IMG/VR virus record: IMGVR_UViG_3300037297_000066
Span: 186,001 to 250,000 of that record
Strand: one strand, 5' to 3'
Length of the DNA: 64,000 bases
Under the pieces are notes generated by a model that worked only from the letters and a program-made list of their open reading frames with translations, had not been told where the DNA came from and made no database searches. A program made the position numbers and the translations under genes. Below, piece after piece: positions 1 through 64,000 of the stretch. Numbering within the stretch: position 1 is the stretch's first letter; every line of letters begins with the position of its first letter.

Positions 1-518
1 TCGTACCCCAGAAAGTTCAGAATAGCTCGGGTGATGTCGTCTTGAAGGAAGCTCCGGCCTTGAGCGACTCGAAACTGGAGCTCCTCCGGTGAAAGCAAGT
101 GGCTCCCGGCCAACGCTAGCCTCTGGTACACCGCAACGTCCCACTCACCATCATCAGGACGGTACCACGTAGCCGCAGCGCCCAAGAAGTACTCCCCTAA
201 CCTAGAGCCCCCGTGGAATGCCTCCTCAACCGCCTCCACCAAATGCACGTACCGGGCCCCCGGCTCGCCTCGGAAGGGCCCCTCATAGGAAGGCCCCGAC
301 TCCTTCCTCGACAGCGCTTCCATGATGAAAGGCGTTAGAGGGATCGGGATCTGACTTAGATCCTGAGGGATCTCCCTTCCGCTGGAAGTGACCGCCCACA
401 CAGTGAAGACCCCTCCCTTTGGAACCACTTGGATCTCGTACCAGGAAGTCGAATCCTCGCTCTCGGCTACCCTGTACATATCCGTTCCCACCAGCTTGCT
501 GGAAGCGACGATCTTCAT
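1..518 (-). CDS. Array paralogue 1 (3' end outside window)
   Basis: ATG at 518 overlaps stop of 515..1039 (ATGA); MKIVASS...IPIPLTPFIMEAL...LGEY...FRVAQGRSFLQDDITRAI matches family motifs. Confidence 0.85.
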   Translation of the reverse strand, partial: MKIVASSKLVGTDMYRVAESEDSTSWYEIQVVPKGGVFTVWAVTSSGREIPQDLSQIPIPLTPFIMEALSRKESGPSYEGPFRGEPGARYVHLVEAVEEAFHGGSRLGEYFLGAAATWYRPDDGEWDVAVYQRLALAGSHLLSPEELQFRVAQGRSFLQDDITRAILNFLGY

Positions 519-1039
519 GCCTGCCCCCGAGCCCTACTCACCACCTCCACAATGGCTCGGGTGATAGCCTCTGGAGAGTAGGCGTTTTCATGAGACCGAC
601 GTAATTGCCGTTCTTGCTCCGTCAAGTCTAGATGGTAATGGCTGACAACGTATTGGTACACCTCAGGATCCCAATCAGAATCACTGGGGTAGTGCCACCT
701 TTCCGCAGCCAAGTAACCCCCCAAGTTGTGCCAGAGCTCCACCTCCCTCTCAACCACACTCACCAACAGGTCGTAGCCATACTCAGGACCCTGAGGGTCT
801 CCTTGGAAGACCCCCTGGTAAGGCCCAAGCTCCCCTTTCGACAAGCTCAGAGCTTCCAGAATGGAGGGCAGCAGGAACAACGGTATAGCCCCAATCCGGA
901 CAGGAGAGCCCCCCTCAAGGACCTCGTAGAGATACACCACCATCCCCACCCGGATCTGGTAGCTAACCCGAGAGGCTCTGCTCTCAGCCACCGTGTAGGT
1001 GTCTAAGCCCTCCACGGTCTCAACGCCAATGAGCTTCAC
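515..1039 (-). CDS. Array paralogue 2
   Basis: IPLFLLPSILEAL, LGGY, YSPEAITRAIVEV. Confidence 0.85.
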   Translation of the reverse strand: MKLIGVETVEGLDTYTVAESRASRVSYQIRVGMVVYLYEVLEGGSPVRIGAIPLFLLPSILEALSLSKGELGPYQGVFQGDPQGPEYGYDLLVSVVEREVELWHNLGGYLAAERWHYPSDSDWDPEVYQYVVSHYHLDLTEQERQLRRSHENAYSPEAITRAIVEVVSRARGQA

Positions 1040-1599
1040 GGTTCAGGCTCCCGTAGCCGTGTCACCACCTCCACCACAGCCCGGGTGATGCTTTCCTGAC
1101 CGTACGTCTTACCCCTTATCAACCGAAACCGACACTCCCCGTTGGTAAGTCGGTACATATCGTTGTTCACCACATAGAGGTATTGACTTCGAGTCCAGTC
1201 CGACCTCCGAGGGTTGACCCAGTTGTTGACAGTGCGAGAATGCCGGTAGGTACCAAGGCCGCTCGATCTCGACTGAGCAAAAGCCGCCTCCACTTGCCCG
1301 ACTAACCTTTTGTAACTCGCAGAACGATCCCCAGGCTCCTCCCCAAAGGACCCCACACAAGGGACCTGCTCGCCCCGGGTGGCCTCCAGGATGAACGGAG
1401 TCAGAAAGATCGGAATCGAGTTCAACCGGATTGGGTGCCCTTCCAAAGACGCCCAGTGCCACACCTGGTAGGACCCTCGCCCTCTTTCAGGGCCATCGGT
1501 CCGATAGACACGGATCTCGTAGCCCTCAGACTCAGACTCATCAACGGCTACCCGATAAGTGTCGAGACCGTCTTGCCTGTGCTTCCCAATGAAATGCAT
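1036..1599 (-). CDS. Array paralogue 3
   Basis: IPIFLTPFILEA, LGTY, YGQESITRAVVEV; class-B promoter upstream. Confidence 0.85.
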   Translation of the reverse strand: MHFIGKHRQDGLDTYRVAVDESESEGYEIRVYRTDGPERGRGSYQVWHWASLEGHPIRLNSIPIFLTPFILEATRGEQVPCVGSFGEEPGDRSASYKRLVGQVEAAFAQSRSSGLGTYRHSRTVNNWVNPRRSDWTRSQYLYVVNNDMYRLTNGECRFRLIRGKTYGQESITRAVVEVVTRLREPEP

Positions 1600-1604
1600 C
1601 CATC

Positions 1605-2162
1605 CTACCGTACACCAAGAGACGCCCCAAACCGCCGACTAAGTACCTCCAGGACCGCTTGGGTGATCTCCGCTTGAGTGAACCGCATCCCCAGTCGAAG
1701 CCGAAACTGAACCTCTTCAGCTGTGAAAAAGTACCCCTCACTCATCGCTACCCCCCGGTAAGCCTCCTCACTCCACCCAACCTGGCCCGGCTCATACCAA
1801 TCCCCCTCAAACGTTCGGTAACTCCCCAACGCAACACCACTAGACTCACTCTCTTCCTCGATCATTTGAACCAGGGCAGCGTAGTCGGAGCTCCCCCCAC
1901 CCTCCCTAAAAGGGCCCTCCCCACACGGGGCAGGCTCAGCAGCCAACAACTGCAAAATGAACGTAACTAGTCCCTCGGGTAGCCAGTCTGCCGCCCCGAA
2001 GAAACGATTCCCACTCCGACGTTGAAGCACATCGAAATGCCTTCCTCCTTCTGAGCCCTTACGGCGAACCAAGATCTTGTAGGCAGTGGTGCCCGGCCCC
2101 TCCGAGACCTCACAAACCATCACGTGACCGCTGTTATTGAACTCGGTGATCCCAAAGCCCAC
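1605..2162 (-). CDS. Array paralogue 4
   Basis: GTG 2162 follows upstream stop; LGSY, FRLRLGMRFTQAEITQAVLEV. Confidence 0.8.
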   Translation of the reverse strand: MGFGITEFNNSGHVMVCEVSEGPGTTAYKILVRRKGSEGGRHFDVLQRRSGNRFFGAADWLPEGLVTFILQLLAAEPAPCGEGPFREGGGSSDYAALVQMIEEESESSGVALGSYRTFEGDWYEPGQVGWSEEAYRGVAMSEGYFFTAEEVQFRLRLGMRFTQAEITQAVLEVLSRRFGASLGVR

Positions 2163-2166
2163 TACC

Positions 2167-2775
2167 TTACTCCCTACTGCGACGCTCGTACAACACGTCC
2201 AAAACAGCCTGGGCAATGTCCTCACGACTGTAGCCGTCCTGGTACGCAGTGGCATAGAAATTCAGCTCATCCGGCCGAAGCTGAACCGGGGGCCGCAGTG
2301 CCTCAAAGTAACCAGCCTGAGACCAATCAGGGTCGGAAAACATAACCCACCCACCCCCACGCCTGGGATACGCCCCCGTCACAGTCCCCACACTGACAGA
2401 CCTGTGCGCCCACAACCTCAAGTGCTCAAGGTCGAGATCGTTAGCATCGTACCCTGACTCACTACCATCCTCGTAGTCCCAGGCAGGCTCCCCTCTCCAC
2501 ACACCCTCAGGAATAGTGCCCTCCGGCACTCCCCCAGCCTCCTGACAAACCCAAAGGATCGATGTGAGCAGGCTCATGGGCCAAAACAGCTCCAACTCCC
2601 ACCCTTGGGGGGCCAACCGACGGATTTGAACCACCGGGGAACTCTTCGGGTCAACCTGAACCTCAACCCGGTACCTGCAGCTCGTGTCCTCGGACCACAC
2701 CACCTCACGTTGGTAGATCTGAGTGGCCCCCTCCTGCCTCGTGGAATCTCGTCCAGCGACTACAATCCAGGTCAC
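2167..2775 (-). CDS. Array paralogue 5
   Basis: GAY, W..P.W, YSREDIAQAVLDV. Confidence 0.8.
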   Translation of the reverse strand: MTWIVVAGRDSTRQEGATQIYQREVVWSEDTSCRYRVEVQVDPKSSPVVQIRRLAPQGWELELFWPMSLLTSILWVCQEAGGVPEGTIPEGVWRGEPAWDYEDGSESGYDANDLDLEHLRLWAHRSVSVGTVTGAYPRRGGGWVMFSDPDWSQAGYFEALRPPVQLRPDELNFYATAYQDGYSREDIAQAVLDVLYERRSRE

Positions 2776-3350
2776 TGACGCCCCCTACCGTGGCTCATCA
2801 AGCGTGCCTCAGTTTCCCGGAAGACCCGTATCCGAACCCGGTCACCAACGAAAGGCCCCTGACGAGTCAGCACGGCCACCCGAAACATACCCCGGTCCAA
2901 AACCCGGACCCATGCGTGGAAGAAGCCAGCATCGTTCACCCACATCGCTCGAACAATCCCGTAGAACTCTTGATACTCACGCCCACGAGCATCCACAAGG
3001 TAGTTTACTCCCTCCTCCCACTCGACGTGGCTCCCTAATGACTCACGCACCAGCGGCTCCTCCTCTACCCCCTGAACAGCCTGAGGGTCGGAAAACGCTC
3101 CCATCTGGTCCGGCCTACGAACCTCCGAGAACGCCTTCATGATGAAGGGCAACAACTTCTCTGGGATGGTATGAAGCACAATGCGGCGCCAGCTCATGTC
3201 CTGATCTTGAACGTAGACCTCGAATTGGTACGGGTGATGGATCTGGGTGGGAGAGTAAACCCACAGCTCGTACCGGGGCCAACCCTCCAGAGTCTCACCG
3301 ATCACGTAGACCGTTTTGACCCCCTCACACTGGGTGTCGAGAATATGCAC
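2772..3350 (-). CDS. Array paralogue 6 (family N-domain, different C-terminus)
   Basis: MHILDT..VYVIGE..IPEKLLPFIMKAF..GAF; lacks the QEEITRA tail. Confidence 0.75.
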   Translation of the reverse strand: MHILDTQCEGVKTVYVIGETLEGWPRYELWVYSPTQIHHPYQFEVYVQDQDMSWRRIVLHTIPEKLLPFIMKAFSEVRRPDQMGAFSDPQAVQGVEEEPLVRESLGSHVEWEEGVNYLVDARGREYQEFYGIVRAMWVNDAGFFHAWVRVLDRGMFRVAVLTRQGPFVGDRVRIRVFRETEARLMSHGRGRQ

Positions 3351-4186
3351 TAGAACGGAACCTGCCTGTCGTGGATCGCCTGAATCACAGCCTCAGTGAT
3401 AGCCTCTTGGCCGTAGGCAGGTTCATGCTCATGCCTAAACCTACGCTCACCTCCGCTCAAAAAGATAGGGAGTATCTGGACCGTGCGCCGGTACTCACCA
3501 GGATCCCAAAGGATATTCCAAGCCGACATGAACTCCCCATCAACCAGAAGATAGTTTCCTAACCTCTGGCCTTCGTTCAAGGCCCTCTCAACCAACGCCC
3601 CCAATCGAACGGGGGGCTCAGTCTGAACAACAGGCTCGGGAATACGAGACGCCCCCACCACTTCCAAGATCGCTTCCGTGATCTCATCCTGGCTGAACAC
3701 CCTCCCATGGTCCCGCCGAAAACACTCCTCGGGAATGTCCGAGGCTCCTACACCATGCGTGTAAGCGTTCCGGTACTCAGCCTCATCCCAGTCGGAATCT
3801 CTAATCCCGTGCCAGACCTCGTCGGCATAATAACCCCCCAAATCCACCCCCCTCTCCAGGGCCTCACCCACCCGGTCCCTCAGGTAGGACAAGGCCCGAT
3901 CCAATGAGGCGGTGTGGCCCACCGGTTCCTGAAAGAGCTCTTCCTGGCAAGAAGTAGGCTGGCTCAGAGCTTGTAGGATGAACGGCACCAAGAAGAGAGG
4001 CACCATGTCGATCGGCTGAGAAACCCCTCTAACCGTAGCTCGATGACGCACCTGGTATGCATCCCCTTCCTCCGCAGGATCCAAAGGAGGAACTACCCAG
4101 ATCTCATACCAAGAAACAGAGTCCTCCCGCTCGGCCACTTTGAAGGCTTTCCCCTTGACGAGCTTCTGCAGCGGGATGAACAACAT
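3350..4186 (-). CDS. Array paralogue 7, duplicated C-domain
   Basis: FSQDEITEAILEV and YGQEAITEAVIQA; leaderless start after GGTGTATGGT. Confidence 0.85.
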   Translation of the reverse strand: MLFIPLQKLVKGKAFKVAEREDSVSWYEIWVVPPLDPAEEGDAYQVRHRATVRGVSQPIDMVPLFLVPFILQALSQPTSCQEELFQEPVGHTASLDRALSYLRDRVGEALERGVDLGGYYADEVWHGIRDSDWDEAEYRNAYTHGVGASDIPEECFRRDHGRVFSQDEITEAILEVVGASRIPEPVVQTEPPVRLGALVERALNEGQRLGNYLLVDGEFMSAWNILWDPGEYRRTVQILPIFLSGGERRFRHEHEPAYGQEAITEAVIQAIHDRQVPF

Positions 4187-4207
4187 GCCCTCACCATACA
4201 CCACAGG

Positions 4208-4756
4208 TCAAATCCCCATTCGCCTCAAAACCCTCAGGATGGCCTGCGTGATCTCATCCTGAAAGAAACTCCGACCCCACATGATCCGAAACCGGAGCTC
4301 ATCCAGGGAGGGATTATCACCGGCATCCTCAACCGTCTCCCGGTACTCGTCAGCGTCCCACCCCTCATCACCAGGAAAGAACCAGTCCCCTTGAAGGGAG
4401 CCCGTAGGATAGGCCCCCAAGGCAAGATCATCCTCTCCCAAAGCCCTCTCTACAGCTGTCTCCAAAGCGGACTCTGAAGTAACTTCCCCGCTGGAAGCCT
4501 CACCCCCGAAAGGCCCCTCTTTTACCGAAACACGCTCCCACTCCAACACCTGGAGCGCAAATGGTACCAAGCAGGCCGGAAGCCCCTTCAGAGGGACAAC
4601 CTGCCCATACCGTAACTGCTTGGCCGCATGTACCCGTAGACTGGTCTCGCTCTCAGCCGGACGAACCATCAGGTGGTACGGACCAGCGTCACCCTCTTCC
4701 TCCCCAATGAGGTAAACCCTACCTTGATGGGAGTGCTCAACCCCGATGATCTTCAT
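4208..4756 (-). CDS. Array paralogue 8
   Basis: LGAY, FRIMWGRSFFQDEITQAI. Confidence 0.85.
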   Translation of the reverse strand: MKIIGVEHSHQGRVYLIGEEEGDAGPYHLMVRPAESETSLRVHAAKQLRYGQVVPLKGLPACLVPFALQVLEWERVSVKEGPFGGEASSGEVTSESALETAVERALGEDDLALGAYPTGSLQGDWFFPGDEGWDADEYRETVEDAGDNPSLDELRFRIMWGRSFFQDEITQAILRVLRRMGI

Positions 4757-5343
4757 GTGTCCAAAAAGCTCCGAAGAATTTCGTCTATGACGGCCATAAT
4801 AGCCCGGGTGATCTCCTCCTGCGTAAACCGAGCCCCCTGAGTGAGCCGGAATACCACCTCCTCAGAGCTGAGCTGAGAGGGTCGCTCTCTCACAACCGCC
4901 AGGTACTCCTGGAGCTCCCACTGGGGAACCGTAAACCTAACCCATATAGGAGGCCCCATCCCGATCCGGTTGGAGTTGGAATAAGCCCCAAGCCACTGTC
5001 CCTGATGTATAACCTGAGCCACCTCGTGCCTCAATGCCCCCACATCAGGTGTGTAGTCCTCAGGCTCATCCCCAAACGCTCCCCCCTTGGGTAATCCGGA
5101 CCTCAACCCAAAATTGGTCACCTGCAGGATGAACGGGACGAGAAAGCTGGGAACCACTCCCAGGCGGTTAGGGGGACCCCCAGCGCCATTCTGATGAAAG
5201 ACCGCAAAGTGCTCCCTGTCACCCCCAGGGTTGTACACCCGGATCACGTAGACGTAGGGAGACTCATCATCCTCCGTTACCTTGTAGACAGCCGGGTTGA
5301 ACCCCGTCTCGGTGCCTTTACGCTCGGTACTGAGTATCCTCAC
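4753..5343 (-). CDS. Array paralogue 9
   Basis: GTG 6 nt after GGTGTATGGT; FRLTQGARFTQEEITRAI. Confidence 0.85.
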   Translation of the reverse strand: MRILSTERKGTETGFNPAVYKVTEDDESPYVYVIRVYNPGGDREHFAVFHQNGAGGPPNRLGVVPSFLVPFILQVTNFGLRSGLPKGGAFGDEPEDYTPDVGALRHEVAQVIHQGQWLGAYSNSNRIGMGPPIWVRFTVPQWELQEYLAVVRERPSQLSSEEVVFRLTQGARFTQEEITRAIMAVIDEILRSFLDT

Positions 5344-5362
5344 TCCCCCACCATACACCAAA

Positions 5363-5923
5363 TCACCCCGGGCCCCGCCATTTCCCCACCACCTCCACAA
5401 TGGCTCGGGTGATCTCGTCTTGATTGAAGGTCCGGCCCCACTCTAACCGAAACCGGATCTCAGCCGAGGAACTCTCCTCCCCCCAGTTGATTACACGCTC
5501 TCGGTACTCATCAGGATCCCACTCTGGATCCTGATGATTGCGTCGTACCATCCAGCCGTCCTGCCGGGTGGTATCACGTATGTAATAGGACCCTAAATCT
5601 ACCCTATCCAAAACCCCCCTAACCGCCTCCAGGAGCTCCGAGTAGTCCCGGGTGGCCCATCCCTTAGCTTCCTCCCCAAACGCTCCCACAGGGGCAGTAG
5701 GGGGCCCTCCAAGCGCTTCCAGGATGAAGGGCAGCAAAAAGGACGGAGTCCGTTCTAGTTTTACACTGGGACCACCCCGAGAGTTACGACGGTAGGTAGC
5801 AAAGTGAGCCCCCATGGACGAACGAAGCACCTCAATCCGATAGGTCTCTTCAGATGCCTCGTCCTCGGCCAGAACATACAAAGTCGTGTCCCTACTCGGG
5901 AGCACCTCGATGATCCGCATCAC
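5363..5923 (-). CDS. Array paralogue 10
   Basis: LGSY, FRLEWGRTFNQDEITRAIVEV; close to paralogue 12. Confidence 0.85.
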   Translation of the reverse strand: MMRIIEVLPSRDTTLYVLAEDEASEETYRIEVLRSSMGAHFATYRRNSRGGPSVKLERTPSFLLPFILEALGGPPTAPVGAFGEEAKGWATRDYSELLEAVRGVLDRVDLGSYYIRDTTRQDGWMVRRNHQDPEWDPDEYRERVINWGEESSSAEIRFRLEWGRTFNQDEITRAIVEVVGKWRGPG

Positions 5924-5929
5924 TCTCCC

Positions 5930-6727
5930 CTACCTGGCACGACCCAGCAGCCCCTGCACCACCAAGTCGGTGATCAATGCCTGGCTATGCCCAAAGCCGT
6001 TTTCACTGCGGAACTGACGCTCCTCCCGAGTCAGATTGTGGGTAAAATAGGTGGCTGTGTGCCGATACCGCTCAGCATCCCAGACAGCATCCTCAGGGTA
6101 AGTCCACACCCCCTCATTATCGCTCGGGTAGGCCCCCAAAGGCACACCCTCGTTCAAAGCGTCGAAAACCCGGGTTCGGAGCGGGGCCTCCTGCCCAGAT
6201 CCTTCAGAATTAGGCCCACGAGCCTGAGCCTGCTCCAGCACAACCTCCACAACCGCCTCCGTAATGGCCTCCTGGGTTAACATCTGGCCGGGGTGGAGCC
6301 TAAATTGGATCTCATTGTCAGCAAGATGGTAGCCCTCGTTCAAACTCACACGCCGGTACTCGTTGGCATCCCACCTGGGATTGCTGGGCATTATCCACCC
6401 AGAATCAGGAGGCCCGGTCTGATAGGTCCCAAAACCAACACCTGTGTCCCTGATCAACCGAACCAGATCCGAAGGGTCCCCCGAAAGGGACTCCCCCGAG
6501 AACTCACTCCCCACCCGAGCCCGAGTGGAAACCACTTCCAGAATGAACGGAAGCAAAGCCACCGGGATGGTCTGGAGCCTTACACAGTCCTCCCGCTCGC
6601 AACGGTAGATCTCTAAAAAGCTGTTTTCCTGATAAAAACATAGCTCGTATTTCGGCCGGCAATCCGGACCCTCCCCAATCACGTAGATCTTAGAAGTCCC
6701 CCTTCGCCTGGTGTCGAGTATCCTCAC
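5930..6727 (-). CDS. Array paralogue 11, duplicated C-domain
   Basis: TQEAITEAVVEV and HSQALITDLVV; leaderless GTG. Confidence 0.85.
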   Translation of the reverse strand: MRILDTRRRGTSKIYVIGEGPDCRPKYELCFYQENSFLEIYRCEREDCVRLQTIPVALLPFILEVVSTRARVGSEFSGESLSGDPSDLVRLIRDTGVGFGTYQTGPPDSGWIMPSNPRWDANEYRRVSLNEGYHLADNEIQFRLHPGQMLTQEAITEAVVEVVLEQAQARGPNSEGSGQEAPLRTRVFDALNEGVPLGAYPSDNEGVWTYPEDAVWDAERYRHTATYFTHNLTREERQFRSENGFGHSQALITDLVVQGLLGRAR

Positions 6728-6746
6728 TCCCCCACCATACACCGAC

Positions 6747-7619
6747 TTACCCCGGGCTCGAACCAGAGTCCGTGCCCCCAATAATCCCGCTCTCCCGCAA
6801 CTCCTCCACCACAGCCCGGGTGATGGCCTCACTCCCATAGCTCGAAATAGCACCCCTGAACCGTCGCTCCCCTTCGCTCAAATCTACGTTGGAATGACGG
6901 GCCACCCGCTCATAAACCTCAGATACCCAGCACACCATCTCAGGGGTAACCCATTGACCGTTCAGAGATAGATAGGACCCTAGGGATACCCCAGAGCTCA
7001 AAGCTTCACTCACCCTGGCCCTCAACATCCCAAGGGAAGGCGCCTCCTCCACACTCCTATCCCTCCACCGGGGCTCAGCCAGTACCTCCACAATGGCCCG
7101 AGTGATCTCATCCTGGCCAAAGGTCCGGCCCCACAAAAGTCGGAACTCTAGCTCCTCAGGTGAAAGCTCGGCCCCAGACTCGGAAACATAGTCTAGGTAC
7201 TCTGCCTCGTCCCACCCAGGATCGTCCCTGTAGCGAAACGTATACCCCGGTCGCTGCTCTGGCCTAGGAACCGGATAGCTCCCAAGGTAAGGGCCCTCCT
7301 CCAAAGCTGCTCTCGCTACCTCCAAAAGCTCCTGGTAGTCGTGGGTGACCCAACCCCTAGGCTCTTCCCCAAACGCCCCAGTCGGGAACCCGAAGCCATC
7401 CCCGAGCACCTGAAGCACACAAGGCATCAGGAAGGAAGGGACATGCTCCATTTTCACACTGGGACCCCCACGGGCCTGACGGCAGTAGACAGCGAAGTAA
7501 AGCGTTCCCCTCGCACCCCTCATTACCTCAATCCGATAGGTCTCCTCAGACTCCTCGTCCTCAGCCAGTCTGTAGTGGGTCCTATTCTCACCCCGGATGG
7601 TGTCGATGACCCGTAGCAT
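6747..7619 (-). CDS. Array paralogue 12, duplicated C-domain
   Basis: FGQDEITRAIVEV and YGSEAITRAVVEE; leaderless ATG. Confidence 0.85.
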   Translation of the reverse strand: MLRVIDTIRGENRTHYRLAEDEESEETYRIEVMRGARGTLYFAVYCRQARGGPSVKMEHVPSFLMPCVLQVLGDGFGFPTGAFGEEPRGWVTHDYQELLEVARAALEEGPYLGSYPVPRPEQRPGYTFRYRDDPGWDEAEYLDYVSESGAELSPEELEFRLLWGRTFGQDEITRAIVEVLAEPRWRDRSVEEAPSLGMLRARVSEALSSGVSLGSYLSLNGQWVTPEMVCWVSEVYERVARHSNVDLSEGERRFRGAISSYGSEAITRAVVEELRESGIIGGTDSGSSPG

Positions 7620-7641
7620 GCCCCCACCATACACCAGAACC

Positions 7642-8190
7642 TCAGGGGAACGTCCCCACTCGCTCCCCCAAGAGCAGGAGAACCTCCCGGGTGATCTCCT
7701 CCTGCGTAAACCGAGCCCCATGGCGAAGCCGAAACCGAACCTCCTCCGGCGTGAGTAGATTCCCCCAATACTGAACTACCCTCTCGTACTCCTCAGAATC
7801 CCACCCCTCACGCCCGGGCTCGGACCACCCCCCTCCATGGACCCTCTGGTAGCTCCCTAGCTCTACCCCCACCTCCTGGAAAAACTCCTCAACCAGCTGG
7901 GCCAGAGAGTCCGGGCCCTCAGGAGCGTCTAGAAATGGGCCCTCATAAGCCCCAGGGTCCTCCCCCATGGCCTGTAGGACAAAAGGCACCAGTCTGAATG
8001 GAACGGCCTTCAACTCTACCCACGCAACCCCAAAATCGCTCCGATAGTAGATGTGGACAAACCCGAGCTCCTGAGTGGAAGGGGCCGGACGTACCCAAAT
8101 CCGAAACAGAATGGGAGAACCCTCGCTCTCCCCTACCGTGTGGACGAAAGTCAGGTCCTCAGACCGCTGCTCGACCTTGAGAATGCGCAC
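7642..8190 (-). CDS. Array paralogue 13
   Basis: FRLRHGARFTQEEITREV; leaderless GTG. Confidence 0.85.
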   Translation of the reverse strand: MRILKVEQRSEDLTFVHTVGESEGSPILFRIWVRPAPSTQELGFVHIYYRSDFGVAWVELKAVPFRLVPFVLQAMGEDPGAYEGPFLDAPEGPDSLAQLVEEFFQEVGVELGSYQRVHGGGWSEPGREGWDSEEYERVVQYWGNLLTPEEVRFRLRHGARFTQEEITREVLLLLGERVGTFP

Positions 8191-8225
8191 CCCTTCACCA
8201 TACACGAGCACACCCCCACTCCTCC

Positions 8226-8267
8226 AGGGGGAAGAACCCTTGCGGGATGAGAAGAGTCCTTCCCCCT
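8226..8267 (-). repeat. Hairpin E copy 1 (16-bp stem, loop CTCATCCCGC)
   Basis: Fully paired on minus strand with G-U pairs; same loop as 9295-9336. Confidence 0.7.
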
Positions 8268-8307
8268 CCAACTTGACCCTTTAACCCAAACCTGTGAGAA
8301 TTGGCCC

Positions 8308-8514
8308 ATGGCCCCAAAACCTGACCTGGCCTCAGTCTTCAAGGCGCTAGACGCTCACGACCTGCCCTTCCTGTCCAATATGGGCCAAAGCACCGCCCAC
8401 CTCCTGGACGAGAATAACCCCAACGGGGTGGTCGTCCTCCGGGATGAGAGAGGAAATGACCGCCTCTACATGCCCCGTAGCGTCTGGGATGAGCTACGAG
8501 CTGGCAGATGCTAG
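8308..8514 (+). CDS. Hypothetical protein
   Basis: 68-aa ORF filling the gap, opposite to the array. Confidence 0.55.
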   Translation: MAPKPDLASVFKALDAHDLPFLSNMGQSTAHLLDENNPNGVVVLRDERGNDRLYMPRSVWDELRAGRC

Positions 8515-8829
8515 CGAGTTCAGAATCTCTGCCACAATGGCATCGGAGATCTCCTCCTGGTCGTAATACCGCCCCCAAACAAAGCGGAACTGAAGTTCAC
8601 CATCTAGCAATAGACTGGGAGCCTCTGCAACCGTGTCCAGATAGTCAACTAAACTCCACCCACCCGTAGCTGGAGTCACCAGGGGGAAGTCTTCCCCTTC
8701 CCCCTCAGATCCATAGAACTGACCAAGCTCTACCCCATTTTCCAAGGCTTGTTTCACCGAAGCCTGAAGATCCCCATCAAGAGTCGTGTCAATAGAGTCA
8801 TCAAACGGACCCTTAGGCAAAACCAGCAT
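8494..8829 (-). CDS. Array paralogue 14 (C-domain only)
   Basis: GPF, LGQFY, FRFVWGRYYDQEEISDAI. Confidence 0.8.
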   Translation of the reverse strand: MLVLPKGPFDDSIDTTLDGDLQASVKQALENGVELGQFYGSEGEGEDFPLVTPATGGWSLVDYLDTVAEAPSLLLDGELQFRFVWGRYYDQEEISDAIVAEILNSLASASS

Positions 8830-9245
8830 CAGTGGTCCGTAAGGGCCCGCTTGAGCCCCTGGTACAACGCCTCTACCCTCGGCCAGTTCAACCCCATCAA
8901 GGGAACCTTCAGTTGAGCAGTCCCCACCCGGACCTTCACACCCTCACTGTCGGCTATGACCAGTGAAAGATGCTTCGGGTCCCAGCACAACCATACGGGT
9001 CGCCCCAAACGCTCCAGAGCCCCCTCCACATCACAAAAGGGTAGCTTGTCGTCATCTACGACCGTCCCCCGATACTCGATGCCCAGTAGCTGAGCTAGTA
9101 CCTCCCCCAGCCCCGTAGAACGGCCCTTTCCCCATACCTCGTCCCGGTAGGTCTCGTAGACCACCCCGAAAGCTTCCGGGGGCTCAGCCCTCTTCCAACC
9201 CTCCTGGGTCGGTACGTAGACCTTTGTGTCGTCTCGGATGCCCAT
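8829..9245 (-). CDS. Hypothetical protein
   Basis: ATG 6 nt after GGTGTACAGT. Confidence 0.75.
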   Translation of the reverse strand: MGIRDDTKVYVPTQEGWKRAEPPEAFGVVYETYRDEVWGKGRSTGLGEVLAQLLGIEYRGTVVDDDKLPFCDVEGALERLGRPVWLCWDPKHLSLVIADSEGVKVRVGTAQLKVPLMGLNWPRVEALYQGLKRALTDH

Positions 9246-9294
9246 GGCCTGACTGTACACCACAAGAGAGCTCCCCCGAAAGGGCTCAGGCCCA

Positions 9295-9336
9295 AGGGAG
9301 AAGATTCCTTGCGGGATGAGAAGGTTCCTTCCCCCC
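9295..9336 (-). repeat. Hairpin E copy 2
   Basis: Same 10-nt loop, stem sequence differs but still pairs. Confidence 0.7.
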
Positions 9337-9421
9337 TCACACCCCTCCCCCCATGGGGATGGCCCGGCGTAGCCCCGCCACCCCCCACAGAACTTAGCTA
9401 GGTAAGGGCTGTGAGCGGCCC
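9336..9421 (-). ncRNA. Candidate structured element related to 17347-17492
   Basis: Shares CTCACA/TGTGAG outer stem, GTTCT(C)GTGGGGG(G)TGGCGGGGC and CCCATGG. Confidence 0.4.
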
Positions 9422-9651
9422 CCAAGGCCCGCTTCCTTCTTAGCTACCTCGATTACCTCAAGTACTAGCATTCGAAGGAGTACTTGAGACGTGGGAGGAA
9501 AATGGCCGATGAGCTCTTGGACACCCTCCAAACAAGCCCTCTGAAGCTCCCCCACTGATACTCCTTGGCGAAGCCCCACGCTGAGCTGTCGAGCTAGATC
9601 CATGAACATGGCTGTGTCTTTCTCTACCTGCTCTTCTTTCGAGATGGACAT
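9394..9651 (-). CDS. Hypothetical protein
   Basis: ATG 6 nt after GGTGTACGGT. Confidence 0.7.
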   Translation of the reverse strand: MSISKEEQVEKDTAMFMDLARQLSVGLRQGVSVGELQRACLEGVQELIGHFPPTSQVLLRMLVLEVIEVAKKEAGLGGRSQPLPS

Positions 9652-9699
9652 ACCCTCACCGTACACCAGCCTCCTGAGCCCCCTACTAGGTTTTCTTTG

Positions 9700-10320
9700 G
9701 GAGGCCCCTCCCCCAAAAGGTCCCCCAGGGAGGGGTTGGGGCCTATGTAGGCGTATTCTCTCAGGGTTTCGGGGAGGCGTAAAAATCCTGCGGACAAAAA
9801 GGCCGGACATTTCGTGATGAAGAATCTTAGGGAGGTTTTGTACGTAAAGCCGTCTTTTCCCGGGGTTTTTGGATATACCGGCTCATTGGCCGAATCCGGC
9901 CCATGGGCAAAGCAACGATCAGGCCAAGGCACAGCTTTGAGATTCTGTCAATATTATTCGACTCCGGCCCTACGAATCATTGGTCATACCGGCCCACGGG
10001 TCATTTTAGGGCCGGGGCCCGGGGCTTCGCCGGGGCCGACGGCTGGAGGTTGCCCTGTTGGGGGGAGGGCCGGGGAATGGCGGAATCGAAGCAAGGAATT
10101 GACAACTCCCTATTTGGAAGATCCGGAATTTGGAAATCCCTAAGTTGGGCATTGCCGAATTACAAAATGCACAATCCCACCGCCGGCCCCTGGTGGGGGG
10201 AACCGAGGTGGGATCAGGTAGACAAAAAGGTGAGCGGCCCGGCCCTGGGCGTGGGGGGGAAACGCCTCTGGGGCCAGACCGCTCTGGAGCCTCGACAGTA
10301 GATCGGGCAGGTCGCCTTGT
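9700..10320. other. Non-coding region with 7 CCGGCCC heptamers and A/T tracts (origin or terminus candidate)
   Basis: No convincing ORF; heptamers at 9896, 9964, 9989, 10009(-), 10067(-), 10183, 10239. Confidence 0.4.
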
Positions 10321-10326
10321 CCAGAC

Positions 10327-10378
10327 AAAACGACTGACCCCCTCCAGACACAGCAGCCAATGAGGGGGTCATAGTCGT
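10327..10378 (-). terminator. Intrinsic terminator-like hairpin
   Basis: ACGACT-AT-GACCCCCTC...GAGGGGGTC-AGTCGT followed by TTT on the minus strand. Confidence 0.65.
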
Positions 10379-10452
10379 ACGCAGAGACTCGATTATAGTG
10401 CTACTCGATAGGGCCTCCGTTCCTTGATGGTTGTAGGGTTGTTGTTACGCTC

Positions 10453-10686
10453 TCAGGAGAAGAAGTTGGTCTCGGTCCGGTCGTCGTACTGGTCCACGGC
10501 CTGGGCCCGGTACTTGCCGTCCGCACACAGGAACACTCGGCAGTAGGTCCCGAAGAGGATTCGGAACCCCCGGTACTTCTCGGTTCCGTCCGTGGTGTAC
10601 TCGTCGTCCAACCAATCGGTCTGGGGGCCAGTTCTCCAGCGGTTTCCGGTGTTCAGCTTGAAGCAGTGTTCGGCGTGGTGAGTCAT
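10453..10686 (-). CDS. Hypothetical protein (class-A cassette)
   Basis: ATG 6 nt after motif A. Confidence 0.8.
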   Translation of the reverse strand: MTHHAEHCFKLNTGNRWRTGPQTDWLDDEYTTDGTEKYRGFRILFGTYCRVFLCADGKYRAQAVDQYDDRTETNFFS

Positions 10687-10692
10687 GTCTCT

Positions 10693-10721
10693 ATTACACG
10701 TGAGAGGGTTGGATCTTAACC
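10693..10721 (-). promoter_or_regulatory. Class-A promoter 1
   Basis: GGTTAAGATC-N12-GTGTAAT, ATG after 6 nt. Confidence 0.8.
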
Positions 10722-10735
10722 CGGGCTCCTCGGAA

Positions 10736-11059
10736 TCAGTACGCCTCGGCCCAGCCGCCACACTTGGGGCACCGGATACGCTGACCGGGCCGGTAGCCGA
10801 AGGACAGGAGGTCCTCGCAGGCACCGCACTGGCACTCCCCGTTGCTGCTGCGTCGGGGCCGGGGGCTGCTGGTGCCCTTCGAGGATTCGGTCTGGACCAG
10901 GGTCACCTTGCCGTCGGTCCAGAGGACACGTTGCACTGTGGCTGTCCAGGTCTTGCCGGCCTTGGTGTTGATCTCGATGATGGCGCCTTGTTGAACTGAA
11001 CCCTGAACTCGGGCACCCCAGGAGCCGTCACGGAGCTTGGAGGGAGTTGCTTTCGTCAT
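10736..11059 (-). CDS. Small protein with Cys-rich Zn-binding C-terminus
   Basis: CQCGAC..CPKCG; motif A start. Confidence 0.8.
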   Translation of the reverse strand: MTKATPSKLRDGSWGARVQGSVQQGAIIEINTKAGKTWTATVQRVLWTDGKVTLVQTESSKGTSSPRPRRSSNGECQCGACEDLLSFGYRPGQRIRCPKCGGWAEAY

Positions 11060-11065
11060 GCCCTT

Positions 11066-11094
11066 ATTACACGTGAGGGGCTCCGATCTTAACC
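11066..11094 (-). promoter_or_regulatory. Class-A promoter 2
   Basis: Motif A, ATG after 6 nt. Confidence 0.8.
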
Positions 11095-11125
11095 CGGGCC
11101 CCTTTCAAAAAATCAGAGACGGCTG

Positions 11126-11154
11126 GGTTAAGATCCAACCCTCTCAGGTGTAGT
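11126..11154 (+). promoter_or_regulatory. Class-A promoter 3
   Basis: Motif A, ATG after 6 nt. Confidence 0.8.
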
Positions 11155-11160
11155 GAGATC

Positions 11161-11361
11161 ATGGCATACCCGTACAACAACTGGGCCATCAAGCACGACG
11201 AACTAGGATTCTACGACGGCACCCTCCACGGGAAGCCCTGGTTTGGGGCGGACCAGTATGACGCCCACGGCTACCGGACCCGGAAGGATGCCCAGGCTGT
11301 GATAGACGGGGACCCCGAAGGGTTCAAGAACGCCCGGCCAGTGAACCTGAAGAAGTTGTAG
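11161..11361 (+). CDS. Hypothetical protein (class-A cassette)
   Basis: Motif A start. Confidence 0.8.
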   Translation: MAYPYNNWAIKHDELGFYDGTLHGKPWFGADQYDAHGYRTRKDAQAVIDGDPEGFKNARPVNLKKL

Positions 11362-11524
11362 AGGGAAGCCCTGCTACGGCTCTGCCCAGAGCCTCCCCTA
11401 GGCTACCCTCAGGGAACAGGTCAGCAGCCCAGGCTCCTGCCTCTTGAATCTCAGCTCGAAGGCGACGCTTCCCAGCTGGGGTTCTGAGGTAGGCGGCCAG
11501 GGCCTGTTCTTCTTGTGGAGTCAT
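11324..11524 (-). CDS. Hypothetical protein
   Basis: MTPQEEQALAAYLRTPAGKRRL; last gene of a minus-strand operon. Confidence 0.6.
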   Translation of the reverse strand: MTPQEEQALAAYLRTPAGKRRLRAEIQEAGAWAADLFPEGSLGEALGRAVAGLPSTTSSGSLAGRS

Positions 11525-11530
11525 CTCGAC

Positions 11531-11578
11531 CCAGAGTAGGCCCCCAGGGAGGGGCTGTCTACTCCCTGGGGGCTCTGG
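11531..11578. terminator. Strong intergenic hairpin
   Basis: CCCCCAGGGAG/CTCCCTGGGGG 11-bp stem plus CCAGAG/CTCTGG. Confidence 0.55.
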
Positions 11579-11806
11579 TCAGATGTTGCGAATCAGGGCG
11601 TCCCGGCCCTTTCCAGTGGCAGCGTAGTGCCCCCTGGGGCCCCGGTGCACCCAGAGCTTCTTAGCCATCCTCAGGAGGGTAAGGGAGGCCCAGGCTGAGG
11701 CTGTCTGGGGAGGCTTGCCCCCGACGTCGATGCCCACCCGGGTGGGGGAGACGTAGCCGCCTTCGGCCACGAGATAGCCCAGGATGGCTTCTTCTTTGGA
11801 GGTCAT
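11579..11806 (-). CDS. Winged-helix-like DNA-binding protein
   Basis: AILGYL..SPTRVG..L.RM.K..V...RGHYAAT.KG. Confidence 0.65.
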   Translation of the reverse strand: MTSKEEAILGYLVAEGGYVSPTRVGIDVGGKPPQTASAWASLTLLRMAKKLWVHRGPRGHYAATGKGRDALIRNI

Positions 11807-12057
11807 GCGGCCTTCTTCTGGGACCGTTCCCGGCATTTCTTGAGTTGAGAGAGGATTGACTTGCCCTCCTCGGAGACTTCGTAGCGACGGCCGTGTTGGT
11901 CCACCAACCCGTGCCGAACCAACTTCTGGAGGGGAGAGGCGGCCCAGAGGGGGGCGATGCTATGGTGATGGTTACCGACCAAAACCCCGATCTTCGTGAG
12001 GGAGGTGGGGCCCCTGCGGGCCAGGAAGGCTAGGATCGATTCCTGTCGGAGGGTCAT
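11803..12057 (-). CDS. Winged-helix-like protein, paralogue of 11579
   Basis: SILAFL..LQKLVRHGLV..RRYEVSEEG. Confidence 0.65.
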   Translation of the reverse strand: MTLRQESILAFLARRGPTSLTKIGVLVGNHHHSIAPLWAASPLQKLVRHGLVDQHGRRYEVSEEGKSILSQLKKCRERSQKKAA

Positions 12058-12263
12058 CAGATCCTCACAATGGAGTCAGGGGCCACTCCGAAGTGGTCCA
12101 AGAGCCACTCTTCGGCCGTGTTCCTTCGGAGCTCGAAGGACAGGACGACCTCTCTGTTGCCCCCCACGATGTTGCTGGGCATGTCTGTGTGCAGGTAGAC
12201 CCGATCGACGCCCATCTTGTCGTAGACGACGTTGACCCGGGTGACTTGGAAGTGAGGAGTCAT
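12057..12263 (-). CDS. Hypothetical protein
   Basis: SD GAAAGGA upstream; downstream of class-A promoter 4. Confidence 0.75.
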   Translation of the reverse strand: MTPHFQVTRVNVVYDKMGVDRVYLHTDMPSNIVGGNREVVLSFELRRNTAEEWLLDHFGVAPDSIVRI

Positions 12264-12294
12264 TGGGTTCCTTTCAGGTGTGGAGCCTACTTCT

Positions 12295-12323
12295 ACTACA
12301 CGTGAGGGGGCTGGATCTTAACC
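12295..12323 (-). promoter_or_regulatory. Class-A promoter 4 (leadered)
   Basis: Motif A followed by about 25-nt leader with SD. Confidence 0.75.
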
Positions 12324-12324
12324 C

Positions 12325-12525
12325 TCACCGGAAGGTAACACTCCGACGCCTCTTGCACTCGACCAGAAGGCCCGCTGCCGACAGCTTCCGGAGGTAGCGG
12401 ATGGCCACCTCTCGGGAGGGGAGGCCCAAGGCTCTCCTGGCATCATGAGCCGTGAAGGGCCTGTCCGGGTAGACGCCTCGGAGGAAGTCAGCGTTCCGGG
12501 CGTCGTCCTGGGTTACCTTGGCCAT
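12325..12525 (-). CDS. Small HTH-like protein
   Basis: FTAHDARRALGLPS..RYLRKLSAAGLL; motif A start. Confidence 0.7.
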   Translation of the reverse strand: MAKVTQDDARNADFLRGVYPDRPFTAHDARRALGLPSREVAIRYLRKLSAAGLLVECKRRRSVTFR

Positions 12526-12531
12526 GCCCTT

Positions 12532-12560
12532 ATTACACGTGAGGGGGTTGGATCTTAACC
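12532..12560 (-). promoter_or_regulatory. Class-A promoter 5
   Basis: Motif A, ATG after 6 nt. Confidence 0.8.
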
Positions 12561-12577
12561 CTGATCGGAGAGAGGGG

Positions 12578-12769
12578 TCAGTCCTTCACGACCCGGGGCA
12601 TCATGCGAGCGGTAGCCCCGTACCTTCGGGCACGCTCGTTGGCCTGTTCTAGGGTGAGGCCCCGAGCTGAGATGTAGTGAGGCTCGCCCCCGATTCGGAC
12701 CTCCACGTGGTAGGTGGGCTCCTTGGGCTCCTCGGGGGAGATGTTCTTGGAAGTGTTGTCGGTTGCCAT
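12578..12769 (-). CDS. TYHVE..RGLTL..VVKD family protein
   Basis: Paralogue of 12940 and 13887; motif A start. Confidence 0.8.
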   Translation of the reverse strand: MATDNTSKNISPEEPKEPTYHVEVRIGGEPHYISARGLTLEQANERARRYGATARMMPRVVKD

Positions 12770-12775
12770 GCCCCT

Positions 12776-12804
12776 ATTACACGTGAGGGGGTTGGATCTT
12801 AACC
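12776..12804 (-). promoter_or_regulatory. Class-A promoter 6
   Basis: Motif A; perfect 12-bp hairpin GACCCCCGGGAG just upstream. Confidence 0.8.
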
Positions 12805-12906
12805 CTGAACGTAGTGACCCCCGGGAGTTTCTGAGGCTCCCGGGGGTCGGGGTTCGGAGTTCTAACAGATATACCCCACCATACACCGGAGCTCAGGGTT
12901 TGGAGC

Positions 12907-12943
12907 CAGGTTTTTTGAGGGGTCAGGTTTTTTGAGGGGTCAG
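12907..12943. repeat. 17-bp tandem duplication CAGGTTTTTTGAGGGGT
   Basis: Two adjacent copies at the gene end. Confidence 0.7.
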
Positions 12944-13263
12944 TCCTTCACGACCCAAGCTTTCATGGGATGGTACTTCTGAGCCCACCTCTGGGCCTCT
13001 TCGAGAGTACGCCCCCGAGGGGACACGACGACAGGGTAACTCCTCACATGGATCTCCACGTGAAAGGTGGGCTCTGGAGTGGGGTTCTTCTTGGCTTCCC
13101 ACCGGGCCAGGACGGCCTGGCACCGGGTGCAGTTGACGTGCTCCTTGGCGGACGTGGTGCTGTGAGCTCGTCGGTTCCCACACACGGGCCTTCCTCCCCC
13201 GGTTTGGGAGAAGTGCATCACGAGGCCCTTGCGGGTCTTTTTGCTGGGGGTGCCGGTTGCCAT
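12940..13263 (-). CDS. Zn-finger + VVKD family protein
   Basis: H..CG..CTRC then TFHVE..RGRTLEEA..VVKD. Confidence 0.8.
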   Translation of the reverse strand: MATGTPSKKTRKGLVMHFSQTGGGRPVCGNRRAHSTTSAKEHVNCTRCQAVLARWEAKKNPTPEPTFHVEIHVRSYPVVVSPRGRTLEEAQRWAQKYHPMKAWVVKD

Positions 13264-13269
13264 GCCCCT

Positions 13270-13298
13270 ATTACACGTGAGGGGGGCCGATCTTAACC
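13270..13298 (-). promoter_or_regulatory. Class-A promoter 7
   Basis: Motif A, ATG after 6 nt. Confidence 0.8.
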
Positions 13299-13432
13299 CG
13301 GCCCGTGGGTATAAAAACAGGCCCGACCCGAGACCCGAAGCACCCATAACTCCCCGTATGGGGGCCTCGGATCGGGGGAAAAACGGGGTGAATTTTCGAC
13401 CGGGGTTCGATATCAGAAATAGCCTGGCCCGG

Positions 13433-13461
13433 GGTTAAGATCCGAGGCTCCCAGGTGTATT
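13433..13461 (+). promoter_or_regulatory. Class-A promoter 8
   Basis: Motif A variant (GTGTATT), ATG after 6 nt. Confidence 0.75.
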
Positions 13462-13467
13462 AGGGGC

Positions 13468-13593
13468 ATGAGCAAGAAGACGATGGTCACCCTGGCTTGT
13501 TGGATGCTCGCCCTGGCAACCTCGTCTGCTCAGACACCCCCCAAGGCCCGGACAGTGGAGCTCGAAGCCACCCTGGTTCAGGCCACCCTGTGA
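13468..13593 (+). CDS. 41-aa signal-peptide-like protein (not in ORF track)
   Basis: MSKKTMVTLACWMLALATSSAQ...; motif A start. Confidence 0.65.
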   Translation: MSKKTMVTLACWMLALATSSAQTPPKARTVELEATLVQATL

Positions 13594-13601
13594 GGACCCC
13601 C

Positions 13602-13835
13602 ATGAACGCCTACCTGATTCACAAGGACAAGATGGCCCGGATCGCCTTCCCCGATGACGCCCCTTCCGAGGTAGTGGACCGGATCAAGCGGGCCGTGGCC
13701 TCCCACATGACCCACCCCGATGGGATCCGACGCCCGGAGATGAGGGTGTGTGGGTGCCGGGTCTACTGGGCCTCCCCACTGTACTACTCGGACGTCCCCT
13801 CGGACCGCATCGAGTCGGCCTCGGACTACGTCTGA
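13602..13835 (+). CDS. Hypothetical protein
   Basis: GAGG SD before MNAYLIH. Confidence 0.7.
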   Translation: MNAYLIHKDKMARIAFPDDAPSEVVDRIKRAVASHMTHPDGIRRPEMRVCGCRVYWASPLYYSDVPSDRIESASDYV

Positions 13836-13851
13836 GAATCGCTCCTCTCCG

Positions 13852-13880
13852 GGTTAAGATCCAACCCTCTCAGGTGTAGT
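13852..13880 (+). promoter_or_regulatory. Class-A promoter 9
   Basis: Identical to copies 3, 10, 11. Confidence 0.8.
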
Positions 13881-13886
13881 GAGATC

Positions 13887-14156
13887 ATGGCAAGAAAACC
13901 TCGTCCTGACTGCCCCAACTGTGGGCATTCCCGGTGGACCTACAGGCTGTCCCAGCACTACTGGGCTTGTCAGAGGTGCCATGCCACCTGGGCGACGAAC
14001 GCCTACCAGAACAGGCCCCAAACCTACCACGTGGAGACCCGTCCACGTTACTCCGTCTCCAAGCGGGGGCTCACTCTCGTCGAGGCCCAACACAAGGCCC
14101 GAAAGTACAACTCCACCCATTTCCCCCAAGCCCACGTCGTGAAGGACGCATCATGA
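13887..14156 (+). CDS. Zn-ribbon + VVKD family protein
   Basis: CPNCG..CQRC, TYHVE..RGLTL..VVKD. Confidence 0.8.
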   Translation: MARKPRPDCPNCGHSRWTYRLSQHYWACQRCHATWATNAYQNRPQTYHVETRPRYSVSKRGLTLVEAQHKARKYNSTHFPQAHVVKDAS

Positions 14157-14362
14157 ACAAGAACGAAGTTTGGAAACGCTACCGTCGAGGCGACCACATC
14201 ACGGACCACGAGCTGGAAGTGCTCCTCAAAGACACGAAGCGGGCTCTGGACTCCCTGGTCTACCGGAACGACTACGGAGTCGTCACCCTGGCCCTGGCTG
14301 CGGATGTGGCCGCCCTGGAGGGGTACCAGCGTTCCCGGGAAATCCGGAAGCTCGAAGGCTGA
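14153..14362 (+). CDS. Hypothetical protein
   Basis: ATGA overlap, SD AAGGA. Confidence 0.75.
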   Translation: MNKNEVWKRYRRGDHITDHELEVLLKDTKRALDSLVYRNDYGVVTLALAADVAALEGYQRSREIRKLEG

Positions 14363-14374
14363 GCCCCCTCTCCG

Positions 14375-14403
14375 GGTTAAGATCCAACCCTCTCAGGTGT
14401 AGT
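14375..14403 (+). promoter_or_regulatory. Class-A promoter 10
   Basis: Motif A, ATG after 6 nt. Confidence 0.8.
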
Positions 14404-14409
14404 GAGATC

Positions 14410-14637
14410 ATGGCACAGAACAAGACCCCTGGTGGATTCAAGGTAACCCCCGCCCGTGCTGGGCAACCCCCGGTGGGTTCCAAGGTGGCCGTCAAGGCCC
14501 GAGTCAACCCCCTGGACTGGCCCTACAAGGACCGGGAGGGGACGGTCCTCGGCTACTCGGTCCCCCACGGGTTTGCCGTCCTCTCCTCCCATGGAGAGGA
14601 GCTCCTCATCCACCCCGAGAACCTGGACCTGGTCTGA
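14410..14637 (+). CDS. Small SH3/KOW-like beta protein
   Basis: VGSKVAV..YKDREGTVLG..LIHPENLDLV. Confidence 0.7.
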   Translation: MAQNKTPGGFKVTPARAGQPPVGSKVAVKARVNPLDWPYKDREGTVLGYSVPHGFAVLSSHGEELLIHPENLDLV

Positions 14638-14655
14638 GCAGAAATCGTAGGCCCG

Positions 14656-14684
14656 GGTTAAGATCCAACCCTCTCAGGTGTAGT
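14656..14684 (+). promoter_or_regulatory. Class-A promoter 11
   Basis: Motif A, ATG after 6 nt. Confidence 0.8.
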
Positions 14685-14690
14685 GTAGGT

Positions 14691-14981
14691 ATGACCAACG
14701 CAACCCTCCGAATGGTCCCTCAGGAAGCGGTAGACCCCCGGACCACTGAGGCCCGCTACAGCCACCCAGCCGTCTGCCACTGGTTCCCGACCACGCAGGC
14801 TTGGACCTGGGACGGAGGGGATGCCCTGGTGGTCGTGACCGGCCACTGCCCCGAGGTTCAGCCCTACGTGATCCTCAGGGTCGAGGACAAGGTTCACGTG
14901 GTCCCCGCTGAGGGGCTCACCTCGGCCGCTAGGGCCTTCGGGCTCGACCTGGCTCTGGCCCCCCTCCCCGAGGAGAACTAA
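14691..14981 (+). CDS. Hypothetical protein
   Basis: Motif A start. Confidence 0.75.
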   Translation: MTNATLRMVPQEAVDPRTTEARYSHPAVCHWFPTTQAWTWDGGDALVVVTGHCPEVQPYVILRVEDKVHVVPAEGLTSAARAFGLDLALAPLPEEN

Positions 14982-15418
14982 TGCAGGTCGTCATCCTGAG
15001 AGGGCTCCCGGGGTCAGGCAAGAGCTACATGGCCCGTACCATTGAGGGGGCCGTGGTCTGCTCGACGGACGACTACTTCGTGGACGGGGACGGACACTAC
15101 AAGTGGGAGGGAGCCAAGGTCCACTGGGCTCACAAGCAGTGCTTCCGGAAGTTCCTGCGGACCCTCCAGGAGGGCACGGCTCAGGTGGTGATTGTGGACA
15201 ACACTAACCTCCTGGCTTGGGAGATCGCCCCCTACTACCAGCTGGCTGAGTCCCTCGGGCACCAGGTGGTGATTGTGACCATCGAGGCCCCGGTGGAGCT
15301 CTGCAAGCGTCGGAACGTCCACGAGTGCCCCCCTGAGGTCATCGACCGGAGATACCGGGCTATGGTCCTGGAGCAGCTACCCCCCTACTGGGAGCACATT
15401 GTTCACCGGGAGGGTTAA
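14981..15418 (+). CDS. AAA_33 / N4BP2-like P-loop (polynucleotide) kinase
   Basis: LRGLPGSGKS Walker A, STDDYF, IVDNTN, RNVH. Confidence 0.88.
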   Translation: MQVVILRGLPGSGKSYMARTIEGAVVCSTDDYFVDGDGHYKWEGAKVHWAHKQCFRKFLRTLQEGTAQVVIVDNTNLLAWEIAPYYQLAESLGHQVVIVTIEAPVELCKRRNVHECPPEVIDRRYRAMVLEQLPPYWEHIVHREG

Positions 15419-15441
15419 GATCTGGGCCCCTCACGTGTAGT
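15413..15441 (+). promoter_or_regulatory. Class-A promoter 12 (no start codon at +1)
   Basis: Motif A; predicted +1 at G15448. Confidence 0.75.
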
Positions 15442-15447
15442 TATGGT

Positions 15448-15633
15448 GAACGGACGACATACCAGGACACGCCGAGAACAGCCTAGTGAGAGGTTCTGAC
15501 CGGCAGCGGCCCACGGGGGCGGGGAGATCTAGGCCCTGGAGAAACCCTTTGACAGATCCCCCCGAGGCCGGGCCTCATTAGCGGTCAGTCAGTCTCGGTA
15601 CTGGGGTCTCGCCTTGTGGGTTCTATGTCGTTC
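15448..15633. ncRNA. Candidate convergent sRNA pair with long central hairpin
   Basis: Two facing class-A promoters; both predicted transcripts start GAACG..ACATA; nested stems 15496-15588. Confidence 0.55.
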
Positions 15634-15639
15634 CCTTCC

Positions 15640-15668
15640 ATTACACGTGAGGCCCTCAGATCTTAACC
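15640..15668 (-). promoter_or_regulatory. Class-A promoter 13 (no start codon at +1)
   Basis: Motif A; predicted +1 at 15633. Confidence 0.75.
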
Positions 15669-15856
15669 TGAGGGGGGCGGAAATTACGCTTTGACCCCGG
15701 GAGGCTCCCGCACCGATCGCAACACTCCCCGGGCTGTCCCTGGGAGTCGGTGCAGAGGACCCCTTCCCGGGGGAGGGGGCGGCCACAGTTTGAGCAGTGG
15801 CGGCCCTGCCAGTAGGAGGGGTCGGGGGAGGGAGGCTTGGGGGAGGCGTGGGGCAT
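15656..15856 (-). CDS. Small Cys-rich Zn-finger protein
   Basis: CSNCG..CCDRCG; motif A start. Confidence 0.7.
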   Translation of the reverse strand: MPHASPKPPSPDPSYWQGRHCSNCGRPLPREGVLCTDSQGQPGECCDRCGSLPGSKRNFRPPQVKI

Positions 15857-15862
15857 GTCCCT

Positions 15863-15891
15863 ACTACACGTGAAAGGGCCAGATCTTAACC
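15863..15891 (-). promoter_or_regulatory. Class-A promoter 14
   Basis: Motif A, ATG after 6 nt. Confidence 0.8.
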
Positions 15892-15896
15892 CATGG

Positions 15897-16058
15897 AGAA
15901 AGGAAAGCCCCAAGCAGGGGGCCAGGGGCTTTCCGGTATCCTGTCGATCAGCATGTCAAAAATTCCGGAGTCGATCCCGGATTACGCTTTAGCAGGCTAA
16001 CACCTACTTCGGAGGCCCTCTGGCCTGGGCTCTCGGTGCGGGTTCTTGATTCCTCATG
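15897..16058 (-). ncRNA. Candidate ~160-nt sRNA or 17-codon peptide transcript
   Basis: Promoter A15, micro-ORF 16004-16057, ends in GGAAAGCCCC/GGGGCTTTCC-TTT hairpin. Confidence 0.45.
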
Positions 16059-16064
16059 TTCTCT

Positions 16065-16093
16065 ACTACACGTGAGGGGCCCAGATCTTAACC
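16065..16093 (-). promoter_or_regulatory. Class-A promoter 15
   Basis: Motif A, ATG after 7 nt. Confidence 0.75.
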
Positions 16094-16350
16094 CGTGGTG
16101 TATGGTAGGTGTGTATTTCAGGTCTCTAAGGTAAGGAAGGGCTCCTCCGGGGGCCCTTCTCGCTATTTTCCCTTTGGACAGGCTCTAGACGCATGAGGGC
16201 AGTTCTACGCCGGCTTCGACGTCGGCTCATACTACGGTGGTACCAGCGGTGTGCCTGCTGTGGGAGGGTGTACTGTCGGGCTTCCCGTCGGGCCGGGGAC
16301 GGAGTATGCTCAGCCACCTGCCAGGTATTGATTGACTCAGGGACTGAGGT

Positions 16351-16536
16351 ATGGAGCTCACATACATCGCATCGACCGTCGGGGTGATAGTAGGACTTGC
16401 CCTTGGGTTGTGGGTGGGTGAGATCCGAAGTAGTCGAGCATACCGAAGAGGGGTTGAGGATGAGCACCGGAGGGCAGGCCGGTGTTGGGTGAGGCAGCAG
16501 GTCGAGGGGCAGCTGCCCCCCGGAGTAGGTCAGTAG
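16351..16536 (+). CDS. Small membrane protein
   Basis: N-terminal TM, AYRRGVEDE; GAGGT SD. Confidence 0.6.
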   Translation: MELTYIASTVGVIVGLALGLWVGEIRSSRAYRRGVEDEHRRAGRCWVRQQVEGQLPPGVGQ

Positions 16537-17035
16537 GCCAATCGACAATCGAGTGTCGATTTCGGTTGCCCGGGGTGGACGGGTGTGCCTGCGGTTCAAC
16601 CACCGGCCCGCCGTAAAAAAACCGCTCCATTAACTTTTTCGGTTGTACCGAGAGTGGAAATGGGCACATTCAATGTCCGTGAATCCAGAAACTGTCGGGG
16701 GGTCAAAATCCCAGTAATTCAGACCCTCCTTGGGGGGAGGGGGACCCTTTTGGAGTCCCTGAGCTCTGGAATGGATCTCGAAATTTTCTAGGGTTCGGAA
16801 ATTTCTGGGAGATCTGGGTTAAACCAGGGGTTTGGCTCATGCTCCCCTGGGGGGCCAAGCAGATTCCCTAGCCTGGGTTGGTAGTTCTGGGGGCCGTAGT
16901 GTACAGTGATGGAGGCAGGGCCCTCTTTTGTGCCCACCTCTTTGGCACCGGGTCCGTCATTGCCCGTTATCTTTCCGGGGGGTCCTGCCACTTACTTCTA
17001 GCCACGAGCCTTTTTTTAGGGCTACCTTCGGGGCC

Positions 17036-17290
17036 ATGGTCAACAACAAGAAGCCGGGCCGTCCCCCGACCCCCAAGAAGTCTCAGTTACTCCCTCCTCA
17101 AGTGACCACGGTTGCCCAATGGTACCGGACCGGACTTTTCAATAGCGAAGAGGAAGCCAGGGGGGCGTTCAGACTCGCTCACCAGCAAGGGCTCGATGGG
17201 ATGGGGACAGGGGTTTCGGCGTGGATGGGGTTGCACGAGCAGGAGTACGACTCCTGGATGCGAGACGACTCCCTCCCTCCGAAGAGGTAA
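17036..17290 (+). CDS. Hypothetical protein with AT-hook-like KPGRP
   Basis: MVNNKKPGRPP..WMGLHEQEYDSW. Confidence 0.7.
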   Translation: MVNNKKPGRPPTPKKSQLLPPQVTTVAQWYRTGLFNSEEEARGAFRLAHQQGLDGMGTGVSAWMGLHEQEYDSWMRDDSLPPKR

Positions 17291-17346
17291 CATTTCTCAG
17301 AGCCCGTCTCCTGACTCTATGAGGGGGCCCTGAGGGGTTTGGCTGA

Positions 17347-17498
17347 CCCGATGGGCCCTCACACCTCCAGGGGAGAGAAAGGCTCTCTGGGGGCGTTCTC
17401 GTGGGGGTGGCGGGGCCTTAGGGGTTGCATGGTTCCTCTGGGGTCCCGCCCTCTCCTAGGAGTCCCATGGTTCTGGGGGTGTGAGCCTCGGGATTTTT
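17347..17498 (+). ncRNA. Candidate multi-stem structured RNA
   Basis: 13-bp outer and 16-bp inner stems fully paired only with + strand G-U pairs; T-tract after. Confidence 0.55.
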
Positions 17499-17521
17499 GG
17501 CCCGGTGGACTTTTTGGCTAG

Positions 17522-18277
17522 TTAGGCCGTCTGGACTGGCCAGTAAAAGGCTTCCCCTTCCAGCTCGAACCTAGTACCGGGTTTGACTCGGTAGGAGGGG
17601 CTCTTGACGCCTACGAAGCGGACTTCCTCGCAATGGTATCTGAGGGCATCGAGGAGCACAGGCTCTTTGGGCCTACAACCGAACACATCGGTCACACGAT
17701 CTTGGAGGGTACCCAAGTCGAGGGTGTCCTCTTGCAGGAGGATAGCGACTTGTTTTTCCAGGTCATTTGGGGGGAGGAAGCGGAAGGGCCCTGAGGGTTC
17801 TTGGCTGAGGCGCAGCTGCAGGGTGAGCAGGGCATCTTCCCCACTCCTTGAGCCCAAGTTAGGCCATTTGTCTTTACGCAGGTCACGGCAGACTTTTTGG
17901 CCGTGGGTGAGGACCAAGGGGATGTCGTGGAGCAGGGCTGCTTCGAGGAGGGCTTCCCAATCCTCCGAGTCTTGGTGTTGGGTGAGGGCCAAGATGTCGT
18001 GGTAGGCGAGGTAGACCTGTTTCCAGGAGCGGCAATTGGAGAAGCAGGCCCCGAAGGTAGCGGCATCAATCAGGCAGAGGGCCAGTTCTTCGTCGTCCAG
18101 GGATTCGATGACCTCGACAGCTTGCCCCAGGGTGAGGAATTCTTCCTCTCCGAAGACGAGGGCTGTCAGGCAGGCAGCGGGGGTTATCTTCAGCAAGTCA
18201 GCCAGGGCTTGGAGGTTCTTCTGGAAGGCTTGGGGGTTGTTGACGGGCCATTCGAGGGAGATGGTTGTATTGGGCAT
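17522..18277 (-). CDS. Hypothetical protein
   Basis: 251 aa; ATG after GGTGTATGGT. Confidence 0.8.
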   Translation of the reverse strand: MPNTTISLEWPVNNPQAFQKNLQALADLLKITPAACLTALVFGEEEFLTLGQAVEVIESLDDEELALCLIDAATFGACFSNCRSWKQVYLAYHDILALTQHQDSEDWEALLEAALLHDIPLVLTHGQKVCRDLRKDKWPNLGSRSGEDALLTLQLRLSQEPSGPFRFLPPNDLEKQVAILLQEDTLDLGTLQDRVTDVFGCRPKEPVLLDALRYHCEEVRFVGVKSPSYRVKPGTRFELEGEAFYWPVQTA

Positions 18278-18296
18278 GCCTCACCATACACCGGGG

Positions 18297-18506
18297 CTAC
18301 CAGGCACCGACGTCGCAACTGATGCCTTGGGGCCAGGGGAGCTGGAGGAGGACTGGGCCATCTTCGTCTTGGGGACCTTCCACGACACAGAGGCCGCTCC
18401 CTCCCTCGATGAAAATGTGGGGGTCCTGGGCCCCCTGGGCTTTGGCTGTTTGGATGCAGTCTTGGAGGAGTTTCTCCCACCGGCGAGCCAGTTGTTTTTG
18501 GGTCAT
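18297..18506 (-). CDS. Hypothetical protein
   Basis: ATG 6 nt after GGTGTACCCT. Confidence 0.7.
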   Translation of the reverse strand: MTQKQLARRWEKLLQDCIQTAKAQGAQDPHIFIEGGSGLCVVEGPQDEDGPVLLQLPWPQGISCDVGAW

Positions 18507-18512
18507 GGGTAG

Positions 18513-18537
18513 AGGGTACACCGGTTTGGTGTATGGT
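18513..18537. promoter_or_regulatory. Back-to-back class-B promoter pair
   Basis: AGGGTACACC-ggttt-GGTGTATGGT between divergent ATGs. Confidence 0.7.
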
Positions 18538-18544
18538 GGAGGGT

Positions 18545-18817
18545 ATGTCGAAAAACTCAACGCAGCTCGACCAACTGCGAGCCGAGACGGGTGCCGCTTT
18601 GGAACGTTACGGAGTGGCTTGTATGTCTTTGGCCAAGGCGATGGTGGAATACGAAATGGAACATAGCTCGGTTCCTCCTCTCCACTACTCGAAAGACGAT
18701 CCCAGGATGACTCGTATCATCGCCGCTCACAGGGAGATCGATAGAACGGAGCGTCTTGCAAGAGAGGCCAAGGTCCGCCTCCAGGAGGCTGAGACTTCTT
18801 CAGAGGTGGTGGAGTAA
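18545..18817 (+). CDS. Hypothetical helical protein
   Basis: Class-B start. Confidence 0.75.
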   Translation: MSKNSTQLDQLRAETGAALERYGVACMSLAKAMVEYEMEHSSVPPLHYSKDDPRMTRIIAAHREIDRTERLAREAKVRLQEAETSSEVVE

Positions 18818-18844
18818 AAAGATCCCCAACTTGGGGATCTTTTT
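18816..18844. terminator. Bidirectional intrinsic terminator
   Basis: AAAAAGATCCCCAA-C-TTGGGGATCTTTTT perfect inverted repeat. Confidence 0.8.
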
Positions 18845-18861
18845 GGTGTACTCTCCTGGGG

Positions 18862-19115
18862 ATGGGAAGAAGAACGCTGCCCTGGCCTTTGGGGATGCCC
18901 CGGACTCGGGAGAACGAGCATTTGTACCAATCGCATGTGGCGTTGGTATTGGGTTGGCCGGTTCGGTCTTTCTGGCACTGGCTCAGGAGTTTTGGGGGAC
19001 GTTCATGAAGAGGGGAGTCAAGACGCAGCTTCTGGTGCTTGAGATTGCGGTACTCTTGGAGGGGGTGGCACTCATGTGGCATTTGGTCCACACGCATGGG
19101 GATTGGTTTTGGTGA
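18862..19115 (+). pseudogene. Two-TM membrane protein, possibly frameshifted
   Basis: Promoter-defined ATG 18862 is out of frame with the TM-coding frame ending 19115. Confidence 0.35.
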
Positions 19116-19214
19116 GCTTTGCCTCAAAAGGGGATTTTCTGGTTTGACAAGGCAAGCTTTTTCGGAAGAAATGAGGGGGAAACAACTCCAGCTCTGCGGT
19201 TTTAAGGCAGAGAC
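19116..19214 (-). repeat. ~99-bp dispersed repeat D, copy 1
   Basis: Near-identical to 40108-40206 and to the reverse complement of 43514-43611. Confidence 0.9.
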
Positions 19215-19215
19215 C

Positions 19216-19752
19216 TCAGTCAACCAGTAGGGGGTGGCAGTACATTGGGAAGCGGGTGAAGTCTATGGGGGGCCTCACCTGTTTCTCCCCTGAGGGTGGT
19301 TTCCAGTGGAGCTGCTCATCACGTTCATCGGGGAGGTAGGCCCACCCTGGGGGGATTTCTCGGGAGACGTAGACCCTGAGCTTGTTGTAGTTACCGATGT
19401 GACCATCTTGGAGTTCTTCTCGACGTAATTCGGGGGTGAACTCGGGGTCATGCCGGAGGGTAACCAGGTCGATAGCGTTGAGGTAGCAGATACCTTCTCT
19501 GTAGGAGAGGGTGTCTTGGAGTTCCTGGAGGGTAGCTCGGGTTAGATTTCCGGCTGCTGTCTCCATGGCTTGCCACATATCGAGTTCAGGCTCGGTGGCT
19601 TCTCGGGTCTCACTTTTCCAGCCTGCGTGTTCGGTGAGCCACCCGATGCGTACATGGGGGTTGGGGCTCATCTCGATGTGGAAGGCCAGGTGGCAGCGTC
19701 CGGCGATACGTTTGGCTCGGACGGTATGGGAATCCCAGGGCTCGTAGGGCAT
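19216..19752 (-). CDS. Hypothetical protein with capsid-like C-terminal segment
   Basis: YLNAIDLVTLR..REELQDGHIGNY..VYVSREIPPG; resemblance by eye only. Confidence 0.7.
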   Translation of the reverse strand: MPYEPWDSHTVRAKRIAGRCHLAFHIEMSPNPHVRIGWLTEHAGWKSETREATEPELDMWQAMETAAGNLTRATLQELQDTLSYREGICYLNAIDLVTLRHDPEFTPELRREELQDGHIGNYNKLRVYVSREIPPGWAYLPDERDEQLHWKPPSGEKQVRPPIDFTRFPMYCHPLLVD

Positions 19753-19826
19753 GGGCCCAGTCTACCATTTCCGGCCCCTGAGGGAGCTCTTGAGTCCCGG
19801 GGTTCGGAGATTTTCTGGGGGGTCCG

Positions 19827-19855
19827 GGTTAAGATCTGGGCTTCCCAGGTGTAGT
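19827..19855 (+). promoter_or_regulatory. Class-A promoter 16
   Basis: Motif A, ATG after 6 nt. Confidence 0.8.
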
Positions 19856-19861
19856 AGGGGC

Positions 19862-20080
19862 ATGGCTACAAAGTCCGAAACAACCTGGAGTACGGTTGTT
19901 GAAGCCAAGAAGGGTCTTCGCCAACATTTGGGGCGTCTCTCATGGCTCAAGGTGGTCACGGCTAGCTATGACGCTCAAGGCTACCACCTTCTGGTCAAGG
20001 TACGACGAATCGATGCTGAGGTACGGGCGGCCGTGGGGGAGACTTTCCAAGGGGTTCGGGTAAAGACCGAACTAGGGTAA
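19862..20080 (+). CDS. Small alpha/beta protein (F.G.PV family)
   Basis: Similar to 30557 and 31298. Confidence 0.75.
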   Translation: MATKSETTWSTVVEAKKGLRQHLGRLSWLKVVTASYDAQGYHLLVKVRRIDAEVRAAVGETFQGVRVKTELG

Positions 20081-20088
20081 GGCAAGGC

Positions 20089-20370
20089 ATGACCACGAAA
20101 GTTGTTCAAGAAGAGAGCTGGGAAAACGGTGATCTTAAGGTAGGCTTCAAGATCATCTGGGAGTCTGGGGAAGAAGGTTCTTCTGAGGGGGGCTACGTGG
20201 TAGAGGTTTTTGAGCTCCTGATCGGGCTACCTATTCGGGTGACCCGGTTGTCCCGGGCTTCTGACCTAGTAGTGGCGCTTTTTGCGTGTGAAGGGGTCAA
20301 GGCTGGGTTTTACGCTGCTGGGTTCAAGCCTTTGGTTGGTGTGGCTGGAGGAGAGCTGACCAGGTCATAA
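20089..20370 (+). CDS. Hypothetical protein
   Basis: Operonic ORF. Confidence 0.65.
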   Translation: MTTKVVQEESWENGDLKVGFKIIWESGEEGSSEGGYVVEVFELLIGLPIRVTRLSRASDLVVALFACEGVKAGFYAAGFKPLVGVAGGELTRS

Positions 20371-20391
20371 TCCCAGGCACAGGTAAGACGG

Positions 20392-20799
20392 TCACGGGAG
20401 CTCGGCGACTGCCTGAAGGAGCTCGGGTGAGGGGCGGATACTCTGGGGTTCAGGGTAGCTACAGAGGATTAGCTCGGTATCTGGGGTCAGGCTTTTGAGG
20501 AAGCGCCGGCACTCCTTGTAGACGGGGGAACCTTCCAGGGCTTTCAGGGCAGTTTCCAGCTGGTCTGGGTGGTCATTGAGGTTTTGGATGAGCCAGCATT
20601 GGAGCTCTTGGGGGGAGATTTCCAGATCTTGTATAGCCTGGAGCATTCGGTTGATGGGGGGTTCTAGTTTCCCCATGAGTTCCAGCAAGAAGGCGGTGAT
20701 TTCTTCACCGTCGAACTCTTCACACAGTTGTTCGGCGGCAGCTTCGGTCGAGGTGGTTTGGTCTTTGACCAGCTGTTCGATTCGTTGTTTCAGGTCCAT
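20392..20799 (-). CDS. Hypothetical helical protein
   Basis: 135 aa; GTGTAGAAT upstream. Confidence 0.7.
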   Translation of the reverse strand: MDLKQRIEQLVKDQTTSTEAAAEQLCEEFDGEEITAFLLELMGKLEPPINRMLQAIQDLEISPQELQCWLIQNLNDHPDQLETALKALEGSPVYKECRRFLKSLTPDTELILCSYPEPQSIRPSPELLQAVAELP

Positions 20800-20846
20800 G
20801 GGGTTTCTCGACGGGGATTCTACACGATTTGGTGTATGGTGGGGGT

Positions 20847-21161
20847 ATGTCTGATCCCCCGGTGACGAACGAAGAGGTTGAGTCCTTCTTGAAGGTGTCT
20901 TTGGAGCGTTCTAGAACTCCGAGGGAGGCCCTGGTGGTTTGGGAGGTCTGCCGTTTGGTTGACCACGGTCGAGCTCACCTGACTCCGCCGGGGGTTCCCC
21001 CCAGTTCCCCTAGAGATGCTTTTCCGCCGCTCCCAAAGATTCCGCTCACGTTCTTTTCCCTGGGTGGGGGCCTGACGCAGCGAATCAAGGTTTCCGAGTT
21101 GCTGTGGGTGACGGCAGCGGTGGGGGCTTTGATGGTACTTTGTTGGTTTCTAATCCACTGA
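20847..21161 (+). CDS. C-terminally anchored membrane protein
   Basis: Class-B start; C-terminal TM. Confidence 0.7.
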   Translation: MSDPPVTNEEVESFLKVSLERSRTPREALVVWEVCRLVDHGRAHLTPPGVPPSSPRDAFPPLPKIPLTFFSLGGGLTQRIKVSELLWVTAAVGALMVLCWFLIH

Positions 21162-21170
21162 GAGGTAGTC

Positions 21171-21515
21171 ATGACGGTTTTGAACGGGGACGGATCTCCT
21201 GATTGGGAGGTCATCGAGCCTTCCGACATGTTGTTTGCGGTGACTCTGGATGGTCGTGACCCGGAAGGGAACGAGATCGAGGATGGCCCCACGGTGATCA
21301 TGTGTCCCCGGGAGTACTGGGAGGAAAACCTAGAGTGTTGGGACGACGACATCGCCTACGACTGGGTAGAAGAGAACGTCCCGGAGGAGCTGGAGCAGGG
21401 GATGGAGTCCACGTTCTACTTCGACAACAGGGACGATTGGCCGAGCATCCGGGATCGTTTGTTGAAGGCGGGGTTCAAGGAAGAGCCTCGGCTTTGGGAG
21501 GCCCCACCTGGGTGA
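21171..21515 (+). CDS. Acidic hypothetical protein
   Basis: GAGGT SD; D/E-rich. Confidence 0.75.
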   Translation: MTVLNGDGSPDWEVIEPSDMLFAVTLDGRDPEGNEIEDGPTVIMCPREYWEENLECWDDDIAYDWVEENVPEELEQGMESTFYFDNRDDWPSIRDRLLKAGFKEEPRLWEAPPG

Positions 21516-21529
21516 ATGTGGGGAGTCCG

Positions 21530-21558
21530 GGTTAAGATCCGGGTCCCCCAGGTGTAGT
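21530..21558 (+). promoter_or_regulatory. Class-A promoter 17
   Basis: Motif A, ATG after 6 nt. Confidence 0.8.
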
Positions 21559-21564
21559 AGGGGC

Positions 21565-21960
21565 ATGGAAGAGACAAAGCCACAGGTTGTTTGGAGCAAG
21601 TTCGACTTCATTAAGAGGCGAGGGAACCGCTACACTTTCGAGAGCCCTTTGAGTATCGGAGTCGAAAAGTACCTCTACATCGAGATCTGGAAGCGTCCCC
21701 TGGGAGGGTGGACGGGCCGCCTCGGGGACGAACTGCTCCCCCCATTCACTGAGGTGAGGCCGGAGTCTTTGAACAGCGCCACCAAGGAAGCGGCTCTGAT
21801 AGAGCTTCTGGACTGTTGGAGGGAGGCCCGCTCGTACCTGTTGAAGCTGGGGATGCGCAATCGCAGATCAGCTTCTCGCAAGCCGAAACGTCGTACTATT
21901 CCCTCACACCTGAGGGTGATCGAGGGTGGGCGCCGGGACGATTCTCCATTTCGCTACTAG
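21565..21960 (+). CDS. Hypothetical protein, C-terminal LRVIEGG
   Basis: Motif A start. Confidence 0.8.
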   Translation: MEETKPQVVWSKFDFIKRRGNRYTFESPLSIGVEKYLYIEIWKRPLGGWTGRLGDELLPPFTEVRPESLNSATKEAALIELLDCWREARSYLLKLGMRNRRSASRKPKRRTIPSHLRVIEGGRRDDSPFRY

Positions 21961-21968
21961 GTACCACC

Positions 21969-22163
21969 ATGGACGACTTTCGATACCAACAGAAGCGGTT
22001 CTGCATTGGGGGCCCCCGGGGGAACAAGTTCCGGTACGGGTGCCCTTGCTGCCGGATCATTGGGGACCCGGTTCGGTTCCGGCGGGCCACTCGCAAGTGG
22101 GCGAAGGGGCGTCTGCGAGGGACTACGTCCCAGTTCCTACGCAACTGGGAGAGTCAGTACTAG
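21969..22163 (+). CDS. Small basic CPCC protein
   Basis: IGGPRG..CPCC. Confidence 0.65.
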   Translation: MDDFRYQQKRFCIGGPRGNKFRYGCPCCRIIGDPVRFRRATRKWAKGRLRGTTSQFLRNWESQY

Positions 22164-22172
22164 GGGGATCCT

Positions 22173-22376
22173 TTGACCCTACACGAGCGAATCGCTGAGG
22201 CCCTGGGCTGGAGCGTAGAGCAAGTCCAACAGTTCAACTTCCAGCAGCTCCGGGAGCTCGTGAGTTCGGTCTCCCCAAAGCTTGCTTGGGAGCTCACCTG
22301 TCTGATCCGGGGCGGGGGATACATTCTGGGGGCACCCCTTCGGGGCCCAGAGAAAAACCCCGGCGTGTGGGGGTAA
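22173..22376 (+). CDS. Hypothetical protein
   Basis: LHERIAEALGWS. Confidence 0.65.
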   Translation: MTLHERIAEALGWSVEQVQQFNFQQLRELVSSVSPKLAWELTCLIRGGGYILGAPLRGPEKNPGVWG

Positions 22377-22414
22377 ACCAGACACCGGGGGGGTTAAGAG
22401 GGATTTCTAGGCCC

Positions 22415-22894
22415 TCAAGAGGGAAGCCTAGGCTTGGAGCTCGGGGTTGTCAAACTTCCCCTAGGCATCGGGGTTTCGAGAGGCTTCGAAACGGATGTGA
22501 GAGCAGGTTTCGGGGGTGTAGGGGTATCAAAGGGGGCCCAGAGCTCCAGCAGGTGCTGGAACCTGGCTTGCAGGAACTTCCGGACTTCCGGTTCATCCGC
22601 CTGGCAAACCTCGACTTCGAGACCGGCGTGAGAGCCCTTCCCCTGGAAGAAGACGAAGATCTTCAAGAGGCCGTCTCGGTAGTAGGGGTCGGGACCCGGT
22701 TGGTAGCCTTCTTCTGTTGAATCGGTCCAATCCCACCGGAAGACCAGGCTTCTAGAGGGGCAGGAGCCCTCCCAATCGGAGAGGAAGTCTGCCCAGGATC
22801 GGTAGTGTTCGTTGGGGGACCCACTGCTACCGGTACCGTAGTAATGGTCTCCGGTGCAATAGCCCGGGTGGTCAACTTCCCACAGGTGAGTCAT
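22415..22894 (-). CDS. Phage hypothetical protein
   Basis: HLWEVDHP.YC..LVFRWDW. Confidence 0.75.
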   Translation of the reverse strand: MTHLWEVDHPGYCTGDHYYGTGSSGSPNEHYRSWADFLSDWEGSCPSRSLVFRWDWTDSTEEGYQPGPDPYYRDGLLKIFVFFQGKGSHAGLEVEVCQADEPEVRKFLQARFQHLLELWAPFDTPTPPKPALTSVSKPLETPMPRGSLTTPSSKPRLPS

Positions 22895-22900
22895 GGATCC

Positions 22901-23452
22901 TCACGGGGAGCAGTTTAGGCGGGAGTCATACCACTTAAGGAGTGCTTTCAGAAGGCGGGGCCCTTCCTTGAACCAGAACTTGGGACTGGCCGAGCAGACG
23001 TGGAAGCCCACGAGGTTAGACTGGGCCACGACTCTCCAAGGTACCCGTACGGTGTACCCCCACTTGGCCCCTTCCTCTGGGGCGATGTCCGTATAGTAGT
23101 TGCTGGGAGCGGGTTCTTTGAAGGCTAGGATATCCAGGAGCCGTTGGAAGTCTTCTTGGATGACCTCAGAGGGTAGGGCATTCACAGCCACAACGTCGAT
23201 GAAGCTAGTGACTTCGTTGTCCCCGAGGGGGATGACGGTTTTTCTGTCCACCAGTTTGACATCCCACTGGTCGAAGTGATCCTTGTCGATTTGGGTGGTG
23301 AGGGGGAAGCCAGACTTGCCGTGGTCGTAGTGGAAGAAGTGGTCTGCCTCGGAGGGTTCAAGGCTAGGATTTGGGCCAGAACCGTGACAGTGCCCCGGCA
23401 GAGCTGGGTGTTTTTCGTAGTTGCGTAGAATGTGTTGGGCAGAGAGGTACAT
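22901..23452 (-). CDS. Hypothetical protein
   Basis: Long ORF; start uncertain (23452 or 23470). Confidence 0.7.
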   Translation of the reverse strand: MYLSAQHILRNYEKHPALPGHCHGSGPNPSLEPSEADHFFHYDHGKSGFPLTTQIDKDHFDQWDVKLVDRKTVIPLGDNEVTSFIDVVAVNALPSEVIQEDFQRLLDILAFKEPAPSNYYTDIAPEEGAKWGYTVRVPWRVVAQSNLVGFHVCSASPKFWFKEGPRLLKALLKWYDSRLNCSP

Positions 23453-23484
23453 CGCTTTCTCTTTTATCACAATGGTTGGGTGTC

Positions 23485-24039
23485 ATGCAGAAAATCGCCA
23501 ATTCTGATGAGCTCCAGGTAGAACTCCAAAGGATTCTAGCTACATGTCGAGGCCCAGATCGACCAAGCCGTATTTTGATCGCTAGGGACTTGAGAGTTCT
23601 CGCTCATTGTCTTGTGGCGATGGAGCATCCGTCCGAAGAAGCCAAGAAGAAGTACCTCAGTGAGCATCCGGACGCTGATCCCAAAAACCATACGGTGAAG
23701 GATGGGGGTGTGGACAAGGCGCAAGGGGCTGTCAACGATTGGCTGAAAAAGAACCCAAAGGTCATGATGGGATTGATTCAGTCAATGTCTTCGGAAGCCA
23801 AGAAGGACAAACAACCGTTCGGGATGAGAGACGCCCGTTCTGCTTTGAAAGCTTGGTTCGATGGTAAGGAGCCTTCGGATCCGAAAGGTAAAGCGGCTTG
23901 GCGTTACATGACCTCAGACAAAGGCAAGAAAGCCTTAGGGAAGCTCACCAAGGGAGTGGGAGACGCTCTGAAGAAGGGTGGGGGGAAGGTCGGCTTCCGA
24001 GACATTGCCAAGGCCGTAGATACCTGGATGAGCTATTAG
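23485..24039 (+). CDS. MQKIA-leader protein, Lys-rich
   Basis: N-terminus shared with 35694. Confidence 0.8.
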   Translation: MQKIANSDELQVELQRILATCRGPDRPSRILIARDLRVLAHCLVAMEHPSEEAKKKYLSEHPDADPKNHTVKDGGVDKAQGAVNDWLKKNPKVMMGLIQSMSSEAKKDKQPFGMRDARSALKAWFDGKEPSDPKGKAAWRYMTSDKGKKALGKLTKGVGDALKKGGGKVGFRDIAKAVDTWMSY

Positions 24040-24061
24040 AGAGGTTGCCAATCTCGGGAGC

Positions 24062-24394
24062 TCAAGAACCTTTTCTAACGGCTTTCTCGAAGCGTTCCAA
24101 AGCTTTGAGTTCCCCTTGGAGCTTTTTCCGGAGCTCTCTTTTCCGAAAGGCTAGACCTCGGAGGTAGTCCCGATAGGCCACATCCAAGGCTTCGAAGGGG
24201 TCAGAAAGAATACGATCCAGGGTACTCCCTCTTTCGTTATCCTGGGGGTGTGAGACATGGGCGACCCATCCATCCCTGTTCACGGGCCAAGCTCTGAATC
24301 TCAGACGGGAGGAGGGTTTAGACTTGAGGATGCCGGGTTCGGAGTGATCGACCGTCATCCCTTTCCAAGTGGATCTGGGCTTACTTGTGCTCAT
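24062..24394 (-). CDS. W.G..S..RL / AL..AY coiled-tail family protein
   Basis: Paralogue of 24391, 32056, 43133. Confidence 0.75.
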   Translation of the reverse strand: MSTSKPRSTWKGMTVDHSEPGILKSKPSSRLRFRAWPVNRDGWVAHVSHPQDNERGSTLDRILSDPFEALDVAYRDYLRGLAFRKRELRKKLQGELKALERFEKAVRKGS

Positions 24395-24762
24395 GAGATC
24401 GGGTCTTCCTGGGCAGCCTTCTCGAAGCGCTCAATGTCCTTGAGGTCTTTCTGAAGCGTCCTCCTTCTTCGGGCTAGCTTCTGGAGGTAGTTTTGGTGAG
24501 CGGCTTTGAGGGCAGCCTGGGGCTCGGAGCACAAGCCTTTTTGGCACCAGCCCACGTTTTCTGTGGTGAAGGGATCTCTCGGGTGTCGGATCTCGGCACC
24601 CCACCATTTAGCTTTCTCTGGAGCAGCGGCGACCCAGTTTCTACCATCCAAACCATAGAGCCAGACGTACAAACGAGCACTGGGCTTTGACCGGTAACTG
24701 GCTGCTTCCCCTTTGTGGAGACGGATACCATTCCAGGCTGTAGGGATCTCTGGAGTACTCAC
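24391..24762 (-). CDS. Same family protein
   Basis: GTGA overlap; SKPSARL, ERFEKA. Confidence 0.75.
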   Translation of the reverse strand: MSTPEIPTAWNGIRLHKGEAASYRSKPSARLYVWLYGLDGRNWVAAAPEKAKWWGAEIRHPRDPFTTENVGWCQKGLCSEPQAALKAAHQNYLQKLARRRRTLQKDLKDIERFEKAAQEDPIS

Positions 24763-25349
24763 AGGACGCCTTCGGCTTTCTCCACGAGTTCTCGCATGGC
24801 TTGGCGAATGGGCTCCATAGCTTTGGTGAGGCCGGGTTTGGCCAGCTTCTTGATTCGTTCTTCGTAACCTTTCGTACCAACGCTTGCCTTTTTCATGAGC
24901 TCCATCCAATTGGGAAGGGTGGAGAGCATACTGTGTGAAGCCTCCTCGGGGTAGACATAGACTCCGAACGTATCCACTTGGCACCAGTGGAGGCGTTCAG
25001 GGACCTTCCGTTTGTATTCGGGTCCTATGACGGGCCACGACTCGAACCCATCGTAGCGGAGGTAAGGGACGGGTACGGGGAAGGGTTTCTCAACCTCATT
25101 GATAGAGAAGCCTCGTTGCCGCCGGCCCCAGTTGAGGGCAACCCACCGGAGAATGGCGAAGACGAACTCCTTGGGGACCCCATGGGTGGTGGAGTATTTG
25201 AGCCCGAGCCTTCCCTTCTCGACCCACCAGGGGGATCCGTAGGGCCACTTGAAGACTTCCAGGGGTTCGGGGGTGTGTTTTTCTAGGAACTCACCCACCT
25301 GTTCGGCTTTTCGGGGGGAACGACAAACGACTTCGAGACTGGCGCCCAT
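24759..25349 (-). CDS. MGASL..RYDGFE.WPV family protein
   Basis: Paralogue of 32436; class-B start. Confidence 0.8.
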   Translation of the reverse strand: MGASLEVVCRSPRKAEQVGEFLEKHTPEPLEVFKWPYGSPWWVEKGRLGLKYSTTHGVPKEFVFAILRWVALNWGRRQRGFSINEVEKPFPVPVPYLRYDGFESWPVIGPEYKRKVPERLHWCQVDTFGVYVYPEEASHSMLSTLPNWMELMKKASVGTKGYEERIKKLAKPGLTKAMEPIRQAMRELVEKAEGVL

Positions 25350-25397
25350 GGGGGCACTATACACCGGAGCGGGTCACTTGTGGTGTACAGTTGACTT

Positions 25398-25610
25398 ATG
25401 TTACGGGTGAACATGTTGTCCAAACCAAGAAGAGCCGGTCCCACTCCTCCTCTGCTCTTAGGGGCTTTTCTGGCTTTGACCATCATCTTCATGTCGGTGT
25501 GGGCGACCCTGCACAACCCAGATGTGAAACCTGTTGTGGAGGACAATCTTGGGGCTTCGCCTTGCATTTGCCAGTGCAAGTGTGAGCCGTGCCCTTCGGT
25601 CAGGGAGTGA
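25398..25610 (+). CDS. Small membrane protein with CxCxCxC
   Basis: Class-B start, TM. Confidence 0.65.
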   Translation: MLRVNMLSKPRRAGPTPPLLLGAFLALTIIFMSVWATLHNPDVKPVVEDNLGASPCICQCKCEPCPSVRE

Positions 25611-25643
25611 CTTTTCATAGGTTTTGGGATAGCCTCCCGGACC

Positions 25644-25967
25644 ATGACGGAACGAAGGCTTGCTTGGACTCGGGAGCGACGGGCAGCTATGTGGGCGATA
25701 GTCGAGCTCACGAAGCTGATCGGGGACATCCGGAACCGGGATCTTGCCTGGGTAGAAGGAGATCTTCGGAGGCTTCGGGGGGACATTCGTCACCACCTGA
25801 AGCTCAAGGACAACTGTTCCAAATGCCAAGGACGGGGGCTCTGTCCTGGCAGGCCCATGCTTCATCCGGCCATTGGGCAGATCCCCTGCGATGTGATCTG
25901 CTCGGCTTGCTCAGGAACGGGTCAGGACCCCAAGGAGGAGCTCAATCAGGAGGAAACTCTTCCTTGA
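25644..25967 (+). CDS. DnaJ-type CxxCxGxG Zn-finger protein
   Basis: CSKCQGRG..CSACSGTG. Confidence 0.7.
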   Translation: MTERRLAWTRERRAAMWAIVELTKLIGDIRNRDLAWVEGDLRRLRGDIRHHLKLKDNCSKCQGRGLCPGRPMLHPAIGQIPCDVICSACSGTGQDPKEELNQEETLP

Positions 25968-26148
25968 CGATGGCCGTGACGCTCAGGTGACCGGTGGGAC
26001 GGTACAGGCGAATCACATCGACAACCCTCCATCGCCCTTGTGTGAAGAGGATCACCTCTCCAATGCGAGGGCTTTCGGGAACGTCGTTGAAGTTATTCAG
26101 GAGAGCTCCATGGGGGGCGTCCATTCGAAATTCTAGGTAGATGCTCAT
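25942..26148 (-). CDS. Small beta protein
   Basis: PRIGEVI..WRVVDV; similar to 46228. Confidence 0.7.
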   Translation of the reverse strand: MSIYLEFRMDAPHGALLNNFNDVPESPRIGEVILFTQGRWRVVDVIRLYRPTGHLSVTAIVKEEFPPD

Positions 26149-26801
26149 TTGAAGAGTTTTTCCTTGAGAGCCTGGATATCGTCGAGGCAGAGGTATCGCT
26201 GACCGTGGAATATAGCAGCTTCTCTATGGTCCTCGGGAAGACACAAAACGTAGTCGATGAAGTCTTTGAGTTGTTTCTTGGGCCGTTTTTCCTTTAGGCC
26301 GTCATCTTCAGTCATCAGAGGCAGCAGCTTGTCGATCTGGTCGAAAACGGGTTTCAGGTCTGGACGCAGGTAAGGAGCGAAGAAGTCTCTACATTGTTGT
26401 TTGACACTCTCTCCTTGGAGGTGGGTGAGGGCCCGTTCGATGATAGCGATGGCTTCTTCGCTGTACATCTTGGAGAGAACGTTTCGTTCAAAGAGACGGG
26501 CCTTGGCGTACTCGGATCTAGACAAAAGAGTGGCCAAGGTAATGGCCTTTTCCTCCCGATCCTCTTCGAGGATTTCTTCCTCGGTCCAGGGGCGAATGAT
26601 GACTTTGACTCGTTGACCGTAAAAGAAGGCTGCCTCCTCCAGTTCCTCTTCGTTCAGGTACATGACGAGGTTCGTGCCTCTGGACACGACCTGCAGTCTT
26701 CCGGCGGCCTTCCTACTGAGGGGGTGTTGGTTGTTCTCGTCCGTACCGATGCTCTTGACGGTGCAGAAATCTAGGGAGATGCCTTTGGTGATGTTTTCCA
26801 T
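26145..26801 (-). CDS. Hypothetical protein
   Basis: ATG 26801 just after the upstream stop. Confidence 0.75.
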   Translation of the reverse strand: MENITKGISLDFCTVKSIGTDENNQHPLSRKAAGRLQVVSRGTNLVMYLNEEELEEAAFFYGQRVKVIIRPWTEEEILEEDREEKAITLATLLSRSEYAKARLFERNVLSKMYSEEAIAIIERALTHLQGESVKQQCRDFFAPYLRPDLKPVFDQIDKLLPLMTEDDGLKEKRPKKQLKDFIDYVLCLPEDHREAAIFHGQRYLCLDDIQALKEKLFK

Positions 26802-26809
26802 GATGGGGG

Positions 26810-27037
26810 CTACTTTCTGCGGACTTGAGCTAAAGTGTCTCGCAGATCTTCGTAGAGTCCCCGTACTTCGGGACTCATTCTTGATCCTCGATTGATCAAA
26901 GCAATGACGGTTTCGGCCTGCAGGATCTCGGCTTGTCTTTGGGTCACCTTGAGGGTCACCTTGTAGACGGTTTGCCGACTGGCCTTGGTTTCGTACTCTC
27001 TGCCCACGGGTGCGGGGTCTGCGAAGTCTTTGCTCAT
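26810..27037 (-). CDS. Hypothetical protein
   Basis: Class-B start. Confidence 0.7.
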   Translation of the reverse strand: MSKDFADPAPVGREYETKASRQTVYKVTLKVTQRQAEILQAETVIALINRGSRMSPEVRGLYEDLRDTLAQVRRK

Positions 27038-27117
27038 ACGCCTCACCATACACCGGGGGGTTGGGTTGACGGCTTGGATTCTGAGTTTTTGGTGTATGGT
27101 GGAAGAAGCGAGGAACG

Positions 27118-27417
27118 ATGCCCAGAAAACCAGTAATCATCTATCGGGAGAGCCTCACGTTACCAGGATTGGTAGGCAATCCCCGATCGAACACTTTGCT
27201 CAAAGCCTTCAACGAGGCATGGGGTTTCCCAGGGGGCGCCTGCCACAAGATTGAGGGAGGCCAGTACGTTGACGCAAAGCCTTTCCCTGAGGGGTTTGAG
27301 GAAGCCCAGGCTCAACTCTACAGATCCGAGCTTGTCTACGTAGAGGTCTCGGTCTACAAAGACGGATCTCGAAAGCTCAAACTCGTGGGCTCTCCGGAGA
27401 GGGATCATGACCGCTAG
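27118..27417 (+). CDS. Hypothetical protein
   Basis: Class-B promoter with short SD leader. Confidence 0.7.
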   Translation: MPRKPVIIYRESLTLPGLVGNPRSNTLLKAFNEAWGFPGGACHKIEGGQYVDAKPFPEGFEEAQAQLYRSELVYVEVSVYKDGSRKLKLVGSPERDHDR

Positions 27418-27787
27418 CCTTCCAGAGACGCTGACTTGGCGGGGACAGACCCTGAAGGATCTCAAGGAAATGAACCCTCAGGTGGGGGTGGAATACGTGG
27501 GGTATGTAGAGAGCTCCAAGATCAGCGTTTATTCGTGGGAGCCGGAGCCGGGTCTGCAGAGGATTTGGTACGCTAACATAGGAGCCTCTGGAACCGCTTA
27601 CGAAGAAGGCGGATGGGAGGCTGCCTTGGAAGAGGCTCTTCGAAGGCACAAAAAAGTCATTGCCAGTCACGAGAAGTTCTTGCAGGAAGCCCGTTGGCTG
27701 CAGGAAGTGTTGGATCCTACTTTCGATCCAAACCCCCCTCCAGAGCTTCCCCCTTTGGCGCCCCCCAAGGACTCGGGAGAGCGTTAG
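27407..27787 (+). CDS. Hypothetical protein
   Basis: LPETLTWRG..EAALEEA. Confidence 0.75.
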   Translation: MTASLPETLTWRGQTLKDLKEMNPQVGVEYVGYVESSKISVYSWEPEPGLQRIWYANIGASGTAYEEGGWEAALEEALRRHKKVIASHEKFLQEARWLQEVLDPTFDPNPPPELPPLAPPKDSGER

Positions 27788-27824
27788 TTCAGGTTGCTGA
27801 AGTATGGGGCAGGCCCTTAGGCCG

Positions 27825-27853
27825 GGTTAAGATCCAGCTCTCTCAGGTGTAAT
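27825..27853 (+). promoter_or_regulatory. Class-A promoter 18
   Basis: Motif A, ATG after 6 nt. Confidence 0.8.
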
Positions 27854-27859
27854 GTAGGC

Positions 27860-28036
27860 ATGGCTAAGAGAAGCAAGAGGCTACCGCCTCACTCACGCCC
27901 TTGTTGTTCGGACCCCCGTCCCGAATACCACAGCAGTTGGAAGGACGAGACGGGTCTTTGTGCCAACTGTGGCCGGAGGTACAGTCCCGGTACGGTGGCC
28001 TACTGGAGGAAGTACCCTCAGGGGCACAAGCGTTAG
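27860..28036 (+). CDS. 58-aa Zn-ribbon protein (not in ORF track)
   Basis: PCCSDP..CANCGRRY; motif A start. Confidence 0.75.
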   Translation: MAKRSKRLPPHSRPCCSDPRPEYHSSWKDETGLCANCGRRYSPGTVAYWRKYPQGHKR

Positions 28037-28114
28037 TTCAGGTTCGGCCCTCAACCTAAAACAGCGGGTCCCCTATTTTAGGTTGCTCAAGTAGCGACCT
28101 GGTGTACAGTGGGG

Positions 28115-28417
28115 GTGAGCAGGGGCTTCTTTTCAGACCTAATTCGGGGTCGTCTCGTGCTAAACGAAGCCCCTGCCAAACCCTTCATGCTGAAGCTACT
28201 GGAGAAGACGGTTGAAGCCCTCACAGGGGAGCCTGTAGAGGTCCTCAGGGCTCGGAGCCTGGAGGAGGGTCGTAGGCTGGCGGAGCTACGGAACGGGGCT
28301 CCTATGCGATTCTCGGGGGATCCAGAGGGTGTCATCCTTACCCACGAGAGGGTTGAGGCTGATTTGGACCGAGCTCTGGACCAAGATCCGCGTTTTGTGG
28401 ATCTTGGTGTACGGTAG
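28115..28417 (+). CDS. Hypothetical protein
   Basis: GTG after GGTGTACAGT. Confidence 0.65.
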   Translation: MSRGFFSDLIRGRLVLNEAPAKPFMLKLLEKTVEALTGEPVEVLRARSLEEGRRLAELRNGAPMRFSGDPEGVILTHERVEADLDRALDQDPRFVDLGVR

Positions 28418-28421
28418 GGGA

Positions 28422-28539
28422 GGCAGGGCCCTAGGGCTTTGGCAATCGGCTCCCGGGCTCCAACCCCGGGGGCCTTCTTCCGGGGGTCCTGCCACTAAAC
28501 TCCCCCGGTGTGTTGAGGACCTATCAGGGGGAGATTTTT
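28422..28539 (+). ncRNA. Candidate sRNA: promoter, stem and terminator
   Basis: GGTGTACGGT places +1 on the first base of stem GGCAGGGCCCT/GGGGTCCTGCC; second hairpin then TTTTT. Confidence 0.6.
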
Positions 28540-28548
28540 CAAGGTTCG

Positions 28549-28577
28549 GGTTAAGATCCGGCTCCCTCACGTGTAGT
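28549..28577 (+). promoter_or_regulatory. Class-A promoter 19
   Basis: Motif A, ATG after 6 nt. Confidence 0.8.
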
Positions 28578-28583
28578 AGGTAC

Positions 28584-28736
28584 ATGACGCAATATCCCGA
28601 AGCAATTCCTGGTGAGAGCCGTTACGTTGACTTCGACGAGGAGACCCAGTGCTGGGGCATCTTTGGAGAGGACAGCGGACACTGCTACGAGTTGTACAGT
28701 GACAGGCAGGAGGCTCGGGACCGGCTGCAATCGTAG
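28584..28736 (+). CDS. 50-aa acidic protein
   Basis: Motif A start. Confidence 0.75.
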   Translation: MTQYPEAIPGESRYVDFDEETQCWGIFGEDSGHCYELYSDRQEARDRLQS

Positions 28737-28747
28737 GATCATGGGCC

Positions 28748-28789
28748 GAGGGGTCCTTCTGGCTTCTTCATTCCCCAGAGGGGCCCCTC
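28748..28789 (+). terminator. 15-bp hairpin after the gene
   Basis: GAGGGGTCCTTCTGG/CCAGAGGGGCCCCTC, loop CTTCTTCATTCC. Confidence 0.55.
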
Positions 28790-28816
28790 TCCCACCACCT
28801 CCAAGAAAGGGTACAA

Positions 28817-29176
28817 GTGGCGCGTAAACACTTGATGCGTGTGGTTTTGAAAGAAGCTGGGCCGGTGGATCTCTACGGAGAGAAAGAGCTGTCGGTCGCT
28901 GACTACAGCCAGCTGTCGCAGATCGCCAAGACTCTTCAGGACGGAGGAGTCCAGTTCAAGGTGAAGCTGACAGATCCGAACATGGAGGTGTGGGTGCCGT
29001 CAGCCCAACAGTTTGTCGAGGCTCTCAGCTTGGTTGGTGACCCGAAGGCGGTTCTGGCTCAGGTCCAGTCGGTTATAGAGGGGCCTGCTTGCTCTGGTAG
29101 CGGGCCCCAATGCCCGGAGATGATGAGTAGGTTGGGCCGGTACCGTAGGCAGCACAGAAGCAAGGCGGCCAAGTAG
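28817..29176 (+). CDS. Hypothetical protein
   Basis: 119 aa; purine-rich SD. Confidence 0.7.
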   Translation: MARKHLMRVVLKEAGPVDLYGEKELSVADYSQLSQIAKTLQDGGVQFKVKLTDPNMEVWVPSAQQFVEALSLVGDPKAVLAQVQSVIEGPACSGSGPQCPEMMSRLGRYRRQHRSKAAK

Positions 29177-29237
29177 ACAGGGCTGTCCCCTGATCCCCTC
29201 CAGCTTTAAGCTTCAACCTCCTAACTGGAACAGGTCC

Positions 29238-29597
29238 ATGGGCAAAACAAGGATAGACTATCACGGTGGGGCGTCGAAAGAGGTATCCACCAAGGTTTGG
29301 TACCTAGAGGATATCCCCGACACTACCTTTTACCGTCAGCTGGAAGAGAGGGTTCGTCCGTTGGTGTACGTCCTACGTCAGCACGGTATCAACACTGAGA
29401 GCTCCTGTCACCACAGGGGGTACATTCAAGTTGATGGGAGTGCGTTCTCAAACAACGTCCATTTTTCTAGGGAGCTGTACTTCGCAATGTACGAGGTTAA
29501 CTGCCTACCCTACAACGTTCGGTGTGAACGGTACGTGGATGAGACGGGCCACTTCCACGAGATTTGCCGTATCCAGAGCGAGTTGTTGAAGATTTGA
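29238..29597 (+). CDS. Hypothetical protein (RPLV..L..G..T.SSC motif)
   Basis: Recurrent phage motif. Confidence 0.7.
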   Translation: MGKTRIDYHGGASKEVSTKVWYLEDIPDTTFYRQLEERVRPLVYVLRQHGINTESSCHHRGYIQVDGSAFSNNVHFSRELYFAMYEVNCLPYNVRCERYVDETGHFHEICRIQSELLKI

Positions 29598-29632
29598 GGC
29601 TCGTGTTCCAACCTCTCGGTGTATGGTGGGGC

Positions 29633-30499
29633 ATGCAGATCCGACAACTGAGCTACGAAGAAGCCGTCGAACGTCACCCCGAGCAGGTGCAAGCCATCAT
29701 CACGAAGCTCCGCAAGAGCAGGAGCAAGTCGAAGGAAACAGCCCCCGAGGCCATGAAGTGGAGCTACGAGTGTTCCGTCACGATTGAGGGCTCTGGACGC
29801 CTTGATCAGGTCTTGGCGGCATCTCAACGTATAAAGAGCATGTCCACGGAGGAGCAGATTGCTGACGAAGTGCGCCGGACTCACACCGCACTTTCAGGAT
29901 CGGCTGGGAGATGGGGATGGTCTGAGAAGGTTCCCAACCCTCCTGAGGTAGAGGAGAGGGTCAGAGCTCATTTCCGGGAGCGTGAAGAAGATCAGAAGAA
30001 GATGGATCAGATGTCCCCTGAGGAGCGGGAAGAGAGCTTCCAGGCGACTTTGGGAGCCTTCTTTGGGGGAGGGGGTGTGGCCCTCACCATGGGAGGGGGT
30101 GGCCGGGCCCAACTTTCTCGAACCCCTGAGGAGTTCAACCAGGCTCAGCAAAGGGGGCCCGGGGTGGGGGCCTTGAATCCGGATTTCGATGGGGAACCGG
30201 AGACGCTCAACTTTTTCGGAGTCGAGCTGACGTTGAACCAGCAAGCCTACCCGCAGGTAGCTTTCTGGGAGGGAACGTTGGATACGGGACCAGCGAGTCA
30301 AATCCGTGTCAAGCTGGAAAAGTTCCCTGAAAATCCCCTCATTCCTCGATATGCTGTGCTAGTTTCCTTCAAAGGGAAAACCCCTGCTCAGGTCTTCCAC
30401 ATGACATCCACTGGGAACTCTTGGGAGGATCTGCAGGAGCGATTCCGAAGTCAGGCTCAAGAGATTTCTAGAACTCTCAAGGTTCTCTGCGGGGAGTAG
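29633..30499 (+). CDS. Hypothetical protein
   Basis: Class-B start; PETLNFFG segment similar to 33908. Confidence 0.8.
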   Translation: MQIRQLSYEEAVERHPEQVQAIITKLRKSRSKSKETAPEAMKWSYECSVTIEGSGRLDQVLAASQRIKSMSTEEQIADEVRRTHTALSGSAGRWGWSEKVPNPPEVEERVRAHFREREEDQKKMDQMSPEEREESFQATLGAFFGGGGVALTMGGGGRAQLSRTPEEFNQAQQRGPGVGALNPDFDGEPETLNFFGVELTLNQQAYPQVAFWEGTLDTGPASQIRVKLEKFPENPLIPRYAVLVSFKGKTPAQVFHMTSTGNSWEDLQERFRSQAQEISRTLKVLCGE

Positions 30500-30556
30500 G
30501 CCGAGGCTTCTCAACCTACGGACATTCTGGTTGTGGGTTCAGAGTCGGCATATACC

Positions 30557-30802
30557 TCAGAAGCTTAAGGCGCTGAAGGATCCCCGAAGCTTGAACTTGC
30601 TACTGGTGACAACGGGGTGGCCTTCGAAGATGTGAGGCACCTGGACTTGCACGGGTGCCTCGGGGACATTCGGTTTGAGGACGGCGAGCAGGGTGGTCTT
30701 GCCTTCGGTGTCTTGGACGAAGCCTGTGTGGTCGAGCCAAGGCTTTGGTCCGATTCGTTTTCGGAGTCTCCAAGCGGCCTGCAAAGCTTCGTGGGAGGTC
30801 AT
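30557..30802 (-). CDS. F.G.PV family protein
   Basis: Class-B start; PHIFEGHPV. Confidence 0.7.
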   Translation of the reverse strand: MTSHEALQAAWRLRKRIGPKPWLDHTGFVQDTEGKTTLLAVLKPNVPEAPVQVQVPHIFEGHPVVTSSKFKLRGSFSALSF

Positions 30803-30845
30803 GTTTGGACTATACACCAGGACCTCTTGCAGGTAGGGTAGACAA

Positions 30846-31028
30846 ATGGCGGGAGACGACTCCAAACAGCTTCAAGAGGCTATCGACCATTGTTTGGAGA
30901 AAGCCAAGGGTGGGAGCAAGTGTGCTCAAGATCACGCTCAGCTAGCCTACTGGCTCATCGAGCTTCGAGAATGCAGAAAGGTATCTGGGAATGGCAACCG
31001 GCGTAGGACTGATTCTTCAGGAACGTAA
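30846..31028 (+). CDS. Small phage protein
   Basis: EAIDHC..CAQDHAQLAYWLIEL. Confidence 0.7.
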   Translation: MAGDDSKQLQEAIDHCLEKAKGGSKCAQDHAQLAYWLIELRECRKVSGNGNRRRTDSSGT

Positions 31029-31332
31029 CCGTCAGATCGAAGAAGAGGGGTGGACGCCCGAGCATGACGATGAGCACACGGGGGGAGAGCTAGCTTTGGT
31101 AGCAGCTTTGTTTGCCTCTCCGATGGATCTGTTTCGTCGTTCCCGGTCAGGGTTAGGCTACAGTGACCCGTGGCCCGAAGACTGGGACCGTAGGTGGGAC
31201 AAGCGCACTACGGTCGTGGATACTTCGAGCAGAATCAAGGTACTCGTCAAAGCGGGAGCCTTGATCGCTGCAGAGATCGACCGGCTACAAAGAGAACTCA
31301 GGGCTGAGACGGAGGATTCCCAGCCTTCATGA
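30991..31332 (+). CDS. Conserved phage protein (EGWTPEHDD family)
   Basis: ERNRQIEEEGWTPEHDDEH..GELA..LVKAGALIAAEIDRL. Confidence 0.85.
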   Translation: MATGVGLILQERNRQIEEEGWTPEHDDEHTGGELALVAALFASPMDLFRRSRSGLGYSDPWPEDWDRRWDKRTTVVDTSSRIKVLVKAGALIAAEIDRLQRELRAETEDSQPS

Positions 31333-31525
31333 CGTGAGCCAGAAGGGGGATACCTTCAAACTCTGAGGGGAGTCCGTCAATGGTCTTCTGGTCCTTGACG
31401 AAGACTCGGATTCGGAACCCGTCTTGGTTCAATGACAGGTTCGAAGCCACGACTCCCAGGTTTGAGTCCTGTTGCTTCTGGAATCGGTACAGGGACTGCA
31501 ACTTCTCTGGGTACTGGTCGATCAC
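31298..31525 (-). CDS. F.G.PV family protein
   Basis: LPSEFEGIPL. Confidence 0.65.
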   Translation of the reverse strand: MIDQYPEKLQSLYRFQKQQDSNLGVVASNLSLNQDGFRIRVFVKDQKTIDGLPSEFEGIPLLAHVMKAGNPPSQP

Positions 31526-31535
31526 GGGGGCCCCT

Positions 31536-31731
31536 TCAGTGGGTGGTTGATTCTGGCTTTCCCAGGTCTACCCATTGAGAGATAGACCGCAAGACGCCCA
31601 TGACAGATCGGGCTCGGTAAGCTCGGGTTTGCATGGTATGGATGTCCCATATGGGAAGGTTGGCATTCTCCATGGCCTGGGTAGCGACCTGGATCAGGGA
31701 TTCCTTGGAGAGCTCGGGAGGAGCGGGCGCC
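31536..31731 (-). CDS. Hypothetical protein
   Basis: GAGGGAG SD before MAPAPP. Confidence 0.55.
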
Positions 31732-31767
31732 ATGGGTCTCCCTCGGGGATTGTAGGCCCGCACAGGT

Positions 31768-32034
31768 TCAGTCCTCTTCCCGGGATGTCAGGGGCATCCC
31801 CACGGCCTTCATGGAGGGGAGCAACTGTTTGGACGTCTGGGGACACCCACAGTGGGGGCAGTAGAAGATCCGGGGATCTGAGCGTGGGTGGTAGGTGAAA
31901 CTCTCGTGGCAGTTGTAGCACTGCACGTCTAGCTCACACACAGATCCTCTCATGCGTTGAAACACGGCGGTGATAGCTGTGGGATCGGCTTTAGGTTTGG
32001 GAGCGTTAGCGGTAGTCAATGTAAGACCCCTCAA
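31768..32034 (-). CDS. Zn-ribbon protein
   Basis: CYNC..CPHCG. Confidence 0.65.
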   Translation of the reverse strand: MRGLTLTTANAPKPKADPTAITAVFQRMRGSVCELDVQCYNCHESFTYHPRSDPRIFYCPHCGCPQTSKQLLPSMKAVGMPLTSREED

Positions 32035-32055
32035 GATGATAGTTGAGCTATTTCA

Positions 32056-32427
32056 CTATAACAGATGGTTCTTGCATCGGGCCCAACGCTCTAGCTCTCT
32101 TTGAGCTTCTTTCTCATGCTGTTCTAGTTTCCTGACGCACTGTCGATAGGCATCTTCGAGGGCTACGTGGGCGTCTCGGAAAACTCGGGTAGTGATGCCT
32201 CGGATAGAGGGTTCTTTGGGGTACTTTACCTCGGCTTCCCACCGAACAATGGGATTGTCTTTCGTGGGGTTGTTGCAGATGTGATTCTCAACATCCAAGC
32301 CATAGACCCGAAACCAGAGTCGAGCTGTTTTAGCGGACGTCAGGAAGCCTGGGTGAGGGCGGTAGACCTTCATTTTCCTCCACCATTGGGGGACTAGCAT
32401 GGAGGCTGTTTTTCTGGATTTTGCCAT
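32056..32427 (-). CDS. Coiled-tail family protein
   Basis: Paralogue of 24391. Confidence 0.75.
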   Translation of the reverse strand: MAKSRKTASMLVPQWWRKMKVYRPHPGFLTSAKTARLWFRVYGLDVENHICNNPTKDNPIVRWEAEVKYPKEPSIRGITTRVFRDAHVALEDAYRQCVRKLEQHEKEAQRELERWARCKNHLL

Positions 32428-32435
32428 GGGTATTC

Positions 32436-33020
32436 TCAGATGGTCATTAGACAGGGAAGGATACCTCTCAAGGCGGTTCGAACTGGCTCTAGTCGTTCTT
32501 CCAGGAGGGGGCCCGCTGCTTCTTCTAGTCGGTCGTAGATCCCGGGAGTGTGGGGTTGGCACTCGTAGTAGATCTTCTCGGTGTCTGGGTAGTCCTTGAT
32601 GAGGGGGTAAGTCCTTCCGAGTTGAATGGGGAGTCCCAGCTCATCCACTCTACACCACTGGAGAGAGGAAGTGACTACGTGAGAGTAATCGGGTGCTAGC
32701 ACCGGCCAATTCTCGAACCCATCATACCGAACGTAAGGTACCGGTTGAGGGAACGGGTTCGGGGCTTCTCGGATCTTGAAGCTCCGTTGCCGCCGGCCGT
32801 AGTTGCAGGCAATCCAACGGAGAACGGCATAGACGAAGACTTTGGGCGCTCCGTAGTAGTTGGAGTACTTGATGCCCAGGTGACGTTTGTTTAACCGCCA
32901 GAAGGGGCGTTCAGAATGTCCCAAGTAGCTAAGGTGCCGAGGGGTGTACTTGTCGAGAGTTTGATGGATTTGAGTAGCTTCTTGGGGGGATCGGAAGACG
33001 ACGGCTAGAGAAGCACCCAT
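32436..33020 (-). CDS. MGASL family protein
   Basis: Paralogue of 24759. Confidence 0.8.
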   Translation of the reverse strand: MGASLAVVFRSPQEATQIHQTLDKYTPRHLSYLGHSERPFWRLNKRHLGIKYSNYYGAPKVFVYAVLRWIACNYGRRQRSFKIREAPNPFPQPVPYVRYDGFENWPVLAPDYSHVVTSSLQWCRVDELGLPIQLGRTYPLIKDYPDTEKIYYECQPHTPGIYDRLEEAAGPLLEERLEPVRTALRGILPCLMTI

Positions 33021-33028
33021 GGCTCGCC

Positions 33029-33469
33029 TCAATTGGGTTTGGGGTCTCCTGCTACCATATCCTGGAGGTCGGACTCCATTTCCGGGTGAATGGCAGCGGC
33101 CGTAGCCATGGTTAAGAGTTTCCAAGGGCTGAGTTGTCTCCAACCTCCGGATTCTTTCATTTCCTGTAGGACTCCCCGAGGATCTTCAGTGATACGACGA
33201 GCGATCTCATCTCGTTGTTCGGTGGTAGTGATGTAGGGTCGCATGGGTTTCAAGGTTGACTTGGCGGCCATGAGTTGAAACCGAATCCAACAGTTTCCTA
33301 CGGTGAATCCCAACCACGAGTCGGAGGCGTTGGTGCCAGTGTGGTTCTTTTGCACCACCGGGCTTTCGAAACGGATAGCTGCGGTGCACACTGCTGTGAA
33401 GAAGGCGCAGATGTTGTTGAAGTCGAAGACTTCAAGGGACTGGGGGGAAGGTTTCTGGTCGGTCATCAT
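33029..33469 (-). CDS. Hypothetical protein
   Basis: AGGTGG SD; resembles 42114. Confidence 0.7.
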   Translation of the reverse strand: MMTDQKPSPQSLEVFDFNNICAFFTAVCTAAIRFESPVVQKNHTGTNASDSWLGFTVGNCWIRFQLMAAKSTLKPMRPYITTTEQRDEIARRITEDPRGVLQEMKESGGWRQLSPWKLLTMATAAAIHPEMESDLQDMVAGDPKPN

Positions 33470-33659
33470 ACCACCTGTATCTGAAGTAGAGTTTCCAAAC
33501 GAGTCGGTAAAGAGAACGTTGGGTGCCTTCGTGGAACTGCCAGCAGCGCCGGTCCATCCAGTCAAGAACACGCAACGCCCCAGCTTTGATGAAGTAGGAG
33601 GGGGGCCGGTTAGCCCTTCGGGTATTGTGTTCGAGAGGCTCCCAAACCCACCCGCTCAT
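33432..33659 (-). CDS. Hypothetical protein
   Basis: TAATG coupling. Confidence 0.55.
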   Translation of the reverse strand: MSGWVWEPLEHNTRRANRPPSYFIKAGALRVLDWMDRRCWQFHEGTQRSLYRLVWKLYFRYRWYDDRPETFPPVP

Positions 33660-33847
33660 TAGTCCCCCTGAAGGCTGTTGTTGAGAGAGTTGTTGATGCT
33701 CCACTCACCGTACGAAGCGGCGCAACTAATGACCACGCTGAAAATGAAGATACAGACGGAGATGACGGTCGCCCCAACCTTCATGATCTTTCGTCTTCGC
33801 CGGCCGCCTTCCAGAAGCTTCTGTTCCAAATCGCCAAGGTCTGTCAT
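33659..33847 (-). CDS. Small membrane protein
   Basis: Class-B start; single TM. Confidence 0.7.
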   Translation of the reverse strand: MTDLGDLEQKLLEGGRRRRKIMKVGATVISVCIFIFSVVISCAASYGEWSINNSLNNSLQGD

Positions 33848-33907
33848 GCCAGAGACTATACACCAGAAAGAAGCTCTTCAATCCCGAACTTTGGTGTATC
33901 ATGAACT

Positions 33908-34447
33908 ATGCCTGAGCTTCCTGAAAAACTGTCGTTCTTTGGTCACGATCTTCTGAAAAAGACCCTCTACCCAGCAGAGGACGGGTACACCATTTGGGAA
34001 GGGGAGTTCGTACTCGCTGGCAGCAAATGGCGAGTGAAAGCTCACTGGATGCCAGAGAACCGGCGAACCTTAGGTCACACGAAGCCGTGGTATATGGACG
34101 TTTCTTTTGAGGGAGGGAGCTCGATGGGTTCCGGGGACACCTGGGAAGAAGCCCAGGCTGACTTCTGGAATCGGGTGAAGCCGACACGGGATACTCTCGA
34201 TGCTCTCAAGTACCCCCCTGAGAGGTATTCGGACTACTTGGAAACAGGTCTTCGCTACATCCTTTCCACAGCCATAATCGAACCCATGCATTCCAAAGAT
34301 CGGGCGACGGCGGCTTATGCTGCGGTGATGCTCCAGAAGCTTGGGTACGAGGTGGAGGAGAGCATCCTTCAGGAGCTCGGATCCAAGGGAGGGACGGACC
34401 TTGACCAACTGGCCGAAGTCCGGGATCAGATGGGGCAATTCGAGTAA
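33908..34447 (+). CDS. Hypothetical protein
   Basis: Class-B start (TATCAT). Confidence 0.8.
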   Translation: MPELPEKLSFFGHDLLKKTLYPAEDGYTIWEGEFVLAGSKWRVKAHWMPENRRTLGHTKPWYMDVSFEGGSSMGSGDTWEEAQADFWNRVKPTRDTLDALKYPPERYSDYLETGLRYILSTAIIEPMHSKDRATAAYAAVMLQKLGYEVEESILQELGSKGGTDLDQLAEVRDQMGQFE

Positions 34448-34501
34448 TCCCGAGTTCACAGGGAGATTCCGATCCCACTCGAACTGGTGTATGGTGGGGG
34501 C

Positions 34502-34753
34502 ATGCGGTTCGACGAACAGGTACGTGTCAGCAGAGAAACAGCCCAAACCGTGTGTTCGGCCGAAAACCTAGTTGGGGGAGTCCGAGCAACGGCTGAGTGC
34601 AAAGGTCTAGGGTGGCTTTGCTACTCTGCCGAGGGCCGGCACTACATCGCCATGTATCTGGAAGGGGAGAGTGTCGATCTGGACAGCGTCTTCGAGGCGG
34701 ATAAGGACGACATTCTGCTCTACAGCATTGATCCCAAAGAGGTTTTTCAGTGA
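34502..34753 (+). CDS. Hypothetical protein
   Basis: Class-B start. Confidence 0.75.
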   Translation: MRFDEQVRVSRETAQTVCSAENLVGGVRATAECKGLGWLCYSAEGRHYIAMYLEGESVDLDSVFEADKDDILLYSIDPKEVFQ

Positions 34754-35298
34754 CCTGCATCGCTGCTATTGCGGCAAATGGCGTAGTCTGGATGGGAGGG
34801 GATTCCCAAGGGACCTACGAGAACAGCAACTCCATCATTTCTCTCAAGACCCCCAAGGTTTTCCGGATAGGGCCTTACCTGGTTGGAAACTGCGGGACGC
34901 TTCTCGTCGGGAATTCGTTGCTGTACCACACGGAGTTGCCGGACCCTCCCAAGACGGGACTCATGCGATTCCTTTCTCACAAGGTGGTTCCCGTTTTCAG
35001 GAAGAGTCTTCAGGAAAGAGGGAATTCGTACGGCTTCCCTGGCACCACAGGCATTTTGCTAGGCGTTCTGGGAAAGCTGTTCATGATTGATGCGAACTCG
35101 CAGCACTACGAGGTTCGAGAAAGCTACCACGCCATTGGCACCGGGGAGGCCGTTGCTCGGGGATCCCTCCACACTTCGGCTTGCCTGTGTCCTAAAAAGA
35201 GCCCCAAGGTTCGTCTCAAGCTGGCTTTAGAAACGGCCGAGAAGTACAACAACAGTGTTCGGGGGCCCTTCGTCATCCTTCGAGGAGCGCATGTTTGA
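34750..35298 (+). CDS. HslV/proteasome-beta-like Ntn threonine peptidase
   Basis: N-terminal MTCIAA, GGDSQ, K, AIGTG..ARG. Confidence 0.8.
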   Translation: MTCIAAIAANGVVWMGGDSQGTYENSNSIISLKTPKVFRIGPYLVGNCGTLLVGNSLLYHTELPDPPKTGLMRFLSHKVVPVFRKSLQERGNSYGFPGTTGILLGVLGKLFMIDANSQHYEVRESYHAIGTGEAVARGSLHTSACLCPKKSPKVRLKLALETAEKYNNSVRGPFVILRGAHV

Positions 35299-35491
35299 GG
35301 GGGCCTCGCCGGCTGAGCTTGATCCCGAGGGGGTTTGGGAAGAGCCTCCCAAGCAGGTTTCCAACTATTCTCCGGTCCGGGACTGGGGACTTTGGGTGGT
35401 GGGACTGACGGTACCTGTGACGTTCTTGGTGTTGTGGACCCTATGGCACTTCTTTCCAGGGGTATGGGATTGGCTGCAGAGTCCCTTGTGA
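35291..35491 (+). CDS. Small membrane protein
   Basis: GAGGAG SD; TM. Confidence 0.7.
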   Translation: MFEGASPAELDPEGVWEEPPKQVSNYSPVRDWGLWVVGLTVPVTFLVLWTLWHFFPGVWDWLQSPL

Positions 35492-35519
35492 AGCCTTCCT
35501 AAGCCTTCCAGGGATGTGG

Positions 35520-35672
35520 GCCCAGGAAGAGAGGGGAACGCAACAGGGCCCCTCCTCGTCGGACTATGGTACTATGCCGGCGGGGTCCCCAGAGTACCCA
35601 GTCTTCAACTCCGAGAAATCCCCTTCTGGGGGCCCCGTTTCTTAGGCCGGCGTTCCGAATTCTCTTGTGGGC
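35520..35672 (+). ncRNA. Candidate structured RNA with stem related to 17409 and 28422
   Basis: GGCGGGGTCCCCAGAG/TTCTGGGGGCCCCGTT 16 bp with G-U; outer GGAACGC/GCGTTCC and GCCCA/TGGGC. Confidence 0.5.
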
Positions 35673-35693
35673 AACCTATCGGCAGAGGTTGTC

Positions 35694-36158
35694 ATGCAGA
35701 AGATCGCTGGTCCCCGAGAACTCCAGGCCGAGCTCCACCGACTCTTGGAGCAGGTGAAGACGAACCCCAACCGGGCAGAGCTGGCTCAGGAGCTGAGGAC
35801 CCTGGTGGCGAGGCTGGACAAGACGTCCAACTGGTGGACGACTGTCCTTTTCCGGGACAACAACAACACGTTCAACTTGACGGTAGCTGGAGGGATGACT
35901 CCCGGGGGGTGGTCATCCCTCGACTACGTGCTGGGCGAGTTGAACGGCCGCATCAAGAAGGCGATGAGTCAGACCCAGACGTATCTGGAGGGCCTGGGCT
36001 ACCAATTCCGCTCTGCTCCTCATCGAGTCATGGGAGACGACAAAAAGGAAAAGTACGTAGGGTGGGCTACCTACGGACTCAAGCCCCAGGATCGGGACCT
36101 GCAAGCGGACCTCAAGGCCAGTCCGGTGAAGGCGTACATCCGAGAAGGTGGGATGTAG
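35694..36158 (+). CDS. MQKIA-leader protein
   Basis: N-terminus shared with 23485. Confidence 0.8.
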   Translation: MQKIAGPRELQAELHRLLEQVKTNPNRAELAQELRTLVARLDKTSNWWTTVLFRDNNNTFNLTVAGGMTPGGWSSLDYVLGELNGRIKKAMSQTQTYLEGLGYQFRSAPHRVMGDDKKEKYVGWATYGLKPQDRDLQADLKASPVKAYIREGGM

Positions 36159-36182
36159 ACCCTCCTGGGGGGATCACGGTGT

Positions 36183-36659
36183 CTAGCTGACAGGGATCGG
36201 CGGCAGGGTAGCCAGGAAGTTCCTGAGGGTTTTCTCAAACAAGTTGAGCTGCCCACTGAGCCAGAGAACCTGCTTGGCGATCATGTCGTAGTCGCCCTCC
36301 TGGTTAAGGCGCAGCATGACTCCTGCTTGCATCTCACGCTCGAAGGGACGGGGGCTGCCCCTGCGGCAGGTGTAGCCGTAGACTAGAGCTAGCCCGTTCT
36401 CTTCAGGCTTCCCCTTGCAGTTGGTTCGTACACACAGGTAGACGTCATATTCTCCTGAGGGTGTGACATACTGAAGGTCCTTCAGAATGGGCCACTCCTT
36501 GGTCTTGATCTGGGCTGGCCATTCCTTGGTGAGGTAGACACAGATCTTTGGGAGCGCCTCGTATTCCTTGGGAGACTCAGGCCGTTTGGCTTTGGCCACA
36601 GCCTTCTGCAGGTTTTTCTTGGTGGGGGCCTTCTTGGCTCTTGTGTTGGTACGTGTCAT
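36183..36659 (-). CDS. Hypothetical protein, Lys-rich N-terminus
   Basis: Class-B start. Confidence 0.75.
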   Translation of the reverse strand: MTRTNTRAKKAPTKKNLQKAVAKAKRPESPKEYEALPKICVYLTKEWPAQIKTKEWPILKDLQYVTPSGEYDVYLCVRTNCKGKPEENGLALVYGYTCRRGSPRPFEREMQAGVMLRLNQEGDYDMIAKQVLWLSGQLNLFEKTLRNFLATLPPIPVS

Positions 36660-36698
36660 GCCGCTACCATACACCAACTCTCAGGACAGGAGCGTGGA

Positions 36699-37214
36699 AT
36701 GTTGGGAGTGGAGGCCCAGAAGGCTTACGACGTAGCATGCAAGTATGATCGCTCGATCAAGGCCACGGATCCCAGGCTGTGTCGGATGGTTATCATTCGG
36801 GACACTGATGAGATGACCAGCATGGTTTTCGATCGGGCTTTCGTTGTAGTCTACAAGGCACACTACCTGGTTTTCACGGAGCACCAGGGGTTTCATGTCT
36901 TCGACCGAAACACATACGACGTGTTGCAGCTGCTACGGAGAGTCATCCAGCCCCTGGACAATCAACGAGCGTTCGATGAGGATCCTCCAGGACCCTGGCC
37001 CGGAGAGATGTGCCGACGATGTGGGAAACGCAACACGGTAGGCTTCACGGTTTCTGACGAGCTCTGGACCAAGGTAGTTGGGGACCCCCACACAGTCAGG
37101 TGTTTGACCTGTTTTGACGAAGAGGCTCAGGAGAAGGGTGTACGGTACACAGGTCAGGACATTCTGGAGTTCTACCCTGTATCTTGGAGCGATTGGGAAG
37201 ATGATGACGCCTGA
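36699..37214 (+). CDS. Hypothetical protein with C-terminal CxxC..CxxC
   Basis: CRRCG..CLTC. Confidence 0.7.
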   Translation: MLGVEAQKAYDVACKYDRSIKATDPRLCRMVIIRDTDEMTSMVFDRAFVVVYKAHYLVFTEHQGFHVFDRNTYDVLQLLRRVIQPLDNQRAFDEDPPGPWPGEMCRRCGKRNTVGFTVSDELWTKVVGDPHTVRCLTCFDEEAQEKGVRYTGQDILEFYPVSWSDWEDDDA

Positions 37215-37491
37215 ACACACGAAGCAGTTGCTGAGAAACTATCGAAAGCTTTTGGCGAGGTATGGCGCTAACAAGCTCGCTCCGGATTCTCCTTCACTAA
37301 CAGGAGGCTACTACACCACAGTTCAGAAACTAGAACACATGGCTTGGATGTGCGAGGAAGCTTTGACGTTCGTCGATGAGAAGTTCGACAAAGCTCAGAG
37401 ATGGTTGGGGTTCATCCAGGGGATCCTGTGGGCCACCAACCTGAAGACCATCTCCAAGATGCGAGACGAGAGCCGGTCCCCTGAACTGTAG
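37201..37491 (+). CDS. Conserved phage protein
   Basis: HMAWMC..DKAQRWLGFIQG. Confidence 0.8.
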   Translation: MMTPEHTKQLLRNYRKLLARYGANKLAPDSPSLTGGYYTTVQKLEHMAWMCEEALTFVDEKFDKAQRWLGFIQGILWATNLKTISKMRDESRSPEL

Positions 37492-37499
37492 GATAAGCT

Positions 37500-38186
37500 A
37501 TGTCGAATCTGTACGATACGGTCAAGGAGCTCAAGAGCCGTTACCATAGCTTCGGAAAGGATGTGAATCTTGAGGAAGGCCCCACAACCGTAGAAGTTTC
37601 GACCTACGATCTCGCCCGGCTCTTTGCGGTTTTTGACGTTGAACCCCCTCCGATTCGGGAACCTTGGGAGGGCTCCCCTCTTCGGGAAGCTTCCGCTCGT
37701 CTCGCCCGAGCCATCACTCCTCTTCTGGACGGAACTCGGGGGCATTTAGATCTTTACGAGCTCCATAGAGCTCATGAGGCTTGTCTAGAAGCCTTGAAGA
37801 CGGATGCCGAGCTGGAACGCTTGTCAAAGACTCACCCGTCTGATGAGGACATCGATCTTGCTCGTATCGAGGGCGGTATTGTCACCCTTCAGCATATGAG
37901 TGAAGATCTAGAAGAGAAAAGAGGGTTGGGAGGTTTGGATATCTCGGACGTGTTCGAAAGCCTACGGGAAATGTACAAGGCTTTGAAGGCCCAGTTCGAC
38001 ATCCAGAATGGCGACCGAGAGAAGCGTGCTCAAGAAGTGCGGAAGGTATTGGACCTGCTGGGTTCATTGGGGGTAAGCAACCCCAACGTCGAGGCCGCCT
38101 TGTACACTCTGGCCAATGCGGGTCCGCCTCCTGGAAGAGAGACTCAGGCTACCTCAGCCAGTCTGGGCTTGAAGGACTCTGAGTGA
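37500..38186 (+). CDS. Hypothetical helical protein
   Basis: 228-aa ORF in operon. Confidence 0.75.
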   Translation: MSNLYDTVKELKSRYHSFGKDVNLEEGPTTVEVSTYDLARLFAVFDVEPPPIREPWEGSPLREASARLARAITPLLDGTRGHLDLYELHRAHEACLEALKTDAELERLSKTHPSDEDIDLARIEGGIVTLQHMSEDLEEKRGLGGLDISDVFESLREMYKALKAQFDIQNGDREKRAQEVRKVLDLLGSLGVSNPNVEAALYTLANAGPPPGRETQATSASLGLKDSE

Positions 38187-38518
38187 ACGAGATCCGTCTG
38201 TTTCCCTGGGAGTTAGATTCGATGGGAGAGTATTCTTGTACTCTCCCCTCATGCACGACTCTCTGGAAGATGTGGAAGTGTGACAAGAATGCCTACCGCA
38301 ACATTCCAGGAGAGAAGCGGTTGGAACCTCACTGGGTAGTGGGACAGTACGTTCCTCACCTTGGGGGTGATCCGAAACTAGTGAGCATCCGGTGGTTTGA
38401 AGTCAAGCTCAGGGAAGGGCCCAAGCCGCTTGGTTGGGTAGCCCCTGACTGGAGCAACCATCAACCACGTGCTCAGACGTTGCCCCACTCGAAATCGGAG
38501 TCTTCTTGTACCAACTGA
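38183..38518 (+). CDS. Phage hypothetical protein
   Basis: EYSCTLPS.T..KMWK. Confidence 0.75.
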   Translation: MNEIRLFPWELDSMGEYSCTLPSCTTLWKMWKCDKNAYRNIPGEKRLEPHWVVGQYVPHLGGDPKLVSIRWFEVKLREGPKPLGWVAPDWSNHQPRAQTLPHSKSESSCTN

Positions 38519-38724
38519 ACCTTGTAACCTTTACCGGTCCCCACTTCTGAGGCCGGAAAGTCTACAAGGCGTCCGATGCCTTTGACTTCCAGTAGGAGAT
38601 AAATACCGTACCCGCCATGAACGAAGACGGCCACGATTCGCCCAATCCTTCCTTGGAGATCGGACTTGGAGCTGGACTTGTCGAACCTGACTTTCCGGTT
38701 CAGTAGGTTGCTCTGCACTGACAT
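38473..38724 (-). CDS. Small SH3-like protein
   Basis: RKVRF..LQGRIGRIVAV; GGAGG SD. Confidence 0.7.
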   Translation of the reverse strand: MSVQSNLLNRKVRFDKSSSKSDLQGRIGRIVAVFVHGGYGIYLLLEVKGIGRLVDFPASEVGTGKGYKVQLVQEDSDFEWGNV

Positions 38725-39449
38725 GGCCCACCTTCCTTGCCGCTATTGTAGAGAACCGTGTAGATAGTGTTACCGGGAATCAGCTGGTAGAGACGCTGCC
38801 CTTTCTTGCCCTTGCTGACGTTGACTAGCCCGATCTGGACTAGTCCGGTGAGAGCTTTGAGGACATCGGTCCGGCTGTATTCAACACGCCCAGACCATGT
38901 GGTCTCATCCAAGATCTTCTTGAACGGAAGGGGTTCTTTTCGGTTCTTGAAAATAGCTACGTACACAGCGTAGGTCACTTGGGGGAGTCCTTCGGGAAGG
39001 GAGTGACACCAGTACAGATCCCTGTCGCTGAACCAGAATACAGTTCCAGGGCGTACTGTCCAGGGGCCTTCTCTACTTCCGACGCAGCACTTGGAAGCCG
39101 CTTCTTCGATGGTGTTTCGAGAGATTCGGGCTCCGAAGCGTCTCTCCAGTTCTGCCTGCAGGAAGGAGCAGCTGACGGGACTTCTACTATAGGCCGATCT
39201 TCCGTAGATGTCCGGTAGCTCGTTTCCTCCCCCTATGAGCATGGCGATGTGAACGAAGAGGGGGTAGCACATGGTTCCCGGGGAGAACCTATCAGGATAG
39301 AGCCTTTGTTCGGACTTCTCGGCCATCTCGTGGATGGTTAGTAGGTCGTGGTCCGGAAAATGGTTCTTCCAGAGCTCGACGGCCCGAGCGATAGGGAGGG
39401 ATTCTGGGGTAGAGGCGATGATCTTGGCAGCTTGCTGAAGTGTGAACAT
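38700..39449 (-). CDS. Protein with C-terminal winged helix
   Basis: DVLKALTGLVQIGLV..RLYQL; class-B start. Confidence 0.7.
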   Translation of the reverse strand: MFTLQQAAKIIASTPESLPIARAVELWKNHFPDHDLLTIHEMAEKSEQRLYPDRFSPGTMCYPLFVHIAMLIGGGNELPDIYGRSAYSRSPVSCSFLQAELERRFGARISRNTIEEAASKCCVGSREGPWTVRPGTVFWFSDRDLYWCHSLPEGLPQVTYAVYVAIFKNRKEPLPFKKILDETTWSGRVEYSRTDVLKALTGLVQIGLVNVSKGKKGQRLYQLIPGNTIYTVLYNSGKEGGPCQCRATY

Positions 39450-39527
39450 GCCTAACCATACACCGGTCGTCCGGGTCCCCGTTCCAGGTTTTGAGTTTCC
39501 AGGATCTTGCTATGATTTCGCAGGGGC

Positions 39528-40103
39528 ATGTCTCTCTCTACTCGGGTCGCTGCCAAATACGCTGCCAAGGTACAGCGGTCGGCAGTGATCAAGGCTGTCA
39601 AAGAAGCCTTCCTTCGGAGCGGGGGAAACACTCGACTCTTGCAGCAAGATCGAACCCCCGCTTCTATCCCTCTCCTGAGTTTCTGGTGGCCCGAGCGAGC
39701 GGGGTCCAATCTGGATTGGAGCCACTTCACCCAGTTGCTCCAGGCTGGCGGCCTGAAGATCAAAGAGAAGCGTCCCAATGCTGTGAAGGTCGAGTACCCT
39801 GAGCAAACCAAGCCTTCAAAGTCCCGAGGGTTACCTGAAGGCACAGCAGGGTATGTTTGGGCAGGGGTGTTGGCAGGAGCCTACCTGCACGGGAGCCCAA
39901 AGGAAGATCGTTCGGAGCTAAATCACGCTATTTGGGTGGATGCACGAGGTGACTGGCTTGGAGAGAAGACCGCCTGCAACAAGATCAGATTGGATCGGAT
40001 GGCTGACGTAGGCGGTCAGAAATCTCCGTTCTGTTCGGCTTGCGAGTCTAGGGTACGAAGACTCAAGCAGCCCCACCTCCCTAAGTTTGAGAACTTGATC
40101 TAG
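39528..40103 (+). CDS. Hypothetical protein, N-terminal LSTRVAAKY motif
   Basis: 191 aa; C-terminal H..C..CSAC. Confidence 0.75.
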   Translation: MSLSTRVAAKYAAKVQRSAVIKAVKEAFLRSGGNTRLLQQDRTPASIPLLSFWWPERAGSNLDWSHFTQLLQAGGLKIKEKRPNAVKVEYPEQTKPSKSRGLPEGTAGYVWAGVLAGAYLHGSPKEDRSELNHAIWVDARGDWLGEKTACNKIRLDRMADVGGQKSPFCSACESRVRRLKQPHLPKFENLI

Positions 40104-40107
40104 ATAG

Positions 40108-40206
40108 GCTTTGCCTCAAAAGGGGTGATTCTGGTTTGACAAGGCAAGCTTTTTCGGAAGAAATTAGGGAGAAGTAACGCCAGCTCTGCGGCTCACAAGC
40201 AGAGAC
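40108..40206 (-). repeat. Dispersed repeat D, copy 2
   Basis: Loop differs, stem CTCTGC/GCAGAG conserved. Confidence 0.9.
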
Positions 40207-40238
40207 ATCTAGACAGCTCTCACCAAGGAGAGGGGTCC

Positions 40239-40958
40239 TCATCTAGCAGAGGTATTCGAACACCTTTCCAGCATAAGCATGGCTTGTTTGGAAGGGGAGT
40301 ACTTACGAACGACTTCGGGCCACCCTTTTTCCAAGAGTGTGCTGGCAAGCTCAAATGCCAAGTACACGTCTATGGAGATTGAGATGGTACCGTCTGTGAC
40401 CAGGAAGGTATCTTTGCTTTCGGGCTGCAGTTCAATCGTCTTGTTGCCACTCCCGATAATTTTGCCTGAAAAAGGCCACTCTAGGGGAGCTCGTTCAGGA
40501 ATCATTGGGAGGGGGCCCCAGAGGACGTCTCGCTCGTCTTGAATGAGCACTGAATGTGGAGGAGTGTCTTTAGGGTCGTTCAAGACTCTCAGATTAGGGC
40601 CCCGGGGTCTCGTGTTATGGAAAGGATCGGGTATGTGTATGTCTGGAGTTACGTAGACAGTTCTTGTTCTTAGGTCCAGAGCTTCGATGAGAGCCACGTA
40701 AGTGCAGACACGGTCTACCAAAGCGGCTTCAAGTCCTTCTTCGTACAGACGAAGGGAGGTCACCCGAGTGGGTACCGGCCCTTCTTCACGAAGGGGTGAC
40801 AGGTAGCCCACCTTTTGATCCATGTGTGCTACTCGCCAGGGGAACCCACTTTGATCCAACAGTTTGGTCTTGAGAGGGATGACAGGGTTTTTGAAACAAA
40901 CGGCTACGCAGGGTTGGCAGCTTGTGATCTCAGTATCGATCTTGATCTTTGGAGCCAT
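40239..40958 (-). CDS. Hypothetical protein
   Basis: Class-B start (TATAGT). Confidence 0.75.
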   Translation of the reverse strand: MAPKIKIDTEITSCQPCVAVCFKNPVIPLKTKLLDQSGFPWRVAHMDQKVGYLSPLREEGPVPTRVTSLRLYEEGLEAALVDRVCTYVALIEALDLRTRTVYVTPDIHIPDPFHNTRPRGPNLRVLNDPKDTPPHSVLIQDERDVLWGPLPMIPERAPLEWPFSGKIIGSGNKTIELQPESKDTFLVTDGTISISIDVYLAFELASTLLEKGWPEVVRKYSPSKQAMLMLERCSNTSAR

Positions 40959-41018
40959 GTCGGTACTATACACCTACTCTGAAGGCCGAGGGGGTCTTTT
41001 GGTGTACGGTGGATTGCA

Positions 41019-41336
41019 ATGCCTAAACCCCCTGGTGAGTTGACGAACAAGGACGACATCTTCATCACAGTGAAGGTGTGCAAGAGGCCCGTTCCGTCCA
41101 GCCATGTGGTTGAGTTGACGGGCCTCCATTTGGGGACCGTCAACCGAAGACTCGGGGAACTGGTGAAGGAGGGGAAGCTTCTTCGGCAGTACCTTTACCC
41201 AGAGGGGAAGCATCGAGGAGAGTTCTACTACCGGCTGCCTGGGGTGGCTCCTTTGAAACTGCCGCCCAAGCAGTTCAACTGCAAGACCGTTCGAATCCGT
41301 CGAGCTAAAGGACTCTCTACCAAGGGGAACCGGTGA
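41019..41336 (+). CDS. Winged-helix DNA-binding protein
   Basis: VVELTGLHLGTVNRRLGELVKEGKL. Confidence 0.75.
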   Translation: MPKPPGELTNKDDIFITVKVCKRPVPSSHVVELTGLHLGTVNRRLGELVKEGKLLRQYLYPEGKHRGEFYYRLPGVAPLKLPPKQFNCKTVRIRRAKGLSTKGNR

Positions 41337-41758
41337 GTAACATTGTAAGGTTGCTGGGAGAAGGAGGTTCCCGAAAAGTCTACCTTCTCAGGTCAGGGAA
41401 TGTTTTGAAGATCGAGAAAGATGTTTGTATCGCAGACAACGATGTTGAAGCTCGGATCTACCAATTAGCAAGAGAGTTAGGACTGCAACATCGGTTAGCT
41501 CAATGCCACCTGCGTTCCGACGGACTCGTAATGGAGTACGTAGACACCACTGCGCAATGTTTGGGTAAAAAGCTTCCTGTGTGGACCAGGTTGATCGACA
41601 ACAACCAAGTGGGGTTCAACCGAAAGGGTGTGTTGGTGGCTTATGACTACACCAACCTTTTACCTCAGGAACCTGCCGTCTACTTTGACGGCTCTCGTTT
41701 CTCAGTAAAATCTGAGAAGGAAGCGTTGGAGGAAACCCTTCGTCTGATGCAGAAATAG
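41333..41758 (+). CDS. Minimal protein-kinase-like protein
   Basis: LGEGGSRKVY, VLK, N..E, LVMEY, NNQVG, YDY. Confidence 0.65.
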   Translation: MSNIVRLLGEGGSRKVYLLRSGNVLKIEKDVCIADNDVEARIYQLARELGLQHRLAQCHLRSDGLVMEYVDTTAQCLGKKLPVWTRLIDNNQVGFNRKGVLVAYDYTNLLPQEPAVYFDGSRFSVKSEKEALEETLRLMQK

Positions 41759-41807
41759 GCTTTTTTCGCTTGTTTAAGTGACCTACTTACTGGTATAGAG
41801 TTGATCA

Positions 41808-41932
41808 ATCGCTGGGTGGGGCAAGGTCCCATCCGTCAACCGTCGGAATCGACCGAATGGAGTGATGTGACAGGGAGAGTCACCTGGGGTGGTCCCGCCC
41901 AGAAAACACGGGACTCAATCACAGGTGGAATA
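41808..41932 (+). promoter_or_regulatory. Structured 5' leader with GGA-loop hairpins
   Basis: Hairpins GTCG-GAAT-CGAC and GTGAC-AGGGAGA-GTCAC among others. Confidence 0.4.
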
Positions 41933-42121
41933 ATGGACGAACTACCGACTGTCAATCTCCAGGAACTCGAACGTCTAGCAATTCAGCAAGCCCTCCGGCA
42001 AGTGGACGGTAATCGAGTAGCGGCCGCCAAGTTGCTGGGGATCGGAAGAGCCACTCTTTACCGGAAGCTGCAAGAACTGAGGAATTCCGGGATCAGTGTC
42101 GAGTCTAGTAGAGATGTCTGA
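41933..42121 (+). CDS. Stand-alone Fis-family HTH (HTH_8) protein
   Basis: LQELERLAIQQAL..GNRVAAAKLLGIGRATLYRKL. Confidence 0.9.
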   Translation: MDELPTVNLQELERLAIQQALRQVDGNRVAAAKLLGIGRATLYRKLQELRNSGISVESSRDV

Positions 42122-42467
42122 TCACACTTGTTCCAGCTTGGACGAATACCTGGCTGCTTTGAAAGCCCAAGTGGCTGCTCACGGAAAAGGGCAGTTGGAG
42201 GCGTTCGACCAACTGCACTGCCTCACAGTGGGGTTCAAGTCCCCCTCGGGCACGTGGTCTCTCCCCTTGGGAGCCCTCAAGCGAGCTTTCCAAACCGACA
42301 CGTGGAGAAGGAATACCGAGCTGGAAAACACGTACCGTAGAATGGGAGGAACAACTCCCTTGCAGACGATGACTCGTACCCCTCCAAGGGAAGAGCTCGT
42401 GTCCTCGTATCTTAAGCGTGTACGGGAAGCCATTGAAGACGGGGAGAAAGACTACCTAGCTCGGTAG
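42114..42467 (+). CDS. Hypothetical protein
   Basis: Overlap coupling. Confidence 0.7.
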   Translation: MSDHTCSSLDEYLAALKAQVAAHGKGQLEAFDQLHCLTVGFKSPSGTWSLPLGALKRAFQTDTWRRNTELENTYRRMGGTTPLQTMTRTPPREELVSSYLKRVREAIEDGEKDYLAR

Positions 42468-42487
42468 TCTCTTTCTACTTTCGCTGG

Positions 42488-42556
42488 AGTGCCTCTGGGA
42501 GGGAGGCCCCGCCTCGTTACCCAGTCCCCCCGCAGTCCCCTCCCAGAGGCACTTTT
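42488..42556 (+). terminator. 16-bp stem, long C-rich loop, T-tract
   Basis: AGTGCCTCTGGGAGGG/CCCTCCCAGAGGCACT-TTT. Confidence 0.7.
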
Positions 42557-42582
42557 CGACCGTGGCCGAATTGTATGGGGAG

Positions 42583-42611
42583 GGTTAAGATCTGGGCCCC
42601 TCGGGTGTAGT
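42583..42611 (+). promoter_or_regulatory. Class-A promoter 20 (ATT at the start position)
   Basis: Motif A; 5' part identical to copy 12. Confidence 0.65.
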
Positions 42612-42676
42612 GAGGGTATTGGCCAAGCCACTTTCGTAAGGCAGGCCAGATAGCCGGTGTACAGTCGAGGTGACCA

Positions 42677-42901
42677 GTGTCCGATCAAACCCAAGATCCC
42701 AACGACCTGATTGACGAGGCAGAGGAGAGTCTTCGAGAGTGCGTGAAGACTCTCAAAGCTCTTAGGAAGGCTGCTCCCAGTCTGGAACCCGTTCTTCGAG
42801 TTTACACGTTGGGGAATCTGGAAGCGTTTCTGGAGGAGCGGCAGCCAGGGTCGATCAGCGACCTTCGGGACCGTCTGGAGGAAGACGAATGCGACGCATA
42901 G
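42677..42901 (+). CDS. Hypothetical protein
   Basis: Class-B promoter plus GAGGTG SD. Confidence 0.7.
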   Translation: MSDQTQDPNDLIDEAEESLRECVKTLKALRKAAPSLEPVLRVYTLGNLEAFLEERQPGSISDLRDRLEEDECDA

Positions 42902-43122
42902 TCAAGAGCCGACCCACGAAGCAGAACATCTGGGTTCAACGGAGCAAGACCGGGATAAACAGCTTCGTCATCGTGGTTCAGAACCATAAGCACCTCCCGG
43001 GATCAATGATCGACGGGAAGTTCGTGAGCCGCCTGTCAGCGAACCAGAACCACGCCATCACCCGAGCCATCAAGGCAGAAGACTTCGCTCCTTGTTGGGC
43101 GATCCCCGCTAACACGAGGTAA
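42889..43122 (+). CDS. Hypothetical protein
   Basis: GGAGG SD. Confidence 0.6.
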   Translation: MRRIVKSRPTKQNIWVQRSKTGINSFVIVVQNHKHLPGSMIDGKFVSRLSANQNHAITRAIKAEDFAPCWAIPANTR

Positions 43123-43132
43123 CCAGGCAACC

Positions 43133-43501
43133 ATGAGCAAGAGAAGTCGAGTGAGGCGCATCCAGAAGTGGAGGGGGCACAGGGTTCGGTACGTGTGCGC
43201 TGGATGGGTGAAGAGTCTGAAGACGGCCAAACCCTTGCAGTTCGAGGCTACGGCTGTTCGCAACTACTCCTTGTACGGCCCCTCCGAAAACACAAACCGT
43301 TGGCGGGTTTCAATCTGCCATTCCAAGTTCCCTAGCATAGGGGGTTTCACAGTTTACGAAGGCGTCGAAGGTCTGGAGGCGGCCTTGGAAGCGGCCTACA
43401 AGGATCTCCAAAACAAACTCTGGAAGGAACGAGATCGACTGCATGAGGAGGAGCGTACTTTGCTTAAAGCTCTCAAGGACCTGCTCTGGGTCACCCCTTG
43501 A
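43133..43501 (+). CDS. Coiled-tail family protein
   Basis: KWRG..AALEAAY. Confidence 0.75.
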   Translation: MSKRSRVRRIQKWRGHRVRYVCAGWVKSLKTAKPLQFEATAVRNYSLYGPSENTNRWRVSICHSKFPSIGGFTVYEGVEGLEAALEAAYKDLQNKLWKERDRLHEEERTLLKALKDLLWVTP

Positions 43502-43513
43502 AAACCCGAGGTA

Positions 43514-43611
43514 GTCTCTGCCTTAAAACCGCAGAGATGGCGTTGTTTCTCCTCATTTCTTCCGAAAAAGCTTGCCTTGTCAAGCCAGAATCACCCCTTT
43601 TGAGGCAAAGC
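43514..43611 (+). repeat. Dispersed repeat D, copy 3 (inverted)
   Basis: Reverse complement of copies 1 and 2. Confidence 0.9.
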
Positions 43612-43625
43612 CCCCGAGGTACAAC

Positions 43626-43910
43626 ATGAAGATCGAACGAATTCTGTGGGAAAGAGTGGCAGTGGTGTGTTCCTGTAACCCCGAACACAACGAGGAGTTT
43701 TCGAACGCCACTGTCACAGTACAACCCCAGGTGAACGGCGTTGAGATTCGAGAAGAAGGGGTTTCCAGACAGGGGCGGTCCGCTTTGTACGCCAAAGCCA
43801 AACTGAAGGCCCTGACTTCGAACAGCCTGGTGTTCGAGGCATGCTGGTGGTCGGCGCCTGTCAAGGGAGAGGCGGTATTCGTCCCCGTGACGATCACAGC
43901 CACCTTCTAA
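43626..43910 (+). CDS. Hypothetical beta protein
   Basis: GAGGT SD. Confidence 0.7.
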   Translation: MKIERILWERVAVVCSCNPEHNEEFSNATVTVQPQVNGVEIREEGVSRQGRSALYAKAKLKALTSNSLVFEACWWSAPVKGEAVFVPVTITATF

Positions 43911-43947
43911 ACGATAGTGTTTTCTACCTCTCGCACATGATACTCCA

Positions 43948-44166
43948 ATGCGTTGCAACTTCTGTGGTGGGGTGGCCCTCCCGGCTACGGGCTGTGCGTA
44001 CGGCCCCCGAACCATCTCTTGCTGGAGGTGTACGCTGGAGTGTTGGAAGTGGGTTCGGCAGCACACAACCCGTCGGAGTAGAAAGTGGCCTAACCTCTCT
44101 TTCTACGAAGCGGCCGGCAAGTACGGACCTGGGACTATCTGGCCTGTGAAAAACAGGAGCTCCTGA
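43948..44166 (+). CDS. Small Zn-finger protein
   Basis: CNFCG..CWRC. Confidence 0.65.
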   Translation: MRCNFCGGVALPATGCAYGPRTISCWRCTLECWKWVRQHTTRRSRKWPNLSFYEAAGKYGPGTIWPVKNRSS

Positions 44167-44255
44167 ACCCGTCTTGGTGTAGGGTTCCATGAGGCTCTTG
44201 CTTGCTTCTGGTGGGGAGCCTCTGAACACAGACCCACCAGAAGCGCATCCACAGT

Positions 44256-44549
44256 GTGACGCCCATGCCCAAAGACTCAGAGCTTCCTCCCCTTCCCCAT
44301 ATGAACGGAAACTACACAGATAAACCCTCCTATGGTTGTGCTCTCACTGCGATCATTTTGCTGGTAGTGTTGGTGGGAGTCGTGTTGTTCTGTGGTCTCC
44401 GATCTGACCAGATCAAGGAAGAGCACAACCGGTTCCGGGAGAAGTGTAGGGCTGAAGGGGGCGTTACCTACTACCAGGATTTGGAGAACAACGTTGGCAA
44501 GCTGGTGTGCGTGAAAGGGGGTACCGAACGTGTCGTCGAAGACAGGTGA
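44256..44549 (+). CDS. Membrane-anchored protein with Cys pair
   Basis: TM; CRAEGG..LVCV. Confidence 0.7.
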   Translation: MTPMPKDSELPPLPHMNGNYTDKPSYGCALTAIILLVVLVGVVLFCGLRSDQIKEEHNRFREKCRAEGGVTYYQDLENNVGKLVCVKGGTERVVEDR

Positions 44550-44712
44550 CAAGGCCCGAGCTCGATGGAGTCTCGGGGGCTCCTACCCAGGGAGTGCCTA
44601 TGACCTTTCGAACCGTGCCAAACCCGAGCGTCCTAAAATCAAGCATCACGGGCCCCGCAACTCCCCGGGCCCGGGGAGCGCCTACGATCTTTCGACTCGT
44701 CCAAAGTGGTAA
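44530..44712 (+). CDS. 60-aa protein with duplicated PGSAYDLS
   Basis: The two repeat copies differ only at synonymous positions. Confidence 0.6.
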   Translation: MSSKTGDKARARWSLGGSYPGSAYDLSNRAKPERPKIKHHGPRNSPGPGSAYDLSTRPKW

Positions 44713-44736
44713 TTCTCTTTTCCTATTGCCTAGGTA

Positions 44737-45291
44737 ATGACCCAGAGAACTGCCAAAGGCCGAGTAGACATCAAGATCGAGGGATGGGGCGGGGCACGCA
44801 AGATTCCTGTGAAACAGCTCAGGAATTTCGCCAAGGATGTCCTCACCATACCCCAAGCAGGCTTCGACAGCTTCGGACAAAAAGTCCAACTGGACGACAA
44901 GTACCTGGCCAAGCTGAAGGCTGTCGTCGAGAAACATGGCTTGAGGTTGGGTCCTCAAGAGAAGGCCCGAAGCTACTGGGGGCCGAAGGATACGAAGGTT
45001 GCTGTGATCGCTGTTCGCTACGCTGTTGAACAGCAAAGGCGTGAGGCGGCAGCCAAGAAGCCTGTTGAGTTCACACGGGTGGTGTTGATGAAGAACAAGG
45101 AGGGGAAGGTTCTGAAGAAGCCTTTGCTTCAGAAATTCGTCAAAGAGGTCCAACAAGCCATCCCTGAAGCTACTTGGCAAGCAGCTTCAGACGCCCTTGT
45201 GATCCCTAAAAAGTCTCGAAAGAAGCTCACCCCGATCTTGACCAAGTACTGGGTGAACATTCAGTATGAGAGGTTCGACCACAACGAGTAG
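44737..45291 (+). CDS. Lys-rich hypothetical protein
   Basis: 184-aa ORF. Confidence 0.75.
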   Translation: MTQRTAKGRVDIKIEGWGGARKIPVKQLRNFAKDVLTIPQAGFDSFGQKVQLDDKYLAKLKAVVEKHGLRLGPQEKARSYWGPKDTKVAVIAVRYAVEQQRREAAAKKPVEFTRVVLMKNKEGKVLKKPLLQKFVKEVQQAIPEATWQAASDALVIPKKSRKKLTPILTKYWVNIQYERFDHNE

Positions 45292-45424
45292 CCCCGAGCT
45301 TGGGGGTGGTTGATGCCAGAGTACATACAAGACAACAGTCCTGAGGCCACGGGGGAGTGGGTGCAGTGGAACGACCCGGGGACCACGGGAGAATTTGTCT
45401 ACTGGGTGCCGCCTTCAAGGGTGT

Positions 45425-45871
45425 ATGCTCTTGGGCATGATCACTTTCGAGGAAGCACAGAAGTGGCATCGGCGGTTCACGTGGGACGACCGCATCACGC
45501 CGGGGGCCGCTAGAATCAGCGTGGATGTCAGTGGCTCGGGGCTGTACCAAGCGTTGGGCTCGGCCGTTGCTCTGCAGAAGAACCAGGGGAAGATCCCTCA
45601 GGTCATCCTGATCCCTTGGGCCTGGGCTGCCCTTCTTTCGGAGTTCTCGCACGAGCATTTCTCGAAAGGTGGTCGGCTGAAGGACCTTACGCTCTGCTAC
45701 AGCGACTACGATCCATTGCTGTGGGGCTACTTTGCGCTCTTCCAGGGAATCGATGTCTTTGCCAGCCATCTCGTCAGTTCCAGACAGTTTCCCGCTTGTG
45801 TGTGCGCCAGTCGGGACCCCCACCAAATGAACGAGGGGGAGAACCTCGTCATCCTGGAAGAAGCTACGTAG
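45425..45871 (+). CDS. Hypothetical protein (possible capsid-like segment)
   Basis: LLWGYFALFQGIDVFASHLV; start uncertain. Confidence 0.55.
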   Translation: MLLGMITFEEAQKWHRRFTWDDRITPGAARISVDVSGSGLYQALGSAVALQKNQGKIPQVILIPWAWAALLSEFSHEHFSKGGRLKDLTLCYSDYDPLLWGYFALFQGIDVFASHLVSSRQFPACVCASRDPHQMNEGENLVILEEAT

Positions 45872-46193
45872 CCCCTGGGTAGTAGTTTCGGGGCAGATGC
45901 TCATCGTAGTCTACCAAGCGCCAGTGATCGATTTGCTGACTGCTCAGCTCAGATCGCATCTGGACGAGCCTCTTCCGTTCTTTTTCGGGAAGGTTCTTCC
46001 AGAGCTCGTTTTGTCCGTAGTACGAGGGGCCTGCCAGGGTTCCTGTCACCCAGGTGAGGTAGCGTTTCCCACAGATCTCTCGTACGGAGATTTGGGGTTC
46101 TGGCCCTAATCGCTCGGCGAACCGAAGGGTTTGGTCTTCCCCATGCTTCTTGATGATAGGTTCCAGATCGTAAATGAAGAGTCCGATTGGCAT
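45864..46193 (-). CDS. Hypothetical protein
   Basis: Class-B start. Confidence 0.75.
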   Translation of the reverse strand: MPIGLFIYDLEPIIKKHGEDQTLRFAERLGPEPQISVREICGKRYLTWVTGTLAGPSYYGQNELWKNLPEKERKRLVQMRSELSSQQIDHWRLVDYDEHLPRNYYPGAT

Positions 46194-46199
46194 GCTGGT

Positions 46200-46222
46200 A
46201 CCGTACACCGCCGGTGTACAAT
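46200..46222. promoter_or_regulatory. Back-to-back class-B promoters 3 bp apart
   Basis: ACCGTACACC-gcc-GGTGTACAAT between ATGs at 46193 and 46228. Confidence 0.75.
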
Positions 46223-46227
46223 GAGGT

Positions 46228-46413
46228 ATGATCAGATTGGAAGTCCGAGACGTAACAGGAACCATCCTGAAACCCTTTACTTCGGTGGACGCGGTCCCTC
46301 CAACAGGAGCTCAGATGCGGTTCAACCGTGTTGCCTACAAGATCGTTCACCAAGAATGGGAATACGAAGGGGTATACCCCATCGTCAGGCTGTTCGTCCG
46401 AAAAGCAAAGTAG
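46228..46413 (+). CDS. Small beta protein
   Basis: Class-B start. Confidence 0.75.
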   Translation: MIRLEVRDVTGTILKPFTSVDAVPPTGAQMRFNRVAYKIVHQEWEYEGVYPIVRLFVRKAK

Positions 46414-46436
46414 CTCACCTGTAAGCGAGATAGAGC

Positions 46437-48020
46437 ATGCCTGAGCTCTCTAAAGCTTTGGAGGAGAATCTTCATGCCGCTGTGAAGACAGCCAGAGAGA
46501 AGCACATAGCTATCTGGAAAGAGGCGCTGGAGGAGCACCAGAACCATCCGAGCTTTAGGACCAAACAAGACCCAATAAAAAGGCTACTTGGGTTCACCTG
46601 TGAGTGTGGGGGAAGTGTTCAGGAGTGGATGGTTGATGTCTGCGACCTGAAGAGAGTGGAAAAAGAAGCTCGTCAAAGATTGATGAGAATCCTGCATAAC
46701 AAGCGGAACTGTGGGAACAAGGCCAGAAAACGGAAAGCTCGTAGGGCTCAGGTCAAAGCCTGGTCTATACTCTGTCGGCATCTCACTCGGGAACAGAAGC
46801 GAGAACTACGCCACCTCCAACGGTTCCAAGTCCAAGGACAGGATGGGAAAACTTACGAAATACGTTCCAACAACATCCACAACATCCGACGCTTGGACGA
46901 GGAGGGGGAGCCTGACTACGCTTTCTGTCTCGTGACCAACACTCAGGTCTCTGGAACGGTCCCCATCTTCGACACCATCTTGACCCAGAAGGTGTTGTTG
47001 GAAGGGGCCCTCCGAGTCTTCTTGGAAACAGCGCACGCTGAGAGTCTGAAAACAGGGGAGATTTTCGAGAACGGACTCCACCTGATCGATGCTTCGAAGA
47101 CTCCCAAAGTTATTTGGAAGCGAGGCTCTTTAGGAGAAGTGTTGAGGACAGCCCGTGAGACTCGTAACCTACAAGTAGTCACGAAACCTCGGATCTGGAG
47201 GCTATGCGATAGGGGGACTCCCGAGATTTTGACGATTGACGTGGTCTACGCTGATGCCACTTACGACACTCTTGAAGGGGTGGGGTGGGTACTAGATCCG
47301 GAACTAGGAGTGACTGTCCAGTTCGGAGATCTGCTGAAGGTCCCCCCTATCACCAAACCAGACACTCGAAAGTGCCTCATCAAACTATTCACAGGTGTCC
47401 CTGCTTCTGTTTACCCCACCTTTGACCAAGTACTGAATCACTTTCGAACGGCTGATTTGCCCTGGATGTTCACCCTCTCCCATCCGATGACAGAGTACCC
47501 TGACAAGATACGAGGGGTGTTCCGAATCGAAGACAAGCTTCTTCCCGTGGGGAAAATCTACTGCCTGTCAGAAGCCTCGATGGTGGGCATGCACGTGGTT
47601 TGGCAAGAGAGTGATGACCGAGGCTTTGCCCTCTTCAACCTGAATGGTATCTGCATCTACGAGACTGGGATATGTCGAAGAAAACTGCTAAGGCCAGTAC
47701 CAAGAAGCCGGCTAAGAAGCGTCAGTCGAAGCCGAGGCCACAACAAGCAAAAGCACCGGCCAAGGCCAAGAAGAAGCCCGCCAAATCGAAGGCTCAGCCG
47801 AAGCGTGTTGCCAAGAAAGCGGCCAAGAGGCAGACTCGAAAGTCCCAGCCCCAGCCGAGGAAACCCCAGTCCCTCCCTGAAGGCTTCTTGCTCAAGGTCG
47901 AATGGGACCCGGAGAGTAGTGAAGACAAGCAAGTTGCTAACCGCATCTACCAAAGGCAGTGTAGAGCCCGACATCGCCTGTACACCATTGCCAAGGATGG
48001 GAAAATTGGAGAACGTCTAA
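46437..48020 (+). CDS. Multidomain hypothetical protein (3' end overlaps next gene)
   Basis: LTREQ..FQVQGQDGKTYEI..D.ILTQKVLLE domain. Confidence 0.75.
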   Translation: MPELSKALEENLHAAVKTAREKHIAIWKEALEEHQNHPSFRTKQDPIKRLLGFTCECGGSVQEWMVDVCDLKRVEKEARQRLMRILHNKRNCGNKARKRKARRAQVKAWSILCRHLTREQKRELRHLQRFQVQGQDGKTYEIRSNNIHNIRRLDEEGEPDYAFCLVTNTQVSGTVPIFDTILTQKVLLEGALRVFLETAHAESLKTGEIFENGLHLIDASKTPKVIWKRGSLGEVLRTARETRNLQVVTKPRIWRLCDRGTPEILTIDVVYADATYDTLEGVGWVLDPELGVTVQFGDLLKVPPITKPDTRKCLIKLFTGVPASVYPTFDQVLNHFRTADLPWMFTLSHPMTEYPDKIRGVFRIEDKLLPVGKIYCLSEASMVGMHVVWQESDDRGFALFNLNGICIYETGICRRKLLRPVPRSRLRSVSRSRGHNKQKHRPRPRRSPPNRRLSRSVLPRKRPRGRLESPSPSRGNPSPSLKASCSRSNGTRRVVKTSKLLTASTKGSVEPDIACTPLPRMGKLENV

Positions 48021-48109
48021 CTACCTTCAACGAGAAGGCAGGGGCGTTCATGGTACTCAGGGGATTCACGGTTTGGGATCAAATTCAGGAGAATACCAAT
48101 GAAGCATGA
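47672..48109 (+). CDS. Histone H1-like Lys/Ala-rich protein
   Basis: KKTAKA/KKPAKK repeats; ends TVWDQI. Confidence 0.75.
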   Translation: MSKKTAKASTKKPAKKRQSKPRPQQAKAPAKAKKKPAKSKAQPKRVAKKAAKRQTRKSQPQPRKPQSLPEGFLLKVEWDPESSEDKQVANRIYQRQCRARHRLYTIAKDGKIGERLTTFNEKAGAFMVLRGFTVWDQIQENTNEA

Positions 48110-48326
48110 GATGAACATCTTAGGACAAGAAGGCCACACCTGCTGCACTTGGGACCCGAGCAACCCCGAAAGTGTGTCCGCTGCCAATGAGACCTTCGAA
48201 GGGTTGAGATCCCAAGGCTATCGAGCGGCTGCCATGAACGCTGATGGATCTACGGGGTCTTTCGTGGAGAGTTTCGATCCTAGTTCTGAGAACATCCTGT
48301 TCGTCCTTCCCGTTGTGGGAGGGTAG
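48099..48326 (+). CDS. Small protein ending in di-Gly
   Basis: TWDP..A..TF..L..GY..FDP..PVVGG. Confidence 0.8.
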   Translation: MKHEMNILGQEGHTCCTWDPSNPESVSAANETFEGLRSQGYRAAAMNADGSTGSFVESFDPSSENILFVLPVVGG

Positions 48327-48360
48327 ACCGTGTTCGTGGGGCTCACCCTTTGGTGACGTC

Positions 48361-48648
48361 GTGCTTAGAGTCGTCGGGAAGACTGAAGAAGGTCAGCTCA
48401 TAGTAGCGGGTGTCTACCGCTACTACGAAACGACGGGGCTACCCCTCGACGTGATGTTTGATTGCCTTCGTCAGAAGGGGGCCATCCCTGACTGGTTGAC
48501 CTTTTACGTGGAGGCTGTCCGAGCCGGGATGAAGCACGAACGCATCCTGGCCAAGCTGGATCCAGCCCTCGTTGACGCTTACGGTTTCGCCTTCCGAGAC
48601 GTTGTGATAGAACGTTTGGAACTGGTGACTCGTCATTGGACGGAGTAG
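48361..48648 (+). CDS. Alanyl-tRNA-synthetase-fragment-like protein
   Basis: GVYRYYETTGLPLD..DW..F resembles AlaRS F.LYDTYGFP.D. Confidence 0.5.
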   Translation: MLRVVGKTEEGQLIVAGVYRYYETTGLPLDVMFDCLRQKGAIPDWLTFYVEAVRAGMKHERILAKLDPALVDAYGFAFRDVVIERLELVTRHWTE

Positions 48649-48652
48649 CGCT

Positions 48653-49219
48653 ATGGAACGACGAACGATCATGAAGGTTTTGGGCTTGCTTCCTTTCGCA
48701 GGGGGCCTTTCAGCAAAGCCTGCTAGAGCTAGTTTCGAGCCCGATGAATCCGAAGGGATTTCCTACGTCTGGCTGGCTCGCACAGGACCTGAGGATTTCG
48801 AGAGACAGCTACAGTCAAAGGGGTCTGCCATTTGGTGGAACTGTCCTCTCCAACGCAGGTTCCAAGAGGGTATAGAAGAGTCGGAAGCCAAGTTGCGTAG
48901 GCGGGGCCTCCAACCCATCTTGGAAGGGCCTTTTCACTTCATGTTTCGCCAAGGGGAGGAGCGAGAACCGTGGGGCGGTCCTGCTTGGAACGAGCCGCTT
49001 CATTTGGAAAATGCCGGAATCATCTTCAGGGATCGCCGGTGGGGAACCATCCTTCGGGCTTTTGACTTGAGGCGAAGGGCCTTGTGCTCGGAGCTCATGA
49101 CCCCGAAAACAGGAATGTCCTTCCGTGCCTACGACGAACTTGCAGAGAAGAGGTTTGGATGGCCCACGGAGGTTTGTGCCTGCTACAAGGTTCGTAAGCT
49201 GCCTGGCTTTGCAGGGTGA
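48653..49219 (+). CDS. Protein with Tat-like signal
   Basis: MERRTIMK..PARA; paralogue of 49232. Confidence 0.7.
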   Translation: MERRTIMKVLGLLPFAGGLSAKPARASFEPDESEGISYVWLARTGPEDFERQLQSKGSAIWWNCPLQRRFQEGIEESEAKLRRRGLQPILEGPFHFMFRQGEEREPWGGPAWNEPLHLENAGIIFRDRRWGTILRAFDLRRRALCSELMTPKTGMSFRAYDELAEKRFGWPTEVCACYKVRKLPGFAG

Positions 49220-49231
49220 GGGCAGGCTTTC

Positions 49232-49714
49232 ATGCCAATCAGAGCCTACGCCATTCCAGGGAGGTGTTGCGAACAAGCCATCGTGGTGTGGTCTACAGTC
49301 CTAGGCCCTTCTGACTTCAAACAATCTAACTGGGGAGGCCAACCTTTTTTCACAGGCTGCATCAAAGGCAAGTTCGAGCAGGGCATGCAAGAGACACTGG
49401 GTTGGATGAAGCTCAAAGGTCTAGAGGTTGTTCCTGATAGCTACATCAACTTTGTGTTTCAGCGGCAGGAAGAACCTTGGGGAGATAGATCGCTCAAAGA
49501 CACTCTAGTAGCAGAAGCGAAAGGCAGCTTGGGAGAGAGACGTTTCGACATTGTGGACCGAGCCTGGCAAATACTGGATACGGAGGCTAGCGTACGTCTA
49601 CGACCTCCAGAGCCAGGCAAAACACCCTCAAGTTCCCGAGGGGCTGCTATGGAGGCTTTCGGGTTGCCTGATGGTTTGGAAGTATCGATCTTGGCTAGGA
49701 CCATCGAACCATGA
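49232..49714 (+). CDS. Paralogue of 48653 without signal
   Basis: GP.DF..GL....F.F..EPWG. Confidence 0.7.
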   Translation: MPIRAYAIPGRCCEQAIVVWSTVLGPSDFKQSNWGGQPFFTGCIKGKFEQGMQETLGWMKLKGLEVVPDSYINFVFQRQEEPWGDRSLKDTLVAEAKGSLGERRFDIVDRAWQILDTEASVRLRPPEPGKTPSSSRGAAMEAFGLPDGLEVSILARTIEP

Positions 49715-50613
49715 CTGACTTCATCTTCGATTGTGAGACCGGGGACCCGGACGACATTCTCACCGTTATCCTGCTCGCTACGCACCCTAGGAGCCGTCTC
49801 AGGGCCGTTACGGTAACCCCGGGGACCCGAGGCCAGGTCGGGGTCGTAAAGCACGTCTTGGGGCTCCTAGGGCTCCCCAAGGTGCCAGTGGGGTCAGCCA
49901 AGCCGGACCACCCCAAGAACTGCGTCTCGGATTTCCACTACCACTGGCTTGGAAGGGATATTCCGGACGCTGAGCCGGATGGTTACGGCTACGAAATCAT
50001 CCACGACGTTCTGGTGCCTCCGCCGGGGCTCATCGTGGAGGATTACGGCCCGAGAGGAGAAATCGAGCCCGTCACCATTGTGACAGGGGCTCCTCTCACG
50101 AACATCTGGGAGGCTATCAAGCACGGGGTTCGTATTCCCAGCATCTACATCCAGGGAGGATTCGCCGGAGACAACCTGGTGGCCCCTGAGGACCGGCTAG
50201 AGAAGTTTGCTGGGAAGACGACGGTAGCCACCTGGAACCTGGGAGGCAACTCTAAGGCAGCGGAGGGGGTTCTTGCTTCTGGCTTGGTAGGAGAACGACA
50301 CCTAATCGGGAAGAACATCTGTCACGGAGTGACCTACACGGCCGAACTTCACGAGAAGGTCAAGCAGGTCGATCACCTGGAGGTGTTGGCCTCAGCAATG
50401 ACCTCTTATCGGGCTCGTCACAGTCACAACAAGGCGCTCCACGATCCTCTGGCAGCATGCACAGCCCTTGACCCAAGCATCTGTACGTTCGTCGAAGCCC
50501 AGGTCTACCGGGAGAAGGGGCAGTGGGGATCCCGAGCTATGGCTGGGACTGACACTTGGGTAGCGGTCAAGCATGACCAAGAGCGGTTCGAGCAAGTGTT
50601 CCTGGGAGGCTGA
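49711..50613 (+). CDS. Inosine-uridine-type nucleoside hydrolase
   Basis: DCETGDPDD, TGAPLTN, TWN, LHDP. Confidence 0.88.
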   Translation: MTDFIFDCETGDPDDILTVILLATHPRSRLRAVTVTPGTRGQVGVVKHVLGLLGLPKVPVGSAKPDHPKNCVSDFHYHWLGRDIPDAEPDGYGYEIIHDVLVPPPGLIVEDYGPRGEIEPVTIVTGAPLTNIWEAIKHGVRIPSIYIQGGFAGDNLVAPEDRLEKFAGKTTVATWNLGGNSKAAEGVLASGLVGERHLIGKNICHGVTYTAELHEKVKQVDHLEVLASAMTSYRARHSHNKALHDPLAACTALDPSICTFVEAQVYREKGQWGSRAMAGTDTWVAVKHDQERFEQVFLGG

Positions 50614-50614
50614 G

Positions 50615-51001
50615 ATGAAGACGAGCGTAATCCAAAGCAAGCTGAAGGAGATCGTAGGGAACGAACCCAACAGATACCAAAAGGCTGTCGTTGCACTGAG
50701 AAAGGGAGCGTTGCAACTTCAAGAGGCGATGGGAAAGCCTTTCAAAGTGTGGTTCAAACCGAGCGAATTTTGCAGCGAGCACCACATACGGTTTCATCTG
50801 AAGGTGGTGTCTGAGGGGAAGCTCGACGAGACTCTTTTCTCAGCCCTCGTGTCTTCTGAAGGATTCCCCATCGTCTTCAGAGACCACAACTACGAACGCC
50901 AGGCTTCTTGTGCTGGAAAAGTCGGAGCTTGTATGGCGGAGATGCTGAACAACCCGAGTCTGAATCTACGTCTTCGGGGAATCCTGATTCTCGGGAGGTG
51001 A
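50615..51001 (+). CDS. Hypothetical protein
   Basis: GGAGG SD. Confidence 0.7.
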   Translation: MKTSVIQSKLKEIVGNEPNRYQKAVVALRKGALQLQEAMGKPFKVWFKPSEFCSEHHIRFHLKVVSEGKLDETLFSALVSSEGFPIVFRDHNYERQASCAGKVGACMAEMLNNPSLNLRLRGILILGR

Positions 51002-51376
51002 GCTTGGGCTAGGAGGTAGCTCTCCTACGGCCACACAGAAGGCTCTAACCACTGCCTTGGCCTCATCAGTGACTGGATTTTCAGCCACCCGTCGGGCAGA
51101 AAGGGTCACTCGGAAGTATCGGTATGTGGGGCTCTCCCAGTAACCGCTGCCAGCCGTCTTCAACATACGCAGCCCATTCCGGAAATCTGGGCAGTGGGGC
51201 CTGCCTGGTCCATTGTACGTGGTCCACTGCTTAGCCCAGGAGTTCCCCTCAGAGGCGGCCTTCCTCACTACCTCTGTGAAGATGTAGTCACAAGCCAGAA
51301 AGCTGGGTTCTGGCAGCGTGTTACAGATAGCAACTGCTAACTCTTCGGCTATCTTGAGAACCTTCGACTCATCCAT
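50966..51376 (-). CDS. Hypothetical protein
   Basis: 136-aa ORF. Confidence 0.65.
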   Translation of the reverse strand: MDESKVLKIAEELAVAICNTLPEPSFLACDYIFTEVVRKAASEGNSWAKQWTTYNGPGRPHCPDFRNGLRMLKTAGSGYWESPTYRYFRVTLSARRVAENPVTDEAKAVVRAFCVAVGELPPSPSSPPENQDSPKT

Positions 51377-51573
51377 GGGACTACCCCTCTTGGACGAAGG
51401 AGCCTCCCCAACCTATGAAGGATCGACCCCCTGGACTGCAACCTTTCTACTTCATCAACCAAGTCCAGGCTCAAGTCAATGAGATCTACGGCCCCACTGT
51501 GTTTTTTGAGCCAGGCCCGTAAAGCCTCAGGATCCGATGAGGTTACCCATCTAGCAGAACGCTTCAGTTGCAT
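51349..51573 (-). CDS. Hypothetical protein
   Basis: Class-B start. Confidence 0.65.
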   Translation of the reverse strand: MQLKRSARWVTSSDPEALRAWLKKHSGAVDLIDLSLDLVDEVERLQSRGSILHRLGRLLRPRGVVPWMSRRFSR

Positions 51574-51609
51574 GCCTAACCATACACTCTCTGGTGTATG
51601 GTGCTAGCT

Positions 51610-51786
51610 ATGAAACGCTTCAAAGCAGTCGCTGTCCTCAACACGGATACCAACGAGAGGTTTGCCCAGGAACTGGAAAGGGCCTTGAACGGACTGGATT
51701 CTGAGGGGTACGATCCGGACTCTGGCTTCAGCTACCAGAATGGCAACCATGTGGTGATCGTAGGAAAAAGGAAGCCCTGTAAATGA
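51610..51786 (+). CDS. Small protein, DUF4177-like
   Basis: LERALN.LDSEGY; class-B start. Confidence 0.65.
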   Translation: MKRFKAVAVLNTDTNERFAQELERALNGLDSEGYDPDSGFSYQNGNHVVIVGKRKPCK

Positions 51787-52598
51787 ACCGACTGATTTTC
51801 GTTACTCTTGCGTTGCTGCTGTCCGCTTGCGAGAGGACCCAGCCCCCCACCTTTTTCGATCAGCTCCTGGACGCCTCCCCTCCTCAGAGCCCTTGGAGTT
51901 TGGAAGAAATTCTCTACTCTCACAATGTGGAGTGGCCCACGCTACCCATCGTGGAAGGGGCGTGGTGTGCTATGGACACCATGTACTGGTGGCACCGGGC
52001 AGAAGCCTCTTTGGACAAGGATGCCTTGGTTCTCGACAAGGAGGACGGAGAGTGGCACCTGTGGGTCTACAGCTACATATGGGATCTAGGCAATGATCCG
52101 GTACCGGGACGAGGCACAGACATATGGTCTACGGTTCACTGTAAGATCAACCCAGAACTCAAACGGTTGCAGGACTTGTCCGATGACATTCCCTGGAAAC
52201 GAAACCAGTTCGAGTTCTACCAAAACCACTACTGGGGAATGTGTGAGAGGGCGCATTCCGATGATGAGCGGGTCACAGGGTGGAGTCGATCTTTGATTAG
52301 GCTGCAAGGGTTAGGAGGACGAGTAACGCTGAGCATTGGAAGCGTTGACAGGCTCTTCTCACAAGATCCTATAGAGGAGGAAGACCGGATCTCAGGAGGG
52401 TGGGCTGAGATGGGAACCTGCCCCTGGATCGACCACCCTTACCCGAAAGAGGAGTTGACCTCGAAAGACCGGGACCGAGTCAAGAAGTGGGTCTGGTCAC
52501 CGTTGGGAGAAGACGCTGAGCTAGACGACACGGCTGAAGAGGCTACGGCCCGGACTCGTGAGTACATCGAAAGCCAGAATTCTCTTTTGCACCAGTGA
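51783..52598 (+). CDS. Lipoprotein
   Basis: Signal with lipobox LSAC. Confidence 0.8.
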   Translation: MNRLIFVTLALLLSACERTQPPTFFDQLLDASPPQSPWSLEEILYSHNVEWPTLPIVEGAWCAMDTMYWWHRAEASLDKDALVLDKEDGEWHLWVYSYIWDLGNDPVPGRGTDIWSTVHCKINPELKRLQDLSDDIPWKRNQFEFYQNHYWGMCERAHSDDERVTGWSRSLIRLQGLGGRVTLSIGSVDRLFSQDPIEEEDRISGGWAEMGTCPWIDHPYPKEELTSKDRDRVKKWVWSPLGEDAELDDTAEEATARTREYIESQNSLLHQ

Positions 52599-52783
52599 TT
52601 ATGATGAGCAGCCGAACTCGAAACCTGATCTTTGCTTACCGTCAGAACAACCCTGCTCTGCCGTGGAAGGACTTACTTGAGCTCATCTCCAAAGAGGTTG
52701 GAGTTCCCGAAGAGGTGGTCAGCAAGGTGCTTCTGGACCGCCTACGGTTGGAAGCTTTGGTAGGCCCTGTCGCTTTCGTATGA
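52595..52783 (+). CDS. Small hypothetical protein
   Basis: GTGA overlap. Confidence 0.6.
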   Translation: MIMMSSRTRNLIFAYRQNNPALPWKDLLELISKEVGVPEEVVSKVLLDRLRLEALVGPVAFV

Positions 52784-52816
52784 CTGAACTCACCTACGTT
52801 AGTGTACAGTCAGAGC

Positions 52817-53203
52817 ATGGGTGTTTTCGGAAACAGGTCTCACGTAGTCAAGTGGCATTCTGAAATCCCTCCCGAAAGGGCGGATGCCAAACCCTCTATC
52901 CAGGCAGGGAATCCTGATCCGACTTTCTTCAAGATCCAACAGTTCCTATCCATCGGTAGATACACCGCTGTACGGATTCGTTACCCTACCTGCACCAACT
53001 ACCAAGGAATGAAGATCCTAGTCTACGAGGCCACCCAAGAACAGGTTGAGAAGCAACGTGCCTTAGATCCCCACTTCTCGGAGAATGCTATGTTCTTCTC
53101 TCCAGTGGCTCGGTTTGAACCTACGGACAAAGGTTGGGGCCTGGCCCGCAAGTTCATGGAGGCTCTCACCCCCACTGTGTGGGACCAGATAGTCGAGGAG
53201 TAG
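52817..53203 (+). CDS. Phage protein, C-terminal TVWDQI
   Basis: NPDP..YP.CTNY.G.KILVY..DPHF..PVARFEPT..GW. Confidence 0.8.
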   Translation: MGVFGNRSHVVKWHSEIPPERADAKPSIQAGNPDPTFFKIQQFLSIGRYTAVRIRYPTCTNYQGMKILVYEATQEQVEKQRALDPHFSENAMFFSPVARFEPTDKGWGLARKFMEALTPTVWDQIVEE

Positions 53204-53210
53204 TAACGGC

Positions 53211-53657
53211 CTAAGCTGGCAGCTCTGGAAGCCGGGCTTTCCAGGATTCTCTTAGAGCTTGTCTGCGATCGTTAACGAACTGCTGCAGTTCTCTGTCTAG
53301 CTGTTTGAACTGAGTGATCCTCATTCGAAGGATCCGAGCCGTTCCTGACTCAGTGTCGTAGAGAGCTACCCCGAACCGAAGATTTTTCGGATTATCGGCT
53401 AGGACGGCGTTGTCTTGACCCAAAGCCTCTAGGTAGGCATCAAGGTCAACATCTTCGACTGAAGGAGAAAGTTCCTTCCCAAGGAAGGGCCAGACGACGC
53501 GAAGGCTTTCCTCATCCTCGGGCTTCCCGCGGAAACCCACGTAGCCGAGACAAGCCCGTTCAGGCTCATCTGCTGAAACTACAGACCATCCTTCTGCTCG
53601 CAGCCTGGCCGCTTCCTGCAGGAGGCTCTCCCCGCTGGATACGATTCTAATCTCCAT
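53211..53657 (-). CDS. Hypothetical protein
   Basis: 148-aa ORF. Confidence 0.7.
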   Translation of the reverse strand: MEIRIVSSGESLLQEAARLRAEGWSVVSADEPERACLGYVGFRGKPEDEESLRVVWPFLGKELSPSVEDVDLDAYLEALGQDNAVLADNPKNLRFGVALYDTESGTARILRMRITQFKQLDRELQQFVNDRRQALRESWKARLPELPA

Positions 53658-53687
53658 AGTATCTATGGAGATTTCACAAATAGATCC

Positions 53688-54332
53688 TCAAAGGCGGGGA
53701 GCAACCCCTAGAGCTTTTCGTTCTTCGGGGGTTAGCTTTTGGAGGCCCGAGGCTTGGAGTTCCCGTCTCTTTTGAGTCTCTTCCGATGCGTAGTCATCCC
53801 CGATCTCGAATTTGAAAGAGGGTTGCCGAGAGTCGAAGATTGACACAGTACCGTCTCCCCAAACCATGATGGTCCAGTGCTGAATCTCTCCCTTCCCTTC
53901 CCCGATCTCGTACTTGAGATAGTCTTCAGCGACACGAAGCTTTGTGAACACTCCTAGGGCCTCGTAGCCCCCTTTGGGAGTCACCACGTAACCTGTGACG
54001 ACGTGTCCTTGACTTTGGGGGTGACGGAACTTCATGCTTTCCCTCTTTCTGCGGTTTTCCGCTCTTCGCCTACGTCGTTTAGCAGTTCGAGAATACTGCT
54101 TGTAGTCAGAAATCCCACTGAACACAATCTCTTGTTCGGTATGTGGGGTCTTCCCAACGGGCCCCCGAACGATGACATCGTCTAGCTTGCCCCACGGACG
54201 AAGGGCCTCTTCATCCAGGGAGCGTTGTTTGACGATACCCACGGCTTCAGTGATGTTGTTTGCTTGCAGGTAGCCGGTGTGTTCAGTGCCGGCACACCCG
54301 GCGCTACTGGAGACGATTTGATACTTTGGCAT
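53688..54332 (-). CDS. Hypothetical protein (possible two-gene fusion)
   Basis: Internal M after a basic tract; ends LQKLTPEERKALG. Confidence 0.7.
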   Translation of the reverse strand: MPKYQIVSSSAGCAGTEHTGYLQANNITEAVGIVKQRSLDEEALRPWGKLDDVIVRGPVGKTPHTEQEIVFSGISDYKQYSRTAKRRRRRAENRRKRESMKFRHPQSQGHVVTGYVVTPKGGYEALGVFTKLRVAEDYLKYEIGEGKGEIQHWTIMVWGDGTVSIFDSRQPSFKFEIGDDYASEETQKRRELQASGLQKLTPEERKALGVAPRL

Positions 54333-54598
54333 CAGGCCCTCTGGTTGTGTCGCTTGAGACGGCGGCGTTCTCGCTTGGAAAGGAAGGGCTCCACTTCCAG
54401 GTCCCTGCAGGTGAAGGTCTTCCCTTGGTTTGGACAGCTGGCCCCATGGCCTTTTTCGAACCTAGGATGGTAGTACTCTCCTCTCCCACTACAAGGTTCA
54501 AGGTCTCTCATGATAACCCCGCAGCCTTTGCAGACAGCCCTTCGGTAGACACCGTGGGGCCCATCGGGGAAGTTCTGCCCTCGGTTGAGCGTGTCCAT
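54332..54598 (-). CDS. Small Zn-binding protein
   Basis: CKGC..H..C; class-B start. Confidence 0.7.
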   Translation of the reverse strand: MDTLNRGQNFPDGPHGVYRRAVCKGCGVIMRDLEPCSGRGEYYHPRFEKGHGASCPNQGKTFTCRDLEVEPFLSKRERRRLKRHNQRA

Positions 54599-54606
54599 CC
54601 TCCTCA

Positions 54607-54629
54607 CCATACACCAACTGGTGTATGGT
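54607..54629. promoter_or_regulatory. Back-to-back class-B promoters
   Basis: ACCATACACC-aact-GGTGTATGGT. Confidence 0.75.
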
Positions 54630-54634
54630 GTACC

Positions 54635-55150
54635 ATGCTCAAGAACTTTCCCGTAATGGAACTCTCGGAAGCGATAGAGAACATCGGCGTGGCAGCCAAG
54701 GTCAAGGCAGAGCCTGGTTGGTACACTGTAATTGGGCTGCCCCTGACTGAGGAAGATTCTGAAGTCCTTACCGAAGAAGGGAAGAAGGCCGACACGCAGT
54801 TGTTAGTCTTCGAGATCAAGGAATGGGGCCTGCCCAATCCTCTCATTCGTCCAGAAACCACGGTCCCCAAGCCTGACCTTTCTCTGTTTGGCCTTGAAAA
54901 GATGGAAGTCACTCCGGATCTGGTGAAGCTGACCATGAAAAACCTTCCGGCGTGGTTGCCTCTTCACCCAAACGATTCCTCGAAGTTCCTTGCTCCTTTG
55001 CTGACCGTTGCGATCTACTCTCCTGGGGAGGTAGCGAGTGCTGAAGAAGCCTTGGCCCGAACTCAAAAGTCGCTGAAGGCAGCGACTGAAGGCTTGAAGG
55101 CAGAGGACTCTACAGGAGATCTGTTCGGGGACTTGTTCAGGAGGGGCTGA
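54635..55150 (+). CDS. Hypothetical protein
   Basis: Class-B start. Confidence 0.75.
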   Translation: MLKNFPVMELSEAIENIGVAAKVKAEPGWYTVIGLPLTEEDSEVLTEEGKKADTQLLVFEIKEWGLPNPLIRPETTVPKPDLSLFGLEKMEVTPDLVKLTMKNLPAWLPLHPNDSSKFLAPLLTVAIYSPGEVASAEEALARTQKSLKAATEGLKAEDSTGDLFGDLFRRG

Positions 55151-55452
55151 TGGGCTGGGCTTCTGCTCACATAGCCTCTCTCCAAGAAGGCAAGACCGTG
55201 TCCTTTCGGCCCCGGGGAAACTCGATGGCTCCTCGAATCAGGTCGGGTCAGCTCTGTACCGTGGAGCCCGTGGAGCCCGATGCAATCCGGAAGGGGGACA
55301 TCGTCCTGTGCAAGGTCAGGGGCTCGGAATACCTGCATCTGGTAAAATCAGTCCAGGGGCGCCGCTTCCTCATCGGGAACAACCGAGGAGGTATCAACGG
55401 ATGGATTGGTTCTACCAGTGTATTTGGCCGGCTGACCAAAGTGGAGACGTAG
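55150..55452 (+). CDS. S24/S26 peptidase-like protein
   Basis: GNSMAP.I.SG, GDIVL, YLHLV, GNN. Confidence 0.75.
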   Translation: MGWASAHIASLQEGKTVSFRPRGNSMAPRIRSGQLCTVEPVEPDAIRKGDIVLCKVRGSEYLHLVKSVQGRRFLIGNNRGGINGWIGSTSVFGRLTKVET

Positions 55453-55552
55453 GTATCCGTCGAACTCTCCTCTCGAACAAGCCTCTACCTAGCATGAGCT
55501 GCCGTGGGCTACTTGTTGCATTTTTTCTTCCTGAATGGTGTAGGATTTCTTC

Positions 55553-56299
55553 GTGAGCCTCCCTGATCTGAGAGTAGAGAAAGCCTACATCCTCCACCGG
55601 GAAGACTACCCCATCAACGCTGTGGCCAGTACGGCCTTGCACGGTTTCCAGGAGCTGGGGATTGAGACGGCCCCCATCCACGGATTTGGGGACATCCAGG
55701 AGCTAACAGACCTGGGGCCCACTGTGATGGTGGAAGGGTGGCTCCAAACCGTCTGGGAGGCCCTGGAGAGGGTGGGTATCAAACCCCCTCCTCCCCTCGA
55801 CTACCCAGAGGAGCTGAGACCATTTCTAGGGAGAGATCTCTGGAAGGATACTCTGGGGAACGTCCGACGAGGAGTTCAGAAGGTCTTCGTCAAACCTGTG
55901 AAGGCCAAACTTTTCACCGGAGTCATATGGGACGGGGGCTGGGAAGCTCGTCGAAGAACAGTGACTTGCGACGACTCCACCGAGGTCTGGGTAGCCTCTA
56001 CTCTTGAGTTCAAGGCTGAGTTTCGGGCCTTTGTTCTGGATGGCCGGTTGCTGGATGTACGGAGGTACAAGGGGGATTGGTGGCACTCGCCTTCTCGAAA
56101 GGTGGTCGAGGCCGCCGTGAAACGCTACAAATCTGCCCCACGAGCCTATTGCCTAGATTTCGGCGTGACGAAAGACCGGTTCACCTGTCTGGTGGAAGCC
56201 AATGACGGATACGCCTTCGGGCACTACGGACTGCACCACGTCCTTCTGGCCAGGATGCTAGCTGCCAGGTGGGAGGAACTCACCAATTCACTTGTGTAG
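55553..56299 (+). CDS. ATP-grasp domain protein (DUF4343/R2K-like)
   Basis: DYPEEL..LGR, FVKP..KLFTG, EFR.FV, DFG, LVEAND. Confidence 0.85.
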   Translation: MSLPDLRVEKAYILHREDYPINAVASTALHGFQELGIETAPIHGFGDIQELTDLGPTVMVEGWLQTVWEALERVGIKPPPPLDYPEELRPFLGRDLWKDTLGNVRRGVQKVFVKPVKAKLFTGVIWDGGWEARRRTVTCDDSTEVWVASTLEFKAEFRAFVLDGRLLDVRRYKGDWWHSPSRKVVEAAVKRYKSAPRAYCLDFGVTKDRFTCLVEANDGYAFGHYGLHHVLLARMLAARWEELTNSLV

Positions 56300-56395
56300 A
56301 CGGATAGGTAGGAGCGGCCGTCCCCGGGAGGTTGCTGTCTCCTGATGGCCAGTGCGCCAAGCCTCTCTGTCCCAGTGTGTTCCTCCCGGGGACCT

Positions 56396-56737
56396 TTACC
56401 CCTCAGGCCACGACCCACAATCGTAAAGCTCCTTTTCAGAAGCGTGTGGCGGGATCTTCCTCTTGGCGGAGAGTCCCCCATGCTCTTGGAAGAGCTTGCC
56501 GATAGGACAAGGCTTTCCTCGTTTGGGAAGGAAATCTGGGTCGTAGTTGGAGTTTCCGTAGATGTGGCAGGGGCTGCCCTTGAACCAGGACTCCCCGTGG
56601 ACGGCACAGCAGGCTTGAGAGCCCTCAAAGGATAGGTGGGGGCACTGACGTCCTTCGGGTTTCAGAACAGCCTTGTCTTCGATCCTAATGACGACGGCCA
56701 TGGTGATACAGCAGTTTCCGCAACGCTGGCAGATCAT
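56396..56737 (-). CDS. YkgJ-like CxxCxxCC protein
   Basis: CQRCGNCC..CPHL..CAVH. Confidence 0.8.
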   Translation of the reverse strand: MICQRCGNCCITMAVVIRIEDKAVLKPEGRQCPHLSFEGSQACCAVHGESWFKGSPCHIYGNSNYDPDFLPKRGKPCPIGKLFQEHGGLSAKRKIPPHASEKELYDCGSWPEG

Positions 56738-56800
56738 AGGCAAGTCTCCTGAGGCAGATACTCTACCCTACCGTACACCACTTGGTGTATGGTCCCTCCT

Positions 56801-57091
56801 ATGAAACGGTACTTGCTGCTGCTGTGCCTTCTGGCGTTGGGGTGCGAGGAGCGGGTTGTTACCAAAGCTGACACAGCTGCTTCAGCTTCAGCCGTGATTT
56901 CAGCTTCTGCACAACCACAGGTTTCCAAGGCTCCACCCCCTCCCCCTTGTATGGATACCCTCTACAATTTGGCCAACTACAAGTCCATCCAATGCAGCTC
57001 GAACCAAACTATGGGGGTTCCTGCCAACGGAGTGGTAGTATGCAGGTGCAAGGAACAACCGTATCCAACCGGAGAGGACGCTCTAGAATGA
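56801..57091 (+). CDS. Cys-rich lipoprotein 1
   Basis: LALGC lipobox; C.D..C..Q..CRC. Confidence 0.85.
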   Translation: MKRYLLLLCLLALGCEERVVTKADTAASASAVISASAQPQVSKAPPPPPCMDTLYNLANYKSIQCSSNQTMGVPANGVVVCRCKEQPYPTGEDALE

Positions 57092-57327
57092 AAGCTCTAC
57101 TGTTCTTGGTTGCTTTGACACTCCTGGGGTGCGAGTACTCCCCTGGGAACAATGAAAAGGAGAAGCCTTGCCAGGATGCCCTCATCAAATTGGACTCTTG
57201 GACGGTATCTGCTGTCGTTTGCCGGGACAACCAAGAGATGAAGATCTTGGATCAAGAACGAGTCCTCTGCATGTGCAAGGATTCGAAGAGCCTGGTCTCC
57301 TCTTCCAAGGAGCTCGAAGCCAAATGA
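57088..57327 (+). CDS. Cys-rich lipoprotein 2
   Basis: LLGC; same Cys pattern; ATGA overlap. Confidence 0.85.
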   Translation: MKALLFLVALTLLGCEYSPGNNEKEKPCQDALIKLDSWTVSAVVCRDNQEMKILDQERVLCMCKDSKSLVSSSKELEAK

Positions 57328-57617
57328 AAGCTCTGCTACTCCTGGTTACTTTGTTTGTCTGGGGATGCGAAGCCTCATCCTCCATCAAAGGTTCCGAAGA
57401 CAAGTGCAAAGACTCAGTCATCAAGCTTGCTACTATAGGCGGCCAAACCAGGGAGTGCCAACCTGGTCAACAGATCGAGAAGGTGAACGACAACACCTTT
57501 TTGTGCCGTTGCAAGACTCCTGCTTCTGTCCAAGCGGTTGGGGTCCCTGCTCCTGTCCAAGCGGTTGTTGCTGAACCAGCTCCTGAACCTGCTGAAGAGG
57601 AAGGCGGCTTGGAGTAG
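57324..57617 (+). CDS. Cys-rich lipoprotein 3
   Basis: VWGC; same Cys pattern; ATGA overlap. Confidence 0.85.
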   Translation: MKALLLLVTLFVWGCEASSSIKGSEDKCKDSVIKLATIGGQTRECQPGQQIEKVNDNTFLCRCKTPASVQAVGVPAPVQAVVAEPAPEPAEEEGGLE

Positions 57618-57627
57618 GGTCCTAAGC

Positions 57628-58386
57628 GTGTACTGGTTGAGCCTTGACTGGGACTTCTTCTGTCGGGAAGAGTCGGAGTGGGACTGGGGCCACGCCGAAA
57701 CGGACTTGTTCCAGACAGCTGTGTGGGAGATCCGAGCCGCACAACTAGAAAACCCTCGCAAGACTACAGCTCTCCTTCCGTACCCAAAGCCTTTTCTCAA
57801 GCGACTGGCTGCTCATCTCGACTTCGAGGGATGTCGGTTCCTCCAGGCAGCTGACAGCCACAAATACGCTTTTCGTACCTTCGAAGAAGCCTACGAGGGG
57901 ACCATCCTTCAGATAGATGCCCACCACGACATTGCCTACAGCGCCCGGGACACGGTGGACCCGAACAAAGTGGACTGCTCTAACTGGTTAATCCAGAGAC
58001 TGGCCAGTAGACCAAACCTCAAGCTCGTAGTGGTGTACCCTCCTTGGAAAGGGCTTAGGGAGGCCGCCGACATCCATCGGTTGGTACCCCAGGAAATCCT
58101 GTCTAGGGTGGAGTTTCGGGTATGGCCTAATTTGCCGCCACCAGGAACTGTCTCTGGAGCGTTTTGCTGTCGTTCAGGAGGCTGGGCTCCCCCCTGGCAT
58201 GATAGGGCCTTCACGAGGTTCCTAGCCGGGCTAGAAGAGGTGTGTGGGTGTAGCCGGCAGATGGTTCAGGAGCTCCCCGTCCGGAAGTTCTCCTGGAAGA
58301 GGGTCAAGGCCCTTGCTGGGGGAATAGCCTCCTTGAAAGACCCCACTTCCACGGCCCGGGACCGAATCTTAGAGGGTGTAGTGTAG
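57628..58386 (+). CDS. Arginase/UPF0489-like metallohydrolase
   Basis: SLDWDFF, DSH, IDAHHD, CSNW. Confidence 0.7.
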   Translation: MYWLSLDWDFFCREESEWDWGHAETDLFQTAVWEIRAAQLENPRKTTALLPYPKPFLKRLAAHLDFEGCRFLQAADSHKYAFRTFEEAYEGTILQIDAHHDIAYSARDTVDPNKVDCSNWLIQRLASRPNLKLVVVYPPWKGLREAADIHRLVPQEILSRVEFRVWPNLPPPGTVSGAFCCRSGGWAPPWHDRAFTRFLAGLEEVCGCSRQMVQELPVRKFSWKRVKALAGGIASLKDPTSTARDRILEGVV

Positions 58387-58410
58387 AGCGTTGCTCTGGT
58401 AGAGTGGGCC

Positions 58411-59340
58411 ATGGCCAACTATCCTTTCAAGTCTGCCAGAGACGCTCTCCTGAGGGCCTCGGAGAAAGCGAAGTCCAGCCACCCGGAAATAGACACTCCG
58501 TTGTCTCGGGAAGATATCGCTCTTTTGCTCCAGCACATGCGGCCCCCGTGCAAGCTCCATGGTCTGTGCTCTGGGGAACTCGAAGATGTGCCTCCAGCCA
58601 CACGGGCGTTCTACCTTCCGGAGACGGGACACACCTGGTACTTCTGTGATGAGTGCGACTTCGACGATGAGCATTTCGAAGATCACAGAGAGGAGTTGGA
58701 AGTCTGTTACGGAAAGTGGCCGCCTGCTTTCTTGGTCACTGACCTGCCGTGGGCAGATGCGATTCGCAGAGCTCAGAAGGCTCTGGATCCTGAGGGATGG
58801 TTCGAGAAGCAACGACAAGCCTATCTCAAGAACCAGCAGTACTTGGAGAGCATGAAAGACTGGCCGGAAACAACCGACCTTCAAGTTTCCGTTCGGCAAG
58901 CCTTTCTCTCTCTGGCCCATGCGTTGAAGCCCTGGCTACCCCAAGCCAGTTACTGCCCTGCCACTACACACGTTCTAGACGATTACGAAACATGGCGGGA
59001 CCTTGGACTGGCCCAAGAGGTGGTTGAGGTGGAGAGTCGAATCCTTTTCCTGACCTCGAAGGACAACAAGGTAGGGGTAACCCTAACGCCTATTCACATC
59101 CTGAGAAAAGGACGGTTCTCCGCTATCCTGACCTTCAACATGTTTCCTAGTGCAGGATCCAAGTCGGAGATGAATCTTTCTTGGAGGCAACAGATCGTAG
59201 TGCGCCGAACAGACTCTCAGGCCATAATTGCAGAACTCCAAGGTAGTCGCTGGAAGGGAACGCCCCTAGCCGAGCTTCTCAGAAAGGATCTGGCCCAATG
59301 TTTGTCAGAGACGGAACCAAGTACGGTGGCCCCGGACTGA
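58411..59340 (+). CDS. Hypothetical protein
   Basis: 309 aa; GGTAGAGT 5 nt before ATG. Confidence 0.8.
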   Translation: MANYPFKSARDALLRASEKAKSSHPEIDTPLSREDIALLLQHMRPPCKLHGLCSGELEDVPPATRAFYLPETGHTWYFCDECDFDDEHFEDHREELEVCYGKWPPAFLVTDLPWADAIRRAQKALDPEGWFEKQRQAYLKNQQYLESMKDWPETTDLQVSVRQAFLSLAHALKPWLPQASYCPATTHVLDDYETWRDLGLAQEVVEVESRILFLTSKDNKVGVTLTPIHILRKGRFSAILTFNMFPSAGSKSEMNLSWRQQIVVRRTDSQAIIAELQGSRWKGTPLAELLRKDLAQCLSETEPSTVAPD

Positions 59341-59544
59341 GCGAATGCTACCGCCCCTCGGAGGCTGACCCCGTCGTCGAGGTGGTGGTGGGTAAAGTCA
59401 GTTCCCGGCCTGACTACATGACAGTTTCTCAGTGTCGTCGTAGGCTCGACCAGGTCCTGGGGTTGCTGGAGTGGCACTCGAACGAGTTCGACGAGGATCA
59501 GCTCACATTCCTCAGGACCGAAGCTGACCATCTGAAGAAAGCGC

Positions 59545-59973
59545 TCAAACTCTGAGGGGCAAGTACCTTCGGAGTTCCTCGGGGGGATCCCACCAATCTT
59601 CTAGTTGAGGGGCTAGCTCTTCTTCGTACTTGGGATCGACATACCAGATTCCGAATCGAACCAGCCTTGGTTTGCCGGGGCCCAGGTAGAGAGGGCGTCT
59701 TATGGTCACCATGAGGACACCCGTTTTGCGTCGTAGTTTCTTGGCGACCTTTTTGATGTCTCCACGGACGTGAGTAACCGGTGCCTGTAACATGTGAGGG
59801 GCCACCCTCAAGAACCCGACAGGGCGCCAGCAAAGCTTCTTAGGCTCTTCAGGATAGAGCTGATGTCCACAAGTTTTGCAGCGTTTGACCAGGTTTGCCC
59901 ACATCATACTCTCCGGCGGACAGTCCGTTACTACATGGGCAGCATCAGAAACCTTGTCGTAGTAGACTCGCAT
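59545..59973 (-). CDS. Hypothetical protein
   Basis: ATG 6 nt after GTGTATAAT. Confidence 0.75.
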   Translation of the reverse strand: MRVYYDKVSDAAHVVTDCPPESMMWANLVKRCKTCGHQLYPEEPKKLCWRPVGFLRVAPHMLQAPVTHVRGDIKKVAKKLRRKTGVLMVTIRRPLYLGPGKPRLVRFGIWYVDPKYEEELAPQLEDWWDPPEELRRYLPLRV

Positions 59974-59980
59974 GGCCGGA

Positions 59981-60301
59981 TTATACACTAGTACGAGCGA
60001 CGAGGCCCTCTGCCACCAAGGCATCTAGCAGCAGGGACATGTGACCGCTTTCCTTGTTGTCCCATTCGCAGACGATCTCACAGCCTTGGAACACTCCGTT
60101 TGCTCGAAGACGTTTGACCCGGGGCCTCACAACCGTGTCTCGGTTCAAGCCCAGGAAACGAGCAATCCTGTCAGCGTTGGGGCCCACCTGAAGGGAGGCC
60201 AACAAGATTCTGACGCTGTCCTTCACGGGGAAGTTGTCTTCAGAGAAGAAGGGATCCTGAAGAATCCTCTCAATCTCCTGCAATGTCTGCTCTTTGCTCA
60301 C
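59981..60301 (-). CDS. HTH-like protein
   Basis: RIARFLGLNR..RLRANGV; class-B start. Confidence 0.7.
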   Translation of the reverse strand: MSKEQTLQEIERILQDPFFSEDNFPVKDSVRILLASLQVGPNADRIARFLGLNRDTVVRPRVKRLRANGVFQGCEIVCEWDNKESGHMSLLLDALVAEGLVARTSV

Positions 60302-60356
60302 GCCCTACCATACACCAGTTGGTGTACAGTAGGCACATGGCTCTTGGAGAAGGTTC

Positions 60357-60827
60357 GTGATCATTCGAGTCAAGCGTTTCCGGGGAGAGCCTGCTGTGTG
60401 GAGGGTAATACCCGTTTGGGATGAGTGCCCTCAGTCTTTGGTGTTGGCCACCCCCATTGACAACACTGTCAGTGATTACAACGGGATAATGGTCAGCTCA
60501 GGCCCCGAGGGCGTTCTCAACGAACCTGTAATCCTCAAACCGGATGATAATACCATATGGGAAGGGGACACATACGGGTTGTACTACCTCAGCTTGCAAA
60601 ACCAGAGCTGGTTCGTAACCGATGACGAATGGGATAGGTACGTTGTGGAGCTCCTGGCTTACAAAGGGTATCTCAAGATTGGCATGTTTTCTCACGGACA
60701 CGAGGCCCACAGGATGGAGGTGTGGTATCCTCTTCCCCAGAACTTTAGACCCGGAAAGCCCCTCCCCCATCAGGAAGTTCCCACCAGTTGGGAACGCTTG
60801 CTCAATGTACCAAGAGTGGATCACTAG
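60357..60827 (+). CDS. Hypothetical protein, C-terminal PTSWERL
   Basis: Coupled to a 7-codon leaderless uORF (60337-60360). Confidence 0.7.
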   Translation: MIIRVKRFRGEPAVWRVIPVWDECPQSLVLATPIDNTVSDYNGIMVSSGPEGVLNEPVILKPDDNTIWEGDTYGLYYLSLQNQSWFVTDDEWDRYVVELLAYKGYLKIGMFSHGHEAHRMEVWYPLPQNFRPGKPLPHQEVPTSWERLLNVPRVDH

Positions 60828-60846
60828 GTGGAGAGCTAACTCTCCG

Positions 60847-61104
60847 ATGGCTCAAGGGAGCTGCAGGTCGGCAGCTCTGAAGATGGCAGCCGCCTTTCCG
60901 GAGCTACGAGTAGCTCAAGGATGGGTAAGCATCCCCGCCGTCAATGGCCTGTCTCGGTTGCAGCCCATCCCGGGGGCAATCATGGTGGTGGGGCAGAAAG
61001 CCAGGGCCACTCATTGGTGGTGTGTGGCTCCCGACGGAAGCGTGTGGGACCCAACTGGTGATCAGTTCACCCTGATCTACGAGTACATCGAAGCCAAGCC
61101 ATGA
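60847..61104 (+). CDS. Minimal papain/transglutaminase-like protein
   Basis: Cys (GSC), His (HWW), Asp (DPT..QF) in triad order. Confidence 0.6.
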   Translation: MAQGSCRSAALKMAAAFPELRVAQGWVSIPAVNGLSRLQPIPGAIMVVGQKARATHWWCVAPDGSVWDPTGDQFTLIYEYIEAKP

Positions 61105-61316
61105 CCTGGTCTTGCCCGACCTGTGGAGCTCGGCACAACGATCCTCCCATCTGGGTAGTCCCGGTAGCCTTTGTTGGGGACCATCGTTCCATCTTCTACT
61201 GCTGTCAGTGTGATGCCCAGATCTGTATCCGTTGCTACGTGGAGCACACTGAGAAACAACACCCAAGACGATTCACCAGTTGGTTGGGACAAGACCGGAA
61301 GCGCCGGAAGTTCTAG
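61101..61316 (+). CDS. Zn-finger protein
   Basis: CPTC, CCQC, CIRC..H..H. Confidence 0.7.
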   Translation: MTWSCPTCGARHNDPPIWVVPVAFVGDHRSIFYCCQCDAQICIRCYVEHTEKQHPRRFTSWLGQDRKRRKF

Positions 61317-62257
61317 GTCCTCCAGCTCGGAGGGAACTCGCTTTGTCCCCGAAGGAGATTCTGGTCTAGCTCAACGAGCTCCAGGTAGTCCTCTACGGTG
61401 TCGAACTCTTTCATTGCGTCGGGACCGTAGTAGGCCCCCGCCAGAGCTCCCGTGATGGCGGCATTGGTGTCAGTGTCCCCTCCTCCATGCACGGCCATGT
61501 GGACGGCATCCTTGAAGCTCTCTGTAGCCAGGAAGCAGTAAAAGGCGGCCGGCACTGATTCCGTGACACAAGCCCCCGTTCCCATGTCTATTAAAGTGGC
61601 CAAAGAGGACTCCTTACGAGCCTTTATGGCCGCTGTTCGGACACCTTTGACCACTTTGTACAGGTGCTCGTTCTGCAGCTGGAAGGCTCTGGACACCAGG
61701 TGGTGGTCGAGCGTTTCCAACACGTAGGCCGGGACATCCTGTTTCTGGATCCCAAGCCGGGCGTAGAAGACTCCCAAGGCCACGATTGCCGCTCCGATCT
61801 TGGCCTCCATACTGTCGTGGGTCAAAGCTGAATCTTGGGAGGCTACTGCGATGATCTTGTTCGGGTCTCGGAAAAACATCCCAATGGGGGCGGCCCTCAT
61901 AGCAGATCCATTGCCTTTCGACCCTTTGATTCCTGGGTCAGGGTACCCTCGCAGTATCCGTCGAAGAGCGTGGTTGGTGGTGTCTCCGATCCCTCGGAGA
62001 TCTTTAGACTTGTACCACTCAAGGTAGCTCTGGCTGACCTCGTGGGGATCAAACTCGTTGCATTGCAACAAACTTTGAGCCAAGGCCCGAGCCATCTTGG
62101 TATCATCGGTCCACTGGCCAGCTTTCAAGTTAGCGTTGATGGGGCTGACGCTGTCTCGGAATCGCCCATCCCAGTTCATCAGGTTTTTGCCCGTGAAGTG
62201 GTGAGTCTCGAAGGGCATTCCGAGAGCATCCCCAATGGCTAGTCCGAGTACGCTCAT
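61313..62257 (-). CDS. ADP-ribosylglycohydrolase (DraG/ARH family)
   Basis: GDALG, WTDDT, GNGSAMR, TH, GGDTDTNAAITGALAGA; GAGGAG SD. Confidence 0.93.
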   Translation of the reverse strand: MSVLGLAIGDALGMPFETHHFTGKNLMNWDGRFRDSVSPINANLKAGQWTDDTKMARALAQSLLQCNEFDPHEVSQSYLEWYKSKDLRGIGDTTNHALRRILRGYPDPGIKGSKGNGSAMRAAPIGMFFRDPNKIIAVASQDSALTHDSMEAKIGAAIVALGVFYARLGIQKQDVPAYVLETLDHHLVSRAFQLQNEHLYKVVKGVRTAAIKARKESSLATLIDMGTGACVTESVPAAFYCFLATESFKDAVHMAVHGGGDTDTNAAITGALAGAYYGPDAMKEFDTVEDYLELVELDQNLLRGQSEFPPSWRT

Positions 62258-62310
62258 GGAAGACTCCTCAAAGTCGATCTCCAATTTTGTCAAACGGTGT
62301 ACAGTAAGGC

Positions 62311-62724
62311 GTGGCTCTAGGCAAGTACGGTACTCACGGGATTCAGTGTGTTTGTGGAGCGGTAGAACAACTAGCAACACTCGGCAAACACCGGTACGAC
62401 AGACAGCCCCAACAATACCTTCCCAAAGGCTGGTCTCGATGGGGCTGGAAGTACTTTCTCTGTGACAAGTGTTCCGAAAACAAGGACCTCCTGGAAGAAC
62501 TGCATCACTCCTACGTATCCCTCAGTATCAAATCAAACTCAGGGTCCTGGTGTGTAGATCTGGTCGAAGGCGGAGTGAACCTCTGCAAAGAGGAGACCGT
62601 TGTGCTTCGAGTGGAGCCTCGGGAGCCTGTGGTTTACCTTCTGGGGGAACCTTTCGACGGAGGCGTGGAGGAAGCTTTAGCGTCTTCCTTGGCCAAGAGC
62701 TGGTTGGCTGAGAACGGAGGCTGA
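62311..62724 (+). CDS. Zn-binding hypothetical protein
   Basis: CVCG..CDKC; class-B start. Confidence 0.7.
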   Translation: MALGKYGTHGIQCVCGAVEQLATLGKHRYDRQPQQYLPKGWSRWGWKYFLCDKCSENKDLLEELHHSYVSLSIKSNSGSWCVDLVEGGVNLCKEETVVLRVEPREPVVYLLGEPFDGGVEEALASSLAKSWLAENGG

Positions 62725-62726
62725 CC

Positions 62727-63767
62727 ATGGGCCCTGAAGAGCTCCGAAAACTCCGGGAGAAAGCAGCCGACTTGCAAGAAGAGATGCTCTCTCATTTACC
62801 TCCAGCTCAGCGAGTGTGCCCTCCCAAACGTGATCTTGTCGAGATGGGGAAGGCTCTTTGGACGCAGAGTTACCGTCATAGTCAGGATGATGGAGAAGCT
62901 TTCGGCCACCTTTTCTGGTGGTTCCGAGAGATGGCTAAACTGAAGCCCGAGATAGTGCCTTTGGCCTCGGCTTTCATTTTCCTGCCTCAAGAGCAGATCC
63001 TGCAGTGGTGGTCAGCTCGATGGGCAGACCAAGGGTTTCCCACCTTTCAGCTCGGTCACAAGTACGCTGCTGCCCTCATGGCCACTATGGTGCGGCCCCA
63101 GGATGTGCAGGACATCAGACCTCCCTTCAAGGCGTTCTTAATCGAGGTACCCAAAGGGTTGTTGAGCGTCTGTCACACTGAACAGGACAAGCAGTACCCC
63201 ATCATCAAAGTTGCCGTGCACTACAATCTCCGGCCAGATGGTGAAGCGTCTTGGAACTACTCAGCCTTGACCGAAGGCCCAGTCACTACTTGGAAGCATG
63301 GGCTTCCCACAAAGGTTTTGGCAGGCGAAGAGTTTGAAGGAGCTATGGAGGACTGGGAAAGCTACTCTTTCGCTTTCGAATGGGGCGATCAGGACGAAAG
63401 GGTCAACGCTCTAATTTCTCGTCTCATTGTGGGCGTTTGCTTGACGGCTTCCTCTCCGGACGAATCCAAGCCCGTAGGCAAGGGCCACCAGAAGTCTGCG
63501 GGCCAGCTTCGAGAGGGCCCGGAGCCTGAGGTACGTACCTACGTGTTGGGGAAGCCTATCAAGCTAGACGTGCGGCAGGCCATCAAGGACTACGTGGCCG
63601 GAGGTATCAGGAAGAGCCCGAGTGTCCAGACGCTCGTGAGAGGGCACTGGAAGAGGCAACCCCACGGACCTCGCTCATCCCTTCGGAAGTGGATATGGAG
63701 AGAGCCTTTCTGGCGAGGACTTGAGAACGCTCCTATCCTGTGTCGCCCCCACCAGATTGGGGAGTGA
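62727..63767 (+). CDS. Conserved phage protein with C-terminal VRGHW motif
   Basis: VRGHWKRQPHGP..RKWIW.EPFWRG. Confidence 0.85.
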   Translation: MGPEELRKLREKAADLQEEMLSHLPPAQRVCPPKRDLVEMGKALWTQSYRHSQDDGEAFGHLFWWFREMAKLKPEIVPLASAFIFLPQEQILQWWSARWADQGFPTFQLGHKYAAALMATMVRPQDVQDIRPPFKAFLIEVPKGLLSVCHTEQDKQYPIIKVAVHYNLRPDGEASWNYSALTEGPVTTWKHGLPTKVLAGEEFEGAMEDWESYSFAFEWGDQDERVNALISRLIVGVCLTASSPDESKPVGKGHQKSAGQLREGPEPEVRTYVLGKPIKLDVRQAIKDYVAGGIRKSPSVQTLVRGHWKRQPHGPRSSLRKWIWREPFWRGLENAPILCRPHQIGE

Positions 63768-63773
63768 TTCCTG

Positions 63774-64000
63774 GTGCTGCACAAGACTAAAAGAGACTCA
63801 CCCTCCCGAACTCTTTGTGGGGTATCCATCGACCATCTTGAGGGAGATGACACGTATACCTGCCTGTCCCTTTCTATGGGAGAGGACACCTGTCCCTTGT
63901 GTCACAGTCTCCAGGGATTTGAGGAAGATCTGGAAACTCTTTCGGACCAACAGGCTACTTGTGAAGAGAGATGCAACATTCTGGAAAGAGAAGTAGGCTT
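63774..64000 (+). CDS. Zn-finger protein, runs off the window
   Basis: MLHKT..TLCG..TCPLC, open to the window end. Confidence 0.55.
   Translation, partial: MLHKTKRDSPSRTLCGVSIDHLEGDDTYTCLSLSMGEDTCPLCHSLQGFEEDLETLSDQQATCEERCNILEREVG

Follow-up and report, generated by a model that had tools for sequence, protein, structure and literature searches.

Large expansions of paralogous genes underlie host range and immune evasion in giant eukaryotic viruses. The MGF360, MGF505 and MGF110 families of ASFV and the ankyrin/PRANC and Bcl-2-like families of poxviruses are host-range and immune-evasion factors, and the amplification of poxvirus K3L is a genomic accordion. In bacteria, poly-immunity loci (SUKH/Imm) consist of arrays of paralogous immunity proteins that neutralise toxins. 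The internal proteins IPI-III of phage T4 share a capsid-targeting sequence of about 10 residues which is cleaved off, and at least one of them acts against a restriction system; paralogous inner-body proteins also occur in phiKZ-like phages. To our knowledge, large paralogue expansions are rare in phages. In T4, segmental amplification of tifA against toxIN is reported by Srikant et al. (2022, PMC9391042). In the Bacillus jumbo phage G, a lineage-specific expansion of a zinc-ribbon family to about 35 copies was called 'unprecedented' by the authors (Iyer et al. 2021, PMC7824862).

The locus analysed here resembles that of phage G in that a single small-domain family is present in tens of copies in one very large phage genome, and in both cases the function has been guessed. 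It differs in several respects. The family has two domains, lacks a zinc ribbon, is unrelated to that domain and includes several cysteine-free members; its roughly 50 copies form a single contiguous block and share one orientation; its proteins are acidic and not DNA-binding-like; and turnover at the strain level is documented. Within the window, i.e. the whole stretch of 64,000 nucleotides that was analysed, 14 genes at positions 1-8829, all on the minus strand, are mutually clear paralogues (BLASTP pairwise E 1e-5 to 1e-56), and every one of them matches the family HMM with E 1e-27 to 1e-80. These values bear out the tandem, co-oriented array of divergent paralogues claimed in the initial annotation. 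When ORFs with a family-profile E<1e-4 were counted as members, fifty ORFs passed, all on the minus strand, and at this threshold no member was found in window positions 8830-64000. The whole array thus comprises about 50 members over about 43 kb (152.0-194.8 kb of the 437,331-bp megaphage contig UViG_3300037297_000066), or about a tenth of the DNA of the genome. The earlier figure of at least 14 copies described a real array and understated its size, while the suggestion that it passes the left edge of the window was right, as it runs on for about 34 kb more. Window positions 1-8829 are the promoter-proximal end of this co-oriented block. The contig is taken to be viral from its IMG/VR listing and from the PHROG-type content of the window. 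An array of about 50 copies, built from two domains without detectable relatives and reshuffled between co-occurring strains, would be among the largest phage multigene families described.

Canonical members carry one N-domain and one C-domain. The leftmost (3..518) begins with an ATG overlapping the upstream stop (ATGA) and has its 3'-end beyond the left window edge; it is complete as a protein of 178 aa in L002/L004. Further members of this layout are located at 515..1039 (174 aa, GTGA overlap with the upstream gene, strain-variable), 1036..1599 (187 aa), 1605..2162 (185 aa, GTG start 4 nt past the upstream stop, not in L007), 4208..4756 (182 aa, ATGA overlap with the upstream gene), 4753..5343 (196 aa), 5363..5920 (185 aa) and 7642..8190 (182 aa). 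The protein encoded at 2167..2775 (202 aa, GTGA overlap) is a divergent N+C member that is not found in L007 and has no cover in run X3. A second C-domain follows the first at 3350..4186 (278 aa), 5930..6727 (265 aa) and 6747..7619 (290 aa, the nearest paralogue of 5363-5920 with 53% identity), in each case as a second HMM domain hit with E about 1e-16. At 2772..3350, the family N-domain (residues 1-98) is joined to an unrelated, beta-rich C-terminal half, and at 8494..8829 only the C-domain is present (111 aa, pI 4.05; not in the related strain L010). The MAFFT consensus of the members gave back the N- and C-domain motifs noted before, and the HMM and alignment agree with the layouts assigned initially, namely three members with a doubled C-domain, one with the C-domain only and one with a swapped C-domain.

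Six of the 13 gene junctions overlap by 1-4 nt (ATGA, GTGA, TAGTG, TGATG), as described for the many coupled genes of the initial annotation. The array genes form runs in which starts and stops overlap or lie close together, a layout that suggests translational coupling, and the general promoter-like motif of the genome, TGGTGTATGGTG, punctuates these runs. The class-B promoters assigned earlier to six members correspond to motifs that are indeed present: the six starts at 1599, 4186, 5343, 6727, 7619 and 8190 lie 4-6 nt after TGTATGGTG or TGTACGGTA. On the minus strand, the class-B promoter-like motifs map to 1600..1618 (TGGTGTACGGTAGGATGG, directly before the ATG at 1599, where TGTACGGTAGGATGG precedes the start of the gene), 4188..4200 (TGTATGGTGAGGG, 6 nt before an ATG), 5345..5357 (TGTATGGTGGGGG, within a 19-nt intergenic gap), 6729..6741 and 7621..7633 (both TGTATGGTGGGGG) and 8192..8204 (TGTATGGTGAAGG); the genes starting at 5343, 6727 and 8190 have GTG starts after the motif. 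In the whole window, 32 matches to the class-B-like motif were found versus 5.1 expected, a number reached in 0 of 100 shuffles, and the motif usually lies directly 5' of an ATG or GTG. Its position only 4-6 nt before the start codon suggests that the array transcripts are leaderless. Since this promoter type is the general one of the genome, it carries no information on early expression.

AlphaFold models of family members are confident (pLDDT 85-88; 85.4 for the protein encoded at 5363..5920), and the C-domain-only protein modelled alone reached pLDDT 87.8 and pTM 0.77. In the models, the N-domain is a four-stranded beta-sheet plus a helix, a disordered linker with a conserved G-x-F follows, and the C-domain has the topology alpha-beta-beta-alpha-alpha-alpha. 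Conserved positions are aromatic, Pro, Gly or aliphatic, together with one Glu/Arg pair (LGxY, W-x4-Y, E-x3-R, ITxAI). As the well-conserved residues are of structural type only, they look structural rather than catalytic, and the family reads as a set of scaffolds that vary at the surface and have no catalytic role. The pI is acidic in 12 of the 14 window members (4.05-5.3; 4.6-5.3 for the acidic members with an N-domain), the exceptions being 2772-3350 (pI 5.99) and 1036-1599 (pI 8.95), and inspection of these 14 proteins by eye revealed no N-terminal signal-like segment. Typical members are small cytoplasmic proteins and usually acidic. Towards the far end of the array, several ORFs encode the N-domain only or the N-domain plus another module.

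The family is unrecognised and lineage-restricted and matches no known sequence family or fold. Profile searches of Pfam, PHROGs v4, NCBIfam 20 and PADLOC 2.0 yielded no family at its own threshold; the sub-threshold hits were single chance matches (RsgA_N 0.038, UBA_2 0.27, DUF1830 0.026). Neither Pfam and PHROGs, which include several anti-defence families, nor any PADLOC model revealed a resemblance to anti-defence proteins. For the PDB, a match was defined as hmmsearch E<=1e-3 or Foldseek E<=1e-3 with TM>=0.5, and for BFVD as Foldseek E<=1e-3. PDB sequences did not match the family profile (best E 0.5), and no PDB fold matched the whole-protein model (best E 0.17, TM<=0.41) or the C-domain model alone (best E 2.2, probability 0.07). 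BFVD gave no match for the whole protein either (best E 0.011), its leads being a few hits of about 60 residues that cover only the N-domain and belong to uncharacterised small phage proteins (TM 0.5, E 0.03-0.2). No known relative of the family was found in the ESM Atlas. A Thioredoxin-like/Redoxin suggestion from this resource (0.93) was rejected, because the 134 shared features are in the chance range according to the guidance of the tool; DsbA, the top Foldseek hit for the C-domain, superimposes with an rmsd of 10.8 and TM 0.23. A thioredoxin would have the order beta-alpha-beta-alpha-beta-beta-alpha and a CxxC or peroxidatic Cys, whereas the modelled topology is alpha-beta-beta-alpha-alpha-alpha, the C-domain-only member has no Cys, and Pfam gave no match. 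Among 1.84 billion representative proteins, the profile found only 63 matches, of which 18 are proteins of the same genome and about 24 are close orthologues. The remainder are distant copies, located in co-oriented runs or arrays wherever the contig was fetched. Thus, sequence and structure libraries alike uphold the initial description of the family as unrecognised.

Comparison of strains that are 94-96% identical revealed loss or gain of single units, replacement of cassettes and one swapped C-domain. The presence of units varies among L007, L010 and X2: L007 lacks the gene 515..1039, and so does one X2 contig, in which a joint 531->1058 takes out exactly one unit. In run X3, there is no cover over about 2000-3056. 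The replacement in 2772-3350 has its breakpoint at about 3056-3057, within the linker, and in a related strain the N-domain of this gene (90-96% identical) is joined to a canonical C-domain. This strain identifies a true replacement and rules out a frameshift as the origin of the unrelated C-terminal half. Recombination between conserved 3' coding motifs of neighbouring copies adds or removes whole units, and cassettes and C-terminal modules are exchanged.

Paralogues share on average 23% and at most 53% identity, strains retain orthologues of each other's copies, and an array is kept in a more distant relative as well. Together, these observations indicate that the expansion is old and has been kept by long-term birth-and-death turnover rather than by a recent accordion burst. 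The locus shows the features of viral multigene families evolving in this way, namely many tandem paralogues that have diverged, a content that varies from strain to strain, and selection that is purifying but relaxed. As in the K3L and tifA cases, which belong to a counter-defence context, copy number shifts by recombination between repeated units. However, those amplifications are recent, near-identical and transient, whereas the present set is old and stably inherited. A recent accordion of that type, which requires near-identical copies, was therefore rejected. The 'accordion-style expansion' proposed initially was accurate in that copy content shifts between close strains, but not as a recent amplification.

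The same annotation had assumed diversifying selection, and here the result was different. The pooled dN/dS of the array is 0.45 as compared to 0.15 in five flanking genes, a threefold increase (non-synonymous to synonymous counts 206:139 versus 22.5:43.5; Fisher p=1.3e-4), but it is below 1 in each domain (range 0.33-0.49). Relaxed constraint accounts for the excess equally well, without an arms race. On a reading built on such relaxation, the copies would be largely dispensable duplicates that drift, and the array would be a by-product of repeats prone to recombination in a very large genome under little pressure for compactness. The raised dN/dS, copies lost singly without an obvious replacement, an ORF representing a C-terminal remnant of 55 aa, and several copies with a truncated or degenerate N-domain are in line with such drift. 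It is nevertheless improbable, because about 50 reading frames have stayed open although the copies have diverged to 23% identity, every copy retains the scaffold residues (a W and a Y are invariant in 47 C-domains), the dN/dS still reflects purifying selection, and orthologues are kept across strains and in the array of the more distant relative.

Taken jointly, these data are best explained, with confidence a little short of even, by a lineage-restricted family of about 50 copies in a birth-and-death array that encodes putative host-directed binders. As to function, our best guess is a family of diversified binders that serve host interaction or counter-defence. The copies would bind different partners and act on the host cell, either to counter its defences or to take it over, and differences among hosts might explain why the repertoire is kept broad. 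The array shares with the ASFV and poxvirus families the blocks of diverged tandem paralogues, the lack of catalytic residues and the strain-variable content; it differs in its presumed bacterial host, its unrelated folds and its polycistronic genes with overlapping starts and stops, and any host-range or evasion role is putative here. It offers tractable candidates for new host-interaction or counter-defence activities, possibly with new folds, and a natural setting in which to study the use that very large phages make of their extra coding capacity.

Acidic, non-catalytic small proteins could equally be virion-internal or assembly factors. If they were ejected from the virion, the N-domain or the G-x-F of the linker would direct each copy into the capsid, leaving the variable C-terminal modules to act once injected, an arrangement that would resemble the T4 internal proteins or the paralogous inner-body proteins of phiKZ-like phages. 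This is unlikely, although the N-domain, the more constant of the modules, is fused elsewhere, in 2772-3350, in the far-end ORFs and in at least 6 proteins of L011 that carry it alone or joined to other modules, the proteins are small and acidic, and the locus is hyperplastic between strains. Fifty distinct packaged species would be extreme, the C-domain-only members lack the supposed targeting module, and the surroundings of the array showed neither a protease-site pattern nor a head gene or other structural gene. With the T4 internal proteins the family shares a conserved N-terminal module, variable C-terminal parts and a locus variable among related phages; in contrast, the shared part here is a folded domain of about 70 residues followed by a second conserved domain, the copies number in the tens, and packaging is hypothetical.

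Alternatively, the proteins may serve as adaptors or regulators of the phage's own processes (transcription, replication, or protease adaptors, e.g. for an HslV-like peptidase), the expansion then reflecting regulatory complexity rather than conflict with the host. In the models, a helix-turn-helix-like unit could be made up of the three final C-domain helices, an HslV-family peptidase is encoded in the window, and the zinc-ribbon proteins of phage G have been proposed to be transcription factors (PMC7824862). However, the acidic pI speaks against DNA binding, no HTH family was found in Pfam at E<=1 and no winged-helix or HTH neighbour by Foldseek, and core regulators are not expected to vary between strains at 95% identity, which leaves a regulatory role quite unlikely.

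The hallmark of poly-immunity loci is a tandem array of small, acidic alpha+beta proteins that have diverged and are non-catalytic, and the layout of the present array fits a locus whose binders neutralise diverse toxins or effectors of competing phages or bacteria, a binding role being putative here. Unlike the SUKH/Imm loci, the array has no neighbouring toxin gene and lies in an element listed as viral, no Imm or SUKH family was found in Pfam at E<=1, and an 'Imm74' lead in the ESM Atlas (0.61) was noise. Such a role is very improbable.

The host-directed binders favoured above differ from a further arrangement, also unlikely, in which the family would be a library of modular adaptors. The N-domain would dock all copies on one common machine via the conserved IPxFLxPFIL helix and the G-x-F motif, and exchangeable C-terminal modules (canonical, doubled or unrelated) would provide dozens of specificities; the machine could be the capsid interior, a protease or a host hub protein. 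If true, the phage would encode adaptors on two unseen folds that diversify by recombination at conserved junctions.

The genome originates from a wetland, and outside the array the content of the window is jumbo-phage-like. Next to the array lies a dense cluster of tiny genes, each of which is accompanied by a second conserved promoter-like repeat.

The left end of the window forms part of what is almost certainly a very large, old, lineage-restricted, modular and non-catalytic two-domain multigene family with ongoing birth-and-death turnover. Window 1-8829 contains 14 members, all on the minus strand, an orientation not stated in the initial annotation. With starts trimmed using the ORF listing and upstream inspection, they map to 3-518 (3'-end beyond the left window edge), 515-1039, 1036-1599, 1605-2162, 2167-2775, 2772-3350, 3350-4186, 4208-4756, 4753-5343, 5363-5920, 5930-6727, 6747-7619, 7642-8190, and 8494-8829. 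Their proposed paralogy was confirmed by all-against-all BLASTP (E 1e-5 to 1e-56), and an HMM built from the alignment of the window members scored every member with 1e-27 to 1e-80. Both previously described domain motifs were recovered in the consensus of this alignment. The layout expected for translational coupling was found as well, as 6 of 13 junctions overlap by 1-4 nt (ATGA, GTGA, TAGTG, TGATG). In the only sizeable gap of the array in the window (8191-8493) lies an oppositely oriented ORF of 68 aa (8308-8514, plus strand), which probably is a real small antisense-oriented gene. Compared to the close strain L010, 7 of its 11 substitutions are at third and none at first codon positions, 58 of 62 residues are identical, and a promoter-like site TTGACC-17-GAGAAT ends 7 nt ahead of its ATG.

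The modular variants described initially were also supported. The second C-domains in 3350-4186, 5930-6727, and 6747-7619 each gave a separate HMM domain match (about 1e-16), 8494-8829 encodes a C-domain only, and in 2772-3350 the N-domain is followed by unrelated sequence. In the C-domain tree, the three second C-domains group together in a single clade (support 0.89), which rules out independent internal duplications and indicates that the N-C-C form arose once and then was duplicated. A frameshift as origin of the unrelated C-terminus of 2772-3350 was ruled out, since tblastn with the canonical orthologue found no match in an alternative frame there. No paralogue of the replacing module was found within 100 kb.

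As had been suggested, the array continues past the left window edge. We walked leftward via the overlapping loci L004, L005, L006, and L012, which join without conflict (window position x is contig position 186,000 + x), and iterated the HMM over contig 150,394-250,000 of the 437,331-bp record IMGVR_UViG_3300037297_000066. This resulted in 50 ORFs at E<1e-4 between contig positions 152,461 and 194,829, all on the minus strand, with a few weaker N-domain-only ORFs reaching down to about 152,046. At the same threshold, no family member was found in window 8830-64000. The block of about 43 kb comprises about 10% of the contig; other genes interrupt it over a single 6-kb stretch, and small ORFs at scattered sites. 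41 of the 50 ORFs carry the full N+C unit; the remainder are C-only, N-only, N-domains joined to another module, copies whose N-domain is degenerate, and a single C-terminal remnant of 55 aa. This remnant (L004:5870-6034, contig 184197-184361, window about -1803 to -1639) matches just the last ~38 C-domain positions and is what is left of an array unit that decayed or recombined. Scattered among the array genes are members of a second, smaller protein family of about 100-137 aa (contig 161973-162299, 165765-166067, and 167690-168100; BLASTP E 1e-5 to 1e-10 among its members), which also adjoins array genes in a more distant contig (L009:3339-4267).

The family had been described as unrecognized, and HMM, profile and structure searches (PDB, BFVD) assigned it neither to a known family nor to one with a routine role, while the alignment among its members was significant. 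Pfam gave no match at threshold, and PHROGs, PADLOC and NCBIfam gave none. The best hit of the family profile against PDB sequences had an E-value of 0.5. Foldseek with the whole-protein model found nothing at E<=1e-3 in PDB or BFVD, and the C-domain alone reached a best E of 2.2 in PDB (probability 0.07). At E 0.03-0.2, Foldseek aligned just ~60 residues of the N-domain to uncharacterized small proteins. Thioredoxin/Redoxin, a lead from the ESM Atlas with a score in the chance range of the tool, and DsbA, matched by Foldseek, were both rejected due to wrong topology, lack of Cys, and lack of Pfam support. DUF6618, DUF3910, and Imm74, suggested by the ESM Atlas for the N-domain, scored in the noise range (0.61-0.75).

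An exhaustive profile search of 1.84 billion representative proteins yielded only 63 matches, comprising 18 proteins of this genome itself, about 24 orthologues from close strains (70-96% identical), and about 22 distant copies. In all fetched contigs of family matches (L001, L007, and L009) the genes are arranged in co-oriented runs. Five of the distant matches are encoded by one 27-kb contig, of which 16 kb were fetched (L011, GC 62.6%); this part encodes no fewer than 11 full members, and at least 6 proteins in which the N-domain stands alone or is fused to other sequence.

The proposed accordion-style expansion holds only in part. Units are gained and lost between strains by recombination, but recent amplification is contradicted by the mean paralogue identity of 23% and by the closest pair, 5363-5920 and 6747-7619, sharing 53%. 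Judged by this sequence divergence, the array duplications are old. Paralogue similarity is only weakly tied to adjacency (Spearman -0.08, p about 0.06), and regional grouping is present in the C-domain tree.

Array content differs between strains which are 94-96% identical in DNA. Absent from L010 are the C-only gene 8494-8829 and a complete unit immediately beyond the left window edge, and its cassettes at 4184-3902 and 3057-2023 are different. L007, another close strain, lacks 2167-2775, 1605-2162, and 515-1039. Between its orthologues of 4208-4756 and 3350-4186 it carries two additional genes, one for a 91-aa product and one for a very dissimilar family member. Its orthologue of 2772-3350 joins an N-domain of 90% identity to a canonical C-domain, with a linker breakpoint at about window position 3056. 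A simple deletion between 2772-3350 and 1605-2162 was rejected as origin of this hybrid, because its C-domain is just ~30-50% identical to either. Contigs from public wetland and sediment sequencing runs were aligned to window 1-6000. In the sediment strain X3 the breakpoint at 3057 was found again, with ~2000-3056 uncovered, and in X2 a joint from 531 to 1058 takes out exactly gene 515-1039; the form with this gene is also present in X2. Both ends of the X2 joint are in the conserved coding stretch "ITRA(I/V)VEVV" of neighboring copies, and short near-identical DNA stretches at these C-terminal motifs are shared between paralogues. The contigs compared were assembled from metagenomes and could be chimeric at repeats, but the same breakpoints recur in the independent samples L007, L010, and X3. 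Judging from these breakpoints, turnover likely is mediated by unequal homologous recombination at conserved junctions.

Large paralogue expansion as a phenomenon has precedents. Multigene families are present in ASFV and poxviruses, and poxvirus K3L represents an accordion formed by recent amplification. An accordion of the same recent type is T4 tifA (PMC9391042), and in phage G a zinc-ribbon expansion of roughly 35 copies was termed "unprecedented" by Iyer et al. (PMC7824862). In comparison, the array described here is larger, with about 50 copies making up about 10% of the genome, is built from two unrecognized domains that may be new folds, and is tightly packed with overlapping starts and stops. 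Furthermore, exchange of cassettes and domains between co-occurring strains is directly documented.

Diversifying selection, which had been postulated for the family, was not supported. Between the window and L010 orthologues, 12 pooled array genes gave dS 0.092, dN 0.041, and dN/dS 0.45 (non-syn:syn 206:139), whereas the five adjacent non-family genes, a small baseline of 467 codons, gave dS 0.139, dN 0.022, and dN/dS 0.15 (22.5:43.5). The difference in non-syn:syn is significant (Fisher p=1.3e-4). The ratio was 0.49 in both the N-domain and the linker and 0.33 in the C-domain, none being above 1. Hence, the family proteins evolve about three times faster than those of their neighbors, still under net purifying selection, and a subset of sites may be under positive selection. 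It seems improbable that the copies are mostly dispensable duplicates under relaxed constraint.

The AlphaFold2 model of the 5363-5920 protein (mean pLDDT 85.4) shows an N-domain of strands 2-8, 12-18, 26-34, and 37-45 followed by helix 60-70, a low-confidence linker (residues 75-89), and a C-domain of helix 93-104, a beta-hairpin (112-126), and helices 136-149, 152-161, and 167-182. The C-domain-only protein (8494-8829), modelled with 47 aligned C-domains, reached pLDDT 87.8 and pTM 0.77. In the 41 full-length copies Tyr19, Pro51, Leu54, Phe73, Gly102, Tyr104, Trp126, Tyr131, Glu146, Arg150, and Thr163 are at least 85% conserved; a Trp and a Tyr are present in all 47 C-domains, where Gly, Tyr, Glu, and Arg positions are conserved to at least 90%. 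These conserved residues are of the scaffold type, and all remaining positions vary freely. No constellation of conserved His, Cys, Ser, Asp or Lys suggestive of catalysis was found in the aligned copies. The strongly conserved IPxFLxPFIL helix and the Phe of the conserved G-x-F motif, where the otherwise disordered linker begins, are candidates for common interaction elements. We regard it as unlikely that the proteins are virion-internal or ejected with the N-domain as targeting module.

12 of the 14 window members are acidic, with pI 4.6-5.3 for those with an N-domain and 4.05 for the C-only member; the exceptions are 2772-3350 (pI 5.99) and 1036-1599 (pI 8.95). Inspection of the sequences by eye found no hydrophobic N-terminal segment. 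We infer that the family consists of soluble, intracellular binders whose surfaces have diversified. Repertoires for host interaction or counter-defence in other large viruses are marked by the features seen here, namely content that differs between strains, a raised dN/dS, a fixed scaffold with variable surfaces, acidity, and confinement to a single phage clade. Thus, we tentatively favor diversified binders acting on host targets, a reading whose chance is slightly below even. Non-catalytic binders could also serve as phage-internal regulators or adaptors, which for a repertoire differing between close strains appears quite unlikely, and their acidity would suit immunity-like toxin binders, which we consider the most improbable of these roles.

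The DNA is present in wetland and marine-sediment metagenomes, with no RNA run among those listed. Based on the IMG/VR listing and the jumbo-phage-like gene content of the window, the genome probably is that of a phage. The remainder of the window is densely filled with small ORFs. Pfam matched 11 families among 94 ORFs, including R2K ATP-grasp, ADP-ribosylglycohydrolase (61313-62380, minus strand, E 6e-70), inosine-uridine nucleoside hydrolase (49711-50613, plus strand, E 6e-21), an AAA_33/KTI12-type P-loop, Fis-type HTH, and S24 peptidase. PHROGs matched 22 families, among them RNA ligase, HslV-like peptidase, and polynucleotide kinase, the latter probably being the same ORF as the P-loop match. 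This is typical jumbo-phage conflict and repair content. DNA similarity searches in near and distant modes against 50,697 phage records gave no match, cultured phages included, and a tblastn search of these records with two large proteins of the window was uninformative. When the entire window was scanned with Rfam at gathering thresholds, no tRNA or other RNA family was detected. The 101-nt tRNA-Gly(GCC) that ARAGORN calls at 29528-29628 (plus strand) is probably either spurious or a highly unusual tRNA containing an intron.

Six array genes have their own class-B promoter-like motif, as annotated before, with TGGTGTATGGTG (or TGTACGGTA) 4-6 nt ahead of the start. The motif TGGTGTATGGTG/TGTACGGTA occurs 32 times in the window compared to 5.1 expected, a number reached in none of 100 shuffles. 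In the 100-kb region examined it usually lies directly ahead of ATG or GTG on either strand, often in divergent palindromic pairs, and therefore represents a general promoter-like element of the genome. Its position suggests that transcripts may be leaderless, and its TATGGT core would fit a -10 element of the TANNNT type. Together with the start-codon usage, this promoter style may point to an actinobacterium-like host. Back-to-back pairs (CACCATACACC-N4-6-GGTGTATGGTG) between divergent genes at 27040-27105, 51574-51607, and 54601-54634 look like compact bidirectional promoters. In window 1-11000, matches to standard sigma-70 promoters and intrinsic terminators were no more numerous than in shuffled sequence.

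Next to the array head is a cluster of tiny genes in which a second conserved promoter-like repeat, GGGTTAAGATC-N10/11-CA(C/G)GTGTA(G/A)T-N6/7-ATG, probably identical to class A, is abundant. About 15 copies are distributed on both strands over 5.5 kb (10668-16094; e.g. 13245-13299, 13844-13892, and 14367-14415), each directly preceding the ATG of a tiny ORF. From its sequence, this region looks like a dense small-gene block that may be under separate temporal control. A 484-nt stretch in it (11095-11579) is replaced by 13 nt in L010, hence the small-gene block is also strain-variable. A 41-nt element, GGGGGAAGGA(C/A)(T/C)CTTCTCATCCCGCAAGG(G/A)(T/A)TCTTC(C/T)CCC, occurs on the minus strand at 8226-8266 and 9295-9335 (0 copies expected) and in the related contig L001. 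Its potential stem of ~16 bp is not significant (fold z-score -0.8) and is in a G-rich context. The copies are upstream of the class-B motif, one ~20 nt from the motif at 8204, the other closer to 45 nt away from the gene 8829-9245 start region; the element may function as operator, insulator or U-less terminator. Near window position 10000 the GC skew changes sign, being about -0.21 over 1-10 kb and +0.13 to +0.21 over 16-24 kb, which coincides with a change of transcription direction; G is strongly enriched in the array coding strand.

What the first reader, a model, noticed from the sequence alone, without database searches (positions are those of the whole stretch)
10453..16093. Island of promoter-headed leaderless gene cassettes built on a 29-bp repeat (motif A)
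Seen: 15 copies of GGTTAAGATC-N12-GTGTA(A/G)T in 5.4 kb, on both strands, plus 5 more at 19827, 21530, 27825, 28549 and 42583. In 15 of 20 copies an ATG follows after exactly 6 nt with no SD, and the previous stop often lies within about 20 nt upstream. Copies 3, 9 and 10 are identical through ATGGCA yet head unrelated genes. Cargo is mostly 40-110 aa proteins (wHTH, Zn ribbons) plus a kinase. The motif is not a standard sigma70 consensus. Inference: an alternative- or phage-sigma promoter giving leaderless mRNAs that also serves as recombination homology for gene shuffling, analogous to T4-type PeSL cassettes and the SPO1 host-takeover cluster.
Basis: partly seen in the sequence, partly recalled or inferred. 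Interest (0 to 1): 0.9.

Follow-up and report, generated by a model that had tools for sequence, protein, structure and literature searches.

The report
Promoter repeat that shuffles phage genes
A 437-kb phage puts the same two-box promoter-like repeat directly against the start codon of many small genes, and comparison of natural strains shows that this repeat is also where single genes are gained and lost.

Summary
The window holds 20 copies of GGTTAAGATC-N12-GTGTART against 0.01 expected, 15 of them in 5.4 kb, and 15 have an ATG exactly 6 nt downstream. The window is positions 186,001-250,000 of a 437,331-bp viral contig. About 190 kb of that genome holds 37 copies, and no other genome searched has the motif.

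The repeat ('class A') is best read as a promoter for leaderless mRNAs. Box 1 lies at -35..-26, and TGTART (the last six bases of box 2) lies at -12..-7. Every copy points at a gene. Box 1 never changes between strains, while the spacer differs at 17% of sites.

Leaderless organisation is not special to the island. A second element, GTGTAYRGT ('class B'), occurs 43 times against 1.25 expected and also sits 5-7 nt before start codons.

The new result concerns gene shuffling. Four diverged strains (about 78-98% identical) differ in island gene content. Five indels run from inside one motif copy to inside the next, and one junction motif is a chimera of two copies. Three more indels re-fuse a promoter to the next start codon.

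This works like T4-type PeSL shuffling, but the element has no sigma-70 consensus, no stem-loop and no Shine-Dalgarno site. Transcription start sites and the polymerase or factor remain untested.

The parts
10693..10721 (-). class A motif; ATG 6 nt downstream heads the 77-aa gene 10453-10686
11066..11094 (-). class A motif heading the 107-aa gene 10736-11059; its upstream edge is an indel breakpoint
   Evidence: junction 6
11126..11154 (+). class A motif, back-to-back with the 11066(-) copy; heads the 66-aa gene 11161-11361
   Evidence: the unit 11096-11578 is absent from L025, L027 and L028
12295..12323 (-). class A motif with a 31-nt leader carrying an SD-like AAAGGAA; heads the operon 12263-11579
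   Evidence: partner in junction 1
12532..12560 (-). class A motif heading the 66-aa HTH-like gene 12325-12525
   Evidence: the cassette is reference-only, and the L028/L029 junction motif is a chimera of this copy and the 12295 copy
12776..12804 (-). class A motif heading the 63-aa gene 12578-12769
   Evidence: junction 2: L028 has an extra 108-aa JGI gene (111 aa from my start call), with four CxxC motifs, as a cassette here
13270..13298 (-). class A motif heading the 107-aa gene 12940-13263
   Evidence: junction 3: L027, L028 and L029 have an extra 142-aa cassette here
13433..13461 (+). class A motif (box 2 is GTGTATT) heading the 41-aa gene 13468-13593 and then the 77-aa gene 13602-13835
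   Evidence: in L027 the 41-aa gene is missing and the promoter abuts the 77-aa gene
13852..13880 (+). class A motif heading the 89-aa Zn-ribbon gene 13887-14156 and then the 69-aa gene 14153-14362
   Evidence: junction 4; in L027 it is fused directly to the 69/71-aa gene
14375..14403 (+). class A motif, 49 nt identical to the 13852 copy; heads the 75-aa gene 14410-14637
   Evidence: junction 4
14656..14684 (+). class A motif heading the 96-aa gene 14691-14981 and the coupled AAA_33 kinase 14981-15418
15413..15441 (+). class A motif without an ORF; faces the 15640(-) copy; insertion point of a 71-aa cassette in L027 and L028
   Evidence: (junction 5)
15442..15639 (.). 198-bp ORF-less stretch between convergent class A promoters; nearly invariant between strains; its ends are inverted repeats
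15640..15668 (-). class A motif without an ORF, convergent with the 15413(+) copy
15863..15891 (-). class A motif heading the 66-aa Zn-ribbon gene 15656-15856
16065..16093 (-). class A motif; ATG at 7 nt but only a 17-codon ORF
19827..19855 (+). class A motif heading the 72-aa gene 19862-20080
21530..21558 (+). class A motif heading the 131-aa gene 21565-21960
27825..27853 (+). class A motif heading the 58-aa gene 27860-28036
28549..28577 (+). class A motif heading the 50-aa gene 28584-28736
42583..42611 (+). class A motif (spacer ends CTCG) with no adjacent ATG; a class B site at 42657 lies between it and the gene 42677-42901
10453..16093 (.). hyperplastic island: minus-strand cassettes 10453-13298, plus-strand cassettes 13433-15441, then three minus-strand copies
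   Evidence: gene content differs between four strains
54606..54629 (.). example of a back-to-back class B pair (ACCATACACC-N4-GGTGTATGGT), each 5-7 nt from a start codon; one of 43 class B sites in the window

Best explanation
The repeat is the core of a phage-specific promoter about 36-41 bp long ('class A'), and it doubles as portable recombination homology.

Anatomy, taking the A of the ATG as +1:
- an invariant 10-bp box, GGTTAAGATC, at -35..-26;
- a C-rich spacer ending in CTCA;
- GTGTART at -13..-7, which gives a -10-like hexamer TGTART at -12..-7;
- a purine-rich 6-nt discriminator;
- then the start codon.

Transcription would start at or next to the A of the ATG, so the mRNA has no leader and no Shine-Dalgarno site. 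A leaderless gene is translated efficiently only as the first cistron. This explains why so many small genes each carry their own promoter, often only 1-25 nt after the previous stop codon.

A second, commoner element ('class B', TG-TAYRGT followed by a G-rich discriminator, with no -35) does the same job. It matches what a Thermus-type primary sigma reads without a -35 element.

Class A lacks the key A at -11. It has an upstream box in exactly the place of the T4 MotA box. It therefore most likely needs a phage-encoded specificity factor, either an activator or a sigma acting on the host core polymerase.

The same 30-50 bp stands in front of many unrelated genes. Homologous recombination between copies, within a genome or between co-infecting genomes, deletes, inserts and swaps promoter-plus-gene units that arrive ready to be expressed.

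Shown here: the repeat, its geometry, its conservation pattern, and indels between strains with junctions inside the repeat.

Inferred: promoter activity, the start site, leaderless translation, the reading factor, and homologous rather than site-specific recombination.
For: Repeat and geometry:
- 20 copies against 0.01 expected.
- 37 box 1 + box 2 pairs among 40 box 1 occurrences in about 190 kb, where about 0.4 box 1 occurrences would be expected by chance. GTGTART+6+ATG never occurs in the window without box 1.
- In the 36 exact-pattern copies analysed, the ATG lies at 6-7 nt in 25 copies. All copies are oriented toward a downstream ORF and lie in intergenic gaps barely larger than the motif.

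Selection: across 14 orthologous promoter pairs between strains, box 1 shows 0 changes in 140 sites. The spacer shows 17%, the discriminator 20% and the flanks 5-7%.

Promoter logic:
- Class B GTGTAYRRT occurs 43 times against 1.25 expected, mostly 5-7 nt before a start codon.
- TANNNT adjacent to ORFs drives leaderless genes in Deinococcus-Thermus (PMC12340547).
- GGGA at -6/-3 and a TG-extended -10 favour Thermus sigma-A (PMC3526302).
- The T4 MotA box is 10 bp at -35..-26, 13 bp from the -10 (PMC2988021).

Shuffling:
- L025, L027, L028 and L029 are about 78-98% identical to the window in shared blocks but differ in cassette content.
- In 5 indels the single-motif strain carries the upstream flank of one copy and the downstream flank of the other. 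One junction motif combines the spacer of the 12532 copy with box 2 of the 12295 copy.
- Three more indels re-fuse a promoter to the next start codon.
- Motif copies cover only about 8% of the island, so chance coincidence of breakpoints with copies is negligible.
Against:
- TGTART has G where sigma-70-family -10 elements need A at -11. The reading enzyme is therefore unclear.
- No sigma, MotA-like or RNAP domain was found in the roughly 190-200 kb surveyed.
- Eleven of 36 copies have leaders of 9-65 nt or no ORF, so class A is not strictly leaderless.
- The strains are metagenome contigs. Chimeric assembly at a repeat could mimic recombination. Against this, L028 and L029 come from different samples and share the same arrangement, and the reference arrangement recurs in five samples.
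- The direction of each event (insertion or deletion) is not resolved.
Confidence: 0.7

Rival explanations
1. Same promoter, but read by the unmodified host holoenzyme. Box 1 would be an unusual -35/UP-type element of the unknown host, making these plain early promoters with no phage factor.
For: Class A and class B share GTGTA, the final T 6 nt from the ATG and a G-rich discriminator. No phage sigma or RNAP has been seen so far. PeSL promoters in T4-type phages are host sigma-70 early promoters (PMC2839356).
Against: Box 1 does not resemble TTGACA at any allowed spacing, and the hexamer lacks A at -11 (sequence). A 10-bp element invariant in all copies and strains is unlike a degenerate -35. 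The composite motif is absent from 185,579 species genomes.
Confidence: 0.2
2. Same promoter, but read by a phage-encoded RNA polymerase, either virion-borne or early, as in phiKZ-like jumbo phages, N4 or P23-45. Class A would then mark one temporal class.
For: The conserved block is long (about 30 bp) and nearly invariant, as in phage-RNAP promoters. P23-45 uses two phage RNAPs with distinct motifs plus the host RNAP (PMC10770324). More than half of the 437-kb genome was not surveyed.
Against: No RNAP domain turned up in the surveyed part. The two-box layout with a variable spacer, and the same distance to the ATG as the sigma-type class B, fit a sigma-type holoenzyme better.
Confidence: 0.15
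3. The repeat is primarily a site-specific recombination site, an integron-like cassette junction cut by a phage tyrosine recombinase. Promoter-like features would be secondary.
For: Junctions fall inside the motif. A 279-aa Phage_integrase-family gene is itself headed by a class A copy (L184 4368-5207).
Against: The motif has no dyad symmetry or core-type inverted arms (sequence). Its position is locked to start codons and gene orientation. It also heads long operons in non-variable regions. Identity between recombining copies extends beyond the motif, to 49 nt in junction 4. Three indels have breakpoints at the start codon rather than in the motif.
Confidence: 0.08
4. The repeat acts at the RNA level, not as a promoter. 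It would be a processing or cleavage signal, or a ribosome-loading signal, inside long transcripts that frees or marks each downstream cistron.
For: Tandem copies with no terminators between genes would be compatible with polycistronic precursors.
Against: Back-to-back divergent pairs (11066-/11126+) and the divergence point at 13299-13432 have no upstream transcript to process. There is no conserved RNA structure (mean z -0.29). The box/variable-spacer/box layout and the kinship with class B, a textbook -10 with discriminator, point to DNA recognition.
Confidence: 0.05

Closest known systems
PeSL (promoter-early stem-loop) cassettes of T4-type phages (Arbiol 2010, PMC2839356; Comeau 2014, PMC4122927)
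   Same: A repeated promoter motif concentrated in hyperplastic regions and placed just upstream of small ORFan genes. Indels between close relatives are bounded by the motif, and the single-copy genome carries a chimeric motif. Cassettes bring their own expression signal.
   Different: PeSLs are sigma-70-consensus early promoters with an AT-rich upstream region, a stem-loop terminator and a Shine-Dalgarno site, conserved over about 100 bp. Here there is no sigma-70 consensus, no stem-loop, no SD and a 6-nt gap to the ATG, with a 30-50 bp homology. The phage is a 437-kb non-T4 genome. Mini-circles were not tested.
T4 middle promoters (MotA box plus -10; sigma appropriation by AsiA/MotA; PMC2988021)
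   Same: A 10-bp phage-specific box at -35..-26 replaces the -35 element, 13 bp upstream of a hexamer at -12..-7. There are tens of copies per genome.
   Different: T4 needs an excellent TAtaaT, whereas here the hexamer is TGTART. The MotA box tolerates variation, whereas box 1 here is invariant. The spacer is partly conserved (CCCTCA). No MotA or AsiA homolog was found.
-10-only promoters abutting ORFs that give leaderless mRNAs in Deinococcus-Thermus (PMC12340547) and, from my own knowledge, in Thermus phages phiYS40 and P23-45 (Sevostyanova 2007; Berdygulova 2011)
   Same: A -10-type element sits 5-7 nt from the start codon with no SD. In the phages a whole temporal class is built this way. 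Class B here fits this pattern closely, including the TG and GGGA-like context (PMC3526302).
   Different: Class A adds an obligatory upstream box and lacks the TANNNT signature. The host here is unknown. The density, roughly 50 promoter-headed genes in 64 kb, is extreme.
Integron gene cassettes
   Same: Arrays of small single-gene cassettes are gained and lost at a repeated junction sequence.
   Different: Integron cassettes are promoterless, share one Pc promoter, and recombine at structured attC sites through IntI. Here every cassette carries its own promoter, the junction is the promoter itself, and it has no attC-like symmetry.
SPO1 host-takeover module (own knowledge)
   Same: A dense cluster of small early-type genes, each with strong phage-specific expression signals.
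   Different: SPO1 genes have leaders and strong SD sites and use host sigma-A early promoters. No repeat-mediated cassette turnover has been documented there. I ran no test of this comparison.

Membership tests
PeSL (T4-type promoter-early stem-loop) | Promoter matching the host sigma-70 -35/-10 consensus | tested here: not met
   One search found 0 sigma-70-type sites in 9500-17500. Box 1 does not match TTGACA at 15-18 bp spacing, and the hexamer TGTART lacks A at -11.
PeSL (T4-type promoter-early stem-loop) | Stable stem-loop acting as terminator or attenuator within the motif | tested here: not met
   folding 40 nt upstream plus the motif for 36 copies gave a mean z of -0.29, with only 6 copies below -2. 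The previous stop codon is often 1-25 nt upstream, leaving no room for a hairpin.
PeSL (T4-type promoter-early stem-loop) | Shine-Dalgarno site and start codon at the 3' end of the motif | tested here: not met
   The ATG follows box 2 after 6 nt in most copies, which leaves no space for an SD with its spacer.
PeSL (T4-type promoter-early stem-loop) | Concentrated in hyperplastic regions, directly upstream of ORFans | tested here: met
   15 copies lie in 5.4 kb. Cargo proteins have no significant family hits apart from the kinase. Gene content varies between strains.
PeSL (T4-type promoter-early stem-loop) | Indels between close relatives bounded by motif copies, leaving a chimeric motif | tested here: met
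   five motif-to-motif indels; the junction 1 motif is chimeric.
PeSL (T4-type promoter-early stem-loop) | Excised mini-circles | not testable with these tools
   Needs reads or PCR.
T4-type middle promoter (MotA/AsiA sigma appropriation) | 10-bp activator box centred near -30, 12 +/- 1 (to 13) bp from the -10 hexamer | tested here: met
   Box 1 lies at -35..-26 and the hexamer at -12..-7 if the A of the ATG is +1. The T4 geometry is taken from PMC2988021. This holds only if the assumed start site is right.
T4-type middle promoter (MotA/AsiA sigma appropriation) | Near-consensus sigma-70 -10 element (TAtaaT) | tested here: not met
   The hexamer is TGTAAT or TGTAGT in all copies.
T4-type middle promoter (MotA/AsiA sigma appropriation) | MotA and AsiA homologs encoded by the phage | tested here: inconclusive
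   No such Pfam family appeared among the proteins scanned or in precomputed hits. Less than half of the genome was covered, and small divergent proteins would be missed.
Leaderless genes with a -10 element adjacent to the ORF (Deinococcus-Thermus type) | TANNNT 5-8 nt upstream of the start codon, with no SD | tested here: not met
   Class A has TGTART, so the feature is not met. Class B has TAYRGT at 5-7 nt and does meet it.
Leaderless genes with a -10 element adjacent to the ORF (Deinococcus-Thermus type) | Mapped transcription start at or within a few nt of the start codon | not testable with these tools
   No RNA data were reachable.
Integron | Promoterless cassettes with attC sites (imperfect inverted repeats), plus an adjacent intI, attI and Pc | tested here: not met
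   Each cassette has its own promoter-like motif, and the motif has no dyad symmetry. The only tyrosine recombinase seen lies elsewhere in the genome.

The most novel reading that the evidence does not exclude
This huge phage runs an obligately 'one promoter per gene' leaderless expression regime. One promoter class is read by a specificity factor of a new kind, either a MotA-like activator, sigma or polymerase with no detectable homology, that recognises an invariant 10-bp box. That same promoter has become the phage's general-purpose cassette junction, so new genes are exchanged between genomes, possibly as mini-circles, as self-expressing plug-in units. The invariant 198-bp palindromic element flanked by two convergent class A promoters at the GC-skew switch would be a transcription-activated replication origin or an antisense RNA switch controlling the island.
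Probability: 0.3. Interest if true: 0.8.

Novelty: new variant of a known kind. Interest (0 to 1): 0.62.

Why it matters
How phages gain and lose their many small genes of unknown function is poorly understood outside the T4 family.

This case shows the PeSL-type mechanism, in which recombination at a repeated promoter moves ready-to-express gene cassettes. It operates in an unrelated 437-kb phage, on a different kind of promoter, and it is seen directly in natural populations from several samples.

The case also suggests a structural reason for the arrangement. If mRNAs are leaderless, every gene needs its own promoter against its start codon. The genome then fills with identical short sequences that invite recombination.

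The invariant 10-bp box gives a precise handle for finding the unknown factor that reads it. The two promoter classes give a testable map of the phage's expression programme.

Tried and rejected
- **Archaeal-virus idea.** Weak Pfam hints to haloarchaeal families and a box where a TATA element would sit suggested it. It was dropped because the phage encodes a GT51 peptidoglycan transglycosylase, PG_binding_1 and a Peptidase_M15_4 endolysin, and internal operon genes have SD-like sites.
- **tRNA-Gly at 29528**. It lies in coding-looking sequence and is 101 nt long, so I treated it as a false positive.
- **Self-trained hexamer gene caller**. It overfitted, so I replaced it with a codon model, which is still noisy.
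- **Motif scans.** Scans of metagenome contigs and of 185,579 species genomes gave no hits. The two extra IMG/VR hits, L006 and L009, are chance matches.
- **Megablast of the island against GenBank phages.** No match.
- **Literature search for the 10-mer.** It returned only unrelated primers. A search for sample accessions returned nothing useful.
- **Same-strain assemblies.** They are 99.8-100% identical and uninformative for shuffling.
- **Host inference.** The ADP-ribosylglycohydrolase and the PurA-like gene gave scattered taxa and no call.
- **PurZ / modified-base idea.** The best solved relatives are ordinary PurA enzymes.
- **Distant huge-phage relatives found through the GT51 protein.** They have 36-68% GC and no class A or class B near that gene.
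- **Stem-loop or terminator component.** Not found.
- **One contig look-up.** It failed, probably because my start codon differed from the recorded gene call.

Full report
**1. The observation**

The pattern GGTTAAGATC-N12-GTGTART occurs 20 times in the window against 0.01 expected. Fifteen copies lie between 10693 and 16093.

An ATG follows after exactly 6 nt in 15 of the 20 copies. An independent repeat finder recovers the same family, and it shows the copies at 13844 and 14367 to be identical over 49 nt.

The conserved unit is longer than 29 bp. It reads ccG-GGTTAAGATC-yrrsyCCCTCAs-GTGTArT-rrrgry-ATG.

No canonical sigma-70 promoter is present in the island.

**2. Where the window comes from**

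The window is positions 186,001-250,000 of a 437,331-bp contig. That contig is IMGVR_UViG_3300037297_000066, also recorded as jgi:3300037297 Ga0394146_0000001.

Almost all of its proteins are ORFans. The recognisable genes are typical of huge phages:
- ADP-ribosylglycohydrolase, nucleoside hydrolase and an R2K ATP-grasp protein;
- an AcrVA2-like protein, dCMP deaminase, PTH2 and Cpn10;
- an L7/L12-like protein, a PurA-like protein and a Ser/Thr kinase;
- a radical-SAM enzyme, a LigT-type ligase and a tyrosine recombinase.

A GT51 transglycosylase, PG_binding_1 and an M15 peptidase point to a bacterial host with peptidoglycan. Full-length relatives of the GT51 protein, at 30-35% identity, occur in many contigs of 200-512 kb with 36-68% GC. 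None of them carries the motifs described here near that gene. I could not identify the host.

**3. Distribution of the repeat**

All 36 exact copies in IMG/VR belong to this one genome. Two further hits, in unrelated contigs, are chance matches. The motif is absent from the metagenome and species-genome collections.

In about 190 kb of this genome, box 1 occurs 40 times. Thirty-seven of these have box 2 at the fixed spacing. In the window, box 2 followed by an ATG never occurs without box 1.

Copies lie at about 65-79 kb, 133-153 kb, 166-228 kb and near 268 kb of the record. The element is therefore a genome-wide signal with a dense cluster in the island.

Outside the island it also heads long, translationally coupled operons:
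- a nine-gene operon with a radical-SAM enzyme and LigT;
- an operon with the L7/L12-like gene;
- the tyrosine recombinase gene.

Of the 36 copies, 25 have an ATG at 6-7 nt. The rest have leaders of 9-65 nt or no ORF.

**4. A second class**

Many other genes carry GTGTAYRGT 5-7 nt before their start codon. There are 43 such sites in the window against 1.25 expected.

These sites often form back-to-back divergent pairs (ACCATACACC-N4-GGTGTATGGT). Such pairs leave no room for a -35 element.

The element reads as TG plus TAYRGT plus a G-rich discriminator. TANNNT next to ORFs is the experimentally validated signature of leaderless genes in Deinococcus-Thermus (PMC12340547). A GGGA element at -6/-3 and TG-extended -10 elements are favoured by Thermus sigma-A (PMC3526302).

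Roughly 50 of about 115 predicted genes in the window are headed by class A or class B. Internal operon genes do have SD-like sites.

**5. Why class A is best read as a promoter**

- Every copy points at a downstream gene.
- The copies fill intergenic gaps barely larger than themselves.
- The distance to the ATG is fixed.
- With the A of the ATG as +1, the final T lies at -7, the hexamer TGTART at -12..-7 and box 1 at -35..-26.
- This is exactly the geometry of T4 middle promoters, where a 10-bp MotA box at -35..-26 lies 13 bp from the -10 (PMC2988021).
- Across 14 orthologous promoter pairs from diverged strains, box 1 has 0 changes in 140 sites. The spacer has 17%, the discriminator 20% and the flanks 5-7%.

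The hexamer has G where sigma-70-type -10 elements need A at -11, and box 1 is unlike TTGACA. I therefore favour a phage-encoded activator or sigma acting on the host core enzyme. This step is inference.

No sigma, MotA-like or RNAP domain was found in the roughly 190-200 kb I could survey. A direct pattern scan for the beta-prime catalytic motif was truncated.

**6. The shuffling test**

The same phage recurs at 99.8-100% identity in five other samples, which validates the assembly.

Cluster look-ups then revealed diverged strains. Their island contigs are L025, L027, L028 and L029, and shared blocks are about 78-98% identical to the window. Their cassette content differs:
- The 66-aa gene at 11161, the HTH-like gene at 12325 and the Zn-ribbon gene at 13887 are reference-only.
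- A four-CxxC gene (108 aa in the JGI call, 111 aa from my start call) is found only in L028 and L029.
- A 142-aa gene and a 71-aa gene are present in the other strains but not in the reference.

In five indels between the reference and L028, the strain with one motif carries the upstream flank of one copy and the downstream flank of the other. Homology therefore switches inside the motif. In junction 1 the motif itself is chimeric, with the spacer of the 12532 copy and box 2 of the 12295 copy. A sixth indel starts at the motif edge.

Three indels between the reference and L027 run from the promoter's +1 to the next start codon. Each one restores a promoter that abuts an ATG.

Motif copies cover about 8% of the island, so this coincidence is not chance. 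L028 and L029 come from different samples and share the same arrangement, which argues against assembly artefacts.

**7. Comparison with known systems**

The behaviour matches PeSL-mediated modular shuffling in T4-type phages (PMC2839356, PMC4122927). The element nevertheless fails three defining PeSL features:
- it has no sigma-70 consensus;
- it has no stem-loop terminator;
- it has no Shine-Dalgarno site.

It is therefore a new variant that works like a PeSL, not a member of that family.

An integron-like, recombinase-driven mechanism is a minor rival. A class A-headed tyrosine recombinase does exist. However, the motif has no dyad symmetry, homology extends beyond the motif, and some breakpoints lie at the start codon.

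**8. Verdict**

Interest is moderate to high. The kind of system is known, but this form of it is new and comes with direct natural-population evidence.

Noticed in passing
window 15442-15639: A 198-bp ORF-less stretch lies between two convergent class A promoters. It is almost invariant between strains that differ by about 10% elsewhere. Its ends are inverted repeats (GAACGGACGACATA ... TATGTCGTTC). The same leader start follows another class A copy at L003 1572(-). It could be an antisense RNA pair or small RNA, or a transcription-activated origin. The fold z-scores are weak (-1.3 and -1.8).
   Followed up: partly
window 1-64000 (about 43 sites, e.g. 4193-4201, 29619-29627, 54606-54629): A second promoter-like class, GTGTAYRGT, sits 5-7 nt before start codons. 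There are 43 sites against 1.25 expected, many as back-to-back divergent pairs. It is less dense in other parts of the genome (12 sites in another 64 kb).
   Followed up: yes
window 515-9425 (- strand), continuing left in L022: A long array of paralogous genes of about 175-300 aa, several with their own class B promoter and similar N-termini (MRIL...). None has a family hit. Gene content in this array also differs between the reference and L025.
   Followed up: partly
window 19103-19217, 40095-40209, 43546-43612 (inverted): A three-copy element of about 66-115 nt, 83-97% identical between copies. It contains a hairpin (GCTTTGCC...GGCAAGC) followed by a T-run, plus a TTGACA hexamer. It may be a terminator or a conventional promoter module, and it is unrelated to class A and class B.
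   Followed up: partly
window about 10000-16000: GC skew changes sign here, from about -0.2 on the left to +0.1 to +0.2 on the right. The island is GC-richer (0.61-0.63 against about 0.57). It also sits at a divergence point of transcription. This could be an origin or terminus, or it could simply reflect strand bias of genes.
   Followed up: no
L001 8289(+), L003 632(-), L022 13401(+): Three box 1 occurrences lack the standard box 2. Two have TCGTTGT or TCGTTTT at the box 2 position, possibly a third promoter variant that shares the upstream box. One has GTGTAGA.
   Followed up: no
L184 4368-5207 (-): A 279-aa tyrosine recombinase (Phage_integrase family) has a class A motif 6 nt upstream of its ATG. 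It may serve lysogeny or dimer resolution, or it may be relevant to cassette movement.
   Followed up: partly
L024 10639-10995 and 18287-19636: The phage encodes a ribosomal L7/L12-like protein inside a class A operon. It also encodes a divergent adenylosuccinate-synthetase homolog next to a Ser/Thr kinase. The closest solved relatives of the synthetase are ordinary PurA, not PurZ.
   Followed up: partly
all class A copies, positions 7-10 of box 1: Box 1 contains GATC, a Dam-type methylation site, at -29..-26 of every copy. Methylation state could affect recognition of the box.
   Followed up: no
window 12578-12769, 12940-13263, 13887-14156: Three island proteins (63, 107 and 89 aa) share a C-terminal module (..TYHVE..RGLTLEQA..) behind different N-termini, either none or different Zn-binding segments. 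Modules therefore appear to be shuffled within proteins as well.
   Followed up: partly
window 29528-29628: ARAGORN calls a 101-nt tRNA-Gly(GCC) here. It lies in coding-looking sequence just upstream of a class B promoter and is probably a false positive.
   Followed up: partly
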